Source: Candidatus Borrarchaeum weybense (GTDB taxonomy: Archaea; Asgardarchaeota; Sifarchaeia; Borrarchaeales; Borrarchaeaceae). Taken from it: a stretch of 64,000 nucleotides of DNA. The stretch's first letter is position 1. Each line of letters starts with the position of its first letter. The stretch is taken from NCBI GenBank assembly GCA_019057385.1, contig JAHQJS010000004.1, positions 514,118 through 578,117 on the forward strand, read 5' to 3'. Below the pieces are notes generated by a model. The model had not been told where the DNA came from. It saw only the letters and a program-made list of their open reading frames with translations, and searched no databases. Shown here one piece after another: positions 1 through 64,000 of the stretch. Both the position numbers and the translations under genes were made by a program.

Positions 1-417
1 GGGCAAGAGATTTTGTTTTTACATAAAATTTTGGAAGGTGGAACTGACAAAAGTTACGGAGTGGAAGTTGCACGATTAGCAGGGCTTCCTCAAACAGTTG
101 TTCGTAGAGCCAAGGAGATTCTAGATGTTTTTGAAAGTTCAGAAACTCCAACAGTTCTGAAATCAAAAAAGCTTCCGACCGATAAACCTGAATTAACACA
201 GCTAACACTTTTTGATGTTAACAAAATAAACTCTAATAAAAAAGAAAGGCTAGATCCAATGGAAGAAATTTCTCCAGAGCATATTCTGGGTGATAAGATA
301 ATTAATGAACTTAAAAAAATAGATCTAGATAATATTACGCCTTTAAATGCCCTGAATGCACTCCATGAATTGAAAAAGAAACTAAATGAAGAAGATAATA
401 AATACACTTATGAGTGA
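1..417 (+). CDS. mutS: DNA mismatch repair protein MutS, C-terminal fragment (gene begins upstream of the window)
   Basis: The frame is open from base 1 (GQEILFLHKILEGGTDKSYGVEVARLAGLP...). This motif is typical of the MutS ATPase and C-terminal region. The stop at 415-417 overlaps the mutL start. Confidence 0.85.
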   Translation, partial: GQEILFLHKILEGGTDKSYGVEVARLAGLPQTVVRRAKEILDVFESSETPTVLKSKKLPTDKPELTQLTLFDVNKINSNKKERLDPMEEISPEHILGDKIINELKKIDLDNITPLNALNALHELKKKLNEEDNKYTYE

Positions 418-2206
418 TGTCTCTGTGAGTCAAATTGTTGTTTTATCGGAAGAAATCATCAACAAGATCTCCGCGGGAGAAGTGGTTGAGCGCCCAGCAG
501 CAGTCGTTAAAGAATTAGTCGAAAATGCAATTGACGCAGGTGCAACAAAAATCATTGTTAAAATCCAAGAAGGAGGAAAAAAATCAATCTATGTTTCAGA
601 TAATGGAGTTGGAATGTCACAAGAGGACGCTGAGTTAGCTCTCCTTCGATATACAACCTCAAAAATAAGAACTGCTAAAGACTTAACGAATATTTCTACA
701 TTAGGCTTTAGGGGTGAAGCATTAGCAAGTATTTGCGCTGTTTCACGGCTGGAATTAGTTACAAGGACTGAAGATCAAACTACTGGTACTAAAATAATTG
801 CAGAAGGTGGAATAATCAAAGAAAAATCAGAAGTTGCTTCTCCAATTGGAACGATGATCTTTGTTCGTGATCTCTTTTACAACACACCTGCACGAAAAAA
901 ATTCTTGAAAATTGCCCCAACTGAGTTTAACCATATTTTTAACGTTATACGGCATTATGCACTACGTTACTCAACTATCTATTTCCAACTTATTCATAAT
1001 GATAGAGATATTATTAGTACTCCAAGTAAAACACTTCTTGGTAGAATTACTGATATTTACGGGAAAGATATTGCTCAAGAGATGATTTCAGTCGATTATT
1101 CAGCAGATGACATTAAAATAACTGGATATATCTCAAGTCCAAATTTAACACGAGGAGATACCTCTTATCAATCGATTTTTGTGAACTCTAGATATATTAA
1201 AGATAGCCAACTTACGAAGAGTATTGAAAATTCTTATGGTCAATTACTGGAAAAAAGGAGACATCCCATTATAATTCTCAATTTAGAAATAAACCCAAGA
1301 GAAGTCGATGTTAATGTTCATCCAACAAAACGTGAAATACGTTTTAGCAAAGAAAAACTAGTTTTTGAGGCGCTTAAAACATCAATTTCTAACGCACTAG
1401 CCGAAAAGGACCATATTCCTTCCGTAGAGATTAGAGAAGAACCGCTTTTAAGAACAACTATACATCCAGATACTCTAATCGAAGAAACTGTTGGTCATGA
1501 TACAAGTAAGTCAGAAGATATTATGAAAATGACTATGAGTAAATCCGAAAGCCCTTCAATAACTCCACCACTACGTTACTTCGATTCATCAGCAGAGTCT
1601 GTAGCACCTCTAAGGAAGGACTTTACTATAGATAAATTAGGGGATCTAGTCCTACTAGGTCAGGCTCATTTCACTTATCTTATATTTCAAGACAAAGAAG
1701 GGCTAATACTTGTAGATCAACACGCTGCAGATGAGCGTGTGCAACTTGAAAAACTAACCAAAAAATACATGAACTCAATAGATACTCAGGACCTTCTCGC
1801 CCCAATAAAGATAGAACTTAAATCACACGAAAGCGAGATGCTAAAAGACAATTTAGATATTTTAAATGAATATGGGCTCAATATTGAACACTTTGGAGGA
1901 ACAACATTCGTTATTCGTAGTCTGCCAATCGGTCCTGTAGATGTTAAGGAAATAAAGGAAATGGTTGAGGAATTACTCTCATCTGGCGATCTGGAAAACA
2001 AAGAAACACTGAAGGAAGCAATAATTAAATTGATGGCGTGTCACTCCGCCATAAGGGCCGGTGAGAAACTTTCAGTCGATACAAGCCTATCCTTAATAAA
2101 AAATCTATTTCAAACTGAAAATCCATATACCTGTGCTCATGGTCGACCAACTCTGATACGAATAAGTAGTAAACAATTGGAGAAGTTATTTAAACGAATT
2201 GCTTGA
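386..2206 (+). CDS. mutL: DNA mismatch repair protein MutL (GHKL ATPase)
   Basis: N-terminal ISAGEVVERPAAVVKELVENAIDAGAT and DNGVGM GHKL motifs, plus a C-terminal dimerisation region. An alternative start ATG at 410 overlaps the mutS stop (ATGAGTGA). Confidence 0.9.
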   Translation: MKKIINTLMSDVSVSQIVVLSEEIINKISAGEVVERPAAVVKELVENAIDAGATKIIVKIQEGGKKSIYVSDNGVGMSQEDAELALLRYTTSKIRTAKDLTNISTLGFRGEALASICAVSRLELVTRTEDQTTGTKIIAEGGIIKEKSEVASPIGTMIFVRDLFYNTPARKKFLKIAPTEFNHIFNVIRHYALRYSTIYFQLIHNDRDIISTPSKTLLGRITDIYGKDIAQEMISVDYSADDIKITGYISSPNLTRGDTSYQSIFVNSRYIKDSQLTKSIENSYGQLLEKRRHPIIILNLEINPREVDVNVHPTKREIRFSKEKLVFEALKTSISNALAEKDHIPSVEIREEPLLRTTIHPDTLIEETVGHDTSKSEDIMKMTMSKSESPSITPPLRYFDSSAESVAPLRKDFTIDKLGDLVLLGQAHFTYLIFQDKEGLILVDQHAADERVQLEKLTKKYMNSIDTQDLLAPIKIELKSHESEMLKDNLDILNEYGLNIEHFGGTTFVIRSLPIGPVDVKEIKEMVEELLSSGDLENKETLKEAIIKLMACHSAIRAGEKLSVDTSLSLIKNLFQTENPYTCAHGRPTLIRISSKQLEKLFKRIA

Positions 2207-2243
2207 AAACCAATCCACCTTGAAGATCTGAAGTTCGATATTC

Positions 2244-3626
2244 TTAAATACATATTAAGATGATCAGATCCATCACATTAGTGCCAGTTGGCCCAGTAAG
2301 TACCAAATCGCTGAGCTCTTGGAAAAAATGATAGGCGTCGTTGTTTTCTAAACGTTTTTGGGGCTCTAATCCCTTCTCTTTTGCTCTCAATATTGTTGAA
2401 GGACCAATAAGCGCACCTGCTGCGTCAGTAGGTCCATCGATTCCATCAGTACCAATGGATCCAAAAGCAACTCCTTCCATTTTTTCTCCTATTTTTATGG
2501 CCGCCCCCAAACTGACCTCTTGATTTCTCCCTCCCTTTCCAGTTCCAGTTACTGTTACTGTCGTTTCTCCACCTGCTATGATGGCACATGGTTTAGGGAG
2601 TGGGTGTCCATGCGTATGAATTTCTTTTGCTATTGCTGCAAAAGCAATGCCGATTTGACGCGCTTCACCTTCCAATGATGATGTTAGAATGAGGCTATTT
2701 AATCCAAGTTCTTCTGCTCTAAGTTTCGCAGCAGTACAAGCGCTAAAATTACTACCGATTATAACGTTATGGCAAGAAGAAGTCATTTCTTTGGGTGTTT
2801 CTGGGATTTTTTGAGCGAGTCCATCATTTAAACGTCTTTTTATAGTCTCTGGTGTCTCATCCCAGAGTTTATAGCGCTGAAGAATTGCAATTGCGTCTTG
2901 ATAATGGGTTTCATCAGGGGCAGTAGGACCTGATGCAATGGAATCCAGAGGATCACCTACCACGTCTGATAAGATTAAACTAATCAATGAAGCGCCATGT
3001 TTACAAGCATGCTTTGCAAGTTGCCCTCCTTTAAAATTCGAAATGTGTTTTCTGATGGTATTAATCTCGTGAATTGTAGCTCCAGATTTTAGAAGATCCT
3101 TTGTGATTTGCTGTTTTTCTTCTAACGAAATTTCTCCTGCTGGAGCTGGCATTAAAGCAGATCCACCTCCTGAGATCAATGCAATAATCAAATCATCCTC
3201 TTTAGCTTGACCCACTAAGTCTAACATTTTCTTAACACCATTTATGCCATCAATTGAAGGAACTGGATGATCTGCTTCATTCAAGTTAATTGACTTCGTT
3301 TTAAAACTTGATTTTGTCCCTCGTAAGATATTTATCTCACCTGAGGTTATTTTATCTCCCAGGATTGCTTCCAATGCTTCTGCCATAGTTCCACTAGCTT
3401 TACCTCCCCCTACAACAAAGATCCTTTGCAGTTTTTTGAGATCAAAGTCATATTTTTCAATATGTAAGATGTTATCTTCTCGCTCAAATTGTACATATTT
3501 TTGGATTGCATTTTTTGGATCGACTGAATTAATTGCCTTTTCTACGATATCAAGTAAGATCTCTCTGCACTGTTTGTCCTTTTCATTACGTGCATTTTTA
3601 ATTAATTCTGCTTTGTTCTTAATCAA
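2244..3626 (-). CDS. Glycerate 2-kinase / hydroxypyruvate reductase-like protein (DUF4147 + MOFRL family)
   Basis: Motifs VVGGGKASG, ISGGGSAL, GGETTVTVTGTGKGGRNQE and GTDGIDGPTDAAGA are typical of MOFRL glycerate kinases. Confidence 0.8.
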   Translation of the reverse strand: MIKNKAELIKNARNEKDKQCREILLDIVEKAINSVDPKNAIQKYVQFEREDNILHIEKYDFDLKKLQRIFVVGGGKASGTMAEALEAILGDKITSGEINILRGTKSSFKTKSINLNEADHPVPSIDGINGVKKMLDLVGQAKEDDLIIALISGGGSALMPAPAGEISLEEKQQITKDLLKSGATIHEINTIRKHISNFKGGQLAKHACKHGASLISLILSDVVGDPLDSIASGPTAPDETHYQDAIAILQRYKLWDETPETIKRRLNDGLAQKIPETPKEMTSSCHNVIIGSNFSACTAAKLRAEELGLNSLILTSSLEGEARQIGIAFAAIAKEIHTHGHPLPKPCAIIAGGETTVTVTGTGKGGRNQEVSLGAAIKIGEKMEGVAFGSIGTDGIDGPTDAAGALIGPSTILRAKEKGLEPQKRLENNDAYHFFQELSDLVLTGPTGTNVMDLIILICI

Positions 3627-3733
3627 TACAAAAACCCCGCAAACATAAGGTAAGTATTTTTAAATGAACTCTTAAGTTGTCACATAACATTTTCAAAAAC
3701 TTCCATATAAAAAAATCGTAGGAACGAGATGTC

Positions 3734-5869
3734 ATGGCTTTTGAACTTGATCCAACACTCTTAACCGTCATTATAGTTTTCTTTATACTCATATCAATTG
3801 AAGCTATTCCGATCGTCGCATTAGCATTAGAGTTCTTTGTGGTGCTTTTACTTACTGCAGTTCCTCCGCTTCTCACGATAATCATCGGGACGGTTGGCAT
3901 TGTTATAGGCTCCATGATCTCGTATTCCTACACATATCTACTCTCCGAGAAAGTCCCATGGATACGTAAACTTTTAGAAAAGAAGAAGATTGAACGTATG
4001 ATAAGGTTTTTTAACAAACGTGGCGATCCACTTCTTATTGCAACTCGTTGCATACCATTTCTTCCATTTAGACCTATGAATTTCGTTTGTGGGGCAACAA
4101 AATACCCTTGGAAAAAATATTTCCCTATAACACTGTTTTGCTCATTTGTTCGAGTGTCTATAATAGTTGCTATTGGTCAAGAGATCTTAAAACTTAAGGT
4201 GAGTTTACTCCCTCTGTTTATTGTTCTGTTCATAGTCATAATCATTATTGGCATTATAGTTGACAGAGTTCTAAGTAAGGTCATAGCTAAAGAAACACTT
4301 GAAAGCACAAGTCAAGAAATTCCATCTGTCCCGACATCAGCAACAGATTCCTGCGAATCTATTGAGAAAACGCATGGGTTGAAGCGCCTAGAAATTTATG
4401 CGGCACGTATGTGGAATTTACTTAATGAAGGGAAGTCCTTCTTTTTGATATTTTCCGTTTTTATTATCTTATTGCGTGTAATAATTATTCCTTTTCTTAT
4501 TTTGGTGGGCGCAAACTTTTTTCCTATGGACGGTCTCTTAATATTATTAATTAATTATAGCAATACTAGCCTTATTTCATCGGTCTTGTTTATAATTCCT
4601 TTTCTCGTCGTGTTCATAATCTTTGATTTTCCTCTTAAGTATCGAGTATTTCTTTGGGTTCTTTTAGGTGTTTTCTTCCTTATTTTTCAGTATATTGATT
4701 TAATCTCTTCAATTTTGATCTTAATATTCTATTTTTTCTTCACCGTTTTTCTATGGGGGTCTATTTATTATCATTTTCGAGTTGGCACGTCTCTCACAAA
4801 TTTTAGAAGATTTTGGAAACTCGTCTTAGAAAACCCTGATTCGACAAGTGGAAATTCACTCGAACAACTTCCAAAAATTTTTATCACGGTATCTTTGTTT
4901 ACGTTTTTACTTCGTAATCCTATAACTAACTTGACTGATAATTTATTCCTACCTTACCTTATTTTATTGATACTTGCAGTTTCTATGGGACTTTTATCTC
5001 ATCTACTCTACTTTAGGATTATCCCAAGAGAAACTGGAGTTCATACAACAATTATAAATAATGAACGACTTGTTGACCGCATATATGTCATTGTAATTGA
5101 TGGATGCCGAAGGGATCGGTTAGAAGAAGCTGATACTCCTACTATTGATTATTTACGTAACGAAGGAACTGAATATTCTAATATGAGGACAGTTTACCCT
5201 GCAAGGACAGTTGTTTGTTTCTCAAGCATGTTTACTGGTGCTGGCAAAGAAAAACATGGTGTGACAAGTAATTTGGTACTCAAGTCGTTTTTCGGGAAAA
5301 AAGGAGTTAAAGTGGAATCTATTTTCGATACACTAGAAAAAAATAACATGAAAGGTCGGATGGTTGCAATTGCGCATCTTATTGATGCATTTGGAGAAAA
5401 AATTGTACAAACAGTGAGCGCTGTTTGTCCCAACGACCTAATCGATGGAGTCATTTTTAAGACAGCAGAATCAATCATTGAAAAAGAAGATCCAGAGTTA
5501 CTCGTAATTCAACTCATTTCAACTGATCAGACGGGTCATGTATTCGGCAGTTCATCCCTAGAGTATCTGCAAAAAATTGAAGAAACTGATAAAAAGATTT
5601 CAGAATTTCTTGAATGGCTGAAGGAGAAGGATAAACTTAAGAATTCAGTCATCGTCATTATGGCTGATCATGGGCAATCTCATCGAGGTATCGGTGCACA
5701 TGGACACTGGGACAAAGGCGAACGAGAAGTGCCTTTTATTATATGGGGTCATACAATTAAAAAAGGTGTAAAAATCGATAAAGAAGTCAGAATATTAGAC
5801 CTTGCACCAACTTTAAGTTATCTATTTGGAATTCCTCCACCCAAAGAGTCAATCGGCATTGTTCTCTAG
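3734..5869 (+). CDS. Fusion membrane protein with an N-terminal DedA/VTT-like domain, a polytopic region and a C-terminal alkaline-phosphatase-superfamily (phosphodiesterase/pyrophosphatase-like) domain
   Basis: The N-terminus has TM helices and a DedA-like RCIPFLPF segment. The C-terminus has VIVIDGCRRD, YPARTVVCFSSMFTG, STDQTGHVFG and MADHGQSH metal-site-like motifs. Confidence 0.6.
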   Translation: MAFELDPTLLTVIIVFFILISIEAIPIVALALEFFVVLLLTAVPPLLTIIIGTVGIVIGSMISYSYTYLLSEKVPWIRKLLEKKKIERMIRFFNKRGDPLLIATRCIPFLPFRPMNFVCGATKYPWKKYFPITLFCSFVRVSIIVAIGQEILKLKVSLLPLFIVLFIVIIIIGIIVDRVLSKVIAKETLESTSQEIPSVPTSATDSCESIEKTHGLKRLEIYAARMWNLLNEGKSFFLIFSVFIILLRVIIIPFLILVGANFFPMDGLLILLINYSNTSLISSVLFIIPFLVVFIIFDFPLKYRVFLWVLLGVFFLIFQYIDLISSILILIFYFFFTVFLWGSIYYHFRVGTSLTNFRRFWKLVLENPDSTSGNSLEQLPKIFITVSLFTFLLRNPITNLTDNLFLPYLILLILAVSMGLLSHLLYFRIIPRETGVHTTIINNERLVDRIYVIVIDGCRRDRLEEADTPTIDYLRNEGTEYSNMRTVYPARTVVCFSSMFTGAGKEKHGVTSNLVLKSFFGKKGVKVESIFDTLEKNNMKGRMVAIAHLIDAFGEKIVQTVSAVCPNDLIDGVIFKTAESIIEKEDPELLVIQLISTDQTGHVFGSSSLEYLQKIEETDKKISEFLEWLKEKDKLKNSVIVIMADHGQSHRGIGAHGHWDKGEREVPFIIWGHTIKKGVKIDKEVRILDLAPTLSYLFGIPPPKESIGIVL

Positions 5870-5909
5870 TCAAGCGCCTCAAATATTCCCCTATGTTTGA
5901 AGAACCCAC

Positions 5910-8099
5910 ATGGTCCTTAAAATGAGGTTAAATGCAATTAAGAAGTACCGGATTGGTCTTGTCGTCGTTGTTATCATAAATTTTCTATTGACACTACCAA
6001 GACTGTATGAGGGAATTCCTTCTGGAATCGATTCAAACAGCCATTTATTCAAATGTATCTATATTTTTGAGTTTACAAAAAGGTTCGGTCATTTTCCGAG
6101 TTGGAGCGATGCATGGTACGGTGGCTATCCGATTTCTCTATTTTATCCTCCATTGAGCTACCACATTGCGGTTTTTGTAATGCAATTTGGCGTCCCGCCT
6201 CTCCTCGCTTATAAACTAATTGAAATCATCTTCTACGCATTAGTAACTCCGTTAGCAGTTTATACGTTAACCCAGGGACTTAAATTTAAAAAAGGAGTGG
6301 GGGTTTTTGCAGCGTTATTGTTTAGTGGAATACCTGAAGTTTTATTAAACTTGATGAGGATGGATAGATACCCAAACATCATAGTTATTCCACTCGTTTG
6401 TCTATTCTTTGGAATATTCTTCCGTATGAAAGGAACAAAATATTTTGTATTATCTTACGTTTTGTTAGGCAGCATTTTTCTTACTCACCATCTGACCGCT
6501 GTGTACATCAGCTTGCTTTTTCCAATCTATATTCTTTATCAGAGATTGAATGGAGTCAAAATCTCAAAGAGTTTTCTAGTAAGTTTATCTGTGCTTATTT
6601 GTGCATTTATTATCGCGGCATTTTGGACATTTCCATTTGTGCTAAACTTAAATCAATTACAAGAAAATCCCTTTATTAACAGGTCCATCCTGGGATCACA
6701 TACCCTCTTTGACACATTAACAGATATCAAATCTATTGGACTTGGACAAGTTTTGCTTATGCTTTTCGCAGGCGTGTTTTTAGTGGTTGCGTCATTCAAA
6801 AAGCATCTTGAAGGATTGCTTCAGAGATTTTTTCAAAAAAGTAGTTTCTTTCTTGTATTCTTCTTTTCAATTCTTGCTTTTGTCTCATTCTCCTCCTATA
6901 TAATCTTCCAAGATCTTTTAGACATCATATATTTGCTTTTACTTGGCTTTGTAGTTCTAACTCTGATTTTCCAGATTCCTTCAATCAATGCAACAAAGTT
7001 TTTTGAAAAGAAAGCATCATCGGTAATTTTCTGTCTTATCTGGTTTGTCCTATTTTTTTGGCTAGGACAAGGCGATGAAGCATTATTATATCAATTATTA
7101 CCTTATTGGCAAAAATTGGACCCTGACCGTTTTATCCTGTTTTCTTCGATTCCTTTAGCAATCCTTGGAGGATTCATATTAAATCATATTCTAACTACTT
7201 TTAATTCTGTCAACATCCACTCATTCTATCCTGTCCATACGAAAGAGCGGAGGTTTCTAGTATTCACTGGTTTGATGATATCCCTACTCGCTTTGAATTC
7301 CATTCAATTACAAAGGCATACTACGGATCCCACTTTGTATCGTGAAAATCATGAGTTTCCAAATGAAGTGTTTACTTATTTTGAAAGTCAAAAGGATTCT
7401 GGAAGAATCTTACCGATTCATTGTCCTAACTGGATCTATTCTTTTCCGGTAATTGGTGGTAATAAGTCGATCATTGACGGCTGGTACCCACAAGGACGTT
7501 TATTAACACCAATTCGATCGATAAGATCTTATTCTATTAATTACCTGTCTCTAGACGCAAATAGAACAGAAATTTGGAGTAACCTTATTGAAAATGCTGA
7601 AAATCTTGCTATTGGATGGATACTTCTTGGAGATGCACAGTATGCAGACCTTATTCCACTAAATGAATTCACTTTGGAGTTATACGCTGATGGCATCTTT
7701 ATTTACAAAGCGAAATTCAAAGTCGGCATGATTACTACAAATCCAGATTACTTGATCGATAAATGCGTACTCAGAAGGTATTCCGCTGAAAAATTTGTGA
7801 TTGAGGTTCAGGACCTTACTAGACCTGCAGAAATAATCATCAAGGAGGCATACTTTCCATATTGGACAGCCTATGTCGATGGCATCCCAGTAGATGTTTC
7901 AAAAAATGTAGATGGATTTATTCAAGTGAATATAAATCAAACTGGAGATTTCACTATTGAATTAAAATACGAAGAAAAGTTTGCCTTCGCTGCTGGAGTA
8001 TCTTTTCTAGCCTTGTTTGGAATTCCCATTCTTTTAGAGATCTTTCGAAGAAATGTCTATGCAAAGAATACTCGACTGAGGAAACTTTTTAATTTGTGA
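5910..8099 (+). CDS. Large polytopic membrane protein, GT-C-like (putative glycosyltransferase or oligosaccharide-handling protein)
   Basis: More than 12 predicted TM helices are followed by a soluble C-terminal domain and a terminal TM helix. It sits in a glycosylation gene context. I recognised no definitive motif. Confidence 0.4.
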   Translation: MVLKMRLNAIKKYRIGLVVVVIINFLLTLPRLYEGIPSGIDSNSHLFKCIYIFEFTKRFGHFPSWSDAWYGGYPISLFYPPLSYHIAVFVMQFGVPPLLAYKLIEIIFYALVTPLAVYTLTQGLKFKKGVGVFAALLFSGIPEVLLNLMRMDRYPNIIVIPLVCLFFGIFFRMKGTKYFVLSYVLLGSIFLTHHLTAVYISLLFPIYILYQRLNGVKISKSFLVSLSVLICAFIIAAFWTFPFVLNLNQLQENPFINRSILGSHTLFDTLTDIKSIGLGQVLLMLFAGVFLVVASFKKHLEGLLQRFFQKSSFFLVFFFSILAFVSFSSYIIFQDLLDIIYLLLLGFVVLTLIFQIPSINATKFFEKKASSVIFCLIWFVLFFWLGQGDEALLYQLLPYWQKLDPDRFILFSSIPLAILGGFILNHILTTFNSVNIHSFYPVHTKERRFLVFTGLMISLLALNSIQLQRHTTDPTLYRENHEFPNEVFTYFESQKDSGRILPIHCPNWIYSFPVIGGNKSIIDGWYPQGRLLTPIRSIRSYSINYLSLDANRTEIWSNLIENAENLAIGWILLGDAQYADLIPLNEFTLELYADGIFIYKAKFKVGMITTNPDYLIDKCVLRRYSAEKFVIEVQDLTRPAEIIIKEAYFPYWTAYVDGIPVDVSKNVDGFIQVNINQTGDFTIELKYEEKFAFAAGVSFLALFGIPILLEIFRRNVYAKNTRLRKLFNL

Positions 8100-8153
8100 A
8101 CATATTCTTGTGGTGTATCATTCACTAGAACAATTAAACCATATCCCCCTATT

Positions 8154-8909
8154 ATGCAGAAGCATCATAAGACGGCGAAATCAATGGAAAAAACTAAAAA
8201 TAAAAAGTTAGCCAAAAAAAAGTCACTTTTTATTATGATACCTGCTTATAACGAAGAAAATTCGATCGCTGAAGTCATTCATAGAGCTAATAATATTAAA
8301 ATAAACAATGTTGAAATTATCACTCTTGTCATAAATGATGGCTCTAAAGATAACACTGAACGTTTAGCAGCAGAATCAGGAGCAGATTTAATTGTGTCAC
8401 ATAAAGTTAATAGAGGTCTAGGGGCAGCAATACGGACTGGTGTCGAAAAATCATTAGAAAACGGGGCTGATATGGCTGTTATGTTAGATGCTGACGGTGA
8501 GTATACACCAGAAGAAATTCCAGCATTAATTAAATTGATTTTACGCAATGAAGCTGACTATGTGTTAGGATCACGATTTATGGGATCAATACTTAAAATG
8601 AAAGTCCAAAGACGACTTGGAAACCTGTTTTTGACGGCACTTCTTATGTTATTTACGGGGCGACGAATTTCAGATGGACAAACTGGTCTACGGGCATTTA
8701 GTAAACGTGCTCTACAAAATTTGGAGATTGTGCACGATTATAATTATGCACAAGTACTTACAATCGATTTACTAAGAAAAGGATATCGACTCAAGGAAAT
8801 TCCGATTTCCTATTCTTTCAGAAAAACAGGAAAAAGCTTTGTACGCTTTAAATCATATGCGTTGAAAGTTTTTCCAGCAATGATTAAAGCACGACTCCGG
8901 CGTTTGTGA
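8154..8909 (+). CDS. GT2-family glycosyltransferase (dolichyl-phosphate sugar synthase-like)
   Basis: Motifs IMIPAYNEENSI, NDGSKDNT and DADGEY are the GT-A/GT2 signature. A T6 run follows the stop directly. Confidence 0.85.
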   Translation: MQKHHKTAKSMEKTKNKKLAKKKSLFIMIPAYNEENSIAEVIHRANNIKINNVEIITLVINDGSKDNTERLAAESGADLIVSHKVNRGLGAAIRTGVEKSLENGADMAVMLDADGEYTPEEIPALIKLILRNEADYVLGSRFMGSILKMKVQRRLGNLFLTALLMLFTGRRISDGQTGLRAFSKRALQNLEIVHDYNYAQVLTIDLLRKGYRLKEIPISYSFRKTGKSFVRFKSYALKVFPAMIKARLRRL

Positions 8910-9040
8910 CTTTTTTCGTCCTCATACCTGTCATCCATTCCCGTCGTAGAAGGCGTCAGACCTCTCGGGTTCAGTCTCATGCACAAGAACGTGTTCTCCG
9001 CGTGTTGCGAGGAACATTCCGTCTTGTAGTTGGCATATTG
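8902..9040 (-). ncRNA. Structured RNA element, copy A (unclassified family; omega-RNA-like by similarity to 24596-24862)
   Basis: About 85-90 percent identical to copy C (reverse-oriented at 48731-48860) outside one hairpin, which differs by compensatory changes. The antisense strand would carry T5-T8 runs, so the minus strand is favoured. Confidence 0.65.
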
Positions 9041-9104
9041 TCCAGCAACTATGAAAAGTAAAAGTATTATGCAGATCATTTTTTAAGCTCCATGTTAAAT
9101 ACTT

Positions 9105-9644
9105 CTAAAAGCCTCCTAAGTCATCTATGTAGAGATTAACCATTAAGAGTAAGTGATTTTTTAATGATGAAAAACCGAATTTGAGTGCTTCATTGATCCG
9201 ATTAAGTGTTTGAGACTTATAGATATAGGAATAGAGGGCATAAAGAGAGTATTGGCGTGTTTCGATCTCTTTTTTTAGGGTATCAAAATGAATTTTTGTT
9301 GTTTCAGTTACGCGGTAACGTGAAGGAGCGGAGAACCTGAATTTTCGTGAGATGCTGGAGGAAAATCTATCGTAGTATTGTAGGGTGGAAAGTAAAGGTA
9401 ACTCTCTGTAATCTAATTCGTAATTATGATGATTCTTAACCAATTGATAGATATAGTCATCGGAGATTTTGACCTCTGTATAGATTTTACTTGGATGTCT
9501 TTCAGTATTGACGAAATCGTGGAGAAGCATGGCGATCATCAGTTTTTGCATTGCATCTGAGAAGTTTGTTGGAAGCATTTTTCTGATCTTGATTTTTTTT
9601 GGAGAATAGAGGGGTTTCTTTTGAAGTTTTTCATTTCCTGCCAT
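9105..9644 (-). CDS. Helical protein with an HD-like motif (MLLHDF, NHHNYE); probably the C-terminal part of a frameshift fusion with 9539-9916
   Basis: This ORF overlaps the upstream Cas6-like ORF by 106 nt in the -1 frame. An HD dipeptide in a hydrophobic helix is the only catalytic-looking motif. Confidence 0.45.
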   Translation of the reverse strand: MAGNEKLQKKPLYSPKKIKIRKMLPTNFSDAMQKLMIAMLLHDFVNTERHPSKIYTEVKISDDYIYQLVKNHHNYELDYRELPLLSTLQYYDRFSSSISRKFRFSAPSRYRVTETTKIHFDTLKKEIETRQYSLYALYSYIYKSQTLNRINEALKFGFSSLKNHLLLMVNLYIDDLGGF

Positions 9645-9916
9645 TGTATTTGCCCCATGCCTTCATGGGTGTATCTTCCGATGCTATCTAGGGCAAGTGC
9701 TTCATCAAGTTTATATTCTGGAGCGATGACTTCAATATTGCCATACCAAGCCCTAAAAGTCATAGGTGCTCGTCTTTCACCCTTTGTAAGTTTGCCAAAC
9801 ACTCGTGGGCGTCCTTGAATGGTGACGATACCGATGTTTTTGAGTCCAAACCGATTTCTCTTAGCGACTACAGGTGTTTTAGTTATCCCCAGTAATTTAA
9901 TCCAGTTTTTTGTCAT
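9539..9916 (-). CDS. Cas6-like RAMP fragment (single RRM-like fold with a glycine-rich loop)
   Basis: FRAWYGNIEVIAPEYKLDEALALDSIGRYTHEGMGQIQW resembles the C-terminal Cas6 signature (G-x-G...GMGQ). An AGAGGAA SD lies upstream of the ATG. Confidence 0.5.
   Translation of the reverse strand: MTKNWIKLLGITKTPVVAKRNRFGLKNIGIVTIQGRPRVFGKLTKGERRAPMTFRAWYGNIEVIAPEYKLDEALALDSIGRYTHEGMGQIQWQEMKNFKRNPSILQKKSRSEKCFQQTSQMQCKN
9593..9600 (-). other. A8 homopolymer forming an A_AAA_AAA slippery heptamer at the junction of the two overlapping ORFs
   Basis: The minus strand reads CTC CAA AAA AAA TCA. A -1 slip (or one extra A) gives ...SILQKK-IKIRKMLPTNF..., a 270-aa fusion. Confidence 0.5.
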
Positions 9917-9960
9917 CGTTATTCCTCTTTATGAATAGTATCCCGTTATTAACATTTTAA

Positions 9961-10010
9961 CGGGATATCTAAACGTATCGGTTTTTTTACCTTTTCTTCG
10001 TAAATTGGAT
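9961..10010 (-). promoter_or_regulatory. Promoter block upstream of the Cas6-like ORF (TATA-like GTTTAGATATCCCG, an A-rich tract, then a hairpin ATCCCGTT/AACGGGAT and an SD)
   Basis: About 70 percent identical to the block upstream of the RAMP gene (11023-11092). The TATA-like box lies about 45-55 nt before the ATG at 9916. Confidence 0.5.
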
Positions 10011-10145
10011 ATCACTTTTATCGTCCCTTGGCTGTCATCCATCCCCATCAATACTAGAGGCGTGGGACCTCTTAGATGGTTCAGTCTCATACGCAAGAAC
10101 GTGCTCCTCACAATGTGAGAGAAGCATACCGTCATGGATGAGAAA
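10011..10145 (-). ncRNA. Structured RNA element, copy B (same family as copies A and C)
   Basis: Shares the blocks CACGUUCUUG.G.AUGAGACUGAAC, AAGAGGUC...CCUCU and GGAUGGAUGACAG with copies A and C. It lies between the RAMP gene and the Cas6-like ORF. Confidence 0.65.
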
Positions 10146-10193
10146 AAAGAAGAGTAGAAGAATATTGCAGAGTCTTCGATCATTTATCTCCCT

Positions 10194-10979
10194 TCAAGCG
10201 TCTAATGCGTCTAAAATTGTCCTCCAATCCTCAATTTCATCAAATTCAATTGATTCCGCTTCGATTTCTTCATTGACCTTATAGATACCATTGTTTCTTT
10301 TTACGGTCTTGATAACTTCAATTTTTAGAAGATCAAAGTCCAAAAGTTTAACCTGTCCATAGCCTGCGTTCTTACCGCCTCCAAGCGTTTCGATGTATAG
10401 CAATGACTCCATGAGGAATTTAATCTCTTCTTTAGTCAGAAGAGTTACATCAATAGAGAATGTGAAATAGCCACTGAAATAACTTTCACGAAAATCTTGG
10501 ATAGGTATACCCTCATAACTTAACGCTATCCTATTTTCGCTCAAGATATGAACTCTTTGCACCGCTACATCAGTATTATATTCTTTATGAGAGATAGAAG
10601 TAATAGGATCAGCATAGACAGAAATCCGGGATTCTTCGCGAAAACTACCAAAGATTCTTCGGAGAATACAGGGAGTATCACACGCACCAAATGGATGAAA
10701 CCCGTTAGGAATGAGTTTAGTGCCGTCTTTGAGTTCGGTTTTTTCACTGGTATGACAGACTTCGATACCACAATCTTGAGCCAGCGACATGGCGGCATGT
10801 CTTAGCATGCCACGCAAACCTTTGATATAATATACTTTGGTATTGAAGGTCTTTTCTCCATTTATATAAGGAATTTCACCGAGAAGCAACATGGTAGAAT
10901 TTTTCTGTATGGAGGCATTCAGGGGTTTGGCAATAGGGGTAAAGGCTCGAACCACAAGTTGTTTTTTTGTTTTTTTCAT
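10194..10979 (-). CDS. RAMP superfamily protein, type III-like Cas7 (Csm3/Cmr4-like)
   Basis: IKGLRGMLRHAA (the G-x-lR motif after beta1), the Cys pair plus CILRRIFGSF (Csm3-like C..C..FGS) and LGGGKNAGYGQVKL (the C-terminal glycine-rich loop). Confidence 0.65.
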   Translation of the reverse strand: MKKTKKQLVVRAFTPIAKPLNASIQKNSTMLLLGEIPYINGEKTFNTKVYYIKGLRGMLRHAAMSLAQDCGIEVCHTSEKTELKDGTKLIPNGFHPFGACDTPCILRRIFGSFREESRISVYADPITSISHKEYNTDVAVQRVHILSENRIALSYEGIPIQDFRESYFSGYFTFSIDVTLLTKEEIKFLMESLLYIETLGGGKNAGYGQVKLLDFDLLKIEVIKTVKRNNGIYKVNEEIEAESIEFDEIEDWRTILDALDA

Positions 10980-11022
10980 CTTTCTAACCTCGTTTAAATC
11001 TCAATAATAACTTTTGCAACTA

Positions 11023-11092
11023 GATATATAAACCTATCGCTTTTTCTACCTTTTTTTAGTAAAATGGATGATTTTATACGCTTCTTTTTGAA
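11023..11092 (-). promoter_or_regulatory. Promoter block upstream of the RAMP gene (TATA box TTTATATATC, A-rich tract), paralogous to 9961-10030
   Basis: The minus-strand GGTTTATATATCTAG lies about 45 nt before the ATG at 10979, and a GAGGT SD lies 7 nt before the ATG. The block aligns with the 3' tail of RNA copy B. Confidence 0.55.
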
Positions 11093-11535
11093 AATAAAGC
11101 GTTTTAAAGACGTTTTTTTGTATATTACTGGAAACATACGAAAAACCTTTGTTAATTTAGGTAAAACCTTTTTTGTATTAATAATGTCTTAAGTAAAAAG
11201 GAAAAATATTTGCAAAAATGGAGATATTCTGGAAGAATAAAAAGTGCAATAAGAATGGTCTATACTTGTTAAGTGTCATCAATTGTGCTTGAAATTATTT
11301 ATGCTTTATTTTAAAATTTCTTATAATCGCGCATTAGGTCGCTCAAAAACACCTTTCTCCCCCACTCATAGTACTTGGGGCGTTCTGTGTTACTATTGCA
11401 GGGTTCAAATCGTGTGCATCGGCTGTCCTTTAGCGCAACTGGCATATATGCAGTCTTACATCCAATTACATTTCCAGTCTGACAAGTTCTCTTGAAGAAG
11501 CCGTGTCTTTTATAGGGAGGACACTTACTTTTCTC

Positions 11536-14500
11536 TTAAGAACTACCTAGGAGTTTTCGGCGTTTCATAACTAAATTCACTAGACCTGGTACGAAATCTT
11601 CATTTATTTGGACTATTGAGCCAAGTGATGTGTCCTTTTCTCGAAAAATACCTGCAGAGCAGATTCTTGCCCATGCATTACGATTCTCCTTATACGGACG
11701 AAGCTTGGCCGAGAAAATCTCTTTGTTGGGAATATTCCCCTGAATATCAATAAACTCTTCCAAGACATCATATAGCACTTCTTTAATAGGGCCACGGATT
11801 CCTCCCCGGCCAAAAATGGTTAATTCATCGGGAATATCGCTTGAACCTGCAATTAGCAATGCCAATTTCTCTGAATCGGATACTTCAGGAATTTTATCGA
11901 ATCTAAACTGCCAATCTGCGAATATCCTCATTATATAAGGCTTTTTTGCCAATTTTAATTGTGTTTCTGACATCTTCGAGGAATCTAAGCCATATTTCAA
12001 AGCGGCGGTCTTTAACTCATCGTTTGTAAACTCATTTAAAATTAAACTTGCTTTATCAATTATTGAATTCGAAGGCTTTCCTCGGAAAATATAGCTGTTT
12101 AAATCATGCTTTACACGATTAATATATTCATTAGCGCTCCAGTCAGCGGTTCTACAAGATATAATAGTAGGTACCCCTTCGGTGGCAAGACGCATTACAG
12201 TGTCTTTTAGCAGAGGTAAGATGAATTCTGGTCTTTCCACTTCATCTATGCCATCAATTATAACAAGTAGATTTGCATTTTTTTCCTTTAATGTGCTAAA
12301 CATCTGTTTCAATACATTAAATGCATCGAGCATGACAATAGATCCAAAAAACGCTTGTACAGTCTTGGTTACGTTCTTTCTAGCGCTGAAAAAAAGAGGA
12401 ACAATTTGTCCTTTAACGGTGATAGTTTTCATGAGTTCATTTGCCTTATGTGCAAGAAGCCATGTCTTCCCGATGCCCATGTCCGAAAGTAAAAGGAAAA
12501 TTTTACGCTCCTCGCCGATTGGTAGTGTAGCAATTTCAATAAATTCATCAATTGCCTTTTCGGCATCAACGCGAGGTTCATATTTTTCATCACTATAGGC
12601 GATTTCGAATAAACTCGAAAATGAAACTGTGTTGAGAAAACATTTTGATAGAAAAATAATATTTTCGGTGTTTAGATCCTTAGATATATTTTTAGATAGT
12701 ATACTAACTACACGATCAAGATTTTTTTCAAGATTCTTGATATTTGTACGTACATCATCTAATCGTCTCTTAGTATCTTCTGTATTCGATTCCAATAGAT
12801 TTATAATGACATTAATACTTTCTTCGAGTTCTTGCTTTACATCTAAAGAAATATTACTTATTTCATCTTCCATCCATGCTCTTAGTGTTTCAATTGCTTC
12901 GAAAGGTTTTTTTGAAGCGAAATCAATTGCTTTATTGAATCCATTTATGATCGGACGAAGAGAAGTATCGATAATCAATTTTAGTTTGTCCTCATCAATG
13001 TTAGCATTTATTTCCTCAAGTTTCTTATTTATTAGATCTTCGATTCCTCTGAAGGATGCTTTCTTCATTGCTTCCTCAATATTTTCGGTAATCGATGTTT
13101 CATCAACCTTGATACCAAAAGAAGAAATTTTATTCGATATCAACTTTCCTATATACCCTGCAGCCGGAGGACAAACCATGCCAACGAGCATAGAACCCAC
13201 AGCAGGCAAACATTTGAGGCCTATCTCGCCAAGTGTTTTTCCTGCCTTCTTAAGTATATCTCTTATCTTCTTGAGACGTCCTTCATCTTTTTCAGGTTGA
13301 TAACTCTCTGAAATCGCATCAGAATCAACTTCTTGATCGTTTGTCAGAATAGGAGGCGTAATTGGAGTTTGTGGTTGAGTTGTTCGAGTTTCTATTTCTT
13401 TTTGTTCTTCAACAATTATTTTCTTAGTTTTTTCAATTTCCTCCATTTCTATTGTCTCTGTTTGCTCTAGCGTTTCACTTGTAAGAAGCGCTTGTGCCTC
13501 TTTTGCTTTGTAGATGGCCCCTGGTTCACCTTTTATTGTGTATTTGATCTCTACCATTCGATCTGGTTGGATATTCTTGATGGACCATTCTAAGACGGTG
13601 AAGCTCTTGCCTTCGACCAGTCTCGGTCGTTGATCAGTCAGCTCTGGCGAACTTGAAACCAGTATAAAGCCTTCAGGCAAGATATCGGCGATGGTGATGT
13701 CCTGAAGGGTAACTTCGTCATCAGGCTTCAGTTTATTATGATAGTAGATAGTAATAGCATATTCACCTTCTGTATCACCTTCTTGGATCGATTTTCCAAC
13801 ACGAGCTTTACGCCAAACATGCTCCTTTACAGTAAGTTTATCTTCTGCAATGGCACGAAGTTCTTCATGTTCGGAAAATGGTTCTAAAACATTACCTACT
13901 ACTGAAACTGGTACAACAAGTTCGACTCCAGGTTCCGGTTCTACTGCTTGAAGGAGGTAATCTATTTTAACACAATCCTTTGGATTAATAGCTTTAATTG
14001 CAACCAGTTTATTAATATTTGAGAGGGATAAAATCAATTTTCTTTCCTTTGATAAATCTCTCCCCCCTTTCTCAGTAATTTTTACTGCTCCAGTAATATC
14101 TTGTTGATAATCTGATTCTCGTATAAGACTTGCTTTGATAGAGTCGATATTAAAACCTGGAGGGATCGTTTCATAAAAAGTAAGATCATTTAAAGGTGCA
14201 GAACCAGTATTACATGCCTTTAAGGTAGTCTTAATAGGATTTTCTTCGATTGCGTTAATTCTTTTTACTTCATATGATTTTTCTACTTTTATATCTGCTA
14301 CTTTAACTAAACCACCATATTGTACTACAGAGCCAGTGAGTTCTCTCAGAAAATTGTTTTTAACTGAAAAGTCAACTTTTTGTCCAAAGCTAGGAAATTC
14401 CATAATTGGATCTTCTTTTGGATCAGGGAACACGAAAGTCTTGGTCCATTTATTCTCGGTGTCAGGACTAAGAGTTACGTAAAGGCTATCCTCACTGATT

Positions 14501-15549
14501 ACTAAATGTTCTCGTCGATCTGATCTTTTTCTAAATATAGTTTCTTCGGCAGTCTGTCGATAGACTTCCACTTCGCGGAGCATTATTTCAAACGTGGAAA
14601 GGTTTTCAAATTCAATCGCACAGTTCCAGCGACCCGGGACGTTGTCAATCTCATCTTTATCGATCCAAGTAACATTTTTGGTGTAGCCTTCTAGACCAAG
14701 AAAAATAATATCTGACATCGTTGTATCTGGTGTTGCGAAACTTATAGAAATTTTGCCTGTATTTAGTGGGACTACTGTTTCTGCTTTTAAAAAAACTCCA
14801 AATGTTATTGATTTTGATTCATTAGGAGCTAAACTAAATCCAGACCAAAAGATCTTGTCAGTCTCTCTTTTATAATCTCCATCTGCTCCCTTTAAGTCCA
14901 TAACTTCCCTGAAAGCTTCAGGCAATTCTTTAACAAAAATAATGTTTTCTAAATTCGTTTTTGATTTATTAATAACCATAATCGTAACTCTGACCGCAGT
15001 TTCTTTATTTCTTATTAGTATTTTTGGCATAGTCTCTGATTCTGGTTCAGTATCTATGTATTCCTCAATTATCAGAGGTGATTCAATATCTTTTGAAACA
15101 GGAGTTCTCAAAGAATAATTTTTAAAGAATAATTCGCTGGGTCTAAGTTCTTGGATGTTTATATTGCACAGACCCTCCCTAGCTGATAAATTGGTCTTTG
15201 AAATATTTTCCCAGTAACTATCGAGATTCCAAACGCTATCTCGTTCGTTTGGATTGTAAAAACCAACACTTCCTGATGTTTTAATAGTTTCTGTTCCATC
15301 TGCTTGAAAAACAGCATCTATTCTTTCAGAGTTGATAACAAGAATTCGTTTATTATTTTTAGCGCCAACTATTTTCCAGGCTTTAGGTATATCTTTCTCA
15401 GGCATATGTTCCAAGTCTAGTTTTTTAAGATCGACAACTACCCTTCCCTTTGGTATCTCGAATAAAATTGGACCTTCAAGTATTTTTGGAACATAATTTG
15501 CCATTTCGGCATTTCCTCTTCTATTTTTCCTGACTATTTGTTTAGACAA
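11536..15549 (-). CDS. Giant STAND-type NTPase with N-terminal beta-sandwich (DUF11/CARDB-like) repeats, a coiled-coil/hydrophobic linker and a C-terminal NACHT-like P-loop domain
   Basis: Walker A LLLSDMGIGKTWL and Walker B NLLVIIDGIDEV. Repeated segments such as NTGSAPLNDLTFYETIPPGF and ITIADILPEGF are typical of DUF11-like Ig folds. Confidence 0.7.
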   Translation of the reverse strand: MSKQIVRKNRRGNAEMANYVPKILEGPILFEIPKGRVVVDLKKLDLEHMPEKDIPKAWKIVGAKNNKRILVINSERIDAVFQADGTETIKTSGSVGFYNPNERDSVWNLDSYWENISKTNLSAREGLCNINIQELRPSELFFKNYSLRTPVSKDIESPLIIEEYIDTEPESETMPKILIRNKETAVRVTIMVINKSKTNLENIIFVKELPEAFREVMDLKGADGDYKRETDKIFWSGFSLAPNESKSITFGVFLKAETVVPLNTGKISISFATPDTTMSDIIFLGLEGYTKNVTWIDKDEIDNVPGRWNCAIEFENLSTFEIMLREVEVYRQTAEETIFRKRSDRREHLVISEDSLYVTLSPDTENKWTKTFVFPDPKEDPIMEFPSFGQKVDFSVKNNFLRELTGSVVQYGGLVKVADIKVEKSYEVKRINAIEENPIKTTLKACNTGSAPLNDLTFYETIPPGFNIDSIKASLIRESDYQQDITGAVKITEKGGRDLSKERKLILSLSNINKLVAIKAINPKDCVKIDYLLQAVEPEPGVELVVPVSVVGNVLEPFSEHEELRAIAEDKLTVKEHVWRKARVGKSIQEGDTEGEYAITIYYHNKLKPDDEVTLQDITIADILPEGFILVSSSPELTDQRPRLVEGKSFTVLEWSIKNIQPDRMVEIKYTIKGEPGAIYKAKEAQALLTSETLEQTETIEMEEIEKTKKIIVEEQKEIETRTTQPQTPITPPILTNDQEVDSDAISESYQPEKDEGRLKKIRDILKKAGKTLGEIGLKCLPAVGSMLVGMVCPPAAGYIGKLISNKISSFGIKVDETSITENIEEAMKKASFRGIEDLINKKLEEINANIDEDKLKLIIDTSLRPIINGFNKAIDFASKKPFEAIETLRAWMEDEISNISLDVKQELEESINVIINLLESNTEDTKRRLDDVRTNIKNLEKNLDRVVSILSKNISKDLNTENIIFLSKCFLNTVSFSSLFEIAYSDEKYEPRVDAEKAIDEFIEIATLPIGEERKIFLLLSDMGIGKTWLLAHKANELMKTITVKGQIVPLFFSARKNVTKTVQAFFGSIVMLDAFNVLKQMFSTLKEKNANLLVIIDGIDEVERPEFILPLLKDTVMRLATEGVPTIISCRTADWSANEYINRVKHDLNSYIFRGKPSNSIIDKASLILNEFTNDELKTAALKYGLDSSKMSETQLKLAKKPYIMRIFADWQFRFDKIPEVSDSEKLALLIAGSSDIPDELTIFGRGGIRGPIKEVLYDVLEEFIDIQGNIPNKEIFSAKLRPYKENRNAWARICSAGIFREKDTSLGSIVQINEDFVPGLVNLVMKRRKLLGSS

Positions 15550-15622
15550 CTAAATAAATTTACTTATAAAAAACACAAAAAAAGAATTAATTCACTAAAC
15601 CGATAAGGAAATCTTAACTAAA

Positions 15623-17356
15623 TCACTCAACAATTCTAGATTTCCTAAGAAATCCAATTAAAACTCCTCCTATGATGAAACAAGCGAGTAACAGAAAAAG
15701 GACCAGGTACACAGCGAACTGTGGTGGAACAACATAAAACAGATACAGAAGGAATCCACAACTGAATAATCCGTTAATTATGCCAGTCTTCAATCCTGCA
15801 TTTTTTAAGTTCAAGGATGTTTTCCTAAGACTAATAAATCCACTCAGCACTCCTGCAATGAGGAAACAAGAAATAATTCGAACGATTTGTAAAATTATCT
15901 CAGAAGGCATAGGAATAACAAATAAAATGACTACTAATATCACAATTCCTGATATCCCACCGTTAACCATGTCTGTGGTTGATGGTCGTTGAATGCTGAG
16001 ATCGGGATAGTCTTTTAAATCCTCTCCAATGAGAAATTTCAAACGATCCATTACCATCCATTTAGAGGTTACAAAATCAAAATAAATTCCAATGGCAGCA
16101 ATAATCGAAGCAATTAAAAGGAAGTGTGGCAATAAATCTACCCCAAAGTAAACAATGAATAATCTTGATGAAAGATAAGTTACTAAAAGAACGCCGAGAC
16201 CCAATACAATAGGATGGAATATTCTCTGTAAACGAGAGTATTTTCTGAAGAAATCCAGATCTTTATTTTTTACAGCCCAATCTTGCTTGACATGAATATA
16301 AGAAAGTGATGGAACGGCGCCTACAAGGAATGCCACGGTAAGAATAATTGCTCTTAAGACAAACAAGACATCGTGAGAAGGAATATTACTTGGCATTTGT
16401 TGTGTTAAAAAGTCTAAAAAGGGCACAACCATCGGCTGTAGCATCGCTAATATAAAAGCAACAAGATATGGGAGAAATATTATAAAACAGCGATTCCAGT
16501 TCTCCCACTCATTACGAATTCCAAGGAAAGCGATCATGAAAGGAATGATTATTAGAATCATAAAAAGAAGTTGAGAGCTCTCAAAATAATTTAGAAATCG
16601 AAGATTCATCCCAACAATAATAGCATTGGCGACTAACGAAACTACTAACCAACTAGTCTGAATCGTTTGGTCGCTTTTTAGCCAATTTCTCCAAAAATGC
16701 TTTTCAATTTGTCCTTTGTAGCGCATTGTGTCTTTCAATGCACCAATAAAAGCCCTTGGTGTCTCGATAGTTCCTAGTAGAACTAAGAAATTGAATACAG
16801 AGAGAAAAAGTATCACTGCGGAGAATATTTTATCCCCTCCAATGGCAAGCCATACCGTTATCAAAATGAAGGTGTCAAAAGCCCGCTCGTACGAATAATA
16901 CTCCTTATATTCTAGAAAATCAAGTTTTCTTTTAAAATATGTTGAATATAGTTTAGTTGCACCCAACCATCCCATGAACCCCATAAACATTAATCCAAAA
17001 GAGAAAATAGCCGGGAGAAACTCATTATTTAGCGCATGTATTAACAACCTTTCGGAAGCATTCGCAAAGATACTTGTAGAGAAAAACACAAATCCGCAAA
17101 TTACGGAAATAAGTAGTCGTGATCTCAACTCTTCATTTCGAAGTACATCTTCTGGATTCTTCTCGAAAACCATTTTTGGAAGATGAAATTGGTAAATACC
17201 TATTGTCAAAATAAGACTTGCAAGTAGAAAGGTATATTCAAAGTTGAATAGACTTAAAACGACAGATAAAACACTTAGCAGGATAGTTATAAGCGAAACA
17301 AGAAGATTCTTAATATTCAGTTCTTTTGTTTTACTCTTAGAATCAATACTCCCCAT
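15623..17356 (-). CDS. Polytopic integral membrane protein (about 14 TM helices), function unknown; co-oriented just upstream of the NACHT gene
   Basis: Hydrophobic helices run throughout. I recognised no catalytic motif. Confidence 0.6.
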   Translation of the reverse strand: MGSIDSKSKTKELNIKNLLVSLITILLSVLSVVLSLFNFEYTFLLASLILTIGIYQFHLPKMVFEKNPEDVLRNEELRSRLLISVICGFVFFSTSIFANASERLLIHALNNEFLPAIFSFGLMFMGFMGWLGATKLYSTYFKRKLDFLEYKEYYSYERAFDTFILITVWLAIGGDKIFSAVILFLSVFNFLVLLGTIETPRAFIGALKDTMRYKGQIEKHFWRNWLKSDQTIQTSWLVVSLVANAIIVGMNLRFLNYFESSQLLFMILIIIPFMIAFLGIRNEWENWNRCFIIFLPYLVAFILAMLQPMVVPFLDFLTQQMPSNIPSHDVLFVLRAIILTVAFLVGAVPSLSYIHVKQDWAVKNKDLDFFRKYSRLQRIFHPIVLGLGVLLVTYLSSRLFIVYFGVDLLPHFLLIASIIAAIGIYFDFVTSKWMVMDRLKFLIGEDLKDYPDLSIQRPSTTDMVNGGISGIVILVVILFVIPMPSEIILQIVRIISCFLIAGVLSGFISLRKTSLNLKNAGLKTGIINGLFSCGFLLYLFYVVPPQFAVYLVLFLLLACFIIGGVLIGFLRKSRIVE

Positions 17357-17803
17357 CCCGTAATCTCCATTTGAAATATTTTTCTTAAGTTAGCTTCCAC
17401 TGCGTTGTTGTTGGAACAATATTCAAGAAAAATGTTGCTGTTACCAAAAAGTAACTAACAAATATAACGGAATATCTAATAATATCCTTAATCTCTAATT
17501 CTTCCAAGATAATCCCCCGTTTACGAAAGATTAGGACGTCTTTATGTTTACATATATAAAATCATTCTGCTTGTTATAATTTTCGTGAAACAGCGTTTTA
17601 TTAAATAGTAGAGTTCACGAAACTAATTACAAAACATCCTATGATTAAAATATTGGATCTTTTTATGATATGAAGAGGATCTCAGGAAAATAATCAGAGA
17701 ACTCATGGTAGGAATTTATAAAAAAGGATAGATTTGAGTTTTAAAACAGGACTGATAGTAAAGTTATTTGTACTAATTTCACTCCAGTTCTCTTATCAAT
17801 TCA

Positions 17804-18028
17804 TTATGTTGGTGGTATGTCCCTTATATCTTCGATTTTCCAAGTTGCGTAGTTAAAAGCGAAGAGTAATGTTAGGAAACTACTGATTGTAAATCCGAAA
17901 CAAAGTCCAAGAAAAGCAGAACTTATGTCTAAACTAAGTGTAAAGGCATAAGCGAGAACAATCGAAATAATTGAGAAAGAGAAGAAGAACGTTATTAGTA
18001 TAATCATCATACTAATAACTCTACTCAT
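17804..18028 (-). CDS. Small membrane protein (2 TM helices), hypothetical
   Basis: The ORF contains two clear hydrophobic helices. It is isolated in an AT-rich spacer. Confidence 0.3.
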   Translation of the reverse strand: MSRVISMMIILITFFFSFSIISIVLAYAFTLSLDISSAFLGLCFGFTISSFLTLLFAFNYATWKIEDIRDIPPT

Positions 18029-18190
18029 GCTTCGAATTTGGCTCCGTTCACGATCTCTACCCTGCTTTTCATAATTTCTCTCAAAAACTTCTCGAACGTC
18101 GTATGCATTTTTTAGAAGGAAAGTAGCAAAAATGCCTCCAATACCGAATAAAGAATCAACTAAACAAAAGGTATTCTACAGTTGAGATAA

Positions 18191-19135
18191 ATGAGTTTAC
18201 GAAAAGATATTTACCCTAATGCTAAGCAAAGAGATTTAGATCGTATCCTCCCTCAGTTAGTAACTGAGATTCTCAGAGCCTTTCAGTCTTGTTTTACATC
18301 AGAACAAGACCTCATACAGTTCATCAATAGACTTCCGAGCAGAGAAATTGTAGAACTCTTTCTTGATTCGGGAAGGTTTTATGCCGTCAGTAAAAGTGTC
18401 ATCACAGAGCCCTTTGTGAAGTTAATAATGATCTTTTCGATGATTGAGCGATTAACTTCAGCAGAAATACCATATACTGAATTTAAAAATTGGATACGTG
18501 AGAATGAAGTGCTCAGAGCAGCAGTTGAAGAAAATCCTGACATATCAGACTTCCATCTTTCATCTCTCAAGCAACTCATAGATAGTCTAAGAGAGAAATA
18601 TAATGAGATCTACGGCTTCGTAAGAAACATACTCTCATATTTCACGGAATATATTGCTCTTAGACATCAGATAATGATCATCGCCTCAATACATGTGAAA
18701 GACACAGAGATTTTAAGAAGATATCCTGATCAGGTAACTGGGGTACAGCCATATTCTGTGACTATTTCAGATTTTGCCACTGAACATAATCTTGAAACAT
18801 CAAAGGGATATATGCCTGTTTGCTATGACTGGAGACAATGCTGTGTAGATGTTAATACATGCTGTTGGCGTTCCAAAAAAACGTGCAGATTGTGGATAGA
18901 TGACGAAGAGCGCATCAAGAGGCTTAAAACAACAATAAAGTTATTGTATGACTTTAGAAGTGTATTTGTTCATCGTGCAGAACTGCCACCTTTTAGTGAA
19001 CATCCAACATTTGGAATGTATAAACATAATAAGAAATGGAGAGATTGCCTTATTCTGTTAAAGTCATCAGAATTTGAAGCAATCTTTGAGGAATCATTTG
19101 TCGAATATTTTAAAAGCAAGATCGACCTCGAATAA
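18191..19135 (+). CDS. Hypothetical Cys-rich protein with a possible HEPN-like Rx4H motif
   Basis: LYDFRSVFVHRAE contains R-x4-H. There is a Cys cluster CYDWRQCCVDVNTCCWRSKKTC. The protein looks otherwise helical. Confidence 0.35.
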   Translation: MSLRKDIYPNAKQRDLDRILPQLVTEILRAFQSCFTSEQDLIQFINRLPSREIVELFLDSGRFYAVSKSVITEPFVKLIMIFSMIERLTSAEIPYTEFKNWIRENEVLRAAVEENPDISDFHLSSLKQLIDSLREKYNEIYGFVRNILSYFTEYIALRHQIMIIASIHVKDTEILRRYPDQVTGVQPYSVTISDFATEHNLETSKGYMPVCYDWRQCCVDVNTCCWRSKKTCRLWIDDEERIKRLKTTIKLLYDFRSVFVHRAELPPFSEHPTFGMYKHNKKWRDCLILLKSSEFEAIFEESFVEYFKSKIDLE

Positions 19136-19152
19136 ACCGAAGTTGAATTAGA

Positions 19153-20310
19153 ATGTCACAAATTATTATGTCTCAGCCTAGAAATCCAGTAACAGCAACT
19201 TATGTGATTTTGGGATCTGCGATAGCCTATGTCATTTTCTGGAACTTCTCACAGGATATAGTGTCCAAACTATTGATCATTTCTGTGATCGGTGGTATGA
19301 TCACATCATCACTTTACTTCTTAGAACCAATCCAGTTCGTAGATAATCGCTATCTTAGAAACAAGTATGAAAAAACCATTCTTCGAGACTTCAAAGAATA
19401 TACTGAGGTCACATTTGAAAACACCTTTAAAGAACCGTATTTCGATGCCGACAGGAATAATATTTATGGATCGCTTTATCTTTCTTTGGCGATCTGCGTA
19501 GGCGCTGTAGGTACGATATTCATAAATCCCTCTGTTCCCATTTGGATTCCAGTAATTTCACTTTTTATCACATTAACATTGTTAATTAACGGCATCTACT
19601 TGATTACGCTAAGGACAGAAAAAATAGAATTGGTTCACTACATACTCTCCTTAGAGAGATACACCTTAATGGAGAAAAGTGATATAGGCTATCCTTACGC
19701 TCCTATAGAGAAAATCAAGATTGAACTTGCTTCACGGAGGTGGGTATCTGCACGCAACATCCTTAAGCAACACACTGAAACCGTATATGCTAGATTAAGA
19801 AACATTCGTTCCAAATTACAAGGGAATAAATGGAGATGGCAAAATACCAAAATCACAGTTGAAGAAATAAAGAAAGGATTTGGGAGTAACTCTCCTTTTG
19901 AAGATGAAGTTAAGTCATATTTGAGTAATGCCAAATTAGGCAGGACATGGCTTTTTCTCCTTGATTTAGATCTCCGTGAGTTTTCTAAGAAACTTGATGA
20001 ATTGGCTAGTTTCTTACAAGCAAAAAAAATGGATCTTGTATCGATCTTACATTCTAAAACTATAATCAAAATTATGGAAAGCAAGAAAAAAGATCTATCA
20101 TATTTCTATAGTGATGAGACGTTTAGCCCAGATAAGGAGGTCAATTACAGAAATCTCCAGGAAAGTTTAACGGGCGATGATATTCCGTCTCTTATTGAGG
20201 TTAAAGAAGCCATTATAGCAATTAAAGGACTTAAACCGACTTTTGATGAAATAATTCAGAAGATTGAGGCAGTAGAAGATGTTCATTTAACAGTTAAAAA
20301 AAATGATTGA
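19153..20310 (+). CDS. Hypothetical membrane protein (4 N-terminal TM helices and a helical cytoplasmic domain)
   Basis: It starts 18 nt after the preceding gene, so the two are a probable operon. Confidence 0.5.
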   Translation: MSQIIMSQPRNPVTATYVILGSAIAYVIFWNFSQDIVSKLLIISVIGGMITSSLYFLEPIQFVDNRYLRNKYEKTILRDFKEYTEVTFENTFKEPYFDADRNNIYGSLYLSLAICVGAVGTIFINPSVPIWIPVISLFITLTLLINGIYLITLRTEKIELVHYILSLERYTLMEKSDIGYPYAPIEKIKIELASRRWVSARNILKQHTETVYARLRNIRSKLQGNKWRWQNTKITVEEIKKGFGSNSPFEDEVKSYLSNAKLGRTWLFLLDLDLREFSKKLDELASFLQAKKMDLVSILHSKTIIKIMESKKKDLSYFYSDETFSPDKEVNYRNLQESLTGDDIPSLIEVKEAIIAIKGLKPTFDEIIQKIEAVEDVHLTVKKND

Positions 20311-20454
20311 ATTAAGGTTCACCAATTTGTGCATAATTCGTAACATTATCATAGAAAAAGATAAATTTAATATGGTGAAACATTTCCTATTTCACAATCA
20401 CAACTTATTCTTAGCGGGTTATTAGCAAGAGGTCATTTTTGGAGTAGATATGTC

Positions 20455-21501
20455 GTGACACAGACCGGAACACAGACAGGAATTAAGAAGGTGAGCAAGA
20501 AAAGATTATTTGCAGTATCACTAATTTCTATTGCCTTACTTGCCTTCCTTCTGTGGTATATTGGAATCGACTCAATTATTACGGTTATCAGTACAGCAGA
20601 TCCAAGATATCTTGCTCTTGCCTTAATAGTTGAGCCATTCATTTTATTAGTAAGAGCCCATAGGTGGAAACTCATAGTTGCCAATCTTGGCTACCCTAAA
20701 TTAGGACTTAAAAAAGCCTCTCTGCTATATTTGACAGGATTATATGGAGGAAGTTTCACCCCTTCAAAGCTAGGAGATCTTTTAAGGGCTTATCTCTTAG
20801 CAAGAGATTCAGATAGTAGTGTACGTGTTCCAGCTGGAAAAGCGGTTTTCTCAATCGTACTTGATAGAGTTTTCGATGTTATTTCTTTAATTACCATCGT
20901 GTTAGTTGGTGTACCACTATTTTTTGTAGGGTCACTTGCTGATTTTCAATATATCCTTTTGATTGGCGTAATCATGGCTGGATTATTGATTGGCCTTTCT
21001 TTTCTACTCTTTAGTGAAAGATATGGAGAAAAGGTGATTAATCTATTTGCCACACCTATACTCAAAATGATTGGAGGCGTTTTCAAAGAAAAACAGAGAG
21101 ATACAACATCGAAAATTTTCGATCAATTCTCTGAGAGTGTTAGCACTTTTCGTGATAAAAAAGTCTTCTTAGTAGGTGTGTATCTTTATTCCTTAGCAAT
21201 TTGGGTTTCTACATGTGGTCAAGCATATTTAGTGTTAGCAGCGCTACAACCAAACCTACCTAACGTTCTACATTTTATTACGATTTTTCCTCTATCGATG
21301 TTTGCTGCATTAGTCCCTGTGACGATTTCTGGATTAGGAACTCGTGAAGCTGCTATGGTAGTTATTATGTCAATCATTGGAGTAAATGCTGTGACAGCAT
21401 TCATCTTGTCTATTACTTTTGCCTTTGTTTCATTATGGATTCCTGCAATATGTGGAGGCATTTATGTTACAGTTAGATCGATAGAAAAAATAGGTGAATG
21501 A
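20455..21501 (+). CDS. Flippase-like membrane protein (UPF0104 / lysylphosphatidylglycerol synthase TM-region family)
   Basis: About 8 TM helices and GGSFTPSKLGDLLRAYLL, which is typical of this family. Confidence 0.6.
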   Translation: MTQTGTQTGIKKVSKKRLFAVSLISIALLAFLLWYIGIDSIITVISTADPRYLALALIVEPFILLVRAHRWKLIVANLGYPKLGLKKASLLYLTGLYGGSFTPSKLGDLLRAYLLARDSDSSVRVPAGKAVFSIVLDRVFDVISLITIVLVGVPLFFVGSLADFQYILLIGVIMAGLLIGLSFLLFSERYGEKVINLFATPILKMIGGVFKEKQRDTTSKIFDQFSESVSTFRDKKVFLVGVYLYSLAIWVSTCGQAYLVLAALQPNLPNVLHFITIFPLSMFAALVPVTISGLGTREAAMVVIMSIIGVNAVTAFILSITFAFVSLWIPAICGGIYVTVRSIEKIGE

Positions 21502-21644
21502 AGTTACTCATTGAAATCGCCACTGGGGCGATTTAGGGTAGAGTAACTAACTTTATGATCATCTCGCTGCATAGACTTGTACAATTTAGTTTGTCATCTA
21601 ATTCCGAACATTCTGTAAACTTCATTATTAAATCTCCTCTATCT

Positions 21645-21938
21645 TTACAACATTGGCATAAAGACGTCGCTTAATAGCATCTTCTGTACAGCCTTACAGG
21701 TCAGCGTTTTTGAGATTGCACATTTTTCTTCTTCATTGCGGAATAAACAATGAAGTTCCAAAACAATATTCCATGTCTTTTTTTGTAAAACGTTCATCTC
21801 CTGAAGTATTCTAATGAGCAGGCTAATTTCACGTCATTCTTCCTTGTATTTGTCATAAACACCTTTAGCTTTGTCTAAATTGCTATATTCGTATTTTTCG
21901 AAAACATCTAAATATAATAATCCTACGAATCTCTTCAT
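21645..21938 (-). pseudogene. Small helical ORF interrupted by a single in-frame TGA (34 aa + TGA + 62 aa)
   Basis: A strong GGAGG SD lies 8 nt before the ATG at 21938. The in-frame TGA is at 21834-21836 and the reading frame continues to a TAA at 21645-21647. Confidence 0.35.
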
Positions 21939-21973
21939 GTCGTTTTCCTCCAAAAAATGTTTTAAACCGAAAT

Positions 21974-22012
21974 GAGCGCCCCCGTCGGGATTCGAACCCG
22001 CAATCTGCCGCA
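21974..22012 (-). tRNA. tRNA 3' half (T-arm plus 3' acceptor strand); the 5' half is not identifiable next to it
   Basis: The minus strand reads GCGGGTTCGAATCCCGA-CGGGGGC-G, a canonical GTTCGAATC T-loop. A possible 5' piece (GCGCCCATAATCTCAAGTTAGGCAGAG, about 22133-22160) does not pair cleanly with the acceptor strand. Confidence 0.45.
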
Positions 22013-22186
22013 AGATAAATCGTCATCAAACGTTTCTTGGGCGATCAATCTTCAAAACGTTCTAGTGAAGCATCTATCATACACAGTACGCAAGAAACAA
22101 TCTCATTCTTGCAATATCGAAAATTTCTTTAGAACTCTGCCTAACTTGAGATTATGGGCGCATGTTTAAAAAAAAGAAATAGAGCG

Positions 22187-24325
22187 TTACGTATAGTATA
22201 TTGGCTGCGTTATATCGTCGCTACTTACACATGGTTGTACATTCAACCTGTTTGCCATATTCACCGCGTCCTCTGGAGTGCCATAATAGATATAAAATCC
22301 GTATATCGCCTCTGGACGTGCGTTGTCTTCTTTAAAGTAAATATTGTTGCTATCTAAAATAACTGATGTATATCTAGTTGTCTGAACGCTTATTAAACTA
22401 ACATTGTTTCCTAGATAAATCCAGCCATTAGATAAAAATAATTGACATTCTTTCGCCATAAAATCGCGTAAATTGAATATTCGTCCATTTGACATTGGTG
22501 AATATGCTATGGCGTCATCTGTTACGTTGAAATATACCCTATTTGCAACGATGTCGGATGTATTTAACTCTAGTGTTACGTAATATAATTTATCATTATA
22601 TTTGGTAACGTCTAATGTATAATTCTTAAATGAACATGTAACGTTGATTGGTAGTTCTCCTGCTGTTCCCTCAGGCGTCGTCGGATTATAGTATAATGTA
22701 TTTGTGCGTGTATCAATTACAACTGGTTGAGTAATATCTAACGATTGTAATAATGAATCTACAATCTTCTCCGATTCTGTAATAACATAGTTGCTGTAAT
22801 CTATCGAATATTCTACTTCACACTCTCTTGGAGTCCATCCTGTTGAATCGGATACCTCAGCAAGAAGTAGTATCTTCCATAATTTATTTATATCTTCCTG
22901 TATCGATGTATTAACGCCAGAAATGTTTGACACGTACTTAAATGTCGCCTCAGCCGATAGTAATGATGTTCTGGCTTGATACCGTAATGTCATTATTTCG
23001 ACATCTCGTTCATATCTATTGCGCTCTTCTCCCGACCATAAATAATTGCCGCCTTGAGTGACACATGGAATTTCTGGAATCTGTTTAACTGGTATATTTC
23101 TTTCTAAGCATACATCAACTAATTGCGAAATCGTTAAATATTGCGAATTGCGGCTATCGTAATCTCGTAATATATCTTCATACCTATGTTGCTTCTCTTT
23201 GACGTATGTGAAATCGTTCTTATTTTGATATGTATTAACTTGCTCTCCATCGTCGTAATACAACCACTTATATCCGAACGGTTCCGTAGTGCTATTATCG
23301 TCTATTTTAACGTCCCTGTTGAAAATTATGTAGGAATCGTTATTTGATTGGCAAAGTCCGTAATGTTTAAATGTATCGTTTGCATCTATATTATAATAAT
23401 TATTATAAGTAGCCGTTATCATTACCAAAGTTGTATATCCATAATCTTTCATAATTTCTTTTAATGCGGGTGAATACTGCCACTCCTGACAGCCAAATAT
23501 AGGACTTCGCGTAAGATTATATTTTTTTAATATTTCATCTGATATTTCAATTGATTTCCTTAATTCTAATTCGGGGTACGCAATAAAAAGTTGATCGGAA
23601 TAATGCGTAACAACTAACTCCAACTGACCCCGATCATGTAGTTTTTTAAACAACTCGAAAACATCGGGGTATTTTTCAGCCATGAGTTCTATACCTAAAC
23701 TTTGTATTTCGAATGTGAACGCGTATTTGGGATATCTCTCATACATCAAAAGTAAGTTTCTGATAGATCCGTTAACGATACGTTCTTCTGATATAGGATC
23801 GCCCGCTCTAAACTGCGGGTTAAAATGAAAATATGATACATAAAATTCTGCCTTATTTAATGGTACAGAATGGGTAGATGTTGTATGTGCGATAATGCTT
23901 ACTACTTTTTTATATACATTAGAAACGCCATATACCTCATAGTATAGCACATATATATTTTCGCCAGCGTTCTCAACAATTGTTTTGCGTGCAACCTCTG
24001 ATTTACCCCAAGAAGTTAGTATAACTATCTGAGTATCTACAGGCTTTGGTGTTGCGTTTGATTCGTCAACAATTTTTAATGTTACATGTTCTGGCTTATC
24101 TGATACAGAATGTAGTCTAATGTTTAATGTAATATCATCCCCAACTGTAACATAATCATCTACATCAGTTGTAAAATCGTCGATGACTATTGAATTTGAG
24201 GTATTAACGCCAACCATTTTAAATGCTAACATTTGCGTAGTGAATACGCTAGAAAGGATTACAAACGCGAGAATGCACAGAGGAATAACCGTAGGCGGTA
24301 TTATCCTATATGGCGCACAATGCAT
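22187..24325 (-). CDS. Secreted or membrane-anchored carbohydrate-active protein, GH57-like
   Basis: It has an N-terminal signal/TM segment. YFHFNPQF, RGQLELVVTHYSDQLF and FGCQEWQYSPALKEIMKDYGY resemble GH57 barrel motifs. Confidence 0.4.
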   Translation of the reverse strand: MHCAPYRIIPPTVIPLCILAFVILSSVFTTQMLAFKMVGVNTSNSIVIDDFTTDVDDYVTVGDDITLNIRLHSVSDKPEHVTLKIVDESNATPKPVDTQIVILTSWGKSEVARKTIVENAGENIYVLYYEVYGVSNVYKKVVSIIAHTTSTHSVPLNKAEFYVSYFHFNPQFRAGDPISEERIVNGSIRNLLLMYERYPKYAFTFEIQSLGIELMAEKYPDVFELFKKLHDRGQLELVVTHYSDQLFIAYPELELRKSIEISDEILKKYNLTRSPIFGCQEWQYSPALKEIMKDYGYTTLVMITATYNNYYNIDANDTFKHYGLCQSNNDSYIIFNRDVKIDDNSTTEPFGYKWLYYDDGEQVNTYQNKNDFTYVKEKQHRYEDILRDYDSRNSQYLTISQLVDVCLERNIPVKQIPEIPCVTQGGNYLWSGEERNRYERDVEIMTLRYQARTSLLSAEATFKYVSNISGVNTSIQEDINKLWKILLLAEVSDSTGWTPRECEVEYSIDYSNYVITESEKIVDSLLQSLDITQPVVIDTRTNTLYYNPTTPEGTAGELPINVTCSFKNYTLDVTKYNDKLYYVTLELNTSDIVANRVYFNVTDDAIAYSPMSNGRIFNLRDFMAKECQLFLSNGWIYLGNNVSLISVQTTRYTSVILDSNNIYFKEDNARPEAIYGFYIYYGTPEDAVNMANRLNVQPCVSSDDITQPIYYT

Positions 24326-24334
24326 TATTTTCCC

Positions 24335-24592
24335 TCATGTCATATGCAGTTCAGCAAGATAAATCCTTTTCGAATCTCTTGCATTTCTTAAATACTGCGT
24401 GTTTTCTTGTTGTAGAACCTGTACCTGTCCAGTAAAAACAGACGTAAATAATAAATAAAGAAAAAATAAAGATGAAAATTTTAATACATTATTTTGATAT
24501 CTTGCGTCTTGTAATAATTGCTTGCCTTTATGTTGGGTGGTAGGCATGAGCGGTTGACCTCTCATGTTTACCACATAGATAGGTACTCTCAA
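24335..24592 (-). pseudogene. Remnant of an IscB-like (IS200/IS605 OMEGA) nuclease; only the N-terminal PLMP segment survives
   Basis: A TTG start follows an AAAGGAGGAG SD. VPIYVVNMRGQPLMPTTQHKGKQLLQDAR matches the IscB/RRXRR N-terminal pattern (V-x-D/N-x-x-G-x-PLMP...LL). Beyond about residue 35 the sequence is AT-rich nonsense with no RuvC or HNH domain. Confidence 0.6.
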
Positions 24593-24595
24593 ATC

Positions 24596-24862
24596 CTATC
24601 TCCTCCTTTAACCTGCGTTACAGGAGGTCGGTTCTCCTCGCCAAAGTTATCAGTCAGTACTCTACGATGATCACTGAGCGTTTCCTCTCTGTTTAAACCA
24701 CCGTTTACAGAGCAAGGGACTAGAGAAGCATCCCTTGGTGTGTTCTTTAACTCTCCTGATAACGTAGATACCGTCATACACTATATGACCTCTCTTAGGC
24801 TAATCAACTAATTGCTCTCAGGTCTCACGGAACAAGCCCCTACCCTTTAGGGTGGTGGGGTA
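24596..24862 (-). ncRNA. Structured leader in the canonical omega-RNA (HEARO-like) position upstream of the IscB remnant
   Basis: GC content is locally higher and there is no credible ORF. Hairpins are dense: GUCAUA/UAUGAC, CAAGGGA/UCCCUUG, CUCUGU/ACAGAG, AGGAG/CUCCU and CCUG/CAGG. The leader ends at the SD of the PLMP ORF. Confidence 0.6.
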
Positions 24863-24869
24863 ATTGACT

Positions 24870-25637
24870 CTATGTTCGTTTCTTTTTGTAAGAGCGCCTA
24901 TATTTTTCGAAGTCAACAGAATCGTATACTTCTGCCATTTTGAAGAATATTGGGAAGAATTTTGCAACTTCAATGTCTTTGCTGATAAAGAAGATTGCGT
25001 TCAAACTGGATTGAGCCTCTTCATGATGTATAGCGAACCGCTTAATGTGGTCTCTGTATTTCAATAGAATTGCCCTTAATTGCTGCCCTTCTTTTGCAAG
25101 AAAGAGAGATCTAGCTGAGTACACCTCTGAACTTTTAACTAAAAATGCAGCATCAAATTTTTTGTCGATTTTAACAGTTTCAAGGTCAACTATTTCCTTG
25201 AACAAATCCTTTATGAGATGTTCTTCTTTTGGAATTACTTCTATCGTGATTGTTGCAGTCTTGCGAAGCGTTCCCATAAAAGCAAGTTTGTCTTGATCTT
25301 TTTGAAAATGATTAATTATTGGATGTAGTAGATTTTCACGATTCAATAAAACTAAGGCGACAGTAATATCTGACATGTATTTCTTTGGCACAGCATTGAT
25401 TCGAAAGCCCGACCCTCCTGCGTCTTCGTATTCCGCCTTTCCTTTCACATACTTTGGAACTACTTCTTCAATCTTTTTTGTGTATTTTTTCTTCAACCTA
25501 CGATTCTTTATAAACCCCACTATTATTGAGACCATAAATATTACGATTAGAGCACCAAAAATGATAATTTGGACGGTTAGAGGTATTGCCTGTATTATCT
25601 GTGCTAAAGCATCAAAAATTCCTTGTATCAGTATCAC
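24870..25637 (-). CDS. Hypothetical membrane-anchored protein (one N-terminal TM region)
   Basis: The ORF has a hydrophobic N-terminus. I recognised no motif. Confidence 0.5.
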   Translation of the reverse strand: MILIQGIFDALAQIIQAIPLTVQIIIFGALIVIFMVSIIVGFIKNRRLKKKYTKKIEEVVPKYVKGKAEYEDAGGSGFRINAVPKKYMSDITVALVLLNRENLLHPIINHFQKDQDKLAFMGTLRKTATITIEVIPKEEHLIKDLFKEIVDLETVKIDKKFDAAFLVKSSEVYSARSLFLAKEGQQLRAILLKYRDHIKRFAIHHEEAQSSLNAIFFISKDIEVAKFFPIFFKMAEVYDSVDFEKYRRSYKKKRT

Positions 25638-25870
25638 GCTCCTGATAAAATCGAATTCTTTGATGACTGCCTATAATTATAAAACCTACTGTTGAAGTTG
25701 AAATACTTATAACTACATAAGCAAACTTTTTTGAAAGATTTCATATGAAAGGAGGCATCAGGAATAGAGAAAAGCTTTTGAAAAAAATCTTACCAGCGAT
25801 TGTGGGAATTACTGTAATAATCTTTCTGTCTTACATGGCAGGAAATCCCTTTTTGCCAAGAAGAGGTAGT

Positions 25871-26416
25871 TTAGAGAGGGCATGTAAATAAAAGCGCATC
25901 TTCTCCATCGCGATAGTATCCTGGAAGTACTTTCTTCTCCACATACCCTATTTTTTGATACAAGTTTACGGCCTCAATATTAGATTCTCTTACCTCCAAA
26001 AAACTCTCAGAGGCTCCATATTCTTTAAATCCCTCCAATGCTTCTTCTAAAAGTCTAGTTGCTATTCCTTTTCGTCGATATTTTTCAATAATTGCTATTG
26101 ATACAATATGCCCTTTCTTAGTTAATTTGTAGCCTTTAAGGCTAGAAAAACCACGTTCTACTCTACCCATTACGTAACCGATAAGTGTATTCGTTTCAAT
26201 ATCCTCTGCTACAATGAATGCCTTCGGAAAACTTTCATAAAGACTCATAAAGAAAAGCCCTGGGTAGTTTTCAGGTAAGCAGGTTCTGTTGATGTGGATC
26301 ACGGACGAGAGGTCCTGAGGTTGAAATAGGCGTATGTGTATTTGTTCCATCGCGCGCGCACCGCTTACATTATCACTCTTAAGCATTCTTATAGCTAATA
26401 GTTGATGACCACTCAA
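25871..26416 (-). CDS. GNAT N-acetyltransferase (RimI / Ard1-like protein N-acetyltransferase)
   Basis: IAIIEKYRRKGIATRLL is acetyl-CoA binding motif A (R-x-x-G-x-A). A more likely start is MEQIHIRLF at 26350. Confidence 0.8.
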   Translation of the reverse strand: MSGHQLLAIRMLKSDNVSGARAMEQIHIRLFQPQDLSSVIHINRTCLPENYPGLFFMSLYESFPKAFIVAEDIETNTLIGYVMGRVERGFSSLKGYKLTKKGHIVSIAIIEKYRRKGIATRLLEEALEGFKEYGASESFLEVRESNIEAVNLYQKIGYVEKKVLPGYYRDGEDALLFTCPL

Positions 26417-26510
26417 GTATTAAAACTGTTTTCCTTTGGCTAATATGATGGTTCCATCCAAAACGTTTTAAATTTTAGTGTATTGTTGAATCTCACGTGA
26501 GGTACCTCAA

Positions 26511-27704
26511 GTGGAAGACATTTCGTTTGATGAATTTGATGAACAAGAAGAAGAAGTTTCGCTCCTTGATGAATTAAGAACGCATGTTGAACAATATTTT
26601 ACTATTAGAAATGCGTTTCAGGAATTCATGCCAACATTCATTGTTGAGGCGACAGAAACAAAGGAAAGCATGAAAGCACTTAAAGAAGATGTTGCAAGTC
26701 TTGGTCTTACGCCCTATCTTAGAAAATATGCATCATATGAACCTCTGCTAGTGCTAAGTTTTTTCAATCTTAATGAACGGGAAACGGGTTTTCCTACTAA
26801 AAACGTTCTTTTATTAATTGCCACAATTGCCACAGTATCACTTGCAGGCTATCTTCACGCAGTCGCCCTACTAACACTTAGGCCAGAGGCCAATCTTATC
26901 TTTGAAATTTTCTTGTTTGTAGTAGCTGTAATGGGAATTATTGGGCTGCACGAAATGGGACATTTCTTCTTATCCAGATGGTATGATATTGACGCCTCAC
27001 TTCCCTATTTTATACCCTCAATTCCTCCGTTTGGCACATTTGGAGCATTCATTTCACTGCGAGAACTTCATCTTAATAGAGACGAATTGTTCGATGTTGG
27101 GGTCTTCGGTCCTGTTTTCGGATTTATCGTCACCATCATTGTTACTTTGTTCGGCATAATGTTATCACCTTTCCTTATGCCAGAAACAATTCAAGCAATT
27201 ACCGAGCAAGGAGGCGGGGATTTTATATCACTCCCTGAACCTCTTCTATTTACTATGCTCATAAATCTGTTAGTCTCAACTGGATTGCTCGTTATTCCTA
27301 CGGGGGCAGTACTTGTACTTCACCCGGTGGCATTTGCTGGTTGGGTTGGTATGTATATAACGGCTCTAAACCTATTCCCGATAACACAATTAGATGGGGG
27401 GCATGTTTCTCGATCACTGTTTGGAGAAAAAGGCCACAGATATGTAGGTATGGTTGCACTAGTAGTTGTATTTGTTGTTTTAGCATTTTTCAATATAGCT
27501 TCTGCTATCATCATTATTATGGTACTGCTGTTTTTCATGAGAGCCCGTCATCCCGGACCATTGGATGACGTTTCCAAATTGAGCTCAAAACGAATTATAG
27601 TTGCGATACTAGCATATGCAATACTTGTTATTTGTATGCCGATTCCTGAGGCTTTTATTGAGTTTCTTATGAACCCCTTCTCCTTTTTTTCACAATTTCT
27701 TTGA
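26511..27704 (+). CDS. Site-2 protease family (M50) intramembrane metalloprotease
   Basis: HEMGHF (HExxH) lies in a TM helix, and NLFPITQLDGGHV is the LDG motif. Confidence 0.8.
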   Translation: MEDISFDEFDEQEEEVSLLDELRTHVEQYFTIRNAFQEFMPTFIVEATETKESMKALKEDVASLGLTPYLRKYASYEPLLVLSFFNLNERETGFPTKNVLLLIATIATVSLAGYLHAVALLTLRPEANLIFEIFLFVVAVMGIIGLHEMGHFFLSRWYDIDASLPYFIPSIPPFGTFGAFISLRELHLNRDELFDVGVFGPVFGFIVTIIVTLFGIMLSPFLMPETIQAITEQGGGDFISLPEPLLFTMLINLLVSTGLLVIPTGAVLVLHPVAFAGWVGMYITALNLFPITQLDGGHVSRSLFGEKGHRYVGMVALVVVFVVLAFFNIASAIIIIMVLLFFMRARHPGPLDDVSKLSSKRIIVAILAYAILVICMPIPEAFIEFLMNPFSFFSQFL

Positions 27705-27983
27705 GCATTTAAGTTTTGTTTTCTTTGTCTACGATCAGTTATTGTGACATTAAATCAGTTATTTCGAACTAATTGTCACTTTAATGTGATATTTTGTAGT
27801 AAAATCATGTTTTATTGGCAAAAATAACTCAAGAATTTTGTCTAGTTTATTTAAGGCTTATTTCATTTTTATCGGCAGATTTTAACCAATAAATATCATT
27901 TTTACTTACAATATCTCCAAATGGGCACCTCTCCAAGGCTTTATAGGAAATGATGTCTTTTTCATCCATACACAAGGGGTTGT

Positions 27984-28403
27984 GTGTTATTGTCATTTGA
28001 TGCAGTCACTATTGATTTCTACAAACCCGAAGGAGACTACCTTCGAAGAGTCGAACCGTTTAAGGATGCTGTTTTTATTACAGCACTTGAAGTCAAGACG
28101 ATTTTCGATGAATTGCACGCTGTTCAGAAACAATTAGTTCGTGCTGATTTCATGTTTCGTTTACTCAAACAATATGAACAACGAGGTTTTGATCCCAACT
28201 TGATTCTTGATCTTATGCAGCAGGTGGTATCTCACTTGTTTCCCTTAAATATCAAGGCCGCTCCCCATGACACCCGACTTCAATTTAGACAAATCAAGAA
28301 TATTGATAATCGCACTATCCTTTTTGGACATGTGGAGGAGCCAAAAAGCAAGGTGCGGAAGATGAAGTTTTCAGGCTGTCCAAGTATCCTCACTTTTGTT
28401 TGA
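27984..28403 (+). CDS. Hypothetical protein
   Basis: ORF only. I recognised no motif. Confidence 0.35.
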   Translation: MLLSFDAVTIDFYKPEGDYLRRVEPFKDAVFITALEVKTIFDELHAVQKQLVRADFMFRLLKQYEQRGFDPNLILDLMQQVVSHLFPLNIKAAPHDTRLQFRQIKNIDNRTILFGHVEEPKSKVRKMKFSGCPSILTFV

Positions 28404-28422
28404 TAGTTCATCTGAATGAATG

Positions 28423-29509
28423 CTACACTTCGATGTAATTTAAAAGAGTGGTTTGTCTAGTGGTTTCATTCTTCTGCAAATTAGAAAAACGAATTCCGGT
28501 AAGACGGACTTTTCTTCTTTCATTCAAAAACTCCCTAAGAAGTCCAAAAGCGATCTCCATAGCCTGCTGTTCGTTTTGAATGGGATAAGGCACTGATTTG
28601 CTTCTCGTAAAGGTTTCAAATCCTTCAAATCGAATTGTGATTCCTACCGTTTTATAGAATATCTTATGCTCTCTTAAATATTCGTGAATTCTCGCCGACA
28701 GCGTTTCTAATGTTTTCAAAACATCTTTTATATCGGCGGTATCCTGATTAAACGTTCTTGACTTGCCAATAGATTTTCGTACATAAAAATCGCCTACAGG
28801 ATTATTGTTCATGCCATGAACTATTTCCCAGATCATTTTCCCATATTTACCGAATAATTCAAGCATTTTCGGTAAGGGTGTATTTAAAAGATCTCCAATC
28901 GTGTATATTCCCTTCTCATTGTAGTATCTCTTAGTGTTTCTACCGACTCCCGGAATTTTAGTGATGTCCATGTCTTCTACGAACGATTTCACATTTTCAG
29001 GTTCGATGATTGTAATTCCATTGGGTTTATTGTGCTCAGAAGCAATTTTTGCAAACGGTTTGGTAGGTGCGCATCCGACTGAGCAAGTTATATCTAGTGT
29101 ATCATACACTTCTTGGCGTATCCGCTCGGCGATATTTCTGCTCTCATCATAATCCGCACATACACCTGTAAGATCTAGGTAACCTTCATCAATCCCTGCT
29201 TCTTGACACACCGATGAATACTTCTGAATTATGCGGAAGAACTGTTCTGAAGCTTCAAGGTACTTATCGAAATTCGGTAACACAAATACCGCATCAGGAC
29301 ATAATCTATACGCCTTAGATATCGGCATACCAGAGTGGATTCCATATTCTCGTGCCTCATAAGAACACGTAGAAACAACACCTCTTCCTTTTCCCCTTTT
29401 AGGATCCGCTCCTACAACTAATGGCAAGCCTTTATACAGTGGATTATCTCTCACTTCGATAGCGGCAAAAAAACAATCAAGGTCGACATGAAGAATAATA
29501 CGCTTCATT
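28423..29509 (-). CDS. dinB: Y-family DNA polymerase IV (Dpo4/DinB)
   Basis: MKRIILHVDLDCFFAAIEVRDNP, the SIDEAYLD-like GIDEGYLDLT, and a little-finger region. The start is taken at MKRII; the ORF track extends it to 29565. Confidence 0.9.
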
Positions 29510-29601
29510 TTTTCCAAATATGAAGAGAATGAAGTAATCGAATATATAGATAGGGAGACTGGCATAGAAGTGATAAACCTAACAGGATTCTTATCCCTAT
29601 G

Positions 29602-30522
29602 TCAACTCTTTGCTTCTTTGATTATTTCCTCCACGTTTTCATAGGTTCTTTCAGGGACTAATTCTAAGTAATAACTCGCATGTACTCTCTCTGTCTCCGA
29701 TTTATCGATAACTTTCCAACCCTGTTCTTCTAAAAGCCCCTTTTTTGTTATAGGGAATTTTGTATCTTCCATCAACACTTCCCGCAAAGATTCAAGACCC
29801 AATTTCTTTGTGATTCTAGGAAAAGAACCAGATTTTAGAAAAACCTTTAACCGCGCCGCATCTTTATACATTCTGATCCCATGAAAGGCAAGCATGATTT
29901 TTCTTGCTTTTAACTCCCTTGCCTTTTGATTGATTTCTTTGAGCTCGCTATCAGTGAATTGATACAGGGTGTGGCGCCCCTTTCCGAAGAGTCTTGAGTA
30001 CAACACATCTGACTCTCTTAAGGGAGATTGTCTAGAGAGATCTACACAATGGACGATATTGTAATCCTCCATAATTTTGACTACTTCTCTATCACTTTTT
30101 GCCTCTAGACTTCTAGGTTCCCAGACTAATCTTACTCCAGCGGTATCTACTGTTGAAAAGAAGTCTCGAATAACTTCAATTCTTCGACTGGTAAATTCCA
30201 GTTGCGGAGGTGTCAAAATGTGCAGATATGCAGATCGAAGCAAACGGCAGATTTCAATCATTCTATTAAAGTTAGTTATAGCTTCAGGAACAGATCTGAG
30301 CAAATGCTGATGGGTTATACTCCTGTGACACCGCACCGAAAACTCAAAGCCTTCAGGCACGCGTTTTCTCCACGATTTTACCAATTCAATAGACGGAAAT
30401 TCATAGAAAGTCGAATTAATCTCTACATAATCGAATGCCTTTGAATACGCGCTAAGACTATCCATTCCCATTCCTGACACGGTAAAATAAGCCCATCCAC
30501 CTGTTCCTATTCGGATTTCCAT
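29602..30522 (-). CDS. DUF72 (YecE-like TIM-barrel) family protein
   Basis: IRIGTGGWAY...YVEINSTFYEFP is the DUF72 N-terminal signature. Confidence 0.7.
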   Translation of the reverse strand: MEIRIGTGGWAYFTVSGMGMDSLSAYSKAFDYVEINSTFYEFPSIELVKSWRKRVPEGFEFSVRCHRSITHQHLLRSVPEAITNFNRMIEICRLLRSAYLHILTPPQLEFTSRRIEVIRDFFSTVDTAGVRLVWEPRSLEAKSDREVVKIMEDYNIVHCVDLSRQSPLRESDVLYSRLFGKGRHTLYQFTDSELKEINQKARELKARKIMLAFHGIRMYKDAARLKVFLKSGSFPRITKKLGLESLREVLMEDTKFPITKKGLLEEQGWKVIDKSETERVHASYYLELVPERTYENVEEIIKEAKS

Positions 30523-30570
30523 AAAGATTATTATCTTTTATGGATCTTATAAGACTATGGAGGGTAATCT

Positions 30571-31764
30571 TTGACACAATTTCTTTTTGGGTGTTCAGGC
30601 TGGAGTTATGATGAATGGACGGGGTCCTTTTATTTAGATAAAGGCAAAAGTAAATTGTCCGCTTATTCCAGCATTTTTAGTACAGTGGAAATTAATTCCA
30701 CGTTTTATGCATATCCCAAAAAGGAGATCGTTATAGGATGGTTACGTTACTCCCCTGAAAACTTCATATTTTGTGCAAAACTTCCAGGACAAATAACTCA
30801 CGACAAGGAACTTCTGGTTAGCAAAGGAGTTGAGGAAGATCTTAACCAATTTCTACAACTTATGCAACCACTTGCTGACGGAGGTAAACTGGGCTGTCTC
30901 CTGGTTCAATTGCCACCAAGGCTGAAATTTAATTCCAATAAAGTTGAAGCGTTTTATGCGATCCTTCCGAGCGAGCAATTTCATTTTGCCATTGAATTCA
31001 GAAACAAAACCTGGCTTAGTGACAAATCCTTTGAACTGCTCAAAAAATACAACCTTGCTTATACTATAATCGATGAGCCGCACCTACCTCCCGACGTTGA
31101 AATCACCACAAACTTCGCCTATTTTCGCTGGCATGGAAGAGGAAAGAAACCTTGGTATAATTATCATTACAGCGAAGATGAACTTAAAGAATGGGTACCT
31201 AGGATTCAGGAAGCACAGGAAAGCGCAAATACAGTATATGGCTATTTTAACAACCACTATCATGGTTATGCACCTGAAAACTGCTTGGATATCTTAGACA
31301 TGCTGGGTATTGCAACTTCTGTACAGCAGAAAACTAGAGGACGAATAAAACAATTCCGAAAAACACCCCCTAAACCACAACCAAAGGCGAAAACTCTGTT
31401 TGACTTCATCGAGGATGCACCAAAAGAGATTGTTAAGAAAAAGAGGAAGGAAACTACCGAATCCTTGTTAAGGTTATTTGCTGATGAAGGGCGTATTCTC
31501 AATGGAAGGGTAATGAAAAATGATGAACTAAAAGATTTGAAGATAGAAAAACAACGAATCTCAACTAATATTAGAGATTATACAATATTGATCGATGAAG
31601 AAAAACAACGAATCTTCCACAATTGTGGTGATTGGAAACGTCGAAAACAAAGCAAGAAGTTCTGCAAGCATCTTGTAAGATTATTTCTTTCTTTATCTAA
31701 ATTAAGATCAAAGTTATTGCTGAAAAACATTTCAGAGAATCTCGAAGATTGGACATTCGAGTAA
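30571..31764 (+). CDS. DUF72 family protein with a C-terminal basic linker and a SWIM-type zinc finger
   Basis: GCSGWSYDEW...VEINSTFYAYP is the DUF72 signature. The C-terminal CGDWKRRKQSKKFCKHL fits the CxC...CxH SWIM pattern. Confidence 0.65.
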   Translation: MTQFLFGCSGWSYDEWTGSFYLDKGKSKLSAYSSIFSTVEINSTFYAYPKKEIVIGWLRYSPENFIFCAKLPGQITHDKELLVSKGVEEDLNQFLQLMQPLADGGKLGCLLVQLPPRLKFNSNKVEAFYAILPSEQFHFAIEFRNKTWLSDKSFELLKKYNLAYTIIDEPHLPPDVEITTNFAYFRWHGRGKKPWYNYHYSEDELKEWVPRIQEAQESANTVYGYFNNHYHGYAPENCLDILDMLGIATSVQQKTRGRIKQFRKTPPKPQPKAKTLFDFIEDAPKEIVKKKRKETTESLLRLFADEGRILNGRVMKNDELKDLKIEKQRISTNIRDYTILIDEEKQRIFHNCGDWKRRKQSKKFCKHLVRLFLSLSKLRSKLLLKNISENLEDWTFE

Positions 31765-31849
31765 TTGAATAAGTCGCCTAAAGATTAATGTTTTAGTTCT
31801 CGCTATGAGTTTATCCAAGATTTCTTGTTTTCGGGCAATTTAAAAAAAA

Positions 31850-32230
31850 CAAATTAAGATGGAGTAAGTGACATCCTCCCCAGCCTTTCGGATGGGGCTT
31901 CCAGCTTTCCATTGTAGTTCTCGCTCCCTCACGGGAGGCGACGCTTCGCCACTTTTCCTACAGTTATGGGCTTACGGAAGCCGTACCAGGTTGCACACGC
32001 TGCTCACCCTTATCCTGCCCCTTGTTTATCTGCCTGCAGGATGCTATTGATCTGTTACCTGCCTGCTTTGCAGGTTAGCACACTGCACACCAAAAGGGGA
32101 CTCTCTTGCCACGCTGGATAAGATCTCATGCACGGGCATCCTCACGTTTAGCCCTGTCACCTGCTGACTGGTCGCTTACAGGAGGATATACCTCCACCCA
32201 GTCGAGCATTACGGGTACACTTGCGGTACC
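31850..32230 (-). ncRNA. GC-rich structured RNA of about 380 nt; candidate RNase P RNA, identity unresolved
   Basis: There is no ORF with protein-like composition and GC is well above the flanks. In minus sense there are two GNRA-capped hairpins (CCCCAUCC-GAAA-GGCUGGGG and CUCCC-GUGA-GGGAG), 5'/3' end complementarity (GAUGG/CCAUC), an upstream TTTTTATAG box and a downstream T8. The motifs AAGGGUGA, CCGUAAGCC and GAGAGUCCCC loosely recall RNase P CR-II, CR-III and CR-I. Confidence 0.5.
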
Positions 32231-32244
32231 ATCTATAGGTTTCC

Positions 32245-32307
32245 AAAAAACTATAAAAAGACATCGGCTTTCATCCCCCAGCTGTCGAAAGGAGACTTTC
32301 CGCCGAT
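32245..32307 (-). terminator. Hairpin plus T5/T6 runs downstream of the LarA-like gene
   Basis: The minus strand reads AUCGGC...GCCGAU, followed by GUCUUUUUAUAGUUUUUU. Confidence 0.5.
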
Positions 32308-32354
32308 AAAGTTAAATTCTTCTTCTCAATGAGTGTATCCACAATTTCTTGCTG

Positions 32355-33626
32355 TTAGGATGGAGTAATTAAAGGAAGCGTTTCTCCTCCAATAGGGAGC
32401 GTCCATACGCTTGCATCATTACCCATTCTTGAAAAAGCAAGATCTAGTGCGTCTTCCACGCTATCTGATGGGGTCATATTAAAAGGATCTTCTACTAATT
32501 CAGAGTCTAACTCTGAAACTAGAATTATATCTGCCTTCATCATCGTTTTCCGCATATAGTATGCTTTGTGCCCACCGAGTTTAAAATTAGTTTGCACTTG
32601 TTTACTTAGTTCCTCTAGAGTTTTATATTTATACATCCATTCTTCAAAGACTTTATGTCCTATACCATCTTTGCACGCTGCAATTACCACTAATTGACCA
32701 CCAGGTTTAACTATCGTCTGAGCCTGTTCAATCGCTTTTTGAGCTTGATAGAGGTTGATATCCTTTGGAAAGCCGCCTGAACTCACTAAGACGATATCGG
32801 CAGGTTTGTCTACGTAGATTTTGAACAATTCGTCTACTTTTTTTACACATTTATTGAAGGCGCTGACTATCCCACCAGTGGCAACCTCGGCAACCTCCTT
32901 ATTTGAATCGAGAACAACACTTACGCAAAAATCAACTTTAGCCTTTTCAGCAGCCTGTGTCATATCGACATGAATAACATTCCCGTCTAGGTTTCCTGTA
33001 ACTGCATCTGGATGAATTAAATTTGAATGGTTTTTCTGAATGCTTTTTAAGCTTGAAATTCCAGGCAAAATGCTTTTTCGACCTCCTGTGTACCCTGCAT
33101 AATAATGAAATGCAACATCTCCAATAGTAATTCGTTTATCTGCTTCAACAAACTTTCTATTTAGCTCCACAGGTGTCTGTAAATGCGTCATTCCTAAATT
33201 GACTAAATCATCAGCTTGACAATTATGATTCTCTACTACAAAACGGCTAACTATGTCTTTACCCAATAACTCATCCATTTCCTTTCTAGTCACAGGACGA
33301 TGACTACCAACTGCAATTAGTATCTCAATGTTTTCCTCTTTAATACCCAAATTATCAAGTCTATTTAGCAAAACAGGTAGGATTTCTTTGCTTGGAGTGA
33401 TTCTCGTGTTATCGTTGACTACTATACTTATTTTATCATTCCTATCGAAAAGCTTATCAAAACTTGATTTATCTACGGGATTATTGATGGCGTTTTCATA
33501 ACTAAGAATTGGTGTTGGATTTTCAATATTCGAATTTTTTTTACTCTCAATAACGCCCAAAGAGTTTTTGTCGCTTATATCTGTATAAATGGCTTCTTCT
33601 CCGTATTTTAGTTCTACTTCTACCAA
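32355..33626 (-). CDS. LarA-like nickel-dependent racemase family protein (DUF2088)
   Basis: VNDNTRITP, AVGSHRP and HYYAGYTGGRKSILPG are motifs typical of LarA/DUF2088. Confidence 0.7.
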   Translation of the reverse strand: MVEVELKYGEEAIYTDISDKNSLGVIESKKNSNIENPTPILSYENAINNPVDKSSFDKLFDRNDKISIVVNDNTRITPSKEILPVLLNRLDNLGIKEENIEILIAVGSHRPVTRKEMDELLGKDIVSRFVVENHNCQADDLVNLGMTHLQTPVELNRKFVEADKRITIGDVAFHYYAGYTGGRKSILPGISSLKSIQKNHSNLIHPDAVTGNLDGNVIHVDMTQAAEKAKVDFCVSVVLDSNKEVAEVATGGIVSAFNKCVKKVDELFKIYVDKPADIVLVSSGGFPKDINLYQAQKAIEQAQTIVKPGGQLVVIAACKDGIGHKVFEEWMYKYKTLEELSKQVQTNFKLGGHKAYYMRKTMMKADIILVSELDSELVEDPFNMTPSDSVEDALDLAFSRMGNDASVWTLPIGGETLPLITPS

Positions 33627-33686
33627 TCAAATCGCCCACTAATCTTAGAGACGTCGCTTTTTAACTTTTTTGGTGGTTTACGAACG

Positions 33687-34271
33687 TCAATGATTCTGAT
33701 CTTTACTGTTTGTTATTATTTCCTCATCTTCAGGCGTTTTTGTTTCCCCAAACGGAATTGAGATTAATATAATTAGAAGGATAACTGCTCCTATGATAAG
33801 AATTCCGTAGGGGCTTCCGGACACAGCAAGTGAAACATATCCTATGATTGGTACAGAAAGGATAACTTTCCCAATAACATTCTCCTGGGGAATCATGCCA
33901 TTCCAACACTCACTGCCGCGCCAATAGTCGGCAGAAGGATTATTATCACCTTTGGTTCTAAAATATAATTTGCCGTCTTGACTGCGATACTGTATTTCTA
34001 TGATCCGGTGCACAATGTCATATGATCTTGTAGAGACTTCAAAAACTATTACATCGTCTACTTGAAGTCTATCGCTTGGGATGTTTTGTAAAATAAGCAA
34101 ATCTCCAACATTATAAGTTGGCCGCATACTTCCTGAAGAGACCGACCGAAGTGGACTTTCAGGATACGTCCCTAAACCTACCTCAAGTCCAATGAATATT
34201 GCATATGAGCCCACAACAGCTATGATTATAAAAACAACAGTTTCAATTATTTCTCTCTTATACTTTTTCAT
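33687..34271 (-). CDS. Archaeal/eukaryal-type signal peptidase I (S26B, Sec11-like)
   Basis: The Ser box SGSMRPTYNVGDLL and the His box DIVHRII, with N- and C-terminal TM anchors. Confidence 0.8.
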   Translation of the reverse strand: MKKYKREIIETVVFIIIAVVGSYAIFIGLEVGLGTYPESPLRSVSSGSMRPTYNVGDLLILQNIPSDRLQVDDVIVFEVSTRSYDIVHRIIEIQYRSQDGKLYFRTKGDNNPSADYWRGSECWNGMIPQENVIGKVILSVPIIGYVSLAVSGSPYGILIIGAVILLIILISIPFGETKTPEDEEIITNSKDQNH

Positions 34272-34455
34272 AAAAACACCAAACTTATACTATAAAGTTG
34301 TGGACCATCGCCTTTTTACAAAATCGTGTAATAGTTAAAAAACCTTTGGACAATAACATCAAAGCGTATATTTGAAGTCGATATTATCGCGGGCGCAAAG
34401 ATCTGATTAATTCAGTTTGTCAACTTCGATTGACTATAACTTATTTCGATCCTTC

Positions 34456-35976
34456 TTAAAAAACTCGATATAAGTCAGTATCACCAAAAGTTCTTTCAAG
34501 TATACATTGTGACTCCAGAAATTCATGTAATTCTGGGCTGATTCCCCAGCCATATTTTAATTGAGGGTCGACAATAAGATAGTTAAGGTCATCTAACAGC
34601 GATTGATGAAGCGTATAATCTCCTTGACGTTCTGCGTTTTCAATAAGTGTTTGCGTATCATGAAAAACATGTTTTTTGGAGAGAAAATCTATTGCTGGGT
34701 TGCCAACTATCACAGCACCTTCCTCAACATACAAATCTAAGTATTCTGCTACTTGTTGTGGCTCATAATCTCCTTCCGAGGTGAATATGGCTCCCACGCT
34801 ATTGAGGGTATCATAAAGTCCGATTAGAACGATGAGTCCTATCAATACTGATAATAGAATGCGTGGGTTGGCAAATAGTTCGCATAGCAATCTCCTTTTG
34901 ACGTGCCGATTAGAAGTGGCAAATCTGAATTGCATGGCAATATCGATAATAAAAACAGATGCGGCAATACTAAGAGGCAAGAATAAAGGTGAAAGATATC
35001 TGAGAGGTAATTTGTTTGCAAATAGTAAAACTATAGTTGGTGCGAAAATCCAAGGGAAAAGAAGAAATGACTCTTTTCTTTTCTTCAAAAAGATCGAATA
35101 AATTAATCCGATAAAGCCAAAACCAAAAATTAATGGATTTGATCTAATTGAAAGGGCAAAATAATAAATGCCTTGTGCCTCACCGCGTTGAGGTCTTAAT
35201 AAATACATTCCAATCATTGTTTGGAGAACATCTGGATCAGATAAACGTGCAAATATGAGATATGGGCTAATGGTAATAATACAAACTACTAGTAAAATAA
35301 TAAAACTACGTATCGACTGTTCTAGTTCCCTTTTTCCCTTTATAGCATTCAACAGTGTACTTACAAATATAATAAGAATAGCAAATGCTCCAGTTGCCTT
35401 TGTAAGAATTGCTAACCCAGCACAAATGCCTGCAAGGATAGTATATGCTTGTTTATTACTTCTGAAACTGACATAGCAGAAAAAGATTGAAAGAGCGATG
35501 AAAAAAGATTGTGTAGTATCCAATAGAGCAAGTCTATCAATTGAAAGTGCATATGCATCAATTGCGTATAAACCTGCAGCAAGTATTCCAACTTTTTCCT
35601 TATTTAATATGTCTTTACCGAATCTATAAGCAAGATAGCATGTCAATGAGCCAAAAATTGCCGAAACTGCACGTGCTTGGACGATCCCACTCCCAAAAAG
35701 AGTAAATGAAATTGCAGTAAATATGAAAAACAATGGTAAATTCCAATAAGCTGGTCCAGCGAAACTGTGACTCCACCACATGAATCTTCCATTCGCAGTA
35801 TTTTCAGAAATGTCACAATAATTCCCCTCATCATAGCTGAATCGAGGTACACCCTCCAAATTCCAGAATCTTAAAAGAAGTGCAATTCCAATTATTATTA
35901 CTACAATTATTTTTTCTAATGTTAACGTTCCTACATGTTTTTTGAGGATGTGAACTAGACGTTCCATTATGTACAT
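34456..35976 (-). CDS. GT-C glycosyltransferase, family 39 / ArnT-PMT-like
   Basis: A polytopic N-terminal region with an early RFSYDEGNY loop (DE motif), plus a soluble C-terminal domain. Confidence 0.65.
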   Translation of the reverse strand: MYIMERLVHILKKHVGTLTLEKIIVVIIIGIALLLRFWNLEGVPRFSYDEGNYCDISENTANGRFMWWSHSFAGPAYWNLPLFFIFTAISFTLFGSGIVQARAVSAIFGSLTCYLAYRFGKDILNKEKVGILAAGLYAIDAYALSIDRLALLDTTQSFFIALSIFFCYVSFRSNKQAYTILAGICAGLAILTKATGAFAILIIFVSTLLNAIKGKRELEQSIRSFIILLVVCIITISPYLIFARLSDPDVLQTMIGMYLLRPQRGEAQGIYYFALSIRSNPLIFGFGFIGLIYSIFLKKRKESFLLFPWIFAPTIVLLFANKLPLRYLSPLFLPLSIAASVFIIDIAMQFRFATSNRHVKRRLLCELFANPRILLSVLIGLIVLIGLYDTLNSVGAIFTSEGDYEPQQVAEYLDLYVEEGAVIVGNPAIDFLSKKHVFHDTQTLIENAERQGDYTLHQSLLDDLNYLIVDPQLKYGWGISPELHEFLESQCILERTFGDTDLYRVF

Positions 35977-35977
35977 C

Positions 35978-36457
35978 TTACTCCTTTATTATTCGCCAAT
36001 TTGGATACTTCAGCAATATACTACAACTAACAGTTCCAATAAAGAATAAAATTGCAAAAAAACACATTGGAAGCATTAGTAGACTAATAATGAGGGGCAA
36101 GTCACCCGGTAGCACTTGGATATAAGACTTAGCGTAGTCTAATGTTATATAGATGAGATCTCCGATAATGCTTCCTAAAAATCCTAGCAACGCTAGGATG
36201 AAATAATCTTTGAAGAAAATATCATCCTGAATATCGTATACTCGGGCGTATCCACTTAAGAAACCGAATACTACTCCGCATAAGAGATATGCGAGAAATG
36301 CATTTGAATACATCTGTGTTATGTAAGTGATAAATGACTCCCATTGAATATTACTCCATAGAGTAATAATAATTCGTCCTATGATTCTAATTATTATAAT
36401 CATTAGAACTACTGAAGAAATATGCCTTAACGTTTCCTTAAGAGAAATAAATGCCAT
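35978..36457 (-). CDS. Small polytopic membrane protein, hypothetical
   Basis: Four hydrophobic helices. Its stop abuts the start of the downstream GT39-like gene. Confidence 0.5.
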   Translation of the reverse strand: MAFISLKETLRHISSVVLMIIIIRIIGRIIITLWSNIQWESFITYITQMYSNAFLAYLLCGVVFGFLSGYARVYDIQDDIFFKDYFILALLGFLGSIIGDLIYITLDYAKSYIQVLPGDLPLIISLLMLPMCFFAILFFIGTVSCSILLKYPNWRIIKE

Positions 36458-36597
36458 TTCAGTTCATCTATAGAAATTTTCTCTTTAAAAAGAATTTCAT
36501 CACATTTTGGTGTAACTATGGTCTTTTAGCTAAGCAAAGCGAAACATAAAAATATTTTCATGCTATAATTTCATCCCTCACCTGGAGGCAATTATAG

Positions 36598-38148
36598 GTG
36601 TTTCAGAATAAACTAAAGACCTTCAACCAAGAACACATCTATCTTCTTGCAGTAATAATACTTGCAGCGTTCATTCGTCTATGGAATCTGGAAAAAGTTC
36701 CGATCTTCTATGATGAAGGTCTATGGTGTTACTGGGGATTAAAGATCTTTCAAAGTGACTATTCGTTTTACAGCGTGTTTTATACCACCGTGGAATGGTC
36801 AAGAAAACCGTTCCTATCAGCTTTTCTTTATAGCCTATCCTATCATGTTTTTGGCATCAATTTATTTGCCGCTCGATTTATTTCAGCTATTTCAGGGATA
36901 GTTTCAGTGTTTATTCTGTGGAAACTAACCAAGGAATTGTATAATGAGTGGCTAACGGCTCTTATTTCTGCATTTCTCTTGAGCATTTCTATATTCCATG
37001 TCTGGTATAGTCGACTCGCAATGCAAGAAGCATTATTGACATTACTCGTAACAACATCAATTCTTGCATACTATATGGGCATTAAGCAGGAGAATGATGT
37101 CTTCCTACTGCTTGGAGGAGTGTTTCTTGGCCTTGCAATAAATACCAAGCAAAACGGTGCTATAGCCTTCATAATCATAGTTCTATTCCTCGTCATAAAC
37201 CGAAACTATCGTTATGTATTCAAGAATAAATTTTTCTGGGCATCATTGGTAGTCGCTATAGTCATTCATTCTCCATATCTCTATTGGGCATTTACACATA
37301 ATTTTGACATTTATAGGTCACCAGGTAGGGTTGATGTTGATATTACAAGATTATTTTCAGCATCGGAAATCTATTTACGAATTATTTATCTAGTTTCGTG
37401 GATTCAAGATTTTCTTGGATGGCCTTTACTCATTCTTACATTACTTTTCATCCCTGTATTGTGGTTACGCAGGAAGAATGATGATACCCTAATCTTAATT
37501 TGGATTGCGGTAGTCCTCGTATCTTTCTGGCCTGCAGTCCGATTTTATCCTCGATATCTCATGCCTGCGGTTCCCAGTATCTACATTGCAAGTAGTAGAG
37601 TAATTACAACTCTTATTGAGGAAGTGAAAAATCTTCGTACTACAAAACAGCGGCAAATTATTGTAAAGGGTTTAATACTACTTTTCGTCTTGATAACTGT
37701 CTTTGATACATCGACATATCTTTATGGAACATTAACACAGCCCTCTAAAGAAGAAAGGTTACCAAACGCTGTAAAACAGCAATTCATTGAATCCAGTTCT
37801 TCTGGATATGGACTAGATGAGGCAGTACAATTCTTAGAAGAAAATGATTTCTCACAAAATACGGTTATTGTTACCCTTCCATATTTCAAGTGGTCAATTG
37901 CCTTTTTAACAAAAGATTATTATCCAGCGATTTACGATATCACGCTAATTGATGGATACTTTGCTGGGGACACTGAGAGCAAACCTATTATTGATGACAA
38001 TGTGTGTGTTTTCATAATTCGAAATTATGAAGAGGAATATAATCGTTATAATTATTCTCGAATCAGCGAAATTCCGAATACTGACTTAGAAAAGATAATT
38101 TACGTAGATGGTAGCCCAGAAGTCCACATTTTTGTAAAGAGTAAATAG
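36598..38148 (+). CDS. GT-C glycosyltransferase, family 39 / ArnT-PMT-like (second paralog)
   Basis: PIFYDEGLW is the first-loop DE motif, with polytopic topology and a soluble C-terminus. Confidence 0.65.
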   Translation: MFQNKLKTFNQEHIYLLAVIILAAFIRLWNLEKVPIFYDEGLWCYWGLKIFQSDYSFYSVFYTTVEWSRKPFLSAFLYSLSYHVFGINLFAARFISAISGIVSVFILWKLTKELYNEWLTALISAFLLSISIFHVWYSRLAMQEALLTLLVTTSILAYYMGIKQENDVFLLLGGVFLGLAINTKQNGAIAFIIIVLFLVINRNYRYVFKNKFFWASLVVAIVIHSPYLYWAFTHNFDIYRSPGRVDVDITRLFSASEIYLRIIYLVSWIQDFLGWPLLILTLLFIPVLWLRRKNDDTLILIWIAVVLVSFWPAVRFYPRYLMPAVPSIYIASSRVITTLIEEVKNLRTTKQRQIIVKGLILLFVLITVFDTSTYLYGTLTQPSKEERLPNAVKQQFIESSSSGYGLDEAVQFLEENDFSQNTVIVTLPYFKWSIAFLTKDYYPAIYDITLIDGYFAGDTESKPIIDDNVCVFIIRNYEEEYNRYNYSRISEIPNTDLEKIIYVDGSPEVHIFVKSK

Positions 38149-38193
38149 TGTTCTGAAATATCTTCAAACTGAGAATTCAATTCCCTAGAAATA

Positions 38194-38946
38194 TCAGAGG
38201 TGTATCACATCCAGATCGGATGGTACAATAATCTTACCATCGAAAAAAGTTCTTGCTTGCGCAATTAACGATGCTTTCTCCTTGAAATATTTCTCTGGCC
38301 AGTGTATTAACACCAACGCTTCTTTTATACCTGCCTTTTTTGCAAGCTTTCCTGCGTCTCCAGGAGTAGAATGTCCGTATTTATGTGCCAACTCCTCCAT
38401 TTCATTTGGAAATGAGGCTTCGTGAATCAGCACATCACAACCGCCTGACAGATTTTCAATTCTTTCATTTGGTCGCGTATCACCAGAATAGCATATACAT
38501 GATGCTTCAGCGTGAATCCGATACGCCATACTTTGTATTTGGTGATCTGACTCTATTGCAGATATAGCATCGTCAATCATGCTTCCTCCAATGATTTCGG
38601 TAAAATTTAAGTCAAATGTTAGAGCATGAAGAGGGGTATTCATCAATTCTAAAAGAGAAATGGTGAAGTCTTGAATTCCTTCAGGTCCTATTATTTCAAG
38701 CGGTAGTTTTCTTTCATTTTGCCACATCGTCCAGATCAAACCAGGGAGACCAGATACATGATCTTGATGAAAATGTGTAATACAAATTCGTTTAATCTCG
38801 TTTAAATCATGGTTCATTTGTAATAACCGTTGTGTGACGCCTTCTCCAGCATCTAACAGCAAATCTGTATCAATAAGGATTGAAATGTTTACTCGATCCG
38901 CTGTTATCATACTTCCGCTTGTACCCAGAAATGTGATTTTCATCAA
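38194..38946 (-). CDS. MBL-fold metallo-hydrolase (RNase Z-like)
   Basis: The HFHQDHVSG (HxHxDH) motif, plus later conserved His and Asp residues. Confidence 0.75.
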   Translation of the reverse strand: MMKITFLGTSGSMITADRVNISILIDTDLLLDAGEGVTQRLLQMNHDLNEIKRICITHFHQDHVSGLPGLIWTMWQNERKLPLEIIGPEGIQDFTISLLELMNTPLHALTFDLNFTEIIGGSMIDDAISAIESDHQIQSMAYRIHAEASCICYSGDTRPNERIENLSGGCDVLIHEASFPNEMEELAHKYGHSTPGDAGKLAKKAGIKEALVLIHWPEKYFKEKASLIAQARTFFDGKIIVPSDLDVIHL

Positions 38947-39375
38947 ATCACCTCAAGGAGATTGCTTCTCTTTGAAGGGAGAAGAATTATTAATTTAAAT
39001 ACTTTGCCAACATTTACTTGTAGGCAGTCTGTATGTTATGGAAAAACCAAGATTAGAAAACGTTAGGTTACCGGTTGAAATACGACTCTCGTTTTAATTT
39101 ATTTAGCTGGTCTTTTCTTGAGAAACATAATAACTCAAAATCTTGACAGTCTTATACATGAAAAGTATAAATGTGAAATATTTGCATATATACATTGATA
39201 CGAGAGTACAAGAAAAACGTAATATTCTTGGGAGTAAAAATATCGCTTTAGGAGCGTAACGGGGAAACTTATAACATATTTGGGAGGGCGAAAGCACAAG
39301 CCAAGATACTACAAATAGAACCTTATTCTTTCAAGTACATCCTATTTAACTGTCAGATCTATGAGGATTTAAGAC

Positions 39376-41004
39376 ATGACTAACAAAAATCCTGACCTTA
39401 CGGAGTTTGAACGATTAGAGAAGGCACTTAAAGAGAGTGAAAAGAAGTATCGCTCACTTTTTGAAGATTCCAAAGATGCAATTTATTTTACTACGCGAGA
39501 GGGCACGGTTGTCGACGCCAACAAGGCTGCGATGGATTTGTTTGGATATACTAAAGAAGACCTACTCCATGTGAATGTTATAGATACGTATGAAAATCCA
39601 GCTGATAGGCTTAAGTTTCAGCAAGAAATAGAGGAAAAGGGTGCGGTTAGAGACTATGAGGTAAGGCTTCATGGGAAGAATGGGAAGGTGCATGCCTGCC
39701 TGCTGACTACGACTGTGTGGAGGGGCAATGATGGAAGCATCCTAGGATATCAGGGAATCATCCGCGATATTACCGAGCAAAAGAGGCTTGATAAGGCATT
39801 AAGGGAATCGGAAGAAAAACTCAGAGACCATGCCGAAAACCTAGAAAAACTTGTTGAAGAAAGAACTTTGGAACTTAGGGATTCAGAGGAACGCTATCGA
39901 GGGTTATATGACTCATCCATAGACGGTATTGCCTCTACGAATATGGATGGAAACATTATAGAGTGCAATCAAGCCTTTTCTGATATGTTTGGCTATCCTA
40001 AGGCAGAAATTAAACGAATGAATTATCTAGAATTCATTCCTGGTAAATGGCGAGACATTGTCGCACGAATCATTAGCGAACAAATACTCCCAAGGGGGTT
40101 TTCAGACGTACTTGAAATAGAAGGCTGCAAAAGAGACGGACTAATCTTTCCTGCCTCTGCAAGAATATGGGTCATTAAGGATGAAGACAGCAGGCCTGCT
40201 AGAATGTGGATTCTTGTCCGTGATATTACAGAACGAAAAAAACTGGAAGGGAAACTGAAAGCATATACTGAAAAACTCAAAAGACTTGATGAAGAGCGAG
40301 CTGAAGAACTGAGACGAAAAACTGTAGAACTTGAAGCCCTCAACAAAGAACTTGAGGCTTTCAGTTATTCTGTGTCGCATGACCTGCGTGCACCTCTTAG
40401 GAGTATTGACGGTTTCAGCAAAGCGTTATTAGACGACTATATAGACGTATTAGATGCAGAAGGAAGTGATTATCTTCAACGAGTTCGTAAGGCGACCAAA
40501 CGAATGGCAGAAATCATAGATGAGTTACTGGCATTGGCAAGGGTTACACGTACCGAAATGCACCGTGAGAAAGTTGATCTAAGTAAAATGGTGCAGGAAA
40601 TTTTGACAGAACTACAAGAATCACAACCAGAACGTCAGGTAGAGTTCATTGTTGCGCCAGGATTGGTAGCGGATGGTGATGCGAGACTTCTCAGCTTAGT
40701 TTTTGATAATCTTCTAGGAAATGCTTGGAAGTTTACTGGAAATAAGTCAAATGCAGAGATAGAATTCGGAGTTACTTGGAAAGGGATCGATAGGGTGTTT
40801 TTTGTACGAGATAATGGAGCAGGTTTCAATATGGAATATGCAAACAAGTTATTTGGAGCTTTCCAGCGTCTTCACTCACCAGAAGAGTTCCCAGGAATCG
40901 GCGTTGGACTAGCTACCGTGAAACGCATTATTAATCGTCATGGAGGCCGTGTATGGGCTGAAGGCGAGGTGGGTAAAGGCGCAAGTTTCTATTTTACTCT
41001 ATAA
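39376..41004 (+). CDS. PAS-domain sensor histidine kinase
   Basis: Two PAS modules, the H-box FSYSVSHDLRAPL, and the N, G1 and G2 boxes (LLGNAWKF, DNGAGF, GIGVGL). Confidence 0.9.
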   Translation: MTNKNPDLTEFERLEKALKESEKKYRSLFEDSKDAIYFTTREGTVVDANKAAMDLFGYTKEDLLHVNVIDTYENPADRLKFQQEIEEKGAVRDYEVRLHGKNGKVHACLLTTTVWRGNDGSILGYQGIIRDITEQKRLDKALRESEEKLRDHAENLEKLVEERTLELRDSEERYRGLYDSSIDGIASTNMDGNIIECNQAFSDMFGYPKAEIKRMNYLEFIPGKWRDIVARIISEQILPRGFSDVLEIEGCKRDGLIFPASARIWVIKDEDSRPARMWILVRDITERKKLEGKLKAYTEKLKRLDEERAEELRRKTVELEALNKELEAFSYSVSHDLRAPLRSIDGFSKALLDDYIDVLDAEGSDYLQRVRKATKRMAEIIDELLALARVTRTEMHREKVDLSKMVQEILTELQESQPERQVEFIVAPGLVADGDARLLSLVFDNLLGNAWKFTGNKSNAEIEFGVTWKGIDRVFFVRDNGAGFNMEYANKLFGAFQRLHSPEEFPGIGVGLATVKRIINRHGGRVWAEGEVGKGASFYFTL

Positions 41005-41022
41005 TTAAATGGAGGAAAAAGT

Positions 41023-41472
41023 ATGGATAAAGAAATAATCCTTTTAGTGGAAGATAATCCAGATGATGTACTTTTGACCAAGAGAGCATTCAAGAAAAGT
41101 AATATTTTAAACGAATTGGTAGTAGCTAACGACGGTGTTGAAGCATTGGATTATCTTTTTGGTACTGGCGCCTATAAGGGTCGGGATTTGAGCATTATGC
41201 CAGTACTTATTCTACTGGATCTAAGATTGCCTAAACTTGATGGTATAGATGTACTAAGGCGAATTAGAGATGATGAGAGAACAAAACTTATTCCTGTAGT
41301 TATTCTAACTACTTCAAAAGAACAAAAGGACTTAATTGAAAGTTATAGCCTTGGTGCCAACAGTTACATTCCCAAACCAGTAGATTTTGACCAATTTGTT
41401 CTAGCAGTGCGTCAACTGGGATTATACTGGGTACTTTTAAATGAACCGCCACCAGTAATAAGGAGGGATTAA
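41023..41472 (+). CDS. Single-domain response regulator (CheY-like receiver)
   Basis: VEDNPDD, the phospho-acceptor LLDLRLPKLDG, and SYIPKP. Confidence 0.9.
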   Translation: MDKEIILLVEDNPDDVLLTKRAFKKSNILNELVVANDGVEALDYLFGTGAYKGRDLSIMPVLILLDLRLPKLDGIDVLRRIRDDERTKLIPVVILTTSKEQKDLIESYSLGANSYIPKPVDFDQFVLAVRQLGLYWVLLNEPPPVIRRD

Positions 41473-43089
41473 ATGGGATTACCGCTCCGCGTTTTGATAG
41501 TTGAAGATTCAGAAGATGATGCTACATTATTGGTGCGTGAACTAAGGCGCGGAGGATATGAACCGACCTTTGTACGAGTGGATACACCTGACGCTATGAA
41601 GTCTGCACTCACTAACCAAACATGGGATATTGTTATCTCTGACTATGTTATGCCGAAATTCAGCGGTATCGCTGCTTTGAAACTATTTCAAGAAAGTGGA
41701 ATCGACTTACCATTCATTATCATGTCAGGCAAGATCGGGGAGGATTTTGCGGTAGAAGCTATGAAAGCTGGTGCTCATGACTATATCGTAAAAGGTAAAA
41801 CGGCGCGACTTATTCCCGCAATTCAAAGGGAGATGCGAGAGGCAGAGGTGAGAAGGGGACGTAAACGGGCTGAAGTTGCTTTGGAAGAGATCGCAAGGAG
41901 ATTTCGAAGAACATTTGAAGCTATTCCTGATCCTGCATACCTCTGGGGGCGACAATCAGATTGGCGCATAATTTTAACTCAGGCTAACAAGGCAGCCTAT
42001 GATTTGACAGAAGGTGAAATCGGAGATTTTATCGGTACTGAGGTGGAGAAGTTATATCATGGAATGGTAGAGAAACTCAATCTTGCAATGGACACCGGAA
42101 AAACTCAAAGAGAGGAAATGTTCCTTAAACTCCCTACTGGAGAGGAAAGATGGTTTCTTGTTGATCACGCGAAAACTGATGAAGATAGTGTTCTGACAAT
42201 CACTAAGGACATTACTGATCACAAGAAAGCTGACCAAGCTCTTCGTGAGAGCGAAGAACGATACAGGTCACTATTTGAAGATTCCAGAGATGCGATCTAT
42301 ATTATTACGCGAGATGGTTATTATATCGACGTAAACCAATCTTTTGTGGAACTCTCTGGATACACGAAGGAAGAAATACTTAAACTCAACGTCTTGGAAT
42401 TTTATGTTAATCCCGCTGACAGACTTAGATTTCAACACGAAATTGAACGCAATGGATCTGTTAGAGATTTTGAAGTCAAGTTTCGTAAGAAGGATGGAAC
42501 AGAAATTAATAGCCTACTCTCTTCAACTGTAAGGACGGACAGTGACGGAAGTGTTCTGGGATATCAGGGCATTGTTCGTGACATTACCGAGCGCAAAAAA
42601 GCTGAAGAGGCACTTCTTGAGAGTGAAGAAAGATATCGTTCCATTTTTGAAGCATCAAGAGACATGGTCTATATCAGAACCAAAGAGGGAAATTTTGTAG
42701 ACATAAACCCAGCTGGGTTGAAAATGTTTGGCTACACCAAAGAAGAAATGCTTAATTTGAATGTCATGGAACTTTATGTTGACCCTGCAGATCGAATCAA
42801 GTTTCAGCAAGAAATAGAGCGAAATGGGGCAGTCAAGAACTTTGAAGTGAAACTCCGAAAGAAAGATGGGACTGAAATAGAATGTCTGGCTACTTCGACT
42901 GTGAGATTGGACAGAGATGCCAATATATTGGGATATCAGGGCATCGTTCGTGATATTACCGAAAGTAAGCAAGAAGAAGAAAAGATGAAACGATATACTA
43001 AAGATCTTGAAAGGATCGTTGACGAGAGAACGGGAGATTTAAAGGAAGTGCAAAGACTGTTGTATAATATTTACTATAAACTATCCTAA
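41473..43089 (+). CDS. Response regulator with a receiver domain and multiple PAS domains (no DNA-binding or kinase output)
   Basis: VEDSEDD and ISDYVMPKFSG mark the receiver domain. Three PAS-like modules follow; two are close paralogs of the first PAS in the kinase. Confidence 0.85.
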   Translation: MGLPLRVLIVEDSEDDATLLVRELRRGGYEPTFVRVDTPDAMKSALTNQTWDIVISDYVMPKFSGIAALKLFQESGIDLPFIIMSGKIGEDFAVEAMKAGAHDYIVKGKTARLIPAIQREMREAEVRRGRKRAEVALEEIARRFRRTFEAIPDPAYLWGRQSDWRIILTQANKAAYDLTEGEIGDFIGTEVEKLYHGMVEKLNLAMDTGKTQREEMFLKLPTGEERWFLVDHAKTDEDSVLTITKDITDHKKADQALRESEERYRSLFEDSRDAIYIITRDGYYIDVNQSFVELSGYTKEEILKLNVLEFYVNPADRLRFQHEIERNGSVRDFEVKFRKKDGTEINSLLSSTVRTDSDGSVLGYQGIVRDITERKKAEEALLESEERYRSIFEASRDMVYIRTKEGNFVDINPAGLKMFGYTKEEMLNLNVMELYVDPADRIKFQQEIERNGAVKNFEVKLRKKDGTEIECLATSTVRLDRDANILGYQGIVRDITESKQEEEKMKRYTKDLERIVDERTGDLKEVQRLLYNIYYKLS

Positions 43090-43300
43090 GTTTTTTTAAT
43101 ATCAACATTGATGAACCTGAATGGCTGTTATAGTTCACTTATCAATTAAGCTCATTTAGTTTTTTTTAAAGGCCACCAACTCTGCAGGATTCTTGCCATC
43201 ACATACAGAATTCGACTCTCTAAAGATTATATGAAAAGTATAAAAGTACGGAAAACGCACAGTATCTTTTTGTCATAATTATACATTACTAATTGTAAAT

Positions 43301-43831
43301 TTGGAGGGGAAATATATGGCAGAAATATTAGAAGAAATCCCTGCTGAGACTAAGTGGGCAATAACCTCTAATGTCTTAGCCAGTGCCTTAGTAGTACGAG
43401 GAGAAAAGGTCATAGCACCTGTTTTGGGAAAATTAAAATGGCTAGAGATAAACAATGAAGTCTATGGTGAAGGCGGTAAACTTATGTTTCCACAGATTAA
43501 AGAAGAATTTAAATTTCCAGTAGGAGATGCAACAGAAGCCGCTAAATTTGCCATGCTCGCCTTAATGTTGCTGATGGGACCTGAAACAGAAAGTGAACTG
43601 ATCGAGGCAACGCCTGAAAGAGCTGTAGTCAAGACAACAAAATGTCCATTTTGGGAAAGATATCAGGAGAATGAGGTAAATCCTGAGCTTATCCCATGCG
43701 AAATAGGACATCAGGCGTTTTGTGAAGAAGGATTTAAGACAATAAATCCCAACATAACTTTCAAACTTGTTAAGGCACGACCAAGCGGAGAATCATACTG
43801 CGAAGGGATCTACGAGTTTAAGGCAGAGTAA
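43301..43831 (+). CDS. Hypothetical Cys-containing protein, possibly ATC-hydrolase-like (PF14196-like)
   Basis: TKCPFWERY...CEIGHQAFCEEGFKTINPNITF...GESYCEGIYEF. A more likely start is MAEILEE at 43316. Confidence 0.35.
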   Translation: MEGKYMAEILEEIPAETKWAITSNVLASALVVRGEKVIAPVLGKLKWLEINNEVYGEGGKLMFPQIKEEFKFPVGDATEAAKFAMLALMLLMGPETESELIEATPERAVVKTTKCPFWERYQENEVNPELIPCEIGHQAFCEEGFKTINPNITFKLVKARPSGESYCEGIYEFKAE

Positions 43832-43886
43832 ACCTTTAACTTTATGAATTTAATCAGTTAATAATGGCAGAGGGAATGATTAGGCT

Positions 43887-45047
43887 ATGGAAAACAATTT
43901 TGTGGTGATTAGAGGCGAAAAATATTACGTAAAAAACGGCATGCTAAACCTTAGCAGGAAAGAAATTACTGATCTCACAGAGATCAAGGGATTGGAGTCC
44001 CTGACTAATCTCCAAGAACTTACTCTTAGTTGGAATCAGATAGAAGATACCGAGGGATTAGAAAAAGTCACGAGTCTCCAACGACTAGACCTTACTGGGA
44101 ATCAAATCAAAGAGATCAGCGGATTGGGACATCTCAAGACACTCCAGATGTTATTTCTTGGACATAATCAGATAGAGGAACTTAGTGGACTGGAACGTCT
44201 ATCTAACCTACAAAAACTAGAACTTTTCGATAACCCGATCAAAGAAGAAGAAAGAGTCTTACTAGAACGCCGTGCGCAGGATATTGTGAAATACACTCAA
44301 GAAAAAGCAGAAGGAAAAGCAGATATAGGATGTGTGACATTTCAAGGGGAACTTCATTATGTAAAAGATGGCATTTTGAATCTATACAAGAAAAGAATTA
44401 CTGATATCTCTGAAATTGGGGGGTTGGAGCACCTTTCTAATCTTAAGGAATTACATCTTCATAATAGTTTCATTGAGGAAATCAAAGGATTGGAGCATTT
44501 AACCAACCTGCAGGAATTAGACCTTCGCTGGAATCAGATCGGAGAAATCAAGGGATTGGAAAACCTCACTAATCTCAAAGCACTACACCTTGATCGCAAT
44601 CAAATCAAAGAGATTGCAGGATTAGATAATCTTACTAATCTCCAACACATTTGTCTAAGTAATAATTTAATAAAAGAGATCAAGGGATTAGAGCACCTCT
44701 CTAATCTTAAAATATTATGTCTGCATGATAACTATATAGAAGAGATCAAGGGATTAGAAAATCTCAAAAATCTAGAAAAATTAAGCATTGGTAATAAGAT
44801 ACGAGAAATCAACGGATTGGACCCCCTCACTAATCTCAAAGAATTAAGTCTTTGGAATAATCAGATAAAAGAGATCAATGGTTTGGAATCGCTCGCTAAT
44901 CTCCAAGAACTTAATCTTCGAGGAAATCTATTAAGAGGCTATGAAAGAGAGTTAATTGCACGAGATGCTCAAGAAATTGTGAGTTACTGTCAAGAAAAGG
45001 CAAAAAAGGATAAGCCTGGATTACTAAAGAGGCTATTTGCGTACTAG
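43887..45047 (+). CDS. Leucine-rich repeat protein (two blocks of 22-residue LRRs)
   Basis: Repeats of the form LxxLxxLxLxxNxIxEIxGLE recur. Each block starts with a similar YYVKNGMLNL/HYVKDGILNL cap. Confidence 0.85.
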   Translation: MENNFVVIRGEKYYVKNGMLNLSRKEITDLTEIKGLESLTNLQELTLSWNQIEDTEGLEKVTSLQRLDLTGNQIKEISGLGHLKTLQMLFLGHNQIEELSGLERLSNLQKLELFDNPIKEEERVLLERRAQDIVKYTQEKAEGKADIGCVTFQGELHYVKDGILNLYKKRITDISEIGGLEHLSNLKELHLHNSFIEEIKGLEHLTNLQELDLRWNQIGEIKGLENLTNLKALHLDRNQIKEIAGLDNLTNLQHICLSNNLIKEIKGLEHLSNLKILCLHDNYIEEIKGLENLKNLEKLSIGNKIREINGLDPLTNLKELSLWNNQIKEINGLESLANLQELNLRGNLLRGYERELIARDAQEIVSYCQEKAKKDKPGLLKRLFAY

Positions 45048-45195
45048 AATGAATTAAAGTAAGTATTACACAAAAGAGCAGTATTTATTATCCCAGGATT
45101 TAGTGTTCTAAGAATTTTTTCTTTTATATTCAACAATTCTCGAAAACCTGCTATAAGGTGATTACCTGAAATCCTCCGCATATATTTTCGTCAAT

Positions 45196-46797
45196 TTGAG
45201 TCCTGAAGTAGGCGAAGATTCTCTGGAAGATCTAAGAAATTTGAAAATAGTCCGAGAAGTTTCACTTATTCTTGAGCCCTTTGATTTGGTAATCAAAGTC
45301 GAGGGGGAAAATAAACAGGAAATTGATGCTTTTGTAAGCAATTTGAAAGAGATGCATGGCTTTAAAGAAATCTTGTTGTCACCAACTCTTAAAACACTAA
45401 AGAGAAAAGCTGGAACAAGACGGATCGACATGGCGGAGTTGTCCCTTAGGGAACGCATAACCTCTTTTGATGAAGTTTTAAGAGGTTACACAAAAGAAGA
45501 AGCTATAGAAGAAGCAAAACGTTGCCTTCGTTGTAAAAAACCGTCTTGTGAAAAGGGATGCCTTTTAGATCTTCCTATTTCTTCCTATCAAGAAGATTAT
45601 GATGCACGTGGTTTTGTGGGTCTTATAACTGAAGAGCGGTTTGAGGAGGCGTACCGTCTTATACTAACTAAGTGTGCATTACCTGCCACACTTGGGCGAA
45701 TATGCCCTCATCCTTGCGAAGATAACTGTCTCTTAGGAAAAAAGGGAGACCCCCTCGCTATATGTAGACTTAAGCGATTCGTTGCCGATTATATATATGA
45801 ACAAGAAAAACTAATGAAAGCGAATACGCGAGATTTTTATGCTGAGTTAATTAAAGGAATTGAAAAAAAAGATCAACGAGTTGCAATTATTGGATCTGGA
45901 CCTGCTGGATTAGAAGTAGCCTATGAGCTTATAAGATTAGGTTATGGTGTAACTATTTTTGATAAAATGCATGCTTTAGGAGGCATGTTATATTGGGAAC
46001 TTCCTTATTATCGCTTACCAAAAACTGTGCTTCAGAAAGAGATCAGTAATTTGCTGAGTCTTGGTATTGAGACAAGGTCTCAAATACGAATCGGTAACAT
46101 GGATGATCTCTTCACACAAGGCTATGCTGCTGTTTTTATTGGTGTAGGTGCCCCTATTCCAAGAAAACTGGGAATTCCGGGAGAAGATTTAGAAGGAGTA
46201 TATCCTGGCGAACTGTTTTTAAAAGATGTGAATCTAGGGAAAGAAGTTGATTTTACAGGAAAGAAAGTAGTTGTAGCGGGCGGCGGGAATACAGCAATAG
46301 ATTCCGTAAGAACAGCATTACGGCTTGGAGCAAAAAAAGTATCTCTTGTTTATCGAAGAAGCCGACGTGAAATGCCTGGCCATGTACATGAAATTATAGA
46401 GGCTGAAAAGGAAGGAATTCTCTTCTATTTTCTTGCCTCACCAGTACGTCTCATGGGAGATAACAAACTTGAAATGGTTGAATGCGTTCGAATGAAACTT
46501 GTGGAGACCGATGAGAGCGGAAGAAGACGTCCTATTCCAATTGAACATTCTGAATTTCTGTTAGAAACAGATGTGTTTATACCCGCAATTGGAAGAACTC
46601 CTGATACTGGATGGTTAAGTGACATAAAACTAACAAAATGGGATACCATCGTAGTAGATGAAAATGGTGCCACGTCATTGATAGGAGTATTTGCTGGCGG
46701 AGATGTAGTTAATGGTGCTTCAACATCCGGAGAAGCAATGGCAAGTGGAAAAATAGCAGCACAAGGCATTCATGCGTATCTTCAACAAAAATCTTAA
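45196..46797 (+). CDS. GltD/SudA-like NAD(P)H-dependent FAD/Fe-S oxidoreductase with an N-terminal Lrp/AsnC-type RAM-like segment
   Basis: CLRCKKPSCEKGC and CPHPCEDNC are Fe-S motifs. IIGSGPAGL and VVVAGGGNTAID are dinucleotide folds. The N-terminal LRNLKIVREVSLILEPFDLVIKVEG resembles a RAM domain. Confidence 0.75.
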   Translation: MSPEVGEDSLEDLRNLKIVREVSLILEPFDLVIKVEGENKQEIDAFVSNLKEMHGFKEILLSPTLKTLKRKAGTRRIDMAELSLRERITSFDEVLRGYTKEEAIEEAKRCLRCKKPSCEKGCLLDLPISSYQEDYDARGFVGLITEERFEEAYRLILTKCALPATLGRICPHPCEDNCLLGKKGDPLAICRLKRFVADYIYEQEKLMKANTRDFYAELIKGIEKKDQRVAIIGSGPAGLEVAYELIRLGYGVTIFDKMHALGGMLYWELPYYRLPKTVLQKEISNLLSLGIETRSQIRIGNMDDLFTQGYAAVFIGVGAPIPRKLGIPGEDLEGVYPGELFLKDVNLGKEVDFTGKKVVVAGGGNTAIDSVRTALRLGAKKVSLVYRRSRREMPGHVHEIIEAEKEGILFYFLASPVRLMGDNKLEMVECVRMKLVETDESGRRRPIPIEHSEFLLETDVFIPAIGRTPDTGWLSDIKLTKWDTIVVDENGATSLIGVFAGGDVVNGASTSGEAMASGKIAAQGIHAYLQQKS

Positions 46798-47071
46798 TTG
46801 AACGATCTAGTTACTTTTTTACATTTTGTTTTCATCCGTCTTTTATTTCTCTAAATTCGATGATAAATTCGCAATACTGATCTCCTCTTAGCATTGATTG
46901 ACCTCCAGTATATCAAAAGATTAATGAGTAAGTAAGATGAATTCCTCGCAATGTTAAGACTTTAGTAGCGTATCAAATCGCATTTGTCCATTCAAGAAAG
47001 TGTGAGCTACTTCTTGCAAGAAAGTATAAAAGTCATATCTTAGTATAACTTGGAGGTGGAGAGGACTCAAA

Positions 47072-48409
47072 GTGAGTGAAGTAGTTAAAAAAATCCCAAA
47101 GGCTTGTCATTATATCTATTTCCACATTGATGATGATAAAGAAATCAACGAAGTCTGGAATTATCTAACAAAAGAATATGAAAAAGACACAGATGGTGTA
47201 GTTTGCACACTAGAACCTACAGCAGATTCGACTATTTCCATTTCTCTTGCAACTGGAGATGAATACGGAGCATATCTCTCTTGTTTCGAAGATGTAGCTA
47301 CAATTGGAATGTTATTCTATTCAGAAGACACGACCCTGCAGGGCATAGACGATAAGAGAAATCAACTAGATAATTTATTGTCGTCTCAAATCGGTGAAGC
47401 AACTGTTCTGATAGTAGATAAAGAAGATCAACTTAAAGTTGCGAAGGAAAAGTTTTCAGAATTTGAATCTGTCGAAAGTGGACTATCTTTTGGAAAGTTG
47501 TACCATTTTTATGACGAAGACAGGGGTTTTTATTTCTGTCTTCCATTTGAAAAGGATCCACTTTTTGATTTTCTAGTGGAAGAACTGCCGCTCTTTGATG
47601 CAAGTTTTCAAAGTCTTGATAAGAAGGTTAAATACTTCCAAGATCAATTACGATTGATGGAACAAGAAAGGGTCGCAGCGGATAAATTTGTGAGTAAGTT
47701 GCTCTACGCCGGAATTGGGAAAAAAGAAACAGATGCGGAAAGAATTGACGTTTTAGAAAAAGAAATTGACGATCTATCACAACTTTATGAAAAAATTGCA
47801 AATTATACATATATGATTAAAAATGCGGTTCTTACCGTCAGAAATGACTTACTAAAGTTAGATGAAGGTTTAGCCTCGTTTTGTATTGAAAGAAGGTTGG
47901 AATCACAATATATCCAAATGAATAAAAAATTTCAGGATCGACTGGAAACAGAAGGAAGTCTTCTTTCTAACACTCTAACTGGCATTAAGACGGCGATCGA
48001 CATCGTTGACACAAAAGTGGGCCTTCAAAGGGGTAAGGAGAGCTTAACACTTCAACAACAAACCCAACATCTTCAAGAAGAAGGCACATCGATGCAAATG
48101 GCCACAAGTATGATTGAATTTGTGCTAGTATTCTTTTATTCGTTAGAATCGTGGGAAATACTGTCAAGTCATGAAATATTTTCTCTTATACCGGTTACGC
48201 TCAAAATAGGGCTCATCGGATCATGGGCGTTCATGGCAGTCATAGCCACACATTTCCTCGCAATGAGTTGGAGGGAAAACTGGAAATTAAATAAAGGTGT
48301 TGTAATTTCGTTTGCAATCCTGATTGCGATCCTAATATCCATAATCCTTATTACACAGTATTATGCCGGAGTAGCAGCACACGCAGCAGACGCAGCGAAT
48401 GGCCATTGA
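47072..48409 (+). CDS. Hypothetical protein with a coiled-coil middle region and 3 C-terminal TM helices
   Basis: ORF only. I recognised no motif. Confidence 0.45.
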   Translation: MSEVVKKIPKACHYIYFHIDDDKEINEVWNYLTKEYEKDTDGVVCTLEPTADSTISISLATGDEYGAYLSCFEDVATIGMLFYSEDTTLQGIDDKRNQLDNLLSSQIGEATVLIVDKEDQLKVAKEKFSEFESVESGLSFGKLYHFYDEDRGFYFCLPFEKDPLFDFLVEELPLFDASFQSLDKKVKYFQDQLRLMEQERVAADKFVSKLLYAGIGKKETDAERIDVLEKEIDDLSQLYEKIANYTYMIKNAVLTVRNDLLKLDEGLASFCIERRLESQYIQMNKKFQDRLETEGSLLSNTLTGIKTAIDIVDTKVGLQRGKESLTLQQQTQHLQEEGTSMQMATSMIEFVLVFFYSLESWEILSSHEIFSLIPVTLKIGLIGSWAFMAVIATHFLAMSWRENWKLNKGVVISFAILIAILISIILITQYYAGVAAHAADAANGH

Positions 48410-48730
48410 AGAAAAGAAAAGAGAATTGAAGAAAATTAGTTTTTACAGAAGTATGTAATGCTGGGTCCTTTTTTATTACTTCATTAGTTTTCAGGTCTTT
48501 GAACTTTTCCATTCCCTATTTACTTTATTGTAGTTCAAGGCCATCTGATGGACTCGCTAATACTTCTCATGCTATTACCTTGCGGACCTTTTACAGTTAG
48601 TCTTTTCATGTTTCACGTATACATTATACGATAAAACGTACAATCTTTTCCTTTAGACGTATTATTGCTCCACACAAAATATATAAGATCAAAGATATAT
48701 GTTCAAATGGATTTAGTAAACTATAGGAAA

Positions 48731-48860
48731 CTTGAACAAGGCGGAATGCTTCTCTTGTAGCGAGGGGAGCACGTTCTTGTGCATGAGACTGAACACGAGA
48801 GGTCTGACGCCTTCTAAGACGGGAATGGATGACAGGCAGGGGACGAAAAAGGTCAAAAAC
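48731..48860 (+). ncRNA. Structured RNA element, copy C (stand-alone locus, same family as copies A and B)
   Basis: It is the reverse complement of copy A apart from the compensatory hairpin. TATA-like AAAATATATAAG lies at 48677-48688 upstream, and a hairpin plus T7 lies downstream at 48905-48934. Confidence 0.7.
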
Positions 48861-48904
48861 ACGAACACGAAAAAGAAAAAAAGTTAGGTATATCTGTCCT
48901 TAAC

Positions 48905-48934
48905 AAGGTTGTTTTTACAAACAACCTTTTTTTA
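48905..48934 (+). terminator. Stem-loop AAGGTTGTTT/AAACAACCTT followed by T7
   Basis: A perfect 10-bp stem, a 4-nt loop and an oligo-T run on the plus strand. It also lies directly after the convergent minus-strand gene. Confidence 0.6.
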
Positions 48935-49168
48935 TTATTTCATCAGCTTTAAAGCAGCTAGCCTTCGTTTAAGTACCTTTTCATGTCCTTCTTCGTCTTT
49001 TGCTAATTGTTCAAAGAAAGCACGTGTTTCAGGGTCTTCCGCCATTTCTGCCGCCTTTTTATAATCTATTTGAGCCTGTCGTTCGTCTTTTATGGCTGCT
49101 TCAATTGTTTTGATAAGTTCTTCTTTAGCACTCAATTTTATCACTCCAGTAAATTCATCCCATATCAA
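48935..49168 (-). CDS. Small ferritin-like / rubrerythrin-domain protein
   Basis: AIKDERQAQIDYKKAAEMAEDPETRAFFEQLAKDEEGHEKVL contains an ExxH diiron-type helix pair. Confidence 0.55.
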   Translation of the reverse strand: MIWDEFTGVIKLSAKEELIKTIEAAIKDERQAQIDYKKAAEMAEDPETRAFFEQLAKDEEGHEKVLKRRLAALKLMK

Positions 49169-49396
49169 GTTTTTCGTTCTTTAGAATGTAAGAATGAGAA
49201 AAACAATTTTTTATTATGGACCTCACCTTTTTAAAATCTTTTTGATAGCGGTCTTAAGGCATTTTTTGAAATACTTCGCCCCCTCCAATGCCGCTAGTTT
49301 CTATGGATAATAGTGATCAAATATATGACTGGATGCCTCTTGCTTACTCGACTTTTAGAGAAATAAGTAATTACTGTGATCTTTGAAAAAGTATTT

Positions 49397-49418
49397 AAAA
49401 TTTACATATGTAAATTTT
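49397..49418. promoter_or_regulatory. Perfect 22-bp palindrome AAAATTTACATATGTAAATTTT upstream of korAB; candidate operator
   Basis: It lies 60 nt upstream of the korA ATG at 49478, within TATA-like AT-rich sequence. Confidence 0.45.
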
Positions 49419-49477
49419 ACATAGTTCAGCTTAACATATTCAACCAAGTGGAAAGACGTGATAAAAGGCGTAAAAAA

Positions 49478-50623
49478 ATGCTAGAAACAGAATGTAAACG
49501 ATTGTTCCTTTCTGGGAATGAAGCGCTGTGTGAGGGGGCTCTTTATGCAGGATGCGACTTTTATGCAGGATACCCGATTACACCCGCGTCAGAAATCATT
49601 GAAATTTTATCTAAGCGCATGCCGGCATTAGGAAGAGTATCGATGCAACTTGAAGACGAAATAAGTTCACTCGCGGCAGTCATTGGGGCATCTCTAGCAG
49701 GGGCAAAAGCAATGACGGCTACTTCTGGTCCTGGTGTGTCTTTAATGTTAGAGAATTTAGGTTTGGCGGTTATGTGTGAGGTTCCGCTCGTTTTAGTAAA
49801 TATTATGCGCGGGGGTCCAAGTACAGGGCTGCCGACAAAACCGGCACAGGGAGACGTTATGCAGGCTAGATATGGATCTCATGGAGATTATGAACTTGTA
49901 GCATTGATTCCTAATTCTGTACAAGAATCATTTGACTTAATAATAGATGCATTTAACATATCAGAAATGCTTAGGACTCCTGTAATCCTCTTATCTTCGG
50001 CAGATGTCGCACATATGCGAGAGACGGTTTTCATTCCTGAAGAAGGTACAATTCCTATAATTAATCGAAGAGTACCTTCCAAAGAAAAGACTGATTTCAA
50101 ACCTTTTGATAACAACTCACATGATTTAGTACCACCTATGCCTATTTTCGGTTCAGGTTATAACACACATTACACGGGTCTCACACATGACGAATATGGT
50201 TTCCCTTCTGATGACCCCGTAGTTCATACCAAATTAATTGAACGTCTTAAGAATAAAATTACAAATAAAATCGATGAGATTACAAAAATAGACACAAAAT
50301 ATCTAGAAGATGCTGAATTAATTGTCATCTCGTACGGAAGTCCCTCAAGAGCAGCTCTTCAAGCAATTATGGATGCTAGGAATGAAGGACTAAAGGTTGG
50401 ATATATTCGCTTGATTACTCTTTGGCCATTTCCTCTAGATATACTTAAAAAACTGTGTGAAAGTGCCAATAAACTTCTCGTGTTAGAATTAAACATGGGT
50501 CAAATTGTAAATCAAGTTCGTTTGCTTGGTAACGAAAATGTTTACTTCTATCCTAAACTTGGGGGCACATTATATACACCCATTGAAATTTTGTCAGAAA
50601 TACGGCGGTGTCTGAAAAAATGA
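49478..50623 (+). CDS. korA: 2-oxoacid:ferredoxin oxidoreductase, alpha subunit
   Basis: LSGNEALCEGALYAGCDFYAGYPITPASEI is the typical KorA/PorA N-terminus. The start is taken at MLETECK; the track's start at 49376 adds a non-homologous extension. Confidence 0.85.
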   Translation: MLETECKRLFLSGNEALCEGALYAGCDFYAGYPITPASEIIEILSKRMPALGRVSMQLEDEISSLAAVIGASLAGAKAMTATSGPGVSLMLENLGLAVMCEVPLVLVNIMRGGPSTGLPTKPAQGDVMQARYGSHGDYELVALIPNSVQESFDLIIDAFNISEMLRTPVILLSSADVAHMRETVFIPEEGTIPIINRRVPSKEKTDFKPFDNNSHDLVPPMPIFGSGYNTHYTGLTHDEYGFPSDDPVVHTKLIERLKNKITNKIDEITKIDTKYLEDAELIVISYGSPSRAALQAIMDARNEGLKVGYIRLITLWPFPLDILKKLCESANKLLVLELNMGQIVNQVRLLGNENVYFYPKLGGTLYTPIEILSEIRRCLKK

Positions 50624-51534
50624 TGGAAACAGCTCAAAAAGAAACTAAAGAACGGGAAAAACACCCACTTCAGAAATATTTCAGAAAAGAACGTTTCCCA
50701 ACAATGTTCTGTCCTGGTTGTGGTAACGGAATTGTTATGAGTGCTGTTATGCGGGCAATTGACAACCTAACAAATTTTAACGTCGACAACACGGTTTTTG
50801 TGTCAGGTATTGGTTGTGCAGGGCGTATTCCCGGTTATATTTTAGCTGATTCTGTACATACTACACATGGTAGAGCGATACCCGTAGCTACTGGCATTAA
50901 GATGTTCAACCCAGATTTAGAGATAGTTGTTTTTGGCGGAGACGGAGACATTACCGCCATAGGGGGCAATCATCTTTTACATGCGGCACGTCGCCACATA
51001 GATTTAACTGTTGTGTGCGTAAATAATCTCAACTACGGACTCACTGGTGGTCAATTTTCTCCCACAACACCCGCTGGGGCATCTACTTACACCACACCTT
51101 ATGGCAATATAGAAGGTTTTTTCGATTTTGCAGAACTTGTATCCCTTGCAGGGGCTGCGTATTCAGCACGATGGACAACGAACTACCCCCGTAGAATTAC
51201 GAAGAGTGTTGAAAAAGCTCTTCTCAAAAAGGGTTTTGCATACGTCGAAGTGGTTTCACAATGTCCAACTTCTTTTGGAAGGCATAATGTATCCGCAAAG
51301 CCAAAAGAACTCATGGAATGGCTTAAATCAAACTCAATTCGTGTTGACGAAGTTAGAGATCAGTGCATGTCAAGAAGTGATGTCGAGGGCAAACTTGTTA
51401 TTGGTGAGTTCATAGATGTTGAGTTACCAGAGTTGACCGAAGAATATAAAAAATTAATCGAAGGCATAAAAGACGGCACAATAAAAGCTAAGAAGCCACG
51501 ATTAGATTGGCTCGAACTAGCGATACGTGCATAA
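50608..51534 (+). CDS. korB: 2-oxoacid:ferredoxin oxidoreductase, beta subunit (TPP-binding)
   Basis: FCPGCGNG, GIGC and GGDGD are TPP and Fe-S motifs. The probable true start is the ATG at 50620, which overlaps the korA stop (ATGA). Confidence 0.85.
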   Translation: MSEKMMETAQKETKEREKHPLQKYFRKERFPTMFCPGCGNGIVMSAVMRAIDNLTNFNVDNTVFVSGIGCAGRIPGYILADSVHTTHGRAIPVATGIKMFNPDLEIVVFGGDGDITAIGGNHLLHAARRHIDLTVVCVNNLNYGLTGGQFSPTTPAGASTYTTPYGNIEGFFDFAELVSLAGAAYSARWTTNYPRRITKSVEKALLKKGFAYVEVVSQCPTSFGRHNVSAKPKELMEWLKSNSIRVDEVRDQCMSRSDVEGKLVIGEFIDVELPELTEEYKKLIEGIKDGTIKAKKPRLDWLELAIRA

Positions 51535-51721
51535 TATTAAACTCCTCTTTCCTTTCGGAAAGGTTTTTCTCGCAGATATCAGCTAGACTTTTTATACGTT
51601 TTAAATTTCAAAGTATAGAAAGTCATACTCTTTTTATATGATTTTTCGGATTACCATTACGTGAGAGAATCACCTGTAAGAAGCATGATGATTAAAACCT
51701 AGGACTCTGAGAGGACAAACA

Positions 51722-53254
51722 ATGGCTGATAAAGTTAAAGACGTCCCCCGCAAGCTATTGGATGGCTATCTTAAAAAGTTGGAAACACAAGGAGAAATAG
51801 ATTCTGCCTTCATACGTGAGTCTGTATGGAACGCCAATTGGAAGGAAGAATTACAAACATATCTTTCTTCAAAATCTATGCAATTCTTAGAAAATATTCG
51901 AACTATGGATGAATTACTTGAAAAAATAAAAGAGGTTAATATGAACATAGTTGAAGGAAAACTAAGTGCAGAGATGGCAGAAGTCTTAGTTAGCTATGCA
52001 AAGACTTTAGATGCAATTTCACAATTTCAGGGCTATGAAGATGTCTACGTAGCTTATGAGATCAACGATCCGGTCACTGGCAAAATGATCCCTATTCAGG
52101 ACGAGTATTTGGATATCGCTGTAGCCTTAAGAACCGCAGCAATAGTTTTTGAAGATTTAGTCATTAATTTGCTGCAGAAATCACAGTTATCCTCAGAGAT
52201 TTATGATCGCGTTTCTAATTTATATTTAAAAGCATCTAATCTTTTTCATACATCATCACTTTATTCTTCTTTATTAACAGGTCAATCTATTCCTGAATGT
52301 CTCTTATCAGATCATTTAGAAGCACATGCCTTATGTGCAAGGGCTGAAGCACAACATATTTTAGCTGTAAAAGAAGATAGAGCCCAGAATTTTGCTCATG
52401 CCGCCCAAATTTATGCTGGAGCATCAATTCTTTTTAAGAATGCATCTAACCTTTTTTTGGTTAAGAATAATTCTGAAGAAGCTAATGGTCGATCAAAATT
52501 TGAACTAGGATATTCATGTAACTCTATGGCATTAGCTACTGTAAATGACGACCCCTGTGAAGCTATTGGATATTGGAAACGTGCTATGCATCATTTTGAG
52601 ACTGGCTCGCGTTTGTTTCCCTCAGATCGTATTGATGAAATGTCAACAACTGCAAACAATTTGATAACGACACTTGAACAAAATCTAAACATGGCCAGTA
52701 AAAATTGTGTAGGAACTCCATATTCAGCCGAAGATGTTACTGATTTTGAGGCTAAAGTAGTCGCAAGTGAACCACAGCCAATCATCCAACCTAAACGAGG
52801 TCAGCCTTCCATAATAGTAGAGCAACCTGTAGAACAGCCTGTTATAACAGAAGAGGCAGTCGAAGTAGAAGATGCAGTTGAAGTAGAAGAAACCAGAGTA
52901 GAAGAAACCAGAGCAGAAAAAGCCAGAGTAGAAAAAGCAGTTGTAGTTGAGAAACTGGCTGAACGTATTGAACTGGGTGCGCCTCTTGCGGAAGAATCAG
53001 TAAGTGAATCTGGCGTAACACCAATAGTCCCTATCCCTGGAACGCGTTATGCTGCACAACTTCAAGCAGAAGGAGGCGGAAAATATATTCTAAAAGTCTT
53101 TGCTGGAAAAGAATTGAAGAAGGAAGTCAATTTACGATCTACAGGGCACTACGATATTATGGGGAGTATAGCAAGTTCTGTATCCCTCAATATATCTCCA
53201 CATATCCTGAGCAAGGTCGCACTTTCCCTTAAAAAACTGTTGCAACAAACTTAG
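51722..53254 (+). CDS. Hypothetical protein with a helical N-terminal domain and an acidic tandem-repeat linker
   Basis: ORF only. The repeat EEAVEVEDAVEVEETRVEETRAEKARVEKAVVVEK is encoded by degenerate 15-18-nt tandem units. Confidence 0.5.
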   Translation: MADKVKDVPRKLLDGYLKKLETQGEIDSAFIRESVWNANWKEELQTYLSSKSMQFLENIRTMDELLEKIKEVNMNIVEGKLSAEMAEVLVSYAKTLDAISQFQGYEDVYVAYEINDPVTGKMIPIQDEYLDIAVALRTAAIVFEDLVINLLQKSQLSSEIYDRVSNLYLKASNLFHTSSLYSSLLTGQSIPECLLSDHLEAHALCARAEAQHILAVKEDRAQNFAHAAQIYAGASILFKNASNLFLVKNNSEEANGRSKFELGYSCNSMALATVNDDPCEAIGYWKRAMHHFETGSRLFPSDRIDEMSTTANNLITTLEQNLNMASKNCVGTPYSAEDVTDFEAKVVASEPQPIIQPKRGQPSIIVEQPVEQPVITEEAVEVEDAVEVEETRVEETRAEKARVEKAVVVEKLAERIELGAPLAEESVSESGVTPIVPIPGTRYAAQLQAEGGGKYILKVFAGKELKKEVNLRSTGHYDIMGSIASSVSLNISPHILSKVALSLKKLLQQT

Positions 53255-53683
53255 TCTCAAAGAAAATCAGACATCCGTTGTATTTTCCTATTAACTACTT
53301 CTTTTTTTCAGTATGATCATAACTATCCTTTAATTTGAACTAGTTCTCAAAAGATACCATTTTCAACTGTTTCTGATCTCTAAATAAGTTTTCTCTGGGC
53401 ACTTACAACAAATATGCCCCGTATTTTTTAGACCCTTTGTGATAATCTTGGGTGTCTACTCTTACGCGCGCGAAACGGTAAGATTCCAACTCGCTACCCC
53501 CACACAAAGTCAATCTTCAACACATGACCTCCACCCATGACTGACCTTACCTACTTGTACTGGAAAACCAAATAATTTATAAGGAAGTGATGCTGTATAA
53601 AAGATTTGGACACAACCTAAATTTAGGTAGTGTTCAAAGAAAAGTATTGAACACATAGATCCAAATATTTGGAGGAAATATAT

Positions 53684-53884
53684 ATGGCTAGATTGGCAAT
53701 TGCCCCAGTTCGAGACCTTATGAAAGAGACCGGTGCAAAATTAGTCGCGAAAGACGCTGTAATGAAATTAGTTGAATATTTAGAGGGCCAAATTGAAGCT
53801 ATCACTTCAAAGGCTGTTGGACTCGCAAAACACGCCGGCCGAAAGAAGGTCATGATGAGTGACATCAATCTTGCAATAAAGTAG
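53684..53884 (+). CDS. Archaeal histone (HMf family)
   Basis: MARLAIAPVRDLMKETGAKLVAKDAVMKLVEYLEGQIEAITSKAVGLAKHAGRKKVMMSDINLAIK is a 66-aa histone fold. A GGAGG SD lies 8 nt before this ATG. Confidence 0.9.
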   Translation: MARLAIAPVRDLMKETGAKLVAKDAVMKLVEYLEGQIEAITSKAVGLAKHAGRKKVMMSDINLAIK

Positions 53885-54148
53885 TTGAGATAAACTCGTC
53901 TAAACTTCTTTTTTTTTCCTTTTTTTCCTTATAATCTTTAGATCAAGTGTTACAATTTCAAAAACAAATATTGTTTGGTCTTTTTAGAAACTACAGCATA
54001 TTAGTTCTTTAATTCAATTAAACTAATTCAAGAAAACCAAGACAAAAGCCAATACAAATATATCTTGATCTGTGCTACTGAAGAACAGTTCCTTGTATAA
54101 CAGTGTTTGTTTTTCGTAATCTCTAAATTAGTTTGGTTGGAATATAAT

Positions 54149-54880
54149 ATGAAACATTATCTGAGAATCGGTGGTGTCGTTGAATTATCAACAGTTGACA
54201 TCCCCCAACGAGCATGTAGTGTGGTTTTTTTAGCAGGCTGTAACTTCGATTGTGTTTTCTGCCAAAACTCGACATTAATTCCAGTTAATTCAGGCGAATT
54301 AATAGAACTCACTAAGTTATTAAATGTGATTTACAAGAATATCCTGATAGATTCTGTTTCAATTACCGGTGGTGAACCCCTTTTACAACCTACGTTAATT
54401 CCTCTCTGTCAGGAATTAAAAAAAAGTTTCTATGTAAGCGTGGATACCAATGGATCACTTCCGAGGGTAACATCTGAACTTGTTAATATTGTAGATCGAA
54501 TCGCCTTAGACTTAAAATGTGAATTTTCCCGCTATACATCGATCACTCAGACATCTTCGAATACATTAGAAAATGTTATGCAGAGTTTTAATATAATTAA
54601 CTCTTCAAGCGTTGTCGATTTTGAAGTGAGAACAACGGTTGTTCCTGAGCTTATTATGAAAGATGACATTGAAGCAATCTCAAGATTTTTAGCTAGTCAT
54701 TCTTTTCGCGGCGTATACGTATTACAGCAGTTTTGGAACGAAGGAGATGTACGAGAACTAAAAAATATAACCTCTCCAACAAGAAATAAACTAATTGAGT
54801 TAGCAGAAGTATCAATAAATCAGGGTGTGCAAAAGGTTGCAATAAGAACACGAGAAAAAGGATACGAACTCATTTCATAA
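54149..54880 (+). CDS. Radical SAM activating enzyme (NrdG/PflA-like)
   Basis: FLAGCNFDCVFCQN is the CxxxCxxC cluster motif, and SITGGEPL follows. Confidence 0.75.
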   Translation: MKHYLRIGGVVELSTVDIPQRACSVVFLAGCNFDCVFCQNSTLIPVNSGELIELTKLLNVIYKNILIDSVSITGGEPLLQPTLIPLCQELKKSFYVSVDTNGSLPRVTSELVNIVDRIALDLKCEFSRYTSITQTSSNTLENVMQSFNIINSSSVVDFEVRTTVVPELIMKDDIEAISRFLASHSFRGVYVLQQFWNEGDVRELKNITSPTRNKLIELAEVSINQGVQKVAIRTREKGYELIS

Positions 54881-54929
54881 GCAATGACGTTGAAAAATAA
54901 AAGAAAATTGGAAAAAAAGTTACAAAAAT

Positions 54930-57323
54930 CTATAGGATTTTTAGTTTGCCGATGTTGTTTAGCGTTTGAGTCATCTCTTCAACGGCTCTAGTGAATACAT
55001 TAACCTCTGCGCAGTCAACGAAATACATTTTGAGACGTTCTTCGCTGATACCCATTTGACCAAGTAATATTTGGAGCAGATTTACTCGGAGGTCACCGAT
55101 TTCACTGCCTTTAAGGAAGTGACACCTCTCTTTTAGACAACCAATTACAAGCACGCCATCTGCTCCCTCTTGTAGTGTTGAAAGAACTAACTGTGGGTCA
55201 ACACGAGAGATACAGGGTACCCGTACAATGTAAACACTAGGATCATATTGAAGCCCCATAAAACCTGCTTCATCTGAAGTACCATATGCACATTCATCGC
55301 AAAGGAATGCAATAACTTTCTTTTCAGTACCAGCATTGTATAGTAGACTATTGATTTCAGCCTTTAGTTGTTCTTCAGAGTAGAACTTGAAACTGATCGC
55401 TGCAGATGGACAAGCTGAAACGCATAGACCACATGCATAGCATTTAGCATCTAAGACTTCAGCAGGTCCTAACTCGCCATCTTCTTTTACTCCCATCTCT
55501 ATGGCGGAAAAAGGACATACTTGCTCACAAATTCTGCAGGTGCTGCATTTCTCTTGGTCTACCCAGGCTGTGACCTTATCTTTCTCCATTTCGCGGGTTT
55601 GCATGAGCTTGGCAGCCCTGATGCTCGCTGTACCCGAATATGCCATCGTAGTTGGTATGTCCATCGGTGTTATTGCACAACCGGTTGCAAATATTCCTGC
55701 AACGTTCGTCTCGACGGGGCGAACTTTAGGATCAAGAGGTTTAATGAAGCCATATTCATCCAGTTCAACACCTAACATCTTAGCAAGTTCTGTAGACCCT
55801 TTGGAAGGAACCATTGCCATTGATAAAACCACTACATCAGTCTCAAGAATATTAAATTCCCCAGTTAACGTATTCTCAACTTCTACGAGCAGTTTCTCGG
55901 TTCTCTGATCATCAACCACATAACTTGGTTTTCCTCTCAGGAAGACCACACCTAATTCTCTTGCCTTTCGATAGTATTCCTCATAGTTCTTGCCAACTGG
56001 ACGGATATCCATATAGCATATCGTTATGTCGATCTCTGGATGTTTCTCTTTGATCATTATACTGTGTTTTAATGCAATCATACAGCATGCATTTGAGCAG
56101 TATGGCATATGTGCTTCATCTCTGCTTCCAGCACATTGGATCATCACGACTTTTTGAGGCATGTCTTGATTCGATAGCCTATAGGGCTCACCAAAAGATG
56201 GACCGGTTGGATCTAACATCCTCGCCAACTGAAGTTGAGTGACAACATCTGGAAACATTCCATAACCGTAATTCAGCTTTTTAGCATCATATTCTGCAAA
56301 ACCAGTGGCCATTATAACTGTTCCAAAGGTTTTCTCTACTGTTTTACTTTTTTCTTCTAGATCAATAGCGTTTGTTGGGCAAACTTCCACACATTTTCCG
56401 CACCATATACATGTGTCTGGATCAATTACGTAATATGGCGGAATAGATTGTGGGAATGGGCGGTAAATTGCCTTTCTTTTAGTTAGAAAAAAATTAAAAC
56501 TATTGTCTGCTTCGATAGGGCACACATCTACACATTTATTGCAGTTAATACAATGTTCATTTACATATCTTGGTTTCTTTTCCAAAGTTACCTTAAAGTG
56601 TCCGACTTGACCTTTAACATTCTTTACTTCTGTATTTGTTAAAATCTCCAATTTGTCAAGTGAGCCAAGTCCACCGCGATAGAAGCATCTTCGGGGTCCT
56701 CCAATGTCGTATCCGACTGAACCGGAAGAGCGTACGCAAAGAGAGCAATCATCAGTTGGGTAAACTGTTCCTAATTGAAGCATTCTCCCACCTATTGAAG
56801 GGCGACGTTCAACCAGTGTGACGTCAAATCCAAGATCAGTTAATTCTTGTGCAGCGGTTTCTCCAGCAATTCCACCGCCAATAATTAGTGTAGAAGGTTG
56901 TATCGGAATCTTTATTTTCTCAATGGCTTCAGCCTTTTCCAGCTTCGCCACAGCAGCTAAAATCAATGTTTTAGCTTTTTCTGTTGCTTCTTTTGGCATG
57001 TCTCTATGTACACGAACAACATGATTCTCTAAGTTTACCATTGCTAACGAACTGTATTTATTCATGCCTAATTCTTCGATAACCATCCTAAATGTCGGCT
57101 CATATGCCTTGGGTGAGCACGCAGCAATCACAATTTTTTCTAAATTATTTTCGGTAATCATTTGTTTGATCGTTTCTAAGCCAGATGTCATACAAAAGTC
57201 AGCTTTTCTTAGTATTACAGAGAATTTGCCTGAATCTCGCATAGCTTGTTCAATAGAATCGAAATCAAGTACATCTACAAACTTACCAAAACAATCGCAA
57301 AGTGCAAGACCAATTTTCGTCAA
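54930..57323 (-). CDS. hdrA: Heterodisulfide reductase subunit A-like flavoprotein with a fused C-terminal MvhD domain
   Basis: IIGGGIAGETAA is the FAD-binding motif. There are four CxxCxxCxxxCP ferredoxin motifs. The C-terminal FLCDECAYG...RVPCISRV...GCLKERCHF is MvhD-like. Confidence 0.85.
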   Translation of the reverse strand: MTKIGLALCDCFGKFVDVLDFDSIEQAMRDSGKFSVILRKADFCMTSGLETIKQMITENNLEKIVIAACSPKAYEPTFRMVIEELGMNKYSSLAMVNLENHVVRVHRDMPKEATEKAKTLILAAVAKLEKAEAIEKIKIPIQPSTLIIGGGIAGETAAQELTDLGFDVTLVERRPSIGGRMLQLGTVYPTDDCSLCVRSSGSVGYDIGGPRRCFYRGGLGSLDKLEILTNTEVKNVKGQVGHFKVTLEKKPRYVNEHCINCNKCVDVCPIEADNSFNFFLTKRKAIYRPFPQSIPPYYVIDPDTCIWCGKCVEVCPTNAIDLEEKSKTVEKTFGTVIMATGFAEYDAKKLNYGYGMFPDVVTQLQLARMLDPTGPSFGEPYRLSNQDMPQKVVMIQCAGSRDEAHMPYCSNACCMIALKHSIMIKEKHPEIDITICYMDIRPVGKNYEEYYRKARELGVVFLRGKPSYVVDDQRTEKLLVEVENTLTGEFNILETDVVVLSMAMVPSKGSTELAKMLGVELDEYGFIKPLDPKVRPVETNVAGIFATGCAITPMDIPTTMAYSGTASIRAAKLMQTREMEKDKVTAWVDQEKCSTCRICEQVCPFSAIEMGVKEDGELGPAEVLDAKCYACGLCVSACPSAAISFKFYSEEQLKAEINSLLYNAGTEKKVIAFLCDECAYGTSDEAGFMGLQYDPSVYIVRVPCISRVDPQLVLSTLQEGADGVLVIGCLKERCHFLKGSEIGDLRVNLLQILLGQMGISEERLKMYFVDCAEVNVFTRAVEEMTQTLNNIGKLKIL

Positions 57324-57369
57324 TTTATTTCACCTTAATTTAAATCATTTTTCTGAGGATAATGAAAGA

Positions 57370-58293
57370 TTATATAGCTGGTACTGCTACAGCATCAATT
57401 TTTTCTAACAGTGGTTTTACTTTAATTCTGTGACGTTTGAAGTCGAATTCTTTTGGATCAATGCCGAATGATAAGCCAAGCAGCTGAGGATAGTAAAGCA
57501 CGGAGATTTGGTATGGGACATCATATGAATCTTTGAAAGCTTTTGAGGCCATTTCTTGACCTAAATCGAACTGCAAGAAGCAGAACGGACATAGCACAGA
57601 CATACAATCTGCGCCTACGCGAGCCACTTGTCTTAGTTTTTCCATAACCATCTCTGCAGCTACATTACCGTCAAGAGATTTTGTTCCTGCCCCACAGCAG
57701 TAATCTCGCCTGAGGTACATGACTGAAGTAGCTCCAGTAGCTTCTATAAGTTCATCAAACTTTGTCGGGTTGTGGGGGTCATCAAAAGCAAGAATCTCAC
57801 TTGGTCGTAATAAATGACAACCGTAGTGAGCGGCAACCTTTATATTGTCCAATTTTTTTACTACGTTCCGTTTCAATTTATCTAAGCCTATATCTTCATA
57901 GAAAAATTGAGATATGTGTTTTACTTCTACAGTGCCTTTGTATTCTCGCCCTACTTTGCCTAGATGTTTGTTTACCTTCTCCATTAGTTTAGGTTCATGT
58001 TTTAACTTCACACTAGCAGTTTTTAGTGATTCAAAACAACCAGTACAAAGTGTCATTATATCCATGTTCTGTTCTTCAGCAACGGTTAAATTACGAGTTG
58101 CAAGGGTGAGCCACGTCATATTGTCCATACCTGGGAAACCAATTGGCTCTGGGCAACAGCCGAACCCTTCGATGTCATGAATTAAGTTCTCACTGTCAAG
58201 ATGATTTACAACTCTTCTAAATGAATATTCAAGATGTGGAAGTCTGTTTGGTACCATACAACCAAGAAAAAGTGCATATTCTTTTTCTGTCAT
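57370..58293 (-). CDS. hdrB: Heterodisulfide reductase subunit B (CCG domains)
   Basis: FLGCMVP, GCCPEP and DYCCGAG are CCG-type motifs. Confidence 0.85.
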   Translation of the reverse strand: MTEKEYALFLGCMVPNRLPHLEYSFRRVVNHLDSENLIHDIEGFGCCPEPIGFPGMDNMTWLTLATRNLTVAEEQNMDIMTLCTGCFESLKTASVKLKHEPKLMEKVNKHLGKVGREYKGTVEVKHISQFFYEDIGLDKLKRNVVKKLDNIKVAAHYGCHLLRPSEILAFDDPHNPTKFDELIEATGATSVMYLRRDYCCGAGTKSLDGNVAAEMVMEKLRQVARVGADCMSVLCPFCFLQFDLGQEMASKAFKDSYDVPYQISVLYYPQLLGLSFGIDPKEFDFKRHRIKVKPLLEKIDAVAVPAI

Positions 58294-58890
58294 TTAGGCT
58301 TCCTCCTTTTTCTCTTTTTCCAATTTCTCCATTCGCGCTTTTGCTTCCTCTGCTATTTGTCGTTCTTTTTCTTTCTCCATTTCTTCGTTTCGCATTACCA
58401 TGTCTTTTATTCCTGTTGATTCTGCCAAAGCACGGATTTCGTCGGCTGGCGCTTCAGGAACTTCGGGTAATCCTAACTTCTCCCTTCTTCTATTTATTGC
58501 GCTACTGGGAGGAACGACCTGCCCTGTTTCCAATAGGTTTTTTACTTCACCAACCAAATGTGCAGGAATGTTGCCAATTTTTGACGCTAAGTTCCTGATG
58601 TGTGATAAAATTTCACTCAACTCTACACCTTGCGGGCACTGCTCGGTACACGCGTGGCAGAGCCCACAGAACCAGAGATTTGTATCCTTGATAATTTCGT
58701 CCTTTAGACCGACTAAAACCTCTTGTACGATCCTTCTGGGATTATAAACCTTAGAATATTTGAATGAGGGACAAAAAGCAGCACAGGTTCCGCACTGGTA
58801 ACAATTCTTCAAATGTTCGCATTCAGGTAACTTTGTGAGTTCTTTTATAAATTCATGATTGATCTTTATCTGTTTAGGTCTAGCTACCAT
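58294..58890 (-). CDS. hdrC: Heterodisulfide reductase subunit C (2x[4Fe-4S])
   Basis: CYQCGTCAAFCP and CGLCHACTEQCP. The gene is contiguous with hdrB. Confidence 0.85.
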   Translation of the reverse strand: MVARPKQIKINHEFIKELTKLPECEHLKNCYQCGTCAAFCPSFKYSKVYNPRRIVQEVLVGLKDEIIKDTNLWFCGLCHACTEQCPQGVELSEILSHIRNLASKIGNIPAHLVGEVKNLLETGQVVPPSSAINRRREKLGLPEVPEAPADEIRALAESTGIKDMVMRNEEMEKEKERQIAEEAKARMEKLEKEKKEEA

Positions 58891-59191
58891 GATTTCTTCC
58901 TCCTAAATCCTTTTTTGAACTCTAAAAGGGTATTTCGATAACTTGTTTTATTATTGTAAAAACGATTTTTAGCTTCTCGTCACAATTACATTGATCAAGT
59001 TAATTATCAGTCAATGTGAACTAATTACTTTGATTTATTACCTTTTCTCTTGGCGCATAAAAGAATAAAGAATCTATCATAATCGTTCATTTTGGATTCC
59101 TAAATGCGCTAAGCTATTTTTAAACTAAAAAAAAGACCCTATCAATCTGTAATTACATTTTCGCGTGAATTGCAATATCGAATCTAAGGAC

Positions 59192-59794
59192 TCAAGAACT
59201 GCGAAAATCAGCCTCATCAGAGTAGCCTCTACTCTCATAGTATCCAAGAAAATCATAATCTACTACTTCGATATGTATGAGGTACTTTGCCCATTTGTAA
59301 CCGTACTTTCCAGGCACCACCAACTGCGTCGGCGGATATCCTTCTTGTTTTTTGTCGATGAACTTCCCGTCGCGCTGGAGCGCAATTATAATATCGTCTC
59401 TTAGTGCAGTTTCTGGCGTAAGATCTGTTGAATACGCATCTGCCGCATAGAAAGCAATTTTTACTGCATTATCAGAGATCCCTGCTGTTTCTAAAATATC
59501 TTTTAGAGGGACTCCAGTCCAATCGTGAGTACTAGCACTTACTCCTGTGGGATCGTCTACGCACCAAAGCCTAGCTCTTACTGTCTTAGAGGGCATTTCA
59601 AGAAGATCATTATATGTCAGAGTAAGTGGGGAACTTACCAGACCATCTACTACGAGAACCCATTCGTCATTGTCTTCTTCTGGTATATAATTTCTATCAG
59701 AATTAATAGCGTTCAAAAGAAAAGTGGTTGCTATTAAAGAAGCGCCAATTAAAATTAATACAATAATTGTTACAAAATTCTTCTTCTTCAACAA
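59192..59794 (-). CDS. Membrane-anchored molybdopterin-binding oxidoreductase domain protein (sulfite oxidase / MsrP-like fold)
   Basis: RARLWCVDD...WTGVPLKDIL...PTQLVVPGKYGYKWAKYL resembles the Oxidored_molyb signature. It has an N-terminal TM helix. Confidence 0.6.
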   Translation of the reverse strand: MLKKKNFVTIIVLILIGASLIATTFLLNAINSDRNYIPEEDNDEWVLVVDGLVSSPLTLTYNDLLEMPSKTVRARLWCVDDPTGVSASTHDWTGVPLKDILETAGISDNAVKIAFYAADAYSTDLTPETALRDDIIIALQRDGKFIDKKQEGYPPTQLVVPGKYGYKWAKYLIHIEVVDYDFLGYYESRGYSDEADFRSS

Positions 59795-59907
59795 AAATCA
59801 CTCTATATCTTATGACAGTGGTATTTATTTAGTTGAAAATAAATATTTTTTAAAAATTTCGATTGCAGCACTTCATGCGCTTTGGCTAAAATAAGCACTT
59901 TGACATT

Positions 59908-62280
59908 TCAACTGATTTTCAGGACTACAACTTCATCAGTGTCTAACGGAAGTTGAACTCCTTTTGTAATAAATTCTTCTTTCGCAAATGTTTGTGAGTC
60001 AACTGCCTTGTATTTTCCTCGATTGTTGTTTGAGAAGATCACATCAACGCGAAACTCTTCTTTGTTTCCTAAATTGAAATGCTCCAAATCACGAATCTTG
60101 AAAGTTCGGGATCTGGATATTCCTCGATTTATCAAAAAGAATAATGTACAATCCTCTGCAATTCTGGCTACAGTTTCTACGTACTCGCAACCTGCTATCT
60201 TTCTTTCAATCCCTGTCATTATTAGACACTGATCGATGAAGTTAAGGTATTCTGAATGTCTTTCCTCAGATTGTTCATAATATCTCCATGTTATGAACGG
60301 AGCCCCTATAATTGTTCCAAGGACGATTATTTTTCCGTTACCGTATGAATTCACATAACCAATCATATTATCTTTATCATCAGCTAGAAATGGTTCGACA
60401 TTGGCACGTTTATCAAATTCCAGTGTTAGAGCGTGCCCACGAACCATAGTTCCTTTCGGTTCTAAACGTAATACTTCACTTGGATTAAAGACATTATGGA
60501 TGGCGTTGATTAGTATATGCATAGAATCGAGGACGAACAGCGAGTCTTTATGTTTAATCTTAGAGCGGTCAAATAGTGCATATTTGGCGAAAGAAAGTCC
60601 GGTTTTTAGATAGGCTAAAGGTCGGTTTATTACTCTTAATCTCAGATCAGAACCTATAGGTTCTGCTGGAAAGAGTTTCTCGTATCCCTCAAGGATTATG
60701 CCATTTTGGTCATATTTTATGATTTCTGGCAAAACAATAAGTGACCCTCCGCGTTCGACATAATGAAAGAGCTTTTGGAAGTTTTCTTTGTCCATAAAAC
60801 CTTTACTAACCATAAAAACGAGTTTATACTTTAAGAGATCGTCTGTAGTCAACGTCTCTAGGGTGAGTACTTCTGGATCGTATCCCGCAGACAAGATCAT
60901 CCCCATCAACCCATATTGAGAGAAGTCAACAACTGCGTCGGTTGGATTCTGAGAGATCATTCGATTATTTGAAAGATATTCGACTATGGCTATTGGATCG
61001 TGAACTTCCTTTGAATTTAAGAGTAATTCTTTGTTATCTAAAACAAATTCATTAACCTTTTTAACGGCATCAAATCGGGTTGTCTTTTCCCCTTGTAAAT
61101 CAATGGCGGTCTTCCAAATGTATTCAGATCCATCTACCTCTCTGCAATCTGCTATTAAGTACCAATTAAACCCACAAACGCCATGAGCAATTAGTTGCAT
61201 AGCTAATTGTATAGTCTGTGCGTTTGAAACATTTGAGGAGGGATCAAACCAACCACATTGAAGCTCAGTAATTATCTGTGGCCAATCTAATAAAAAATTT
61301 TTGAATAGGTGACCAGTATATGATCCCATAAAGGGTAAGTCAAACGTATATGAATGACCAAAGAATTTCGCATAGATATCAGGAAACACTGGTCCTTGAG
61401 CAATGGTCATTTTGTCATAAGAAGAAATCGGGCTGAATGGAAAGGATGGATCATTGAAAAATATGGGTACATTAACTCCCTTTTCTTGTACTTTTTTTTG
61501 TATCATGTTTTTTAATGTCCGTAAATACTTCGCAACATAGTTTTCAAGGAATTCATGCCAATCTGCAAATTCTTCTTTAAGTTCAGGTCGAATCCAGCCA
61601 TGAGGGGGTCTAATTTTTGAAAAATCTTTGAAAGAACTTTTCCATACTCTATTCAAAGCATCTATCGCTGAATTATACTTCTCCTTTAACCAATTTATGA
61701 ACTGTCTGAGCGTATAGGGATTGTGATCTCGCTTATTTGTGTTTGCTACGAGTAATTCGCCGGCTTCATTATCTGGCTGGATGGCTATTATAGTCCCATC
61801 TTCAATAAAAGGCAAAAGAACCTGATCAAAGAGCGCATCATACCAATTCTTCACCTTTTTTAGAAAGCTTGGGTGTCTTACTGTAACCTCTTTGTATATT
61901 TTTCCATTGCTTTCAACCTGTAATATCTCTGGATATTCTTCCCGAAGCCAATCTGGAATACCATAGCCGGCATATTCGGCAAAGATATAGGGACCAGGTC
62001 TAACTACAAGTTTATAACCTAGTCGTTTGACGATTGAGATAAATTCAGCAAGATTTCTCTCAGGGACGGTGTTACCTTCGTAATCAAATTGACCTTCATT
62101 AATCTCATGCCAAATCCAAGGAATGTAAGTAGAAATTGTATTAAACCCCGCGTCTTTTAATTGAGTTAAACTACTCTCCCATAAATCCCTCGGAATGCGA
62201 AAATAATGATATGCGCCGCTTATAAGAGTAAAAGGTTCCCCATCAACAAACCAAACATTATCTTTGATCTCAGACGTCAT
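59908..62280 (-). CDS. Glycoside hydrolase family 35-like beta-galactosidase
   Basis: GAYHYFRIPRDLWESSLTQLKDAGFNTISTYIPWIWHE and the acid/base-region-like QPDNEAGE. Confidence 0.7.
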   Translation of the reverse strand: MTSEIKDNVWFVDGEPFTLISGAYHYFRIPRDLWESSLTQLKDAGFNTISTYIPWIWHEINEGQFDYEGNTVPERNLAEFISIVKRLGYKLVVRPGPYIFAEYAGYGIPDWLREEYPEILQVESNGKIYKEVTVRHPSFLKKVKNWYDALFDQVLLPFIEDGTIIAIQPDNEAGELLVANTNKRDHNPYTLRQFINWLKEKYNSAIDALNRVWKSSFKDFSKIRPPHGWIRPELKEEFADWHEFLENYVAKYLRTLKNMIQKKVQEKGVNVPIFFNDPSFPFSPISSYDKMTIAQGPVFPDIYAKFFGHSYTFDLPFMGSYTGHLFKNFLLDWPQIITELQCGWFDPSSNVSNAQTIQLAMQLIAHGVCGFNWYLIADCREVDGSEYIWKTAIDLQGEKTTRFDAVKKVNEFVLDNKELLLNSKEVHDPIAIVEYLSNNRMISQNPTDAVVDFSQYGLMGMILSAGYDPEVLTLETLTTDDLLKYKLVFMVSKGFMDKENFQKLFHYVERGGSLIVLPEIIKYDQNGIILEGYEKLFPAEPIGSDLRLRVINRPLAYLKTGLSFAKYALFDRSKIKHKDSLFVLDSMHILINAIHNVFNPSEVLRLEPKGTMVRGHALTLEFDKRANVEPFLADDKDNMIGYVNSYGNGKIIVLGTIIGAPFITWRYYEQSEERHSEYLNFIDQCLIMTGIERKIAGCEYVETVARIAEDCTLFFLINRGISRSRTFKIRDLEHFNLGNKEEFRVDVIFSNNNRGKYKAVDSQTFAKEEFITKGVQLPLDTDEVVVLKIS

Positions 62281-62518
62281 ATTCTAACATCCCTACTCTC
62301 TACTTCAATATTTTCAAAAACAATATGTAAAACTTTTCGGTCTAAAATTGAATACTTTATAGGGCATCTTTTTTAAAAAGCCAAGTCATATGCTTTTTAC
62401 TACTATTTTGTTAATTTATCTCAATATATTGCTTGCTGAAAACGTTTAATTTACCAACTTGTTGAACATACTAGAAAAATTCAATAAAATAAAAAAACAA
62501 TAATCCTTGATTGGGTGA

Positions 62519-63220
62519 TTGATCACACCCCAGTTCACCTATAATATCATATATAACCAGGGGAATTATTTGAAAGAGAAGACAAAAATAAAATTTAGAA
62601 GAGAGGTAAGCCGAAAACTATTCCATCTCACTATTCTAGTTGTTGTCATTCTATATTATTTTTCTAATAAGCCAACAACTCTATTATGGTGTTCTATTTT
62701 TTTGTTGGGGTTTGTTGTATCAGATATCATTCGTGTAAAAGCCTATTACTTATTTCCTTTACGAAAAATGGCGGATACAGTCACGAGGCCGTTCGAAAAG
62801 CGAACTTTAGGTGCTGCTGTCTACTTCACAATAGGTGCATTGACTACAGTTTTTTTATTTGAAAAGATAATCGCTATCGCAGCAGTTACTATCGCAGCAG
62901 CCGGAGATGGGATGGCAGCAGTTACTGGAATTGCTCTTGGAAGACACAAGATTTCTAAAGATTCACAAAAGACAGTTGAAGGGGCAATAGGTGCGTTTCT
63001 TACCAGTTTAGGTCTTAGTATATTTTTCTTCTTTGAAACACCTTTATTTTGGCCAATTATTATTTCGATAGTAGCTGCAAGTGTAGTTGTTTCAGTTGAC
63101 TTAGTTGAGTTGCCGATTGATGATAACCTTATCCTGTCAATCATTCTAGGTTTCGCAATTACATATGTTCATCTTGCCCGTTTTTATATGAGTGATATTC
63201 TCAGCATTATCTTCTTTTAA
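62519..63220 (+). CDS. Polytopic CTP-dependent kinase/cytidylyltransferase-family protein (dolichol kinase-like)
   Basis: Six to seven TM helices and KTVEGAIGAFL, which is typical of the CTP_transf_1/dolichol kinase family. The start codon is uncertain. Confidence 0.5.
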   Translation: MITPQFTYNIIYNQGNYLKEKTKIKFRREVSRKLFHLTILVVVILYYFSNKPTTLLWCSIFLLGFVVSDIIRVKAYYLFPLRKMADTVTRPFEKRTLGAAVYFTIGALTTVFLFEKIIAIAAVTIAAAGDGMAAVTGIALGRHKISKDSQKTVEGAIGAFLTSLGLSIFFFFETPLFWPIIISIVAASVVVSVDLVELPIDDNLILSIILGFAITYVHLARFYMSDILSIIFF

Positions 63221-63245
63221 GAAACCCAGTTTGGCTAAAATGCAT

Positions 63246-64000
63246 TTATTGATTCTTTCGCTTGCCAATACGAGCAGAATGTAGAAAGAGCCCTATAATG
63301 AGAATAAATGGTATAAAAAATCCAACAACAAAATTAAAGGCTGATATCTTGATTGAAATGATGAATTCCACAGCATAAACAATATTTAGATTGAACGCGA
63401 AAGGCTTAAAGAGAATAATAAGTCTAAGTGTTTTTTCTCCAAAAGTGTAGGGGATCAAAGACGATTGTACTTCAATTGAAATATGATTCGATCCTTCTGT
63501 AATGTTAAAAGGCTTCTCAAATCTCTCAAATCCTCCTGATTCTGATTCTACTCGAACAAATAAATTAGAGCGATTTTGTAGACTGAAAATATTAATTGTT
63601 AATATCACAGATGCTCCTTGGACAACACTGGTTGCGCCAACAACAATTTCAGTAACATCTAAGACGAACCACCCGAAAATATTTAAAAGAAGGTTCCTTG
63701 CTTCCCCTTCAAGAAATTCGTTACTAAAAAGATCAGAATCCCCTATAGCTACGATTTTTCCACTTTTTAACCGACTTGATGTCAATACTGTTGCATTTGA
63801 GGGACTAGCCTCTAAGGAAGTAAATGCGATTGGTCTACCACCAAATATTGAAGTCGCATTATAGAGCGTGAACTCCTGAACATCAGTAGTATTGATAATA
63901 GGATGCTTAGAGAATCTTGAAATTGTTGGCTGATCAGGACGGCCATCATTGCTACTGACATCTTCAATAAGTTCTTGGTCAAATTCTATTCCAAAATGCG
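63246..64000 (-). CDS. Partial CDS (N-terminus beyond the window): GldG/DUF4350-like extracytoplasmic protein with a C-terminal TM anchor
   Basis: I checked by hand that the minus-strand frame has no stop from 63785 to the window edge. KIVAIGDSDLFSNEFL is a GldG-like motif. Confidence 0.55.
   Translation of the reverse strand, partial: HFGIEFDQELIEDVSSNDGRPDQPTISRFSKHPIINTTDVQEFTLYNATSIFGGRPIAFTSLEASPSNATVLTSSRLKSGKIVAIGDSDLFSNEFLEGEARNLLLNIFGWFVLDVTEIVVGATSVVQGASVILTINIFSLQNRSNLFVRVESESGGFERFEKPFNITEGSNHISIEVQSSLIPYTFGEKTLRLIILFKPFAFNLNIVYAVEFIISIKISAFNFVVGFFIPFILIIGLFLHSARIGKRKNQ

Follow-up and report, generated by a model that had tools for sequence, protein, structure and literature searches.

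ARAMP ("Asgard RAMP") is an array-less CRISPR derivative of Asgard archaea whose mechanism is described as enigmatic; besides Cas5 and Cas7 homologs, it contains nucleases and, in many cases, a distinct, unusual Cas1 (PMC8730458, PMC12669027, citing Makarova et al. 2020). The source is Makarova, Wolf, Shmakov, Liu, Li & Koonin (2020, CRISPR J 3:156), as summarized in these two articles, and the passages devoted to ARAMP in the two summaries do not mention an RNA component. Another module without an array is HRAMP (haloarchaeal RAMP; Makarova et al. 2019, FEMS Microbiol Lett, cited in PMC8730458), in which divergent Cas5 and Cas7 homologs occur together with nucleases and which is predicted to act in non-programmable defence. 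Here we analyzed a 64-kb stretch of DNA (the window) in which an initial annotation had noticed a type III-like Cas7 gene and a second, Cas6-like/HD gene interleaved with structured RNAs. Each of the elements that it listed is present at or near the position assigned to it, and the observation itself is confirmed. Its interpretation is partly supported. In particular, the arrangement does not lie outside every described subtype, as had been thought, since the gene pair encodes proteins that agree with those of ARAMP as published. The window carries a copy of this class 1 CRISPR derivative that lacks Cas1 and is partly decayed. We propose, with a probability of about one half, that a 126-nt structured element found beside its genes is a fixed RNA ligand of the Cas7 and RAMP-HD proteins.

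The Cas7-like RAMP gene (10194-10979, minus strand; 261 aa) encodes the motifs KGLRGMLRHA, CDTPCILRRIFGSF and LGGGKNAGYGQV. Its product matches the Pfam RAMPs family PF03787 (35.1 bits, cut-off 22.1) and the PADLOC Csm3 profile (E 2e-11). With the AF2 model (pLDDT 84), the best Foldseek match was type VII Cas7 (8z4j, E 1e-7), followed by Cas7-11 and Csm3; overall, the fold matches had E-values of 1e-7 to 1e-5 and target-normalised TM-scores of 0.55-0.59. Sequence similarity to type VII/type III Cas7 is marginal. From these profile and model comparisons, the protein is predicted to have a Cas7 (type III/VII-like) fold, in line with the initial annotation. It carries a cysteine/histidine cluster, as do Cas7-11-type Cas7 domains, and C75, H76, H95, C100 and C104 are invariant in its family. 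Among its 67 homologs, every named one is from an Asgard archaeon. A non-rigorous comparison identified no Asp equivalent to the catalytic D33 of Csm3, which counts against the RNA-ligand reading. Upstream of the gene, a block at about 11011-11056 (minus strand), with TTTATATA at about 11025-11032, is conserved with the upstream regions of two related loci (L001 and L002); its TATA-like motif suggests an archaeal-type promoter. A second, paralogous block at about 9962-9995 (minus strand; AAAAGGTAAAAAAACCGATACGTTTAGATATCC) lies upstream of the next gene, ORF2, and is kept after the corresponding RNA copies in L001, L002 and L034. The two blocks share AAAAGGTAnAnAAAnCGATAnGTTTAnATATC and are visible in the sequence as previously described.

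ORF2 (9105-9916, minus strand) is interrupted in the window. An ORF at 9539-9916 (minus strand) bears GRYTHEGMGQI, and an overlapping ORF in another frame (9105-9644, minus strand) bears LLHDF. At 9627-9631 (minus strand), the window reads ATG-AAAAA-C, with five A where the intact copy in locus L080 (which encodes P0068) has six; the two copies are 98% identical and the single gap in their alignment is this one-base deletion in the window. The frameshift proposed to join the two ORFs is therefore real in the window sequence. In all relatives, ORF2 is a single unbroken gene (269-270 aa); over 15 genome loci, the length of this one ORF runs from 255 to 355 aa. None of its 78 database homologs has a Pfam assignment, and all those with an organism name are Asgard archaea. 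The invariant motifs of the family are G..EGxG..W, LHD, H, SKI, H, D and HLL. The Pfam HD model matches 14 of 28 members, below threshold and with at most 19 bits, which also counts against the RNA-ligand reading. Foldseek searches with the AF2 model (pLDDT 87) returned weak matches (E 0.01), among which Csm, Cmr and Cas5 RAMPs figured no less than Cas6, and hhalign aligned the G-rich loop of ORF2 with that of the Cas7-like protein (E 8e-4). Altogether, these results support two domains in ORF2, a RAMP domain (Cas5/6-like) and, fused to it, an HD-like domain in which H and D residues are invariant. Of the earlier "Cas6-like/HD" assignment, both domains are retained, but not the preference for Cas6 over Cas5.

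Tandem Repeats Finder detected no CRISPR array in the window, and an exact-16-mer scan detected none in 80 records from more than 25 related loci (728 kb, window included). Pfam scans of 43 ORFs of the window returned housekeeping families and no cas1, cas2 or cas10, as the initial annotation had reported. The type VII/type III Cas7 proteins that are the best structural and profile matches of the Cas7-like protein would also fit an ordinary fragment of a type III (or VII) CRISPR-Cas locus with its array and cas10/cas14 outside the window, a case that the initial annotation had envisaged for type III. However, housekeeping genes flank the cassette over at least 8 kb on one side and 50 kb on the other, the related loci are array-less, and cas10 or cas14 is reported beside the gene pair in no annotated locus. 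An ordinary fragment is contradicted by these data and is highly improbable.

The identification as ARAMP is based on the Asgard-only named homologs, the absence of arrays, a helicase-Cas1 fusion directly upstream of the RAMP gene in related loci (L075-77, L002/L045 and L001), and agreement of the protein pair with the published descriptions (PMC8730458, PMC12669027), an agreement at the level of membership. The Cas1 part of the fusion matches Pfam Cas1 (26.4 bits, cut-off 22.3) and PADLOC Cas1 (E 8e-8), and the helicase part is Hel308-like. One of these sister cassettes may share a contig with the RAMP gene of the window. The window copy lacks Cas1, but in view of its sister cassettes the term "orphan" first given to it must be qualified.

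The RAMP gene and ORF2 are each followed by one copy of an element of about 126 nt. Copy A (8905-9030, minus strand; 126 nt) lies downstream of ORF2, its 3' end overlapping the end of a convergent glycosyltransferase gene, and copy B (10010-10140, minus strand; 131 nt) is intergenic, with the RAMP gene on one side and ORF2 on the other. They are about 75% identical and score 140.7 bits (E 2.3e-38) and 116 bits (E 3.6e-31), respectively, with the covariance model R1. B-type copies bear CAU and GUA insertions. The initial annotation had recorded A and B and missed a third, solo copy (C; 48733-48857, plus strand; R1 127.2 bits), which is followed by a hairpin and a T-run and has no ARAMP gene close by. 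A HEARO RNA is also present elsewhere in the window; it is unrelated and not connected to the cassette. Over 62 distinct copies of the 126-nt element, 92.2% of cells are paired, against at most 56% in slid controls. Double-sided changes occur at 16 pairs, 8 of the 10 pairs of the first hairpin (P1) covary, and the observed covariation score was reached by 0 of 500 shuffles. Moreover, at many pairs G-U stands in some copies and A-U or G-C in others, indicating that the RNA fold is specific to the sense strand. Pairing, covariation and the two related copies bear out the description of conserved, structured non-CRISPR RNAs bracketing the cassette. No Rfam match was found for this RNA, which seems undescribed. 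No spacer-like or guide-like variable segment was found in the element, which counts against the RNA-ligand reading.

The leader of copy A (9031-9100, minus strand) contains a Shine-Dalgarno-like GGAG, an ATG (9077-9079) and, about 25 nt ahead of the RNA, a TATA-like TTTTCATA. A Shine-Dalgarno and an ATG at -49 are conserved in 20 distinct A-type copies and, with the ATG at -43 of B-type copies, in more than 25 distinct copies. The leader has coding-like periodicity (entropy by codon position 1.15, 0.77, 1.40). Part of the element may therefore be translated, which again counts against the RNA-ligand reading. The element might be, perhaps in addition, a small protein gene encoding a peptide of ~60 aa with a hydrophobic N-terminus. 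This could, for instance, be a membrane peptide, or a type I/CreT-like toxin with a structured mRNA restrained by the RAMP complex, giving an addiction module that guards ARAMP. Gene callers predict ORFs of the element, and CreTA modules inside cas operons provide a precedent. However, the 126-nt core shows no codon periodicity (position values 0.48, 0.62, 0.56, with no third-position excess) and 9 of 57 copies have stops in the frame or frameshifts. The amino-acid sequence of P1 varies while its base pairs are kept, a conserved stop codon is absent, the ATG is missing from about a dozen copies, and in L075 the called ORF runs through copy 2 in another frame. An exhaustive HMMER search yielded only 23 clusters, at least 54% identical save for one spurious match to a repeat protein; thus there is no protein-level conservation beyond nucleotide identity. 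A peptide-coding function is improbable.

The association between the RNA and ORF2 was assessed in nine loci chosen by protein alone. The RNA is found 50-90 nt past the ORF2 stop in 9/9 of them. From locus to locus, copies of the A type and of the B type are orthologous by position, with B-type copies at the position of copy B in L001, L002, L034, L048 and L053. The RNA co-diverges with ORF2: protein and RNA distances are correlated (Mantel r = 0.77), and 0 of 5000 permutations gave a value as high. The protein-RNA linkage is thus conserved in relatives, a test that the initial annotation had set beforehand. In Heimdall, Hod and Thor ARAMP loci (RAMP 41-46% identical), a different covarying stem-loop occupies the same position, also with no Rfam match. 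In seven of its eight instances, a conserved 19-22-nt loop is closed by 5-11-bp stems of unrelated sequence; the exception is L013, where the best automatic stem spans 29 nt. Homology between this stem-loop and the 126-nt RNA was not significant with nhmmer, and no clear RNA element was found downstream of ORF2 in the 312-aa ORF2 subfamily (L067, L014 and L015). Both results count against the RNA-ligand reading.

The element also occurs next to other genes. It supplies a Shine-Dalgarno 5 nt upstream of rpoH, acyl-CoA dehydrogenase, PGM/PMM, GIY-YIG and p149, lies 17 nt from AOR, and in most copies has a TATA-like TTTATA about 25 nt upstream of the RNA. Many copies are solo, in tandem or adjoining unrelated housekeeping genes, as would fit a repeat, mobile or regulatory element and not necessarily a RAMP ligand. 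It could be a lineage-specific repeat of intergenic regions, or a 5' leader combining promoter, structured UTR and Shine-Dalgarno, of a generic kind that is frequent around ARAMP genes by chance and bears no specific relation to RAMP proteins. This explanation is nevertheless quite unlikely, given the filled position after ORF2 in all nine protein-selected loci and the correlation of distances, the different structured element held at the same position by distant ARAMP subfamilies, and the presence in the 64-kb window of three copies, two of them within the cassette.

Other arrangements would fit an element that moves. Module U, a ~205-bp non-coding segment (48501-48703, plus strand) near copy C, is 79-87% identical to regions upstream of RAMP genes in L004, L005, L030, L063 and L064. 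In the 12.5-kb locus L032, an RNA-GIY-YIG-RNA arrangement exists without any ARAMP gene, a further point against the RNA-ligand reading. Tandem copies are found in L042, L048, L065 and L075, and the RNA is retained beside 5'-truncated ORF2 remnants in L028, L035, L037, L042 and L065. The element might thus function mainly as DNA, as the site at which a mobile ARAMP recombines or integrates and as a giant "repeat" for the helicase-Cas1 integrase. RAMP, ORF2, GIY-YIG and p149 would then be repeat-bounded cassettes, and solo, tandem and truncated copies would be footprints or non-autonomous derivatives. The occurrence in the window of module U and its RNA without genes, the Cas1-Hel308-like fusions beside several cassettes, the unrelated contexts of the cassettes, the gene-repeat-gene-repeat layouts and the fixed 5-nt distance from start codons of five unrelated gene families are consistent with this, as are three further ORF2 paralogs recorded, maybe, on the contig of the window RAMP gene. 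It is also suggested in PMC8730458, in a passage on Asgard Cas1 systems, that some of these may be new mobile elements. However, Cas1 is not within reach of the window cassette or of many others, viral contigs gave no matches, and a non-exhaustive search found no terminal inverted repeats, target-site duplications or empty sites. The stable A/B positional orthologs and the co-divergence with ORF2 favor vertical co-inheritance over frequent recombination, and the transcription and translation signals on the element look functional. A mainly DNA-level role is possible but doubtful; it is compatible with a role as RNA ligand, since CRISPR repeats do both.

According to the RNA-ligand reading, the 126-nt RNA may be the RNA partner that ARAMP was thought to lack, and the element would have in ARAMP the part that the repeat has in CRISPR. 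It would be transcribed on the sense strand, copy A from its own TATA-like box and copy B by read-through from the RAMP gene. Its fold combines the covarying hairpin P1 with a long, interrupted helix whose internal loops are invariant. Both RAMP proteins would bind this RNA, and possibly cut it, to form a ribonucleoprotein with the HD domain as its effector against any target; the one reason for expecting binding is that RAMP proteins are RNA binders. As the RNA has no spacer-like variable segment, specificity would be hard-wired and not adaptive. Because the Shine-Dalgarno of the following gene is formed by the 3' end of the RNA, binding would also link the complex to the expression of its own genes and of those downstream. 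The cassette family would duplicate and decay like a mobile or fast-turnover module, its fuller copies having the helicase-Cas1 fusion.

Among known systems, ARAMP is the closest. Like it, the locus is Asgard-restricted and array-less, combines highly diverged Cas7 and Cas5-type RAMPs with a nuclease domain, and derives from type III-like ancestors; the distinct Cas1 of most ARAMP loci has its counterpart in the helicase-Cas1 fusion of the sister loci. It differs by its conserved structured RNA, a component absent from the ARAMP passages of PMC8730458 and PMC12669027, and the window copy has no Cas1 and a frameshifted RAMP-HD gene. HRAMP belongs to another lineage, has HNH and PD-(D/E)xK nucleases and lacks Cas1, and is set apart here by description and not by sequence. 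By fold, the RAMP protein is best matched by the type VII/type III backbone (Cas7 of 8z4j/9j9e, Csm3/Cmr4 and Cas7-11), whereas the window cassette has no Cas10, Cas14, Cas11 or array. In the Cas5-HNH type I-E variant Cascade (PDB 8zol), a Cas5-type RAMP subunit is likewise fused to an effector nuclease, and 8zol_D is among the weak structural matches of ORF2, although not significant (E 0.18); however, the ORF2 nuclease is HD-like, not HNH, and the cassette lacks Cascade and array. CRISPR repeats and the transposon-borne guide RNAs (TnpB/IscB omega RNA and CAST) share with the element a structured RNA at a fixed position beside effector genes, extra solo copies, and integrase and mobility links, but the element has 126 nt and a complex fold, lacks a spacer or guide segment, and comes with no RuvC or Tn7 machinery. 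Finally, integron attC sites and cassette arrays resemble it in their gene-element-gene-element layout, strand-specific folding and element end just before the next start codon. They differ in that our cassettes have no tyrosine recombinase, and the element shows, on direct reading, no R''/R' core sites (RYYYAAC/GTTRRRY), is not a single end-to-end hairpin, and bears promoter and Shine-Dalgarno signals.

The cassette lies on the minus strand, from about 11060 to 8900, and all the ORFs, elements and motifs listed for it in the initial annotation were found in the window. It begins with a TATA-containing block, conserved with relatives, which is located upstream of a 261-aa RAMP ORF (10194-10979, minus strand) recognized by Pfam, PADLOC and AlphaFold2/Foldseek. 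A structured element of 131 nt follows (copy B, 10010-10140, minus strand). Between copy B and ORF2, the RAMP-HD gene, lies a second block resembling the first. ORF2 itself is present as two overlapping ORFs in different frames (9539-9916 and 9105-9644, minus strand), and the cassette closes with the 126-nt copy A of the element (8905-9030, minus strand), to which copy B is about 75% identical. A solo copy, copy C, was found on the plus strand at 48733-48857. Together with the module of about 205 bp that precedes it, it occupies 48501-48857 (plus strand). Five other loci have, upstream of their RAMP genes, a region 79-87% identical to this module, and the 48501-48857 segment looks like a gene-less derivative of a cassette.

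The 261-aa protein scored above the Pfam RAMPs cut-off and matched the PADLOC Csm3 profile (E 2e-11). Its AlphaFold2 model (pLDDT 84) was compared to the PDB by Foldseek, and the best matches were type VII Cas7 (8z4j, E 1e-7), Cas7-11, Csm3, and type IV and type I Cas7. The RAMP gene is a Cas7 homolog, as in ARAMP (Asgard RAMP), an array-less, CRISPR-derived gene pair. Residues C75, H76, H95, C100 and C104 are invariant across 18 RAMP homologs. This Cys/His set suggests a zinc site, presumably like those of Cas7-11-type Cas7 domains.

In each of 15 genome loci and in 78 database homologs, ORF2 is a single reading frame of 255-355 aa, with no Pfam annotation. Compared with an intact copy that is 98% identical, the window's ORF2 has lost one A from an A6 run (9627-9631). 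This points to a recent pseudogene or else to a homopolymer sequencing error. At its N-terminus the protein has a beta-rich domain, which closes with an invariant G-rich loop (G..EGxG..W). The C-terminal domain is helical; its invariant motifs are LHD, H, SKI, H, D and HLL, and H133-D134, H141, H164, D183 and H255 never vary. Pfam HD matched 14 of the 28 ORF2 members, always below threshold (at most 19 bits vs a cut-off of 22), and a sequence profile search of the C-terminal domain against the PDB gave no meaningful matches. Foldseek analysis of the whole ORF2 model, which is dominated by the N-terminal domain, returned weak matches (E about 0.01, probability 0.96-0.98). Nearly all were RAMP subunits from Csm, Cmr, type IV and type VII, including Cas5-type proteins, and the sole Cas6 structure was Cse3 (Cas6e), with an E value of 0.29. 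In the family alignment, the N-terminal domain has the G-rich loop and no invariant His. Using hhalign, the G-rich-loop region of ORF2 could be aligned onto that of the Cas7-like protein (E 8e-4). Because of the invariant motifs, the sub-threshold HD matches, the weak RAMP matches and the hhalign result, it is reasonable to describe ORF2 as a RAMP with a putative HD-like nuclease domain. Its initial designation as Cas6-like is not established by such structural matches.

The surroundings of the cassette were also analyzed. Pfam scans of 43 window ORFs yielded MutL, glycosyltransferases, PFOR, heterodisulfide-reductase-like proteins, histidine kinases and similar proteins. They revealed no cas genes, and Tandem Repeats Finder detected no CRISPR array in the window, in line with the initial statement that cas1, cas2, cas10, a small-subunit gene and a repeat array are missing from the 64 kb. 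Likewise, no arrays were found when 80 records (728 kb) were scanned for 16-mer periodicity. The only long tandem repeats of the window, 66-nt units at 44543-44918, are coding repeats of a leucine-rich-repeat protein (43887-45047, plus strand) and not a CRISPR array. The Csm3 match might point to a fragment of a canonical type III locus. Cas10, Cas11 and repeat-spacer arrays were all missing from the 43 window ORFs and the annotated related loci, and we consider this origin extremely improbable. As for type VII, no beta-CASP (Cas14) gene adjoins the cassette and there is no array; the only metallo-beta-lactamase-fold gene in the window (38194-38946) is 28 kb away.

Two other features of the window were recorded. 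Directly upstream of the cassette, on the same strand, a 1337-aa protein (11536-15549, minus strand) combines DUF11 repeats with a C-terminal NACHT/STAND NTPase. No other fetched locus has this protein as a neighbor, and it was rejected as a conserved ARAMP partner. A full-length HEARO RNA (RF02033, the IscB-type omega RNA) is located at 24627-24868 (minus strand), with a score of 127.7 bits vs a gathering score of 83. It is flanked by a 255-aa ORF without Pfam match (24870-25637) and a GH57 gene, with no IscB-sized ORF beside it. Possibly, this is an OMEGA element that has been orphaned or has decayed.

The two proteins have homologs that are found side by side, in the same order, in Sifarchaeia/Borrarchaeum, Promethearchaeota, and Heimdall-, Hod-, Thor- and Hermodarchaeota. 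Every named homolog match falls in Asgard archaea, except for one ORF2 cluster labelled Zixibacteria. In sister loci (fetched loci and contigs are given L-numbers), a 1323-aa protein is encoded directly upstream of the RAMP gene on the same strand (L075:3359-7330, in L075-77; L002:8-2083, in L002/L045; L001:3-797). It consists of an N-terminal Hel308-like SF2 helicase and a C-terminal Cas1 domain (Pfam, 26.4 bits vs a cut-off of 22.3; PADLOC Cas1, E 8e-8). A 381-aa protein without family match precedes the helicase-Cas1 fusion. The distinct Cas1 of ARAMP is present in these sister loci and absent from the window cassette, where the NACHT-type protein is found upstream instead. CRISPR derivatives that are distant kin of haloarchaeal HRAMP (Cas5 and Cas7 homologs plus nucleases) have been described in many Asgard archaea (PMC8730458). 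The combination found here, with a diverged Cas7, a probable second RAMP with a putative nuclease domain, no array, a restriction to Asgard archaea and an unusual Cas1 in many loci, matches ARAMP. The proteins of the cassette belong to an already known system, and the window copy appears decayed. Because of this match, the initial view of the arrangement as undescribed was wrong for its protein part. The window's genome probably contains ORF2 paralogs (P0076, P0078 and P0113) and RAMP paralogs (P0006 and P0008) as well. L001 is one of these paralogous cassettes and has the helicase-Cas1 gene. Elsewhere (L067:5243-8058, and L068-L070), a pair with a 312-aa ORF2 sits immediately upstream of an rpoE(Rpb7)-spt4-ribosomal protein operon.

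The structure of the element was assessed with a covariance model built from 10 copies. This model found 67-71 copies, distributed over the window, five genome loci and 50 metagenome contigs. In the 62 distinct sequences, 92.2% of cells were standard pairs, vs 40-56% when partners were slid by 1-3 columns. Double-sided changes affected 16 of the 34 pairs, and none of 500 shuffles reached the observed covariation score. P1, the first hairpin, held most of the covariation, which affected 8 of its 10 pairs. Almost no variation was seen in the inner hairpin and in the long-range helix CGUUCUU/GGGGACG, and what there was ran from G-U to A-U or G-C. Because of these changes, the fold belongs to one strand only, the sense strand of the ARAMP genes. 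Rfam gave nothing above 22 bits for this Sif-type element. No hammerhead core, C/D-box order or attC core sites were seen by eye, and assignment to these known RNA or recombination classes was rejected. A viral origin was also discarded, the RNA core having no exact matches in IMG/VR.

One frame of the element is open, and it could be proposed that the element is a peptide or toxin gene. Variability of the core by codon position was 0.48, 0.62 and 0.56, stops were present in 9 of 57 copies, and in P1 the amino acids vary freely while base pairs are kept. An exhaustive HMMER search with the conceptual peptide yielded 23 clusters, all at least 54% identical except for one spurious match, P0168 (640 aa, 8 matched stretches), an unrelated repeat protein. 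The core was rejected as a pure peptide gene because of its periodicity, its stops, its changes of frame and the fact that it has no remote homologs at the protein level. Upstream of the element, a leader Shine-Dalgarno and ATG are conserved at 49 nt in A-type copies (after ORF2) and 43 nt in B-type copies (between the RAMP gene and ORF2). The periodicity of this leader is coding-like (1.15, 0.77, 1.40), and it would encode a hydrophobic peptide. The features of a small ORF therefore appear to belong to the 49-nt leader only and not to the 126-nt core, and we give little credence to a peptide or toxin gene. Public gene calls regularly turn the element into fake proteins of 65, 156 and 245 aa. 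In L075 (9205-9942), a called protein of 245-252 aa spans three tandem RNA copies. In L001, a 156-aa "GIY-YIG" (3025-3495) has an RNA-derived N-terminal extension, and a 65-aa ORF (1922-2119) was called over copy B.

The element was detected 50-90 nt past the ORF2 stop codon in every protein-selected Sif/Borr-type locus with enough downstream sequence (the window, L001/L078, L002, L003, L004, L005, L075-77, L079 and L081). A-type copies, and B-type copies with their two 3-nt insertions, are positional orthologs across loci. The distances between RNAs were correlated with those between ORF2 proteins (18 distinct loci, Mantel r = 0.77), and 0 of 5000 permutations gave a value as high. ORF2 and the RNA were therefore inherited together. 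Thus, the protein-RNA linkage on whose conservation in relatives the initial annotation had staked its proposal does hold, and the element is a structured RNA, linked to the ARAMP genes and co-inherited with them.

In distant ARAMP loci (RAMP proteins 41-46% identical), a different element follows ORF2. This Heimdall-type element, its stem located by direct search, consists of CCGUU and then a 5-11-bp stem with a sequence wholly different between loci. In seven of eight instances the stem closes a conserved loop of 19-22 nt, GAAUGAAAGUAGAAGGGCUGGA; for the eighth, in L013, the top-ranked stem of the automatic search covers 29 nt. The eight instances include an additional solo copy, which lies some 3 kb upstream in L016. 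Rfam contained no match for this element at E<=1. The Heimdall-type RNA, with its covarying stem and its conserved loop of ~21 nt, was observed in L007-L016, which are Heimdall/Hod/Thor loci (for example L009:9666-9726; L016:5033-5087 and 9416-9474). Sif-type and Heimdall-type elements are alike by eye; nhmmer was not significant, R1 (the Sif-type covariance model) misses the Heimdall type, and homology between them was not retained. For the 312-aa ORF2 subfamily (L067, L014 and L015), no clear element was found after ORF2, and the spacer in L067 measures 176 nt.

Expression signals were located around the Sif-type copies. Most A-type and solo copies have a TTTATA about 25 nt upstream. B-type copies are without it, suggesting that they are read through from the RAMP gene. 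The 3' end of the element, GACGAAAAAGGUGAUA, is a Shine-Dalgarno. The next start codon lies exactly 5 nt past the element when the gene encodes a GIY-YIG protein, a 149-aa protein, rpoH/Rpb5, an acyl-CoA dehydrogenase or PGM/PMM, and 17 nt past it for an aldehyde:ferredoxin oxidoreductase (AOR). The 3' AAAGGUGAU serves unrelated genes as Shine-Dalgarno at L061:61-737, L047:319-1610, L038:680-2183, L029:1-1862 and L001:3074-3492.

Elements occur solo, in tandem and beside 5'-truncated ORF2 remnants, and in L032 copies flank a GIY-YIG gene with no ARAMP nearby. Solo copies would fit a leader or repeat of a generic kind that has no relation to the RAMP proteins, a reading that we hold improbable alongside the joint inheritance of RNA and ORF2. 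A related strain (L035:12336-14064; 90% identity to window 1-9623) has at the orthologous site a cassette whose 5' part is missing, with the break near the position of the window's frameshift, and a RelE/ParE-like toxin-antitoxin pair then follows. No unoccupied orthologous site was found among the fetched loci. In L002 (4481-5244), a fragment like the C-terminus of the 149-aa protein comes directly after copy A, with the complete gene 327 nt further. This order hints at a rearrangement at the element.

We propose, with a probability of roughly 50%, that the element is the ARAMP counterpart of the CRISPR repeat and is bound by the RAMP proteins. As we infer its transcription, binding, cleavage and targets, a sense-strand structured RNA would be bound, and perhaps processed, by the Cas7-like and RAMP-HD proteins. 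The resulting complex would have a fixed specificity and an HD effector, and the embedded Shine-Dalgarno would couple it to translation of the adjacent genes. The main rival is a role at the DNA level, where mobile cassettes would carry the element as the site on which the helicase-Cas1 protein acts. Such a site is supported by multi-copy spread, by decay, by layouts in which genes and repeats alternate, and by the fixed junction to the start codons. However, the copies show stable positional orthology, the RNA co-diverges with ORF2 and many loci have no Cas1. We consider the DNA-level role doubtful; it and the RNA-ligand reading are not mutually exclusive. The elements could be the functional "repeats" of a spacer-less CRISPR relative, acting both as an RNA handle for Cas7/Cas5-HD and as a helicase-Cas1 DNA site. 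In this speculative and quite unlikely case, ARAMP would be RNA-scaffolded and self-mobilising, inserting its own promoter and Shine-Dalgarno before host start codons. If true, it would represent a present-day intermediate form that links Cas1-based mobile elements to CRISPR-Cas immunity.

Both ARAMP and HRAMP have been called array-less as late as the 2025 classification, and a 2022 review considered their mechanism enigmatic (PMC8730458, PMC12669027). These two reviews, which summarize the ARAMP description of Makarova et al. (2020), do not mention an RNA companion of ARAMP. Altogether, the protein cassette is the known and ordinary part, and the consistent RNA companion appears new relative to the two reviews.

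ARAMP and haloarchaeal HRAMP are the clearest class 1 CRISPR effector proteins surviving without any CRISPR array. RAMP proteins are RNA binders. The missing RNA is therefore the central gap for both systems, and a conserved structured RNA, at a fixed position and co-diverging with the RAMP-HD gene, is a directly testable candidate for it. If confirmed, this would show a way in which Cas7/Cas5 scaffolds can be re-used with a fixed RNA, and would bear on the first coming-together of repeats, Cas1 and RAMP effectors. Inside the element, no hypervariable single-stranded segment resembling a spacer was found, and its 3' flanks are whatever happens to be downstream. A CRISPR repeat is about 25-40 nt long and alternates regularly with unique spacers, whereas the ARAMP unit is 126 nt long and the "spacers" that separate its tandem copies consist of portions of that same unit or of entire genes.

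Follow-up and report, generated by a model that had tools for sequence, protein, structure and literature searches.

The window, i.e. the whole stretch of 64 kb analysed here, carries on its minus strand a small cas-like operon in which two copies (A and B) of a conserved structured RNA element are embedded; a third copy (C) lies elsewhere, on the plus strand (Table 1). The cas7-like gene of this operon encodes a RAMP protein 80% identical to the RAMP protein of a related locus (L062), with further, weak matches to the NCBIfam gRAMP and Csf2 profiles. The cas5-like gene, hereafter X269, is split by a frameshift in the window: tblastn with the intact 269-aa protein of L062 recovered it as two pieces in different frames. 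The X269 family counts 73 homologues with an invariant G-rich loop (G..G.G..W). Profile searches with X269 gave no match, and the best Foldseek hits of its AlphaFold2 model (pLDDT 83.8) were Cas6, Cmr1, Cmr3 and Csf RAMPs, all weak (E of at least 0.06, TM ~0.2-0.3). Directly upstream of the cas7-like gene and on the same strand lies a NACHT/STAND NTPase gene, possibly part of the same defence island. Copy B begins ~55 nt past the cas7-like stop codon, and copy A ~75 nt past the end of X269.

Table 1. Genes, short ORFs and copies of the RNA element, with the structural parts of the copies, in window coordinates.
Feature	Position	Strand	Remarks
Glycosyltransferase gene, convergent	8154..8909	+	Pfam Glycos_transf_2, E = 7.5e-24
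Short ORF over copy A, 89 aa	8810..9079	-	GGAG 8 nt before ATG; hydrophobic N-terminus MICIILLLFIVAG; tail not conserved
RNA element copy A	8900..9032	-	Covariance model R1, 154 bits; first row of alignment A4
Copy A, P1	9026-9020 with 8991-8984	-	
Copy A, P2 hairpin	9016-8992	-	
Copy A, P3	8969-8940	-	P3 loop 8960-8954
Copy A, anti-P1 partner (linker)	8927-8917	-	
Copy A, pseudoknot 3' strand	8910-8907	-	GUCA
cas5-like/HD-motif gene X269	9105..9916	-	Frameshift-split into ORFs 9916-9539 and 9644-9105
Short ORF over copy B, 84 aa	9929..10183	-	GGGAG 5 nt before ATG, directly after the cas7-like stop codon
RNA element copy B	10012..10136	-	Covariance model R1, 121.5 bits; alignment A4; P3 outer stem in the longer CCAUC/GAUGG form; P3 loop UCCCACG
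Copy B, pseudoknot 3' strand	10015-10012	-	GUGA
cas7-like RAMP gene	10194..10979	-	Pfam RAMPs PF03787, E = 2.4e-8; PADLOC Csm3, E = 2e-11
NACHT/STAND NTPase gene, 1337 aa	11536..15549	-	Pfam NACHT and NPHP3_N weak, DUF11
RNA element copy C	48737..48863	+	Covariance model R1, 139.7 bits
Copy C, pseudoknot 3' strand	48852-48855	+	GUCA, then conserved tail AAAAACAC

ARAMP and HRAMP were reportedly first described by Makarova et al. in the CRISPR Journal in 2020. ARAMP is an array-less, type III-derived CRISPR-like system with diverged cas7 and cas5 homologues (PMC8730458; PMC12669027), and the mechanism of HRAMP/ARAMP has been called enigmatic (Koonin and Makarova 2022, PMC8730458; Makarova et al. 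2025, PMC12669027). At the sequence level, the genes around copies A and B match this description: a diverged Cas7-like RAMP and a second RAMP-like protein, no array, and an Asgard host. No CRISPR array was detected in the window with Tandem Repeats Finder, nor in any ARAMP locus when k-mers were scanned over 720 kb, made up of the window and 103 further sources, the sole array of that scan being on L011, an unrelated contig retrieved by a chance match. Related loci add a Cas1-like gene (L062; PADLOC E = 2.5e-9, NCBIfam cas1 E = 9.3e-9, below cut-off) and nucleases, namely a GIY-YIG nuclease gene after the RNA in L029 and L103; the window locus has neither gene, and the NACHT NTPase instead. 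None of this cas-like context figured in the earlier note on this DNA, which had described the RNA by itself.

That note had proposed three copies sharing several sequence blocks, A and B on the minus strand and C on the plus strand. Positions and orientations were borne out, and the blocks are present in all three copies. In the window there are exactly three matches to the core CACGTTCTTGYGYATGAGACTGAAC (0.00 expected in shuffled sequence) and also three to GGRATGGATGACAG (0.65 expected). A covariance-model search, suggested at the same time, was run with a model built on 53 relatives: in the 64 kb window it matched A, B and C only. The family amounts to 74 copies, 60 of them unique, in Sifarchaeia/Borrarchaeota-like Asgard MAGs and sediment metagenomes, all identifiable hosts being Asgard. 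The relatives were retrieved by a fixed sequence pattern, so that columns 41-59 of the alignment are invariant by construction. The element is ~135 nt long. Copy C is an orphan between convergent genes, with neither the upstream start codon nor the hydrophobic ORF segment discussed below, and its ortholog in L050 is conserved. Some orphan copies are preceded by a recurring motif, GAAAAGTGGCAGTAAAAAGTYGTTT, which does not form an array.

The predicted fold comprises a long P1-P2 hairpin, a second hairpin (P3), and a pseudoknot in which four tail bases at the 3' side pair with the P3 loop. In the alignment of 53 unique members of one clade (raw counts, kinship not removed), 7 of the 10 P2 pairs changed on both sides, e.g. 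UA34/CG10/UG8 or GC37/GU6/AU3/UA3, so that this hairpin does keep its pairing despite sequence change, as had been claimed from the three window copies. For the second hairpin, AGAGG/CCUUCU, the same claim held in part: pairing in this inner part of P3 is real (97.6% of cells), and its changes are one-sided, GU/GC only. Covariation in P3 comes instead from the outer stem, found as CCCG/CGGG, CCAUC/GAUGG or CCUCAUC/GAUGAGG, and from the pseudoknot, absent from the earlier description. Pair 84-137 of the pseudoknot (CG25/GC22) ranked first in an unbiased mutual-information scan of all column pairs. The P3 loop is altered to match where the tail reads GUCA, i.e. where no gene follows. Over the whole structure, 91.5% of cells are paired, against 40-54% when the partners are slid, and two-sided changes affect 13 pairs; none of 500 shuffles reached the observed values. 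G.U pairs are numerous (UG38 at columns 23-35, GU28 at 77-91, UG51 at 45-125) and confined to one strand, which fixes the functional strand as already proposed for each copy and supports transcription in that sense.

An alternative helix, which we call anti-P1, can form between the 3' strand of P1 and the purine-rich 3' linker. Its 10 pairs are paired in 96.6% of cells, against 43-59% with slid partners, and its one-sided changes are all compatible with pairing (UA26/UG26, UG25/UA23, GC28/GU23/AU2). It is also kept in a variant copy whose P1 sequence is different (L085:6214). Because of this second partner of the P1 3' strand the RNA looks bistable, with two mutually exclusive folds, either the long P1-P2 hairpin or anti-P1, and with P3 and the pseudoknot present in both. 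Single-sequence folding energies of the three copies were not unusual (z = -0.35, -0.01 and -1.69), and thermodynamic stability was dropped as a line of support. From pairing, two-sided changes and mutual information, the original proposal of a conserved structured RNA with compensatory changes is supported.

We then compared the element with known RNA classes. Against the 4227 models of Rfam 15, the whole window gave at gathering threshold a single match, HEARO at 24627-24868, and a search of 8800-10300 at permissive E-values returned matches of chance level, far below threshold; ARAGORN found no tRNA or tmRNA gene in the window. The view that the element falls outside the known classes thus stands after the Rfam search that had been called for, and the predicted pseudoknotted RNA is a previously uncatalogued element. 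Several more specific identities were considered and rejected. For a box C/D or K-turn motif, the Gs of the sheared pairs vary, CUGA being CAAA or CUAA in 14 of the 53 copies and GGAUGA being GAAUGA in ~40%, the latter uncorrelated with the changes in the CUGA box. Hammerhead and other known ribozymes gave no Rfam match even at E <= 10. As for an IscB/TnpB omega RNA, the HEARO match lies elsewhere in the window and no TnpB or IscB gene flanks any copy. The A-run of a candidate -1 frameshift site (A AAA AAG) is conserved neither in frame nor in sequence. CRISPR repeats or crRNAs do not fit either, the 135-nt copies being single or ~1.1 kb apart with a gene between them, in no regular repeat-spacer pattern. 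A spacer of the L011 array matches 21 of 24 core bases, probably by chance, because the retrieval pattern forces 19 of these bases and ...TTGAGAATGAGAC is also found in unrelated coding matches.

Dispersal of the copies raises the question of mobile DNA. Some of them are tandem or 5'-truncated and lie in unrelated contexts (L059, L065, L043), and the related locus mentioned above carries a gene for a Cas1-like integrase. In addition, several real convergent genes end at a TGA antisense to the pseudoknot tail: the glycosyltransferase stop codon (8907-8909) lies opposite the UCA of the pseudoknot strand GUCA, and a T6 run antisense to GACGAAAAAAG comes next on the coding strand of this gene; MFS, CbiQ and RFC-large-subunit genes of other loci end in the same way, which could mark a preferred insertion site. 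The element might then be a selfish repeat, MITE-like or other, devoid of RNA function, its structure reflecting inherited similarity. We hold this to be very unlikely. Such a MITE origin, named from the start as a finding that would overturn an RNA role, was not supported: none of the three window copies is flanked by terminal inverted repeats, and no target duplication was seen by eye at their boundaries. Two pattern scans of IMG/VR (2.9 million viral contigs), which bear on a viral origin as well, gave no match. Double compensatory changes, a covarying long-range pair and G.U pairs on one strand only also speak against it, the pseudoknot in particular arguing against the absence of an RNA role, as does the fixed site of the element behind the cas5-like gene across proteins only 65-70% identical.

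This fixed site is the main regularity of the genomic context. In over half of the copies, A and B among them, the gene directly before the element and on the same strand is a cas7-like or cas5-like ARAMP gene: the A type follows the cas5-like gene, and the B type follows the cas7-like gene in one sub-clade. Wherever sequence is available downstream of a cas5-like gene of this clade, the RNA follows, and it was present in 3 of 3 cas5-like loci fetched through their protein. Class 1 RAMP proteins, among them Cas5 and Cas7, bind the handles and guides of crRNAs. Constant proximity to the cas7-like/cas5-like pair could therefore indicate an RNA acting in trans within the ARAMP effector, as its RNA subunit. 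Such a fixed RNA, crRNA-like or a scaffold, would be cut from the operon transcript and bound by the Cas5-like and Cas7-like proteins in place of an array product, with the orphan copies as extra species. Orphans such as copy C, in which the structure is complete and there is no gene to control, agree with this, as do the guide-like divergence of the sequence directly past the conserved tail and the block GGGGACGAGAAA, which we take to resemble the 3' ends of some type III repeats. We nevertheless consider such a subunit unlikely. There is no visible repeat-spacer logic, what varies past the tail is no more than the adjacent gene or that gene's start codon, the tail is a Shine-Dalgarno (SD) sequence where a gene follows, and neither a Cas6 nor another processing site was identified. 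Moreover, the RNA is particular to one clade. The covariance model found no copy and no analogous RNA in the distant ARAMP loci of other Asgards, beside rpoE-spt4-S24e-S27ae; the intergenic stretch past the gene in one of them (L100) has a tRNA-like look and is no more stably folded than expected.

Copies A and B are overlapped by short ORFs with an SD and an ATG (Table 1), missed in the earlier note. The reading frame is open through all three window copies and in ~51 of 60 unique copies; in ~9 of 60 it is broken by stops or frameshifts while the RNA features persist. Second positions are conserved in the N-terminal codons (entropy 0.56 versus 1.25 and 1.29), with a period-3 pattern of second-position T over codons 9-16; this coding-like, hydrophobic signature is confined to 8 N-terminal codons. 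A TTTATA ~28 nt upstream of P1 was first read as the TATA box of an own archaeal promoter; this was dropped as the main explanation, several copies having TTTCTC, TGTATC or TCCCTC with the second-codon-position T kept. Further 3', copies that differ by a 1-nt indel share the block GGACGAnAAAgGUSA, which is hence read in two frames (16 of 53 copies), and no stop codon is conserved, the ORF products ranging from 19 to >200 aa. These points, with the ~9 broken ORFs, argue against protein coding as the only constraint, and the pattern of conservation indicates that the constraint on the 3' blocks is at the RNA rather than at the protein level. That the short ORF is in frame with the next gene was likewise not taken as a sign of a fusion protein, since a fixed 6-nt spacing between SD and ATG produces it, which makes it one coincidence, not four.

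The peptide may still matter, given its SD, its ATG and the conserved second codon position. The short hydrophobic peptide could even be the product proper, in a type I toxin-like or CreT-like addiction module within the cas-like operon, the mRNA structure restraining its translation or stability, perhaps under ARAMP control. Such a module would fit with an SD and ATG right behind the stop of the cas7-like or cas5-like gene in A-type and B-type copies alike, with the period-3 signal, with the largely open frame, and with a multi-copy family with decayed members, as in toxin families; there is also the precedent of CreTA, an RNA toxin-antitoxin that safeguards cas operons (PMC8730458). Against it stand the absence of a conserved stop and the resulting spread in product size, a hydrophobic run of only ~11-12 residues, and 3' blocks conserved in two frames. 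In the L070/L012 clade the short ORF has no start of its own, the cas5-like ORF reading on into the element, copy C and others are devoid of the whole N-terminal part, and no antitoxin RNA was identified. We therefore find an addiction module improbable.

Where a gene does follow the element, the pseudoknot tail is its SD (GGUGAU, with the start codon 7 nt later). The combination of a GUGA tail and a same-strand start codon at ~+7 was found in 11 unique copies before genes of five families: Rpb5-like rpoH, GIY-YIG, acyl-CoA dehydrogenase, PGM/PMM and a 149-aa protein. A GUCA tail was never found with such a start codon. The copies that follow cas5-like genes mostly end in the GUCA tail, with no gene downstream in the same direction, and therefore hiding an SD cannot be the core function. 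Highly conserved junction nucleotides amid varying stems, together with an alternative helix and a pseudoknot involving the SD, both typical riboswitch features, would be expected of a metabolite or ion riboswitch with the P1/P3/pseudoknot core as aptamer. We give this little credence: the downstream genes have no common theme (RNA polymerase subunit, nuclease, acyl-CoA dehydrogenase, sugar-phosphate mutase, or none), many copies have no downstream gene at all, and a translated-looking ORF crosses the putative aptamer.

Because of its adjacency to ARAMP genes, the SD-led ORF that overlaps it and the use of its tail as the SD of the next gene, the element is best seen, from its sequence context, as a structured part of an mRNA, be it a leader, an intercistronic or a 3' element. 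For the same reasons, the earlier family reading stands for a structured element acting at the RNA level, and not for a simple family of free-standing non-coding RNA genes. Our preferred explanation, to which we give a probability of about one half, is a new ARAMP-associated regulatory RNA, probably bound, to judge by adjacency, by the RAMP proteins, that acts in cis, as a switch on the RNA carrying it, set by the RAMP proteins, by ribosomes or by both. The element would be made in gene sense within the operon RNA, extra copies such as C having spread elsewhere. The switch would govern how the short hydrophobic ORF overlapping it and the following gene, often a nuclease, are translated, and perhaps how stable they are; it would itself respond to binding of the neighbouring Cas7-like and Cas5-like proteins, to ribosomes moving along the short ORF, or to the two together.

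The element has partial counterparts among known systems. Like CreTA, tracrRNA/scaRNA and delocalized crRNAs, it is a small RNA element in or beside a cas operon, and CreT carries an SD and a mini-ORF (PMC8730458). Those RNAs are functionally tied to Cas proteins; the present element contains nothing resembling a repeat or a spacer, no partner RNA was found for it, and it differs further in its greater length, in its pseudoknot and two-state fold, and in a long ORF without conserved stop. With pseudoknot leaders that sequester an SD (preQ1-II, SAM-II, fluoride) and with coupled leader ORFs it shares a loop that pairs with the next ribosome binding site, a helix competing with P1 and a short upstream ORF; in contrast to these leaders, it has no Rfam match, its regulon is incoherent, and copies with no gene behind them keep the pseudoknot too. 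The mRNAs of hok/sok type I toxins resemble it by a short hydrophobic ORF, a conserved covarying mRNA structure and multiple, partly decayed copies, whereas no antisense RNA was found here, no stop is conserved and the hydrophobic segment is very short. To our knowledge, type I toxin systems of the hok/sok type are not established in archaea.

RAMP proteins are RNA binders, and the element is a concrete and testable candidate for what the ARAMP proteins bind and control. No RNA component is mentioned in the ARAMP descriptions PMC8730458 and PMC12669027, although the original account of 2020 might note a conserved non-coding region; compared with published ARAMP, the loci of one clade here consistently include the conserved structured RNA. 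It may thus be the RNA partner or control switch so far unassigned to ARAMP. A bolder proposal, possible in our view though with the odds against it, is that the element is the missing RNA component of an array-less CRISPR derivative, on which Cas5-like and Cas7-like proteins assemble either as a guide-like RNP or as a sensor-switch that frees the translation of a nuclease or toxic peptide. If this were true, ARAMP would be a CRISPR-derived system in which the adaptive array was swapped for a hard-wired riboregulator. The element would also add a new class to the few structured RNAs known in archaea, and it exemplifies how an RNA structure and a short ORF can share one sequence.

The element defines a new family of structured RNAs that combine a pseudoknot with an alternative helix. 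The three copies picked out by the earlier note (A, B and C, see table) are present as it described them, with a 25-nt core occurring three times in the window where no occurrence is expected. The note had recognised no known RNA class and proposed an Rfam search; Rfam 15 holds no model for the element and matches the window at one site only, with the HEARO (IscB-type omega) RNA, which is unrelated and has no recognisable IscB encoded beside it. ARAGORN found no tRNA or tmRNA in the window. When one genome per species was scanned for the sequence pattern, nine loci came up, all in Asgard MAGs (Borrarchaeum, Sifarchaeum or 'Promethearchaeota'); a looser pattern applied to metagenomes gave 87 stretches, of which roughly half are true copies. 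With nhmmer, 74 copies (60 unique) were found across all fetched sequence, named here by L-numbers; the retrieval pattern fixed alignment columns 41-59, and the sampled family is one clade. No copy was found in the 2.9 million viral contigs scanned. L011, a 1275-bp contig, is entirely a CRISPR array (repeat GTTTCAGAAGAACTTAGTAGTGTGGAAAC), of which a spacer (TCAAAACGTTCTTGAGAATGAGACTGTCTTAGG...) is identical to the element core at 21 of 24 bases; the retrieval pattern probably picked it up by chance.

The structure model is based on A4, an alignment of 53 full-length unique copies, and comprises helices P1 to P3, a junction, a linker and a 3' tail. Standard pairs fill 91.5% of its cells overall; sliding the partners by 1-3 columns lowers this to 40-54%. 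Changes on both sides are seen in 13 pairs, and none of 500 shuffles matched any measure. The pseudoknot between P3 loop and tail, first spotted by eye, holds rank 1 when mutual information is scored for every pair of columns in an unbiased scan (columns 84-137: CG 25, GC 22, others 6); in one more variant, CCAU is paired to AUGA. Single-sequence folding energies are nothing unusual, and structural support is therefore comparative, not thermodynamic. Many G.U pairs fix the strand, in agreement with the earlier proposal. The idea of a selfish repeat is the weakest of the rival explanations, because these G.U pairs are strand-specific, long-range covariation is present, and inverted repeats, as expected of the MITE that the earlier note had considered, were looked for around the three window copies and not found.

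The 3' strand of P1, together with the first junction bases, can alternatively pair with the linker (anti-P1). This helix has 10 pairs, with 96.6% of their cells paired (43-59% upon sliding), and one-sided changes are all compatible; both pairings are still possible in the variant copy L085:6214, despite its different P1 sequence. Since this strand can pair in two ways, the RNA looks bistable. A riboswitch is among the rival explanations.

An ORF passes through all three window copies and most relatives, from which gene callers derived 21 'hypothetical proteins'. An SD sequence and an ATG immediately follow the stop codon of the preceding gene in A-type copies (behind the cas5-like gene) and B-type copies (behind the cas7-like gene) alike. 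At codons 9-16, T is kept at position 2 and positions 1 and 3 are free (entropy 0.56 versus 1.25 and 1.29). A TATA box was rejected for this stretch, the second-position T pattern being the signature of a hydrophobic peptide. Judged from sequence, the ORF is probably translated, and a rival explanation, modelled on CreTA, is that it yields a short toxin-like peptide whose mRNA structure is regulatory. We conclude that the conserved 135 nt are constrained as RNA, because there is no conserved stop codon (products of 19 to >200 residues, with unrelated tails), a 1-nt indel in the linker has the block GGACGAnAAAgGUSA read in two frames in 16/53 copies, amino acids in the P2 region change wholly between copies with pairs kept, some nine of the unique copies have an ORF broken by stops or frameshifts but all RNA features intact, and in one clade the preceding gene reads straight into the element.

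The gene set around A and B fits the published picture of ARAMP, a group of array-less CRISPR-like systems that derive from type III and occur in Asgard archaea. They contain diverged homologues of Cas5 and Cas7, in many cases a distinct Cas1, and associated nucleases, and their mechanism is termed enigmatic (PMC8730458; PMC12669027). Upstream of copy B lies a 261-aa RAMP with Csm3/Cas7-type matches. The gene between B and A, frameshifted in the window, encodes in relatives an intact 269-aa protein without profile match, in which a G-rich loop is invariant and HD..H..NHH..D motifs are present; it was modelled with confidence (pLDDT 83.8), and its best structural neighbours, all weak matches, are Cas6, Cmr1, Cmr3 and Csf RAMPs. 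L062 additionally has a Cas1-like gene. Wherever sequence suffices, tblastn on all loci gave the order cas7-cas5-RNA or cas7-RNA-cas5-RNA, and the RNA directly follows the cas5-like gene in 3/3 loci fetched via the protein, not via the RNA. Within one clade, its place in ARAMP loci is fixed; such an RNA is absent from ARAMP pairs that are more distant (36-42% identity) and adjoin rpoE-spt4-S24e-S27ae. As a further rival explanation, the RNA could act in trans, as a guide-like part of the ARAMP complex.

In L046, the closest relative, the cas5-like gene is found in two pieces only (residues 95-215 and 214-266), without the N-terminal part; this gene may be decaying in the window's lineage while the RNA copies remain intact. 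The NACHT/STAND NTPase gene directly upstream of the cas7-like gene is reminiscent of an array-less type I-E derivative in Streptomyces that is linked to STAND (PMC8730458). In other Asgard lineages, the ARAMP pair adjoins the housekeeping cluster rpoE(Rpb7)-spt4-DUF359-S24e-S27ae, an odd setting for a defence system; upstream are a divergent MazE/AbrB-like gene and LAGLIDADG-like ORFs.

Positions of features in the window and in related loci, and parts of the A4 model
Feature	Position	Strand	Remarks
Copy A	8900-9032	-	
Copy B	10012-10136	-	
Copy C	48737-48863	+	orphan
cas5-like ARAMP gene	9105-9916	-	frameshift split into 125-aa and 179-aa ORFs, overlap 9539-9644
cas7-like ARAMP gene	10194-10979	-	
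NACHT/STAND NTPase	11536-15549	-	1337 aa, DUF11 repeat region
Inverted repeat	9939-9967		between copy B and cas5-like start; perfect, 10 bp, TATCCCGTTA / TAACGGGATA
HEARO RNA	24627-24868	-	full-length match, 127.7 bits
ORF adjoining HEARO	24870-25637		255 aa, no Pfam match
Next ORF downstream of HEARO	22187-24325		GH57-like protein
Tandem 66-nt repeats	44543-44918		3.5 copies, 67-79% matches, within ORF 43887-45047; look like a leucine-rich-repeat-type coding repeat
Convergent TGA	window 8907-8919; L006, L015, L005/L085, L046		genes: GT2 (window); MFS, CbiQ, RFC large subunit (elsewhere)
Rpb5-domain gene	L085 210-760; L065		SD in pseudoknot
ARAMP pair beside rpoE cluster	L098 7228-9891; L100 7231-9005; L097 111-1821		overlaps rpoE in L098
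Motif GAAAAGTGGCAGTAAAAAGTYGTTT	L003 ~330-470; L004 ~5890-6050; L021 ~2300-2430; L083 ~810-880		loosely repeated, 2-3 copies, irregular spacing, upstream of several orphan copies
P1	A4		proposed; ACAAGNCG with CGU-UCUUGU
P2	A4		proposed; 10-bp hairpin, variable sequence, stacks on P1 over 3-nt bulge
Junction	A4		GYGCAUGAGACUGAA, conserved
P3	A4		outer stem (three versions), inner stem AGAGG/CCUYY, 7-nt loop UCUGACG or UCCCACG
Linker	A4		RAUGRAUGACAGG..RRGGACGAnAAAn, conserved
Tail	A4		GUCA or GUGA

The inverted repeat is preceded by a conserved stretch, CCAATTTACGAA..GGT(N7)ACC, which varies between GGU/ACC and ACGG/CCGU among relatives; the region may form another small hairpin with a regulatory role, or contain a promoter.

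Two situations are found at the tail. With GUGA (mostly GGUGAU), 11 unique copies have a start codon ~7 nt further downstream on the same strand, and the tail is identical with the SD of the next gene where such a gene exists: rpoH (Rpb5-like, Mrr-like N-domain), a GIY-YIG nuclease, an acyl-CoA dehydrogenase, a PGM/PMM-family mutase or a 149-aa protein. In L085 and L065, the rpoH product joins an Mrr-type restriction-endonuclease fold at its N-terminus to the Rpb5 C-terminal domain (E = 6.6e-30), and is thus a long version of RNA polymerase subunit H/Rpb5 like that of eukaryotes. With GUCA, no start codon was ever seen at this distance on the same strand, and real convergent genes from four unrelated families end, at five independent loci, with a TGA antisense to UCA; immediately after the TGA on that strand comes the T-run antisense to GACGAAAAAAG. 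The element may double as stop codon and terminator for the opposite gene, or insert at such sites. The P3 loop sequence changes along with the tail, so that the pseudoknot is kept with and without a downstream gene. Where a gene follows, the pseudoknot would hide its ribosome-binding site; its core role must be another one, because most of the copies behind cas5-like genes have no gene after them.

We infer that the element acts in cis, as a switch of its own mRNA that would be set by the neighbouring RAMP proteins and/or by ribosomes on the short ORF. It resembles two known kinds, namely RNAs that lie within cas loci and translational switches with a pseudoknot. No description of an RNA tied to ARAMP was found in the literature searched, which did not include the original ARAMP paper, where a conserved non-coding region may have been mentioned. 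The element makes the mechanism of this enigmatic CRISPR derivative testable.

Follow-up and report, generated by a model that had tools for sequence, protein, structure and literature searches.

The two overlapping open reading frames (ORFs) on the minus strand of the window (the whole stretch of 64,000 nucleotides that was analysed) are the halves of one 270-aa protein, a RAMP-type RRM followed by an HD domain with the motif LLHDF. This had been proposed in the preliminary description, and homologues, invariant residues, a structure model and fold matches all agree with it. That description took a run of eight adenines (A8), read as a slippery heptamer, for the link between the halves. Judged by comparison with related sequences, the frame change sits at a run of five adenines (A5) at 9627-9631, not at A8. 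The locus is probably an ordinary RAMP-HD gene with a real, recent deletion of one nucleotide, and the window copy a recently inactivated paralogue. One A would have been lost in one of nine paralogues, turning A6 into A5 at 9627-9631, and ribosomes would then be thrown into the wrong frame, with a stop 29 codons on. We infer that the deletion is no artefact of sequencing and that the copy has lost its function.

The features of the locus are given in Table 1. ORF1 and ORF2 share the stretch 9539-9644, and the overlap of 106 nt noticed at first sight is borne out by their coordinates. ORF1 follows the family frame up to the A5 run and continues with 29 out-of-frame codons and a TGA stop; this tail carries SEKCFQQTSQMQCK. 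In the zero frame, that of ORF1, the A8 run reads CTC CAA AAA AAA TCA and lies in the X_XXY_YYZ phase as A_AAA_AAA. Both frames are open across the heptamer, and an extra A or a -1 slip there leads into ATC AAG ATC and to a product of 270 aa, so that the phase and the translation had both been read correctly. The slip product carries NFKRNPSILQKKIK, and its trans-frame junction is ...NFKRNPSILQKKIKIR.... An 8-base run is expected to fall into heptamer phase by chance in two of the three frames.

Table 1. Features of the RAMP-HD gene and its cassette, with positions in the window.
Feature	Position	Strand	Description
Cas7-like RAMP gene, upstream partner	10194-10979	minus	Intact; Pfam RAMPs PF03787, E 2.4e-8, above cut-off
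RNA element, upstream copy	10010-10136	minus	Between Cas7-like and RAMP-HD genes; nhmmer E 6e-34
ORF1	9539-9916	minus	125 aa; N-terminal RAMP (Cas5-like RRM) domain, then out-of-frame tail, TGA
A5 run	9627-9631	minus	True frame-change site by sequence comparison; one A fewer than family A6 (Lys-Lys)
ORF2	9105-9644	minus	179 aa; 5 non-family codons, family linker KLQKKPLYSPKKIKIRK, HD domain
A8 run	9593-9600	minus	Proposed slippery heptamer; family frame CCA AAA AAA ATC (Pro-Lys-Lys-Ile)
RNA element, downstream copy	8906-9026	minus	Ends cassette against stop of convergent GT2 gene

When the DNA of the nine paralogues is aligned (MAFFT), the only 1-nt gap of the window copy is in the A5 run (ATG-AAAAAC), which lies 27 nt upstream of A8. 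Four paralogues have A6 at the corresponding position, and interrupted sequences also occur there among the paralogues, so the run is not conserved. Orthologues read ...GMGQIQWQEMKKLQKKPLYSPKKIKIRK... at the junction (QEMKKLQKK). Two of them, P0080 from NCBI and P0079 from Logan, differ from the frame-restored window product in 2 residues each (268/270 identical) and read ...QEMKKLQKKPLY.... ORF1 is identical to both through QEMK and unrelated beyond it (NFKRNPSILQKK...), and ORF2 is in register with the orthologues from KLQKKPLY on, the native linker containing KLQKKPLYSPK. For the closest orthologues, A6 is deduced from the Lys-Lys residues together with the paralogue DNA. Because the sole gap of the window copy falls at this point, four paralogues have A6 and the orthologues have Lys-Lys, the lesion is placed as a change from A6 to A5 at 9627-9631. 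An A added at A5 gives a product with 263/270 identity to the homologue P0001, an identical linker and 471.9 bits on the family HMM. With an A added at A8, the identity is 254/270 and the score 465.0 bits, and all nine extra mismatches fall in the linker. Nothing in the family corresponds to the zero-frame sequence from A5 to A8, and ATG AAA AAC at the A5 site does not form a canonical heptamer. A8 is also found in the intact paralogue at C4:1003435-1004235 and in L014, a locus of a sister strain. The heptamer is thus not what joins the two ORFs, since relatives have an undivided ORF where A8 simply encodes Lys-Lys in frame, and the position that differs by 1 nt is upstream. Going by these alignments, A8 has come into slippery phase in ORF1 only through the upstream deletion, and the length difference that is informative at this locus is A5 versus A6 at 9627-9631, not A8 versus A9. 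An intron or another insertion at the junction was rejected, as the paralogue alignment is collinear except for one base. A scan of genome contigs for the exact A5/A6 junction pattern gave chance matches in unrelated bacteria and nothing else.

Relatives of the gene are intact. A search with ORF2 returned 75 homologues, among them the 270-aa P0001 with 97% identity, and 58 of the 75 are single proteins of 246-312 aa. Those with a named source are from Candidatus Borrarchaeum and Promethearchaeota (Asgard archaea). The remaining 17 are shorter and represent internal-start calls or contig-edge fragments, with no recurrent split between RAMP and HD parts. The organism's own genome has nine full-length copies of the gene, one divergent copy and one fragment. 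Eight of the nine paralogues are in a single open frame of 268-282 aa, and the window copy alone is in two frames. One frame is also seen in the full-length copies of four metagenome loci (L009-L012) and in the five full-length copies of the relatives G002 and G004. The two-ORF layout was sought in homologues, paralogues, metagenome loci and relatives, and was seen in none besides the window copy. It had been asked whether orthologues encode one fused ORF, and the answer from 58/75 homologues and 8/9 paralogues is that they do. The 90% cluster of the window protein includes 270-aa proteins. The exact frameshifted product of ORF1 (P0083, 125 aa) is on record from both NCBI and Logan read assemblies, and window-identical parts of ORF2 (P0076 and P0077) are likewise recorded from Logan assemblies. 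Since all three proteins are also found in the Logan read assemblies, the A5 allele is not confined to a single assembly. In the NCBI annotation, the locus consists of two CDS, P0083 (125 aa) and P0077 (157 aa).

P0001 was modelled with AlphaFold, using 39 homologues; the mean pLDDT is 83.5 and falls to 58 in the linker (residues 101-110). Residues 1-100 form a RAMP-type RRM with a glycine-rich loop, EGMGQ, and the family has one such RRM of ~100 aa. Its fold matches with VIA-align are to CRISPR RAMPs (Z 5-7.5), where the C-terminal RRMs of Cas6, Csm4/Cmr3-type proteins and type IV Csf proteins are tied at Z 5.7-7.5. The matches to Cas6 (3qjj, Z 7.5; 5yi6, Z 6.7) are to its C-terminal RRM and no better than those to Cas5 or Cas7. 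With Foldseek against the PDB, the top matches are CRISPR RAMPs alone, and these are weak (E about 1e-2). Neither ORF1 nor ORF2 gave anything significant in Pfam or NCBIfam, and the family profile had no match among PDB sequences. Five of 39 members match the PADLOC profile Cas5_IIId (best E 8.8e-6) and one matches type IV Cas5, with P0001 itself matching none; a Cas6 profile match was sought in Pfam, NCBIfam and PADLOC and there was none. The early label "Cas6-like" was right in pointing to a RAMP-type RRM and too specific beyond this, since the folds of Cas5, Cas6 and Cas7 are tied and the only profile matches are to Cas5 (III-D and type IV). From these profiles, "Cas5-like" appears to be the better founded name, because all profile matches are to Cas5.

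The C-terminal part, residues 120-270, matches the HD domain of Csm1/Cas10 (6ifk_A, Z 8.2 with 137 residues aligned; 6mua_A, Z 6.5). The match is seen with VIA-align and not with Foldseek, and sequence profiles of Pfam, NCBIfam and the PDB gave no HD match for the family. H133, D134, H141, H163, H164 and H255 do not vary in the family, D183 is shared by at least 90% of the sequences, and ORF2 keeps them all. As in Csm1/Cas10, the HD motif and histidines are invariant, and Csm1 residues 2-216 can be superposed on the C-terminal 150. The RAMP-HD protein differs in that it lacks a Palm/cyclase and has its HD domain fused to a RAMP of ~100 residues. According to the model, the gene would encode a protein of ~270 aa in which a short basic linker joins an N-terminal RAMP domain, Cas5-like, to a C-terminal predicted HD nuclease domain of the Cas10 type.

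The gene is part of a cassette, in the order Cas7 / RNA / RAMP-HD / RNA, which occurs nine times in the genome in addition to one divergent copy and solo copies of the RNA. A Cas7-like copy adjoins 9 of the 10 full-length RAMP-HD genes in the genome, nothing was matched upstream of the fragment on C7, and one Cas7-like copy without a partner is found at C3:64.9 kb. The Cas7-like gene also has weak NCBIfam matches to gRAMP, Csm3 and Csx7. The flanking RNA elements are direct copies of ~125 nt and are structured: across 27 copies, hairpin P1 covaries strongly, with up to 10 sequences in which both sides of a single pair are changed, and conservation extends to a long-range stem and an inner hairpin. 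Up to E 10, Rfam has no family for this RNA, its 6 matches all being far below gathering scores. A solo copy of the element is found at 48737-48856 on the plus strand (nhmmer E 1.8e-31), 38 kb from the cassette and with no RAMP genes beside it. A CRISPR array was sought in 8000-18500 and in the whole window, and none was present.

ARAMP (Asgard RAMP), the form in Asgard archaea, and HRAMP are CRISPR-like modules that derive from type III and lack an array (Makarova et al. 2020, summarised in PMC8730458 and PMC12669027), and the cassette fits ARAMP as it is described in these summaries. The host is an Asgard archaeon, a diverged Cas7-like protein stands beside a RAMP that is probably Cas5-like, the window is free of CRISPR arrays, and the module includes a predicted nuclease domain. 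A distinct form of Cas1 is expected in most loci of this kind, and giant Cas1-domain ORFs lie next to two of the nine cassettes. It differs in that the predicted nuclease here is a Cas10-type HD fused to the RAMP, whereas HNH and PD-(D/E)xK are the nucleases named as most common in the review literature, and in that the window copy is frameshifted and has no Cas1 neighbour. Judging from its context and the literature, an intact RAMP-HD protein would have the Cas7-like protein next to it and the structured RNAs on either side as its partners in an ARAMP module, a type III derivative that has no array. The Cas1-domain ORFs, of 1347 and 1367 aa, adjoin the cassettes at C4:339-343 kb and C5:118-122 kb, and their matches to PF01867 are at C4:342074-342907 (L018; E 6.5e-9) and C5:121343-122176 (L017; E 2.8e-10). 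A canonical Cas1 is encoded elsewhere, at C4:153602-154474 (E 4e-80). Upstream of the window cassette is a protein of 1337 aa (11536-15549, minus strand) with DUF11 repeats and an adaptor-mu-like region in its N-terminal half and an NTPase of the NACHT/NPHP3 type in its C-terminal half. Two paralogues of its first 690 aa, with 58-60% identity, are encoded elsewhere on C4. Homology of this neighbour to the giant Cas1-containing ORFs was rejected on comparison.

A homopolymer indel was among the options first listed for this locus, and it is the one that the data support, at the A5/A6 run and not at A8. The indel may, however, have arisen in the sequencing. In that case, the organism has A6 at 9627-9631 and an intact 270-aa gene, and one A was dropped during homopolymer calling or polishing. 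This seems unlikely to us, and it is still the most serious competitor of a real deletion. The whole difference is a single homopolymer base, near-identical intact orthologues exist (268/270), and there is no secondary lesion in either ORF. The assembly has 8 contigs, the largest of 1.3 Mb, which suggests long-read data, prone to such errors. On the other hand, the exact frameshifted product of ORF1 is also present in a Logan read assembly, A5/A6 is a short run, and no comparable break is found in the eight other paralogues, in all 11 Cas7-like copies or in the rest of the 64-kb window. The 397 overlapping same-strand frame pairs counted genome-wide came without a usable control and were dropped as a measure of assembly quality.

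The fate of the same locus in the sister strain also argues against an error, as it is decaying there. L014 (JGI Ga0209427_10005581) has 96.6-97% DNA identity to the window and the same flanking GT2 gene. Its positions 1-2100 are syntenic with window 8800-9623, and the RAMP-HD gene is kept only downstream of window 9623, so that the locus lacks the gene's 5' third as well as the upstream RNA and the Cas7 gene; the downstream copy of the RNA element is retained. L014 has a second lesion of its own, a deletion from A7 to A6 at window 9270-9276. The truncation together with this separate A-run deletion implies that the locus decays in the lineage, and several fragments with stop codons are found in the related genomes G004 and G005. 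In the window copy, all invariant residues are retained and neither half has a secondary lesion, so any inactivation would be very recent. The L014 breakpoint is 4 nt from the A5 run. Upstream of it are two short ORFs (84 and 64 aa) that by eye resemble RelE/ParE toxin-antitoxin genes.

Programmed -1 frameshifting at A_AAA_AAN is known from fucA1 of Saccharolobus solfataricus, from bacterial dnaX and from IS transposases. In true programmed cases, the split and the heptamer are conserved in orthologues, and the trans-frame product is the family protein. The preliminary description suggested recoding of this kind at A8, setting a ratio of short and long products. Here, -1 slippage or transcriptional insertion of an A, whether programmed or a leaky rescue, would yield some RAMP-HD beside a RAMP-only product. 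The locus resembles the known cases in having a correctly phased A-rich heptamer between overlapping ORFs, with both frames open, and a fusion of family length: the slip product has 270 aa and 465 bits on the family HMM, with 9 residues changed in a linker of low model confidence. It differs from them in that orthologues are unsplit, the frame change is elsewhere, nine residues of the fusion are wrong and a stimulator is lacking. Neither orthologues nor paralogues have the two-ORF layout, the zero-frame extension from A5 to A8 lacks a family counterpart, and A8 pre-exists as in-frame coding in intact copies. A stimulatory RNA structure was sought in the 93 nt after A8, where the predicted fold has -8.4 kcal/mol (z +0.96), a value that 176 of 200 shuffles reach or surpass. 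Runs of A8/T8 are not enriched in the window either (14 observed versus 29 +/- 7.5 in dinucleotide-preserving shuffles). Recoding at A8 is therefore very unlikely. A conserved, selected frameshift signal is rejected at the level of sequence, because the layout is unshared, the extension has no family counterpart, there is no downstream structure and the A5 site is non-canonical.

A milder version would combine both runs. If the A5 deletion is real, A8 might return a small fraction of ribosomes or transcripts to the HD frame, and the locus would then make mostly RAMP-only protein and a low dose of nearly native RAMP-HD, altered in no more than 9 residues of a flexible linker. We regard this as having just as slight a chance as recoding in general. 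If true, slippage at A8 would be an accidental, recently arisen frameshift that tunes dosage in an ARAMP module.

Phase variation, by which changes in A-runs (A6/A5 here, A7/A6 in the sister strain) would switch copies of the cassette on and off, is slightly less probable again. Both alleles occur among near-identical strains, and L014 has a second, independent A-run deletion. However, contingency tracts are typically far longer than 5-7 bases, paralogues do not conserve the run and have interrupted sequences there, and the irreversible truncation of L014 fits decay and not switching. Least probable of all is a functional fission into separate RAMP and HD polypeptides that still assemble: NCBI annotates two CDS (P0083 and P0077), and the TGA of ORF1 overlaps an ATG in the ORF2 frame (CTGATG, ~9539-9543) that could allow re-initiation, but there is no natural split form among the 75 homologues, ORF1 ends in 29 nonsense codons, and a re-initiated product would begin inside the predicted HD-motif helix (residues 121-135).

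With a recent one-nucleotide deletion as the preferred reading, the locus should not be counted as a case of archaeal programmed recoding, and its "canonical slippery site" is ordinary Lys-Lys coding that is exposed by a change upstream. The two CDS in NCBI would be better annotated as one frameshifted gene or as a pseudogene. Whether deletion or error, the event is an ordinary one in a gene of an already known kind. The gene family is more interesting than the frameshift, and the eight intact paralogues, such as that at C4:904162-904962, are the better subjects for study.

Two further observations were made in the window. An Rfam match to HEARO, the omega RNA of the IscB type, is found at 24627-24868 on the minus strand (127.7 bits, E 4e-26), directly after a 255-aa ORF without a Pfam match (24870-25637, minus strand) and before a GH57-like gene (22187-24325). 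Just after a TATA-like TTTAGATAT, in the interval from the upstream RNA element to the start of ORF1, is a perfect 9-bp inverted repeat, ATCCCGTTA ... TAACGGGAT (9945-9975, minus strand). The two closest paralogous cassettes share the conserved stretch up to its first arm, and the repeat may be an operator or a leader hairpin.

Follow-up and report, generated by a model that had tools for sequence, protein, structure and literature searches.

An orphan omega RNA and a truncated iscB start as the probable remnant of a decaying IscB insertion sequence beside a GH57-like gene in an Asgard archaeon

The window analyzed here, a stretch of 64,000 nt of archaeal DNA, contains a single match in an Rfam scan, to the HEARO family (RF02033), which is the omega RNA of IscB. 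The match lies on the minus strand at 24868..24627, with a score of 127.7 bits (E 4.3e-26; gathering score 83), and covers positions 1-211 of the 211 positions of the model, i.e. its full length. A structured leader had been predicted at 24593-24862 from the sequence alone, which is correct to within 6 nt, as the RNA starts at 24868. The omega RNA scaffold (24627..24868, minus strand) is 87-88% identical to copies that precede a full-length IscB. Directly 5' of the scaffold lies a flank of 16 nt, AAGAAACGAACATAGA (T1, 24869..24884, minus strand), which has a single exact match in the window and consists of the final codons and the stop (TAG, 24872-24870) of a 255-aa gene. In 12 copies of the family the upstream flanks vary up to GTCAATTAC, identifying GTCAATTAC as the boundary of the element and placing the flank in the guide position; the guide is described as located just outside the omega RNA and the transposon end (PMC10691335). 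As some Asgard archaea encode pyrrolysine (Pyl), reading of TAG as this amino acid was considered, and the standard reading was kept because TAG ends 8 of 42 long ORFs in the window.

The conserved 3' tail of the leader (24593..24626, minus strand), defined by alignment with nine other copies, contains the Shine-Dalgarno-like sequence AAAGGAGGAG before a TTG codon. This TTG, with its PLMP segment, is located 35 nt past the end of the Rfam match and opens an 85-aa ORF (24592..24335, minus strand) with the N-terminus MRVPIYVVNMRGQPLMPTTQHKGKQLLQ, the ribosome binding site, start codon and frame all being as originally predicted. The proposed IscB-type PLMP N-terminus was borne out by tblastn, in which residues 1-31 of two full-length Asgard IscB proteins aligned to 24592..24500 with 74-77% identity (E 4e-11 to 8e-11) and no further matches of these proteins were obtained in the 64 kb. 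Profile searches were positive as well, but under the cut-offs: residues 5-32 of the ORF resemble positions 1-28 of the RRXRR domain (Pfam PF14239; E 0.0012, 19 bits, cut-off 25), and residues 5-31 resemble positions 1-27 of guided_IscB (NCBIfam NF040563; E 0.0023), the weak scores being explained by the shortness of the fragment. A single protein homolog of the 85-aa ORF was found, a Candidatus Sifarchaeia MAG entry annotated as a partial "RRXRR domain-containing protein", with 81% identity over the first 31 residues.

Comparison of the window with six full-length (~400 aa) IscB elements by blastn yielded an alignment of 24868-24507, at 87-88% identity, and nowhere else. Likewise, an nhmmer profile built from five complete elements covers 24868-24505 (E 1.5e-119, profile positions 1-366). 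The DNA breakpoint is therefore located at approximately 24507, and homology to IscB at the protein level ends after 28-31 residues. The expectation that homology would stop early, at about 35 residues, was right about the early stop and placed the end a few residues too far. What is left of iscB is the first ~28 of ~400 codons (MRVPIYVVNMRGQPLMPTTQHKGKQLLQ; 24507..24592, minus strand), which comprise part of the PLMP segment only, as judged from tblastn, Pfam and NCBIfam. In agreement with the predicted loss of the nuclease body, translated and profile searches of the whole 64 kb gave no match to RuvC, the bridge helix or HNH, and nothing past residue 31. The canonical hairpin of the far end of these elements was not found anywhere in the 64-kb window at up to 3 mismatches. 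In the window and the related loci retrieved, no TnpA-like gene was noticed close to the element. The HEARO match, the breakpoint and the tblastn alignment thus uphold the central claim of the original prediction, a decayed IscB/OMEGA element upstream of a GH57-like gene.

Past the breakpoint, an AT-rich spacer (24335..24506, minus strand; 29% GC) is found that has no homology to IscB elements and holds the open tail of the 85-aa ORF. No homolog of this tail was found among 5.8 billion proteins. The spacer includes the runs TTTTTT and TTTTT; T-runs of five or six are common transcript terminators in archaea. The ORF stops with TGA at 24337-24335, at the predicted distance of 9 nt from the ATG at 24325 of the GH57-like gene, and is in frame with this ATG, from which it is separated by TGA GGG AAA ATA (window 24323-24592). 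The frame of the 56-codon non-IscB tail is open in only 0.7% of shuffles. This openness is possibly due to chance, or possibly reflects some advantage gained when ribosomes translate as far as the GH57 start; taken together with the shared frame, it could hint that translation across the spacer is under selection.

The GH57-like gene itself (22187..24325, minus strand) encodes a protein of 712 aa with a hydrophobic N-terminus, and its assignment was supported by Pfam PF03065 (31.9 bits, threshold 21.2). The omega RNA remnant, the 85-aa ORF and this gene are all encoded on the minus strand. Behind the gene follows another ~0.6 kb (21575..22186, minus strand). Within this region a tRNA T-arm-like sequence, GGGTTCGAATCCC, is present at 21987-21999 (minus strand), and a G-rich stretch resembling an acceptor comes after it. 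Neither ARAGORN, in default and intron mode, nor Rfam at E<=1 supported a tRNA at 21970-22160, and the motif may be a 3' fragment of a tRNA, for instance of an old attachment site. Adjacent to the ~0.6 kb we identified, from alignments with related loci, a sequence, T2 (21551..21574, minus strand; ..GCAGCGAGATGATCATAAAG), in which the 3' end of the 255-aa gene recurs in diverged form, such that an imperfect direct repeat of 17-24 nt (21551-21574 and 24869-24888) flanks a segment of 3.3 kb. T2 is followed by a small hairpin relic, TTAGTTACTCTACCCTAAATCGCCCCAGTGGCGATTTCA (21512..21550, minus strand), that resembles the omega-distal end of IscB elements and is followed by ATGA (21511-21508). This relic gave no significant nhmmer match with the profile of the full element, the piece being only 39 nt long.

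To place these features, we examined the IscB element family in this group of archaea. A scan for the omega RNA core in one genome per species yielded 11 loci, in Ca. Sifarchaeum marinoarchaea and two Borrarchaeum/Borrarchaeota MAGs. HEARO is matched at 123-139 bits in 10 of the 11, and also in the Sifarchaeia locus L003. A full-length IscB (~400 aa) follows HEARO in six loci (L005, L007, L008, L009, L010, and L011); the HEARO loci lacking one comprise four that reach contig ends and one with a frameshifted gene. The latter, L012 (1811-3270) of Ca. Borrarchaeum yapensis, has its frameshift near residue 124 of IscB behind a HEARO of 123 bits, and is another decaying copy. The proteins of the full-length relatives contain RRXRR and HNH and score 350-360 bits on guided_IscB; the L009 protein gave Pfam HNH matches, and the proteins P0125 and P0068 score 352-361 bits on guided_IscB.

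Complete copies of the family are ~1.53 kb in length and end in a terminal hairpin ~55 nt past the iscB stop. Between subfamilies (L005, L008, L009, L010, and L011) this distal hairpin co-varies with the first hairpin of the omega RNA, CCCCACCCTAAAGGG.. being paired with CTCCACCTTAAAGGG.. and CCCCCTAACAAGTTAGGGGG with CCCCCCAACAAGTTGAGGGG, which is consistent with both ends being read by one Y1 transposase. The copies are inserted 5' of ATGA, ATAA, ATTA, or ATGG, as seen for five full copies with both ends and one miniature copy, in agreement with the published target of ISC elements, N/ATGA (N/ATNA; the slash marks the junction) (PMC4810608). In the miniature copy, of ~360 nt (L014, 402-~765), a HEARO that has diverged (83 bits) precedes the first codons of IscB (LRVPVI), and the distal hairpin is followed by ATGA. 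This copy encodes no nuclease and is located just upstream of a PCNA-like gene in a Borrarchaeota MAG, indicating that true PATE-like standalone omega RNAs occur in the group.

Against the consensus structure derived with RNAalifold from 12 copies, the omega RNA of the window keeps 66 of 70 base pairs, compared to 68-70 in ten independent copies (all 70 in seven of these). Broken pairs thus number four, versus 0-2 in the ten others, and three of the four fall within one 8-bp hairpin. In this GNRA-capped hairpin 2, a block change of 5 nt (GAGCA to ACCTG) abolishes three pairs and converts two others to G-U pairs. A T-to-G change results in an A-G mismatch in a second GNRA-capped stem, and hairpin 1 is bulged by an insertion of 3 nt. 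The window copy has nine private alignment columns and the other copies 0-5, a comparison that is confounded by the absence of a sister copy from the same genome, as the other genomes each contribute several copies. The score of 127.7 bits is no lower than is usual for copies with IscB sequence behind them (123-139 bits, six of them full-length), so that the RNA may still be functional. The description of the leader as intact-looking therefore holds for its overall score and does not hold for one hairpin, which is largely disrupted. Judged by its sequence, the omega RNA is recognizable and might still fold, and it seems to have suffered somewhat more damage than copies linked to a functioning gene.

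The same arrangement was found in assembly GCA_019058535.1 (L001), which is 99.9% identical to the window, with seven differences in 8181 nt. Four of the seven are located within 52 nt of omega RNA (24703, 24721, 24748, and 24755); this clustering suggests that copies have exchanged sequence by gene conversion, or that repeats were mixed up during assembly. The Logan contig L002, which contains the 255-aa gene, ends within the omega RNA at 24800. A scan of metagenomes with the 255-aa protein recovered four orthologous loci, with a nucleotide identity of 92-96% (L016 and L017), 88-93% (L018), and 78-85% (L019). In all four, the 255-aa gene and the convergent 348-aa gene (LPG_synthase_TM) are joined within ~10-50 nt. 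None of the four contains HEARO or the GH57 gene, and the ~0.6 kb at 21575..22186 is missing from them as well. The strain-specific segment (approximately 21575-24867, ~3.3 kb) accordingly extends from the omega RNA remnant through the spacer and the GH57-like gene to the end of the ~0.6 kb.

In a further relative (L015), an ortholog of the GH57 gene (620-2757; 87%) is located between the same two genes, in inverted orientation, with other junctions and without HEARO. It is preceded by 543 nt that are unrelated to the upstream region in the window and contain an in-frame stop. The GH57 gene therefore does not depend on the leader or the omega RNA, and, being absent from the four other relatives, it is an accessory gene at a variable rearrangement hot spot. 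Sensitive blastn and tblastx comparison of the flanks of the two GH57 genes gave nothing convincing in the way of a common cassette or a circular permutation, and a search for inverted or direct repeats accounting for the inversion yielded short, chance-level matches only. The remnant is known from one strain and its 99.9% identical assembly, and is missing at all five related loci recovered. Given this distribution, the GH57 gene of L015 that is inverted and lacks an omega RNA, and the highest numbers of broken pairs and private columns relative to the ten other copies, the suggestion made in the original prediction, that the RNA or its promoter had been retained or exapted, is not supported.

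The relatives also provide information on the history of the site. They keep the T sequence and, lacking the element, diverge after it: in L018 the bare site reads ..CGATCATAGA/ATTAGTAACT, followed by the stop of the 348-aa gene, and in L016 and L017 T is followed by AGGTC, which is not ATNA. The hairpin relic of ~39 nt, located before AT(G/T)A, is shared by the window, L016, L017, and L019. In L016 and L017 its last 20 nt plus flank (CCAGAGGCGATTTCAATGAG) are identical to the distal end and flank of the complete L011 element, and the window differs by 1 nt. Based on this resemblance, we read the relic as what probably remains of an earlier IscB element that had inserted at this target. Alignment from the 348-aa gene through the hairpin extends up to 21574 for L019 and up to 21565 for L016, and T2 is closer to the L019 junction (23/29, counted by eye) than to T1 of the window or to L016 (14/29). 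Transposition of IS200/IS605 elements does not generate a duplication of the T2 kind. T2 could stem from a single recombination event that was anchored by homology in the 255-aa gene and joined illegitimately at its other end, or from the unequal exchange of a filled with a collapsed allele.

Taking these data together, the locus probably preserves the omega-RNA end of an insertion sequence of the IscB type (ISC group, IS200/IS605 superfamily) and is an ordinary decaying remnant in a Sifarchaeia/Borrarchaeum-like Asgard archaeon. An element of ~1.53 kb, with omega RNA, a 400-aa IscB and a terminal hairpin, would have inserted between the two convergent genes, with its omega RNA end against the stop of the 255-aa gene and an opposite outer limit at ATGA, the usual target of ISC elements. 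A later rearrangement would have deleted iscB past codon ~28 and left the AT-rich spacer, the GH57-like gene and the ~0.6 kb in its place. The 85-aa ORF would then represent read-through from the old start into foreign sequence. With no nuclease and no adjoining canonical second end, the remnant neither cuts nor moves alone, and we infer that it is selectively neutral; any activity that remains would be limited to guiding an IscB encoded at another genomic site. The outer limits fit T/.../ATGA and the empty site of L018, CATAGA/ATTAG, yet a diverged second copy of T lies inside them. A simple history of insertion followed by deletion does not explain T2, which counts against the explanation that we favor.

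Residual guide function is an alternative that we consider unlikely. In this reading, the orphan omega RNA is expressed, for instance when transcription continues past the 255-aa gene, and loaded in trans by an intact IscB, which cuts insertion-free T + ATNA sites on chromosomes or incoming DNA and so favors the retention or recombinational copying of the 3.3-kb segment. Standalone omega RNAs work in trans with compatible effectors (PMC10691335), and PATE-like elements that bear omega RNAs have been described (Meers et al., preprint 10.1101/2023.03.14.532601). The full-length IscB P0125 (352 bits on guided_IscB) is recorded on a contig of 1,298,538 nt, which is also the length of the longest contig with the 85-aa ORF and the GH57 protein, so that an intact effector is likely present in the same genome, apparently elsewhere on the same 1.3-Mb contig. 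Moreover, the scaffold scores within the range of IscB-linked copies, the flank in guide position is intact, and an allele of the empty type, T + ATTAG with 1 mismatch in 16, exists in L018. However, the RNA carries a largely disrupted hairpin and an A-G mismatch in a GNRA-capped stem, the closest relatives (L016 and L017, with AGGTC after T) would not be targets, and the standalone omega RNAs described so far are mobilized units with both ends, as is the L014 miniature element, which the window copy is not. An extension of this idea, RNA-guided homing, in which the omega RNA at the segment border and a resident IscB cut empty T + ATNA alleles so that the GH57 passenger is copied or kept by recombination without transposon ends or a nuclease of its own, appears improbable to us.

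We regard exaptation in cis as equally improbable. Here the leader, the Shine-Dalgarno/TTG start or an internal promoter would drive or regulate the GH57-like gene, for instance by translational coupling via the 85-aa ORF; the co-directionality of all parts, the stop 9 nt before the GH57 ATG in the same frame, and a tail that is so rarely open in shuffles would suit it. Nevertheless, the 87% ortholog in L015 is preceded by its own upstream region with an in-frame stop and without HEARO, the T-runs of the spacer are of the terminator type, and conservation is limited to one strain. That 24868-21512 is one IscB-derived element with GH57 as passenger, reaching from the omega RNA end to the distal-type hairpin next to ATGA, is very improbable, even though the limits T/GTCAATTAC...GGCGATTTCA/ATGA fit a single insertion into a site such as that of L018 and GH57 is found at the same site in L015. 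The distal relic also occurs in L016, L017, and L019, all without omega RNA and GH57, and hence belongs to the site and not to the incoming DNA. In addition, it lacks the inner hairpin of functional ends, T2 sits between the cargo and the relic, the junctions and orientation differ in L015, and no second copy of the segment was found. Finally, the multi-copy omega RNA could have led to a collapsed or chimeric join linking unrelated flanks in the assembly. The break of L002 inside the omega RNA and the clustering there of the differences with L001 would be in line with such an artefact, but we deem it very improbable: the junctions are identical in two assemblies, both outer flanks are the expected syntenic neighbors, and GH57 is present at the locus in an independent relative. 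A truncated copy would be needed regardless, and must exist, as the breakpoint runs into unique sequence.

As a remnant of an insertion sequence, the locus is of an already known kind, a degraded ISC/IS200-IS605 element with an orphan omega RNA, and represents a new instance and not a new system. It shares with IscB/ISC elements (Kapitonov, 2016, PMC4810608; Altae-Tran, 2021, via PMC10691335) a HEARO directly upstream of the iscB start and the PLMP N-terminus, as well as an element boundary that coincides with the RNA's 5' end and leaves the flank in guide position, and, by its outer limits, a putative insertion 5' of ATNA. At their far end, the relatives have the subterminal hairpin that co-varies with the first omega RNA hairpin. 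Unlike these elements, the window has ~28 of ~400 codons, without RuvC, bridge helix, HNH or an adjoining canonical far end, and contains 2.9 kb of foreign DNA (spacer, GH57 gene, and ~0.6 kb) instead. With standalone omega RNAs and PATE-like derivatives of IS200/IS605 elements (PMC10691335; 10.1101/2023.03.14.532601) it has in common that no effector is encoded in cis and that an intact IscB is apparently present in the genome; in contrast to PATE-like elements and the L014 miniature, which keep both ends and are mobilized, it is a single copy whose second end is absent or degenerate. Relative to the RF02033 model, all major helices are recognizable in the full-length match, and the differences are the 3-nt insertion in hairpin 1, the 5-nt block change in hairpin 2 and the one A-G mismatch.

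These results document IscB/omega-RNA elements in intact, frameshifted, miniature and truncated form in Asgard archaea of the Sifarchaeia/Borrarchaeum type. The window would provide a clean case of element death, dated by comparison, in which the nuclease gene was lost first and the RNA end can still be recognized, and could be of use as a small case study of how elements decay at a target that is hit repeatedly. For annotation, it illustrates that a strong HEARO match together with a PLMP start is not proof of an active nuclease. If the orphan RNA were active in trans, it would constitute a natural guide RNA that protects a linked cargo gene.

Elsewhere in the window, a second and larger region, 8900-20332 (11.4 kb), is missing in L016 and L017, where positions 8899 and 20333 are contiguous. 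Two genes on the minus strand of this region encode a member of the RAMP superfamily (10194-10979) and a protein of 1337 aa (11536-15549) with a weak, below-cut-off match to NACHT, and the region is possibly a defense island.
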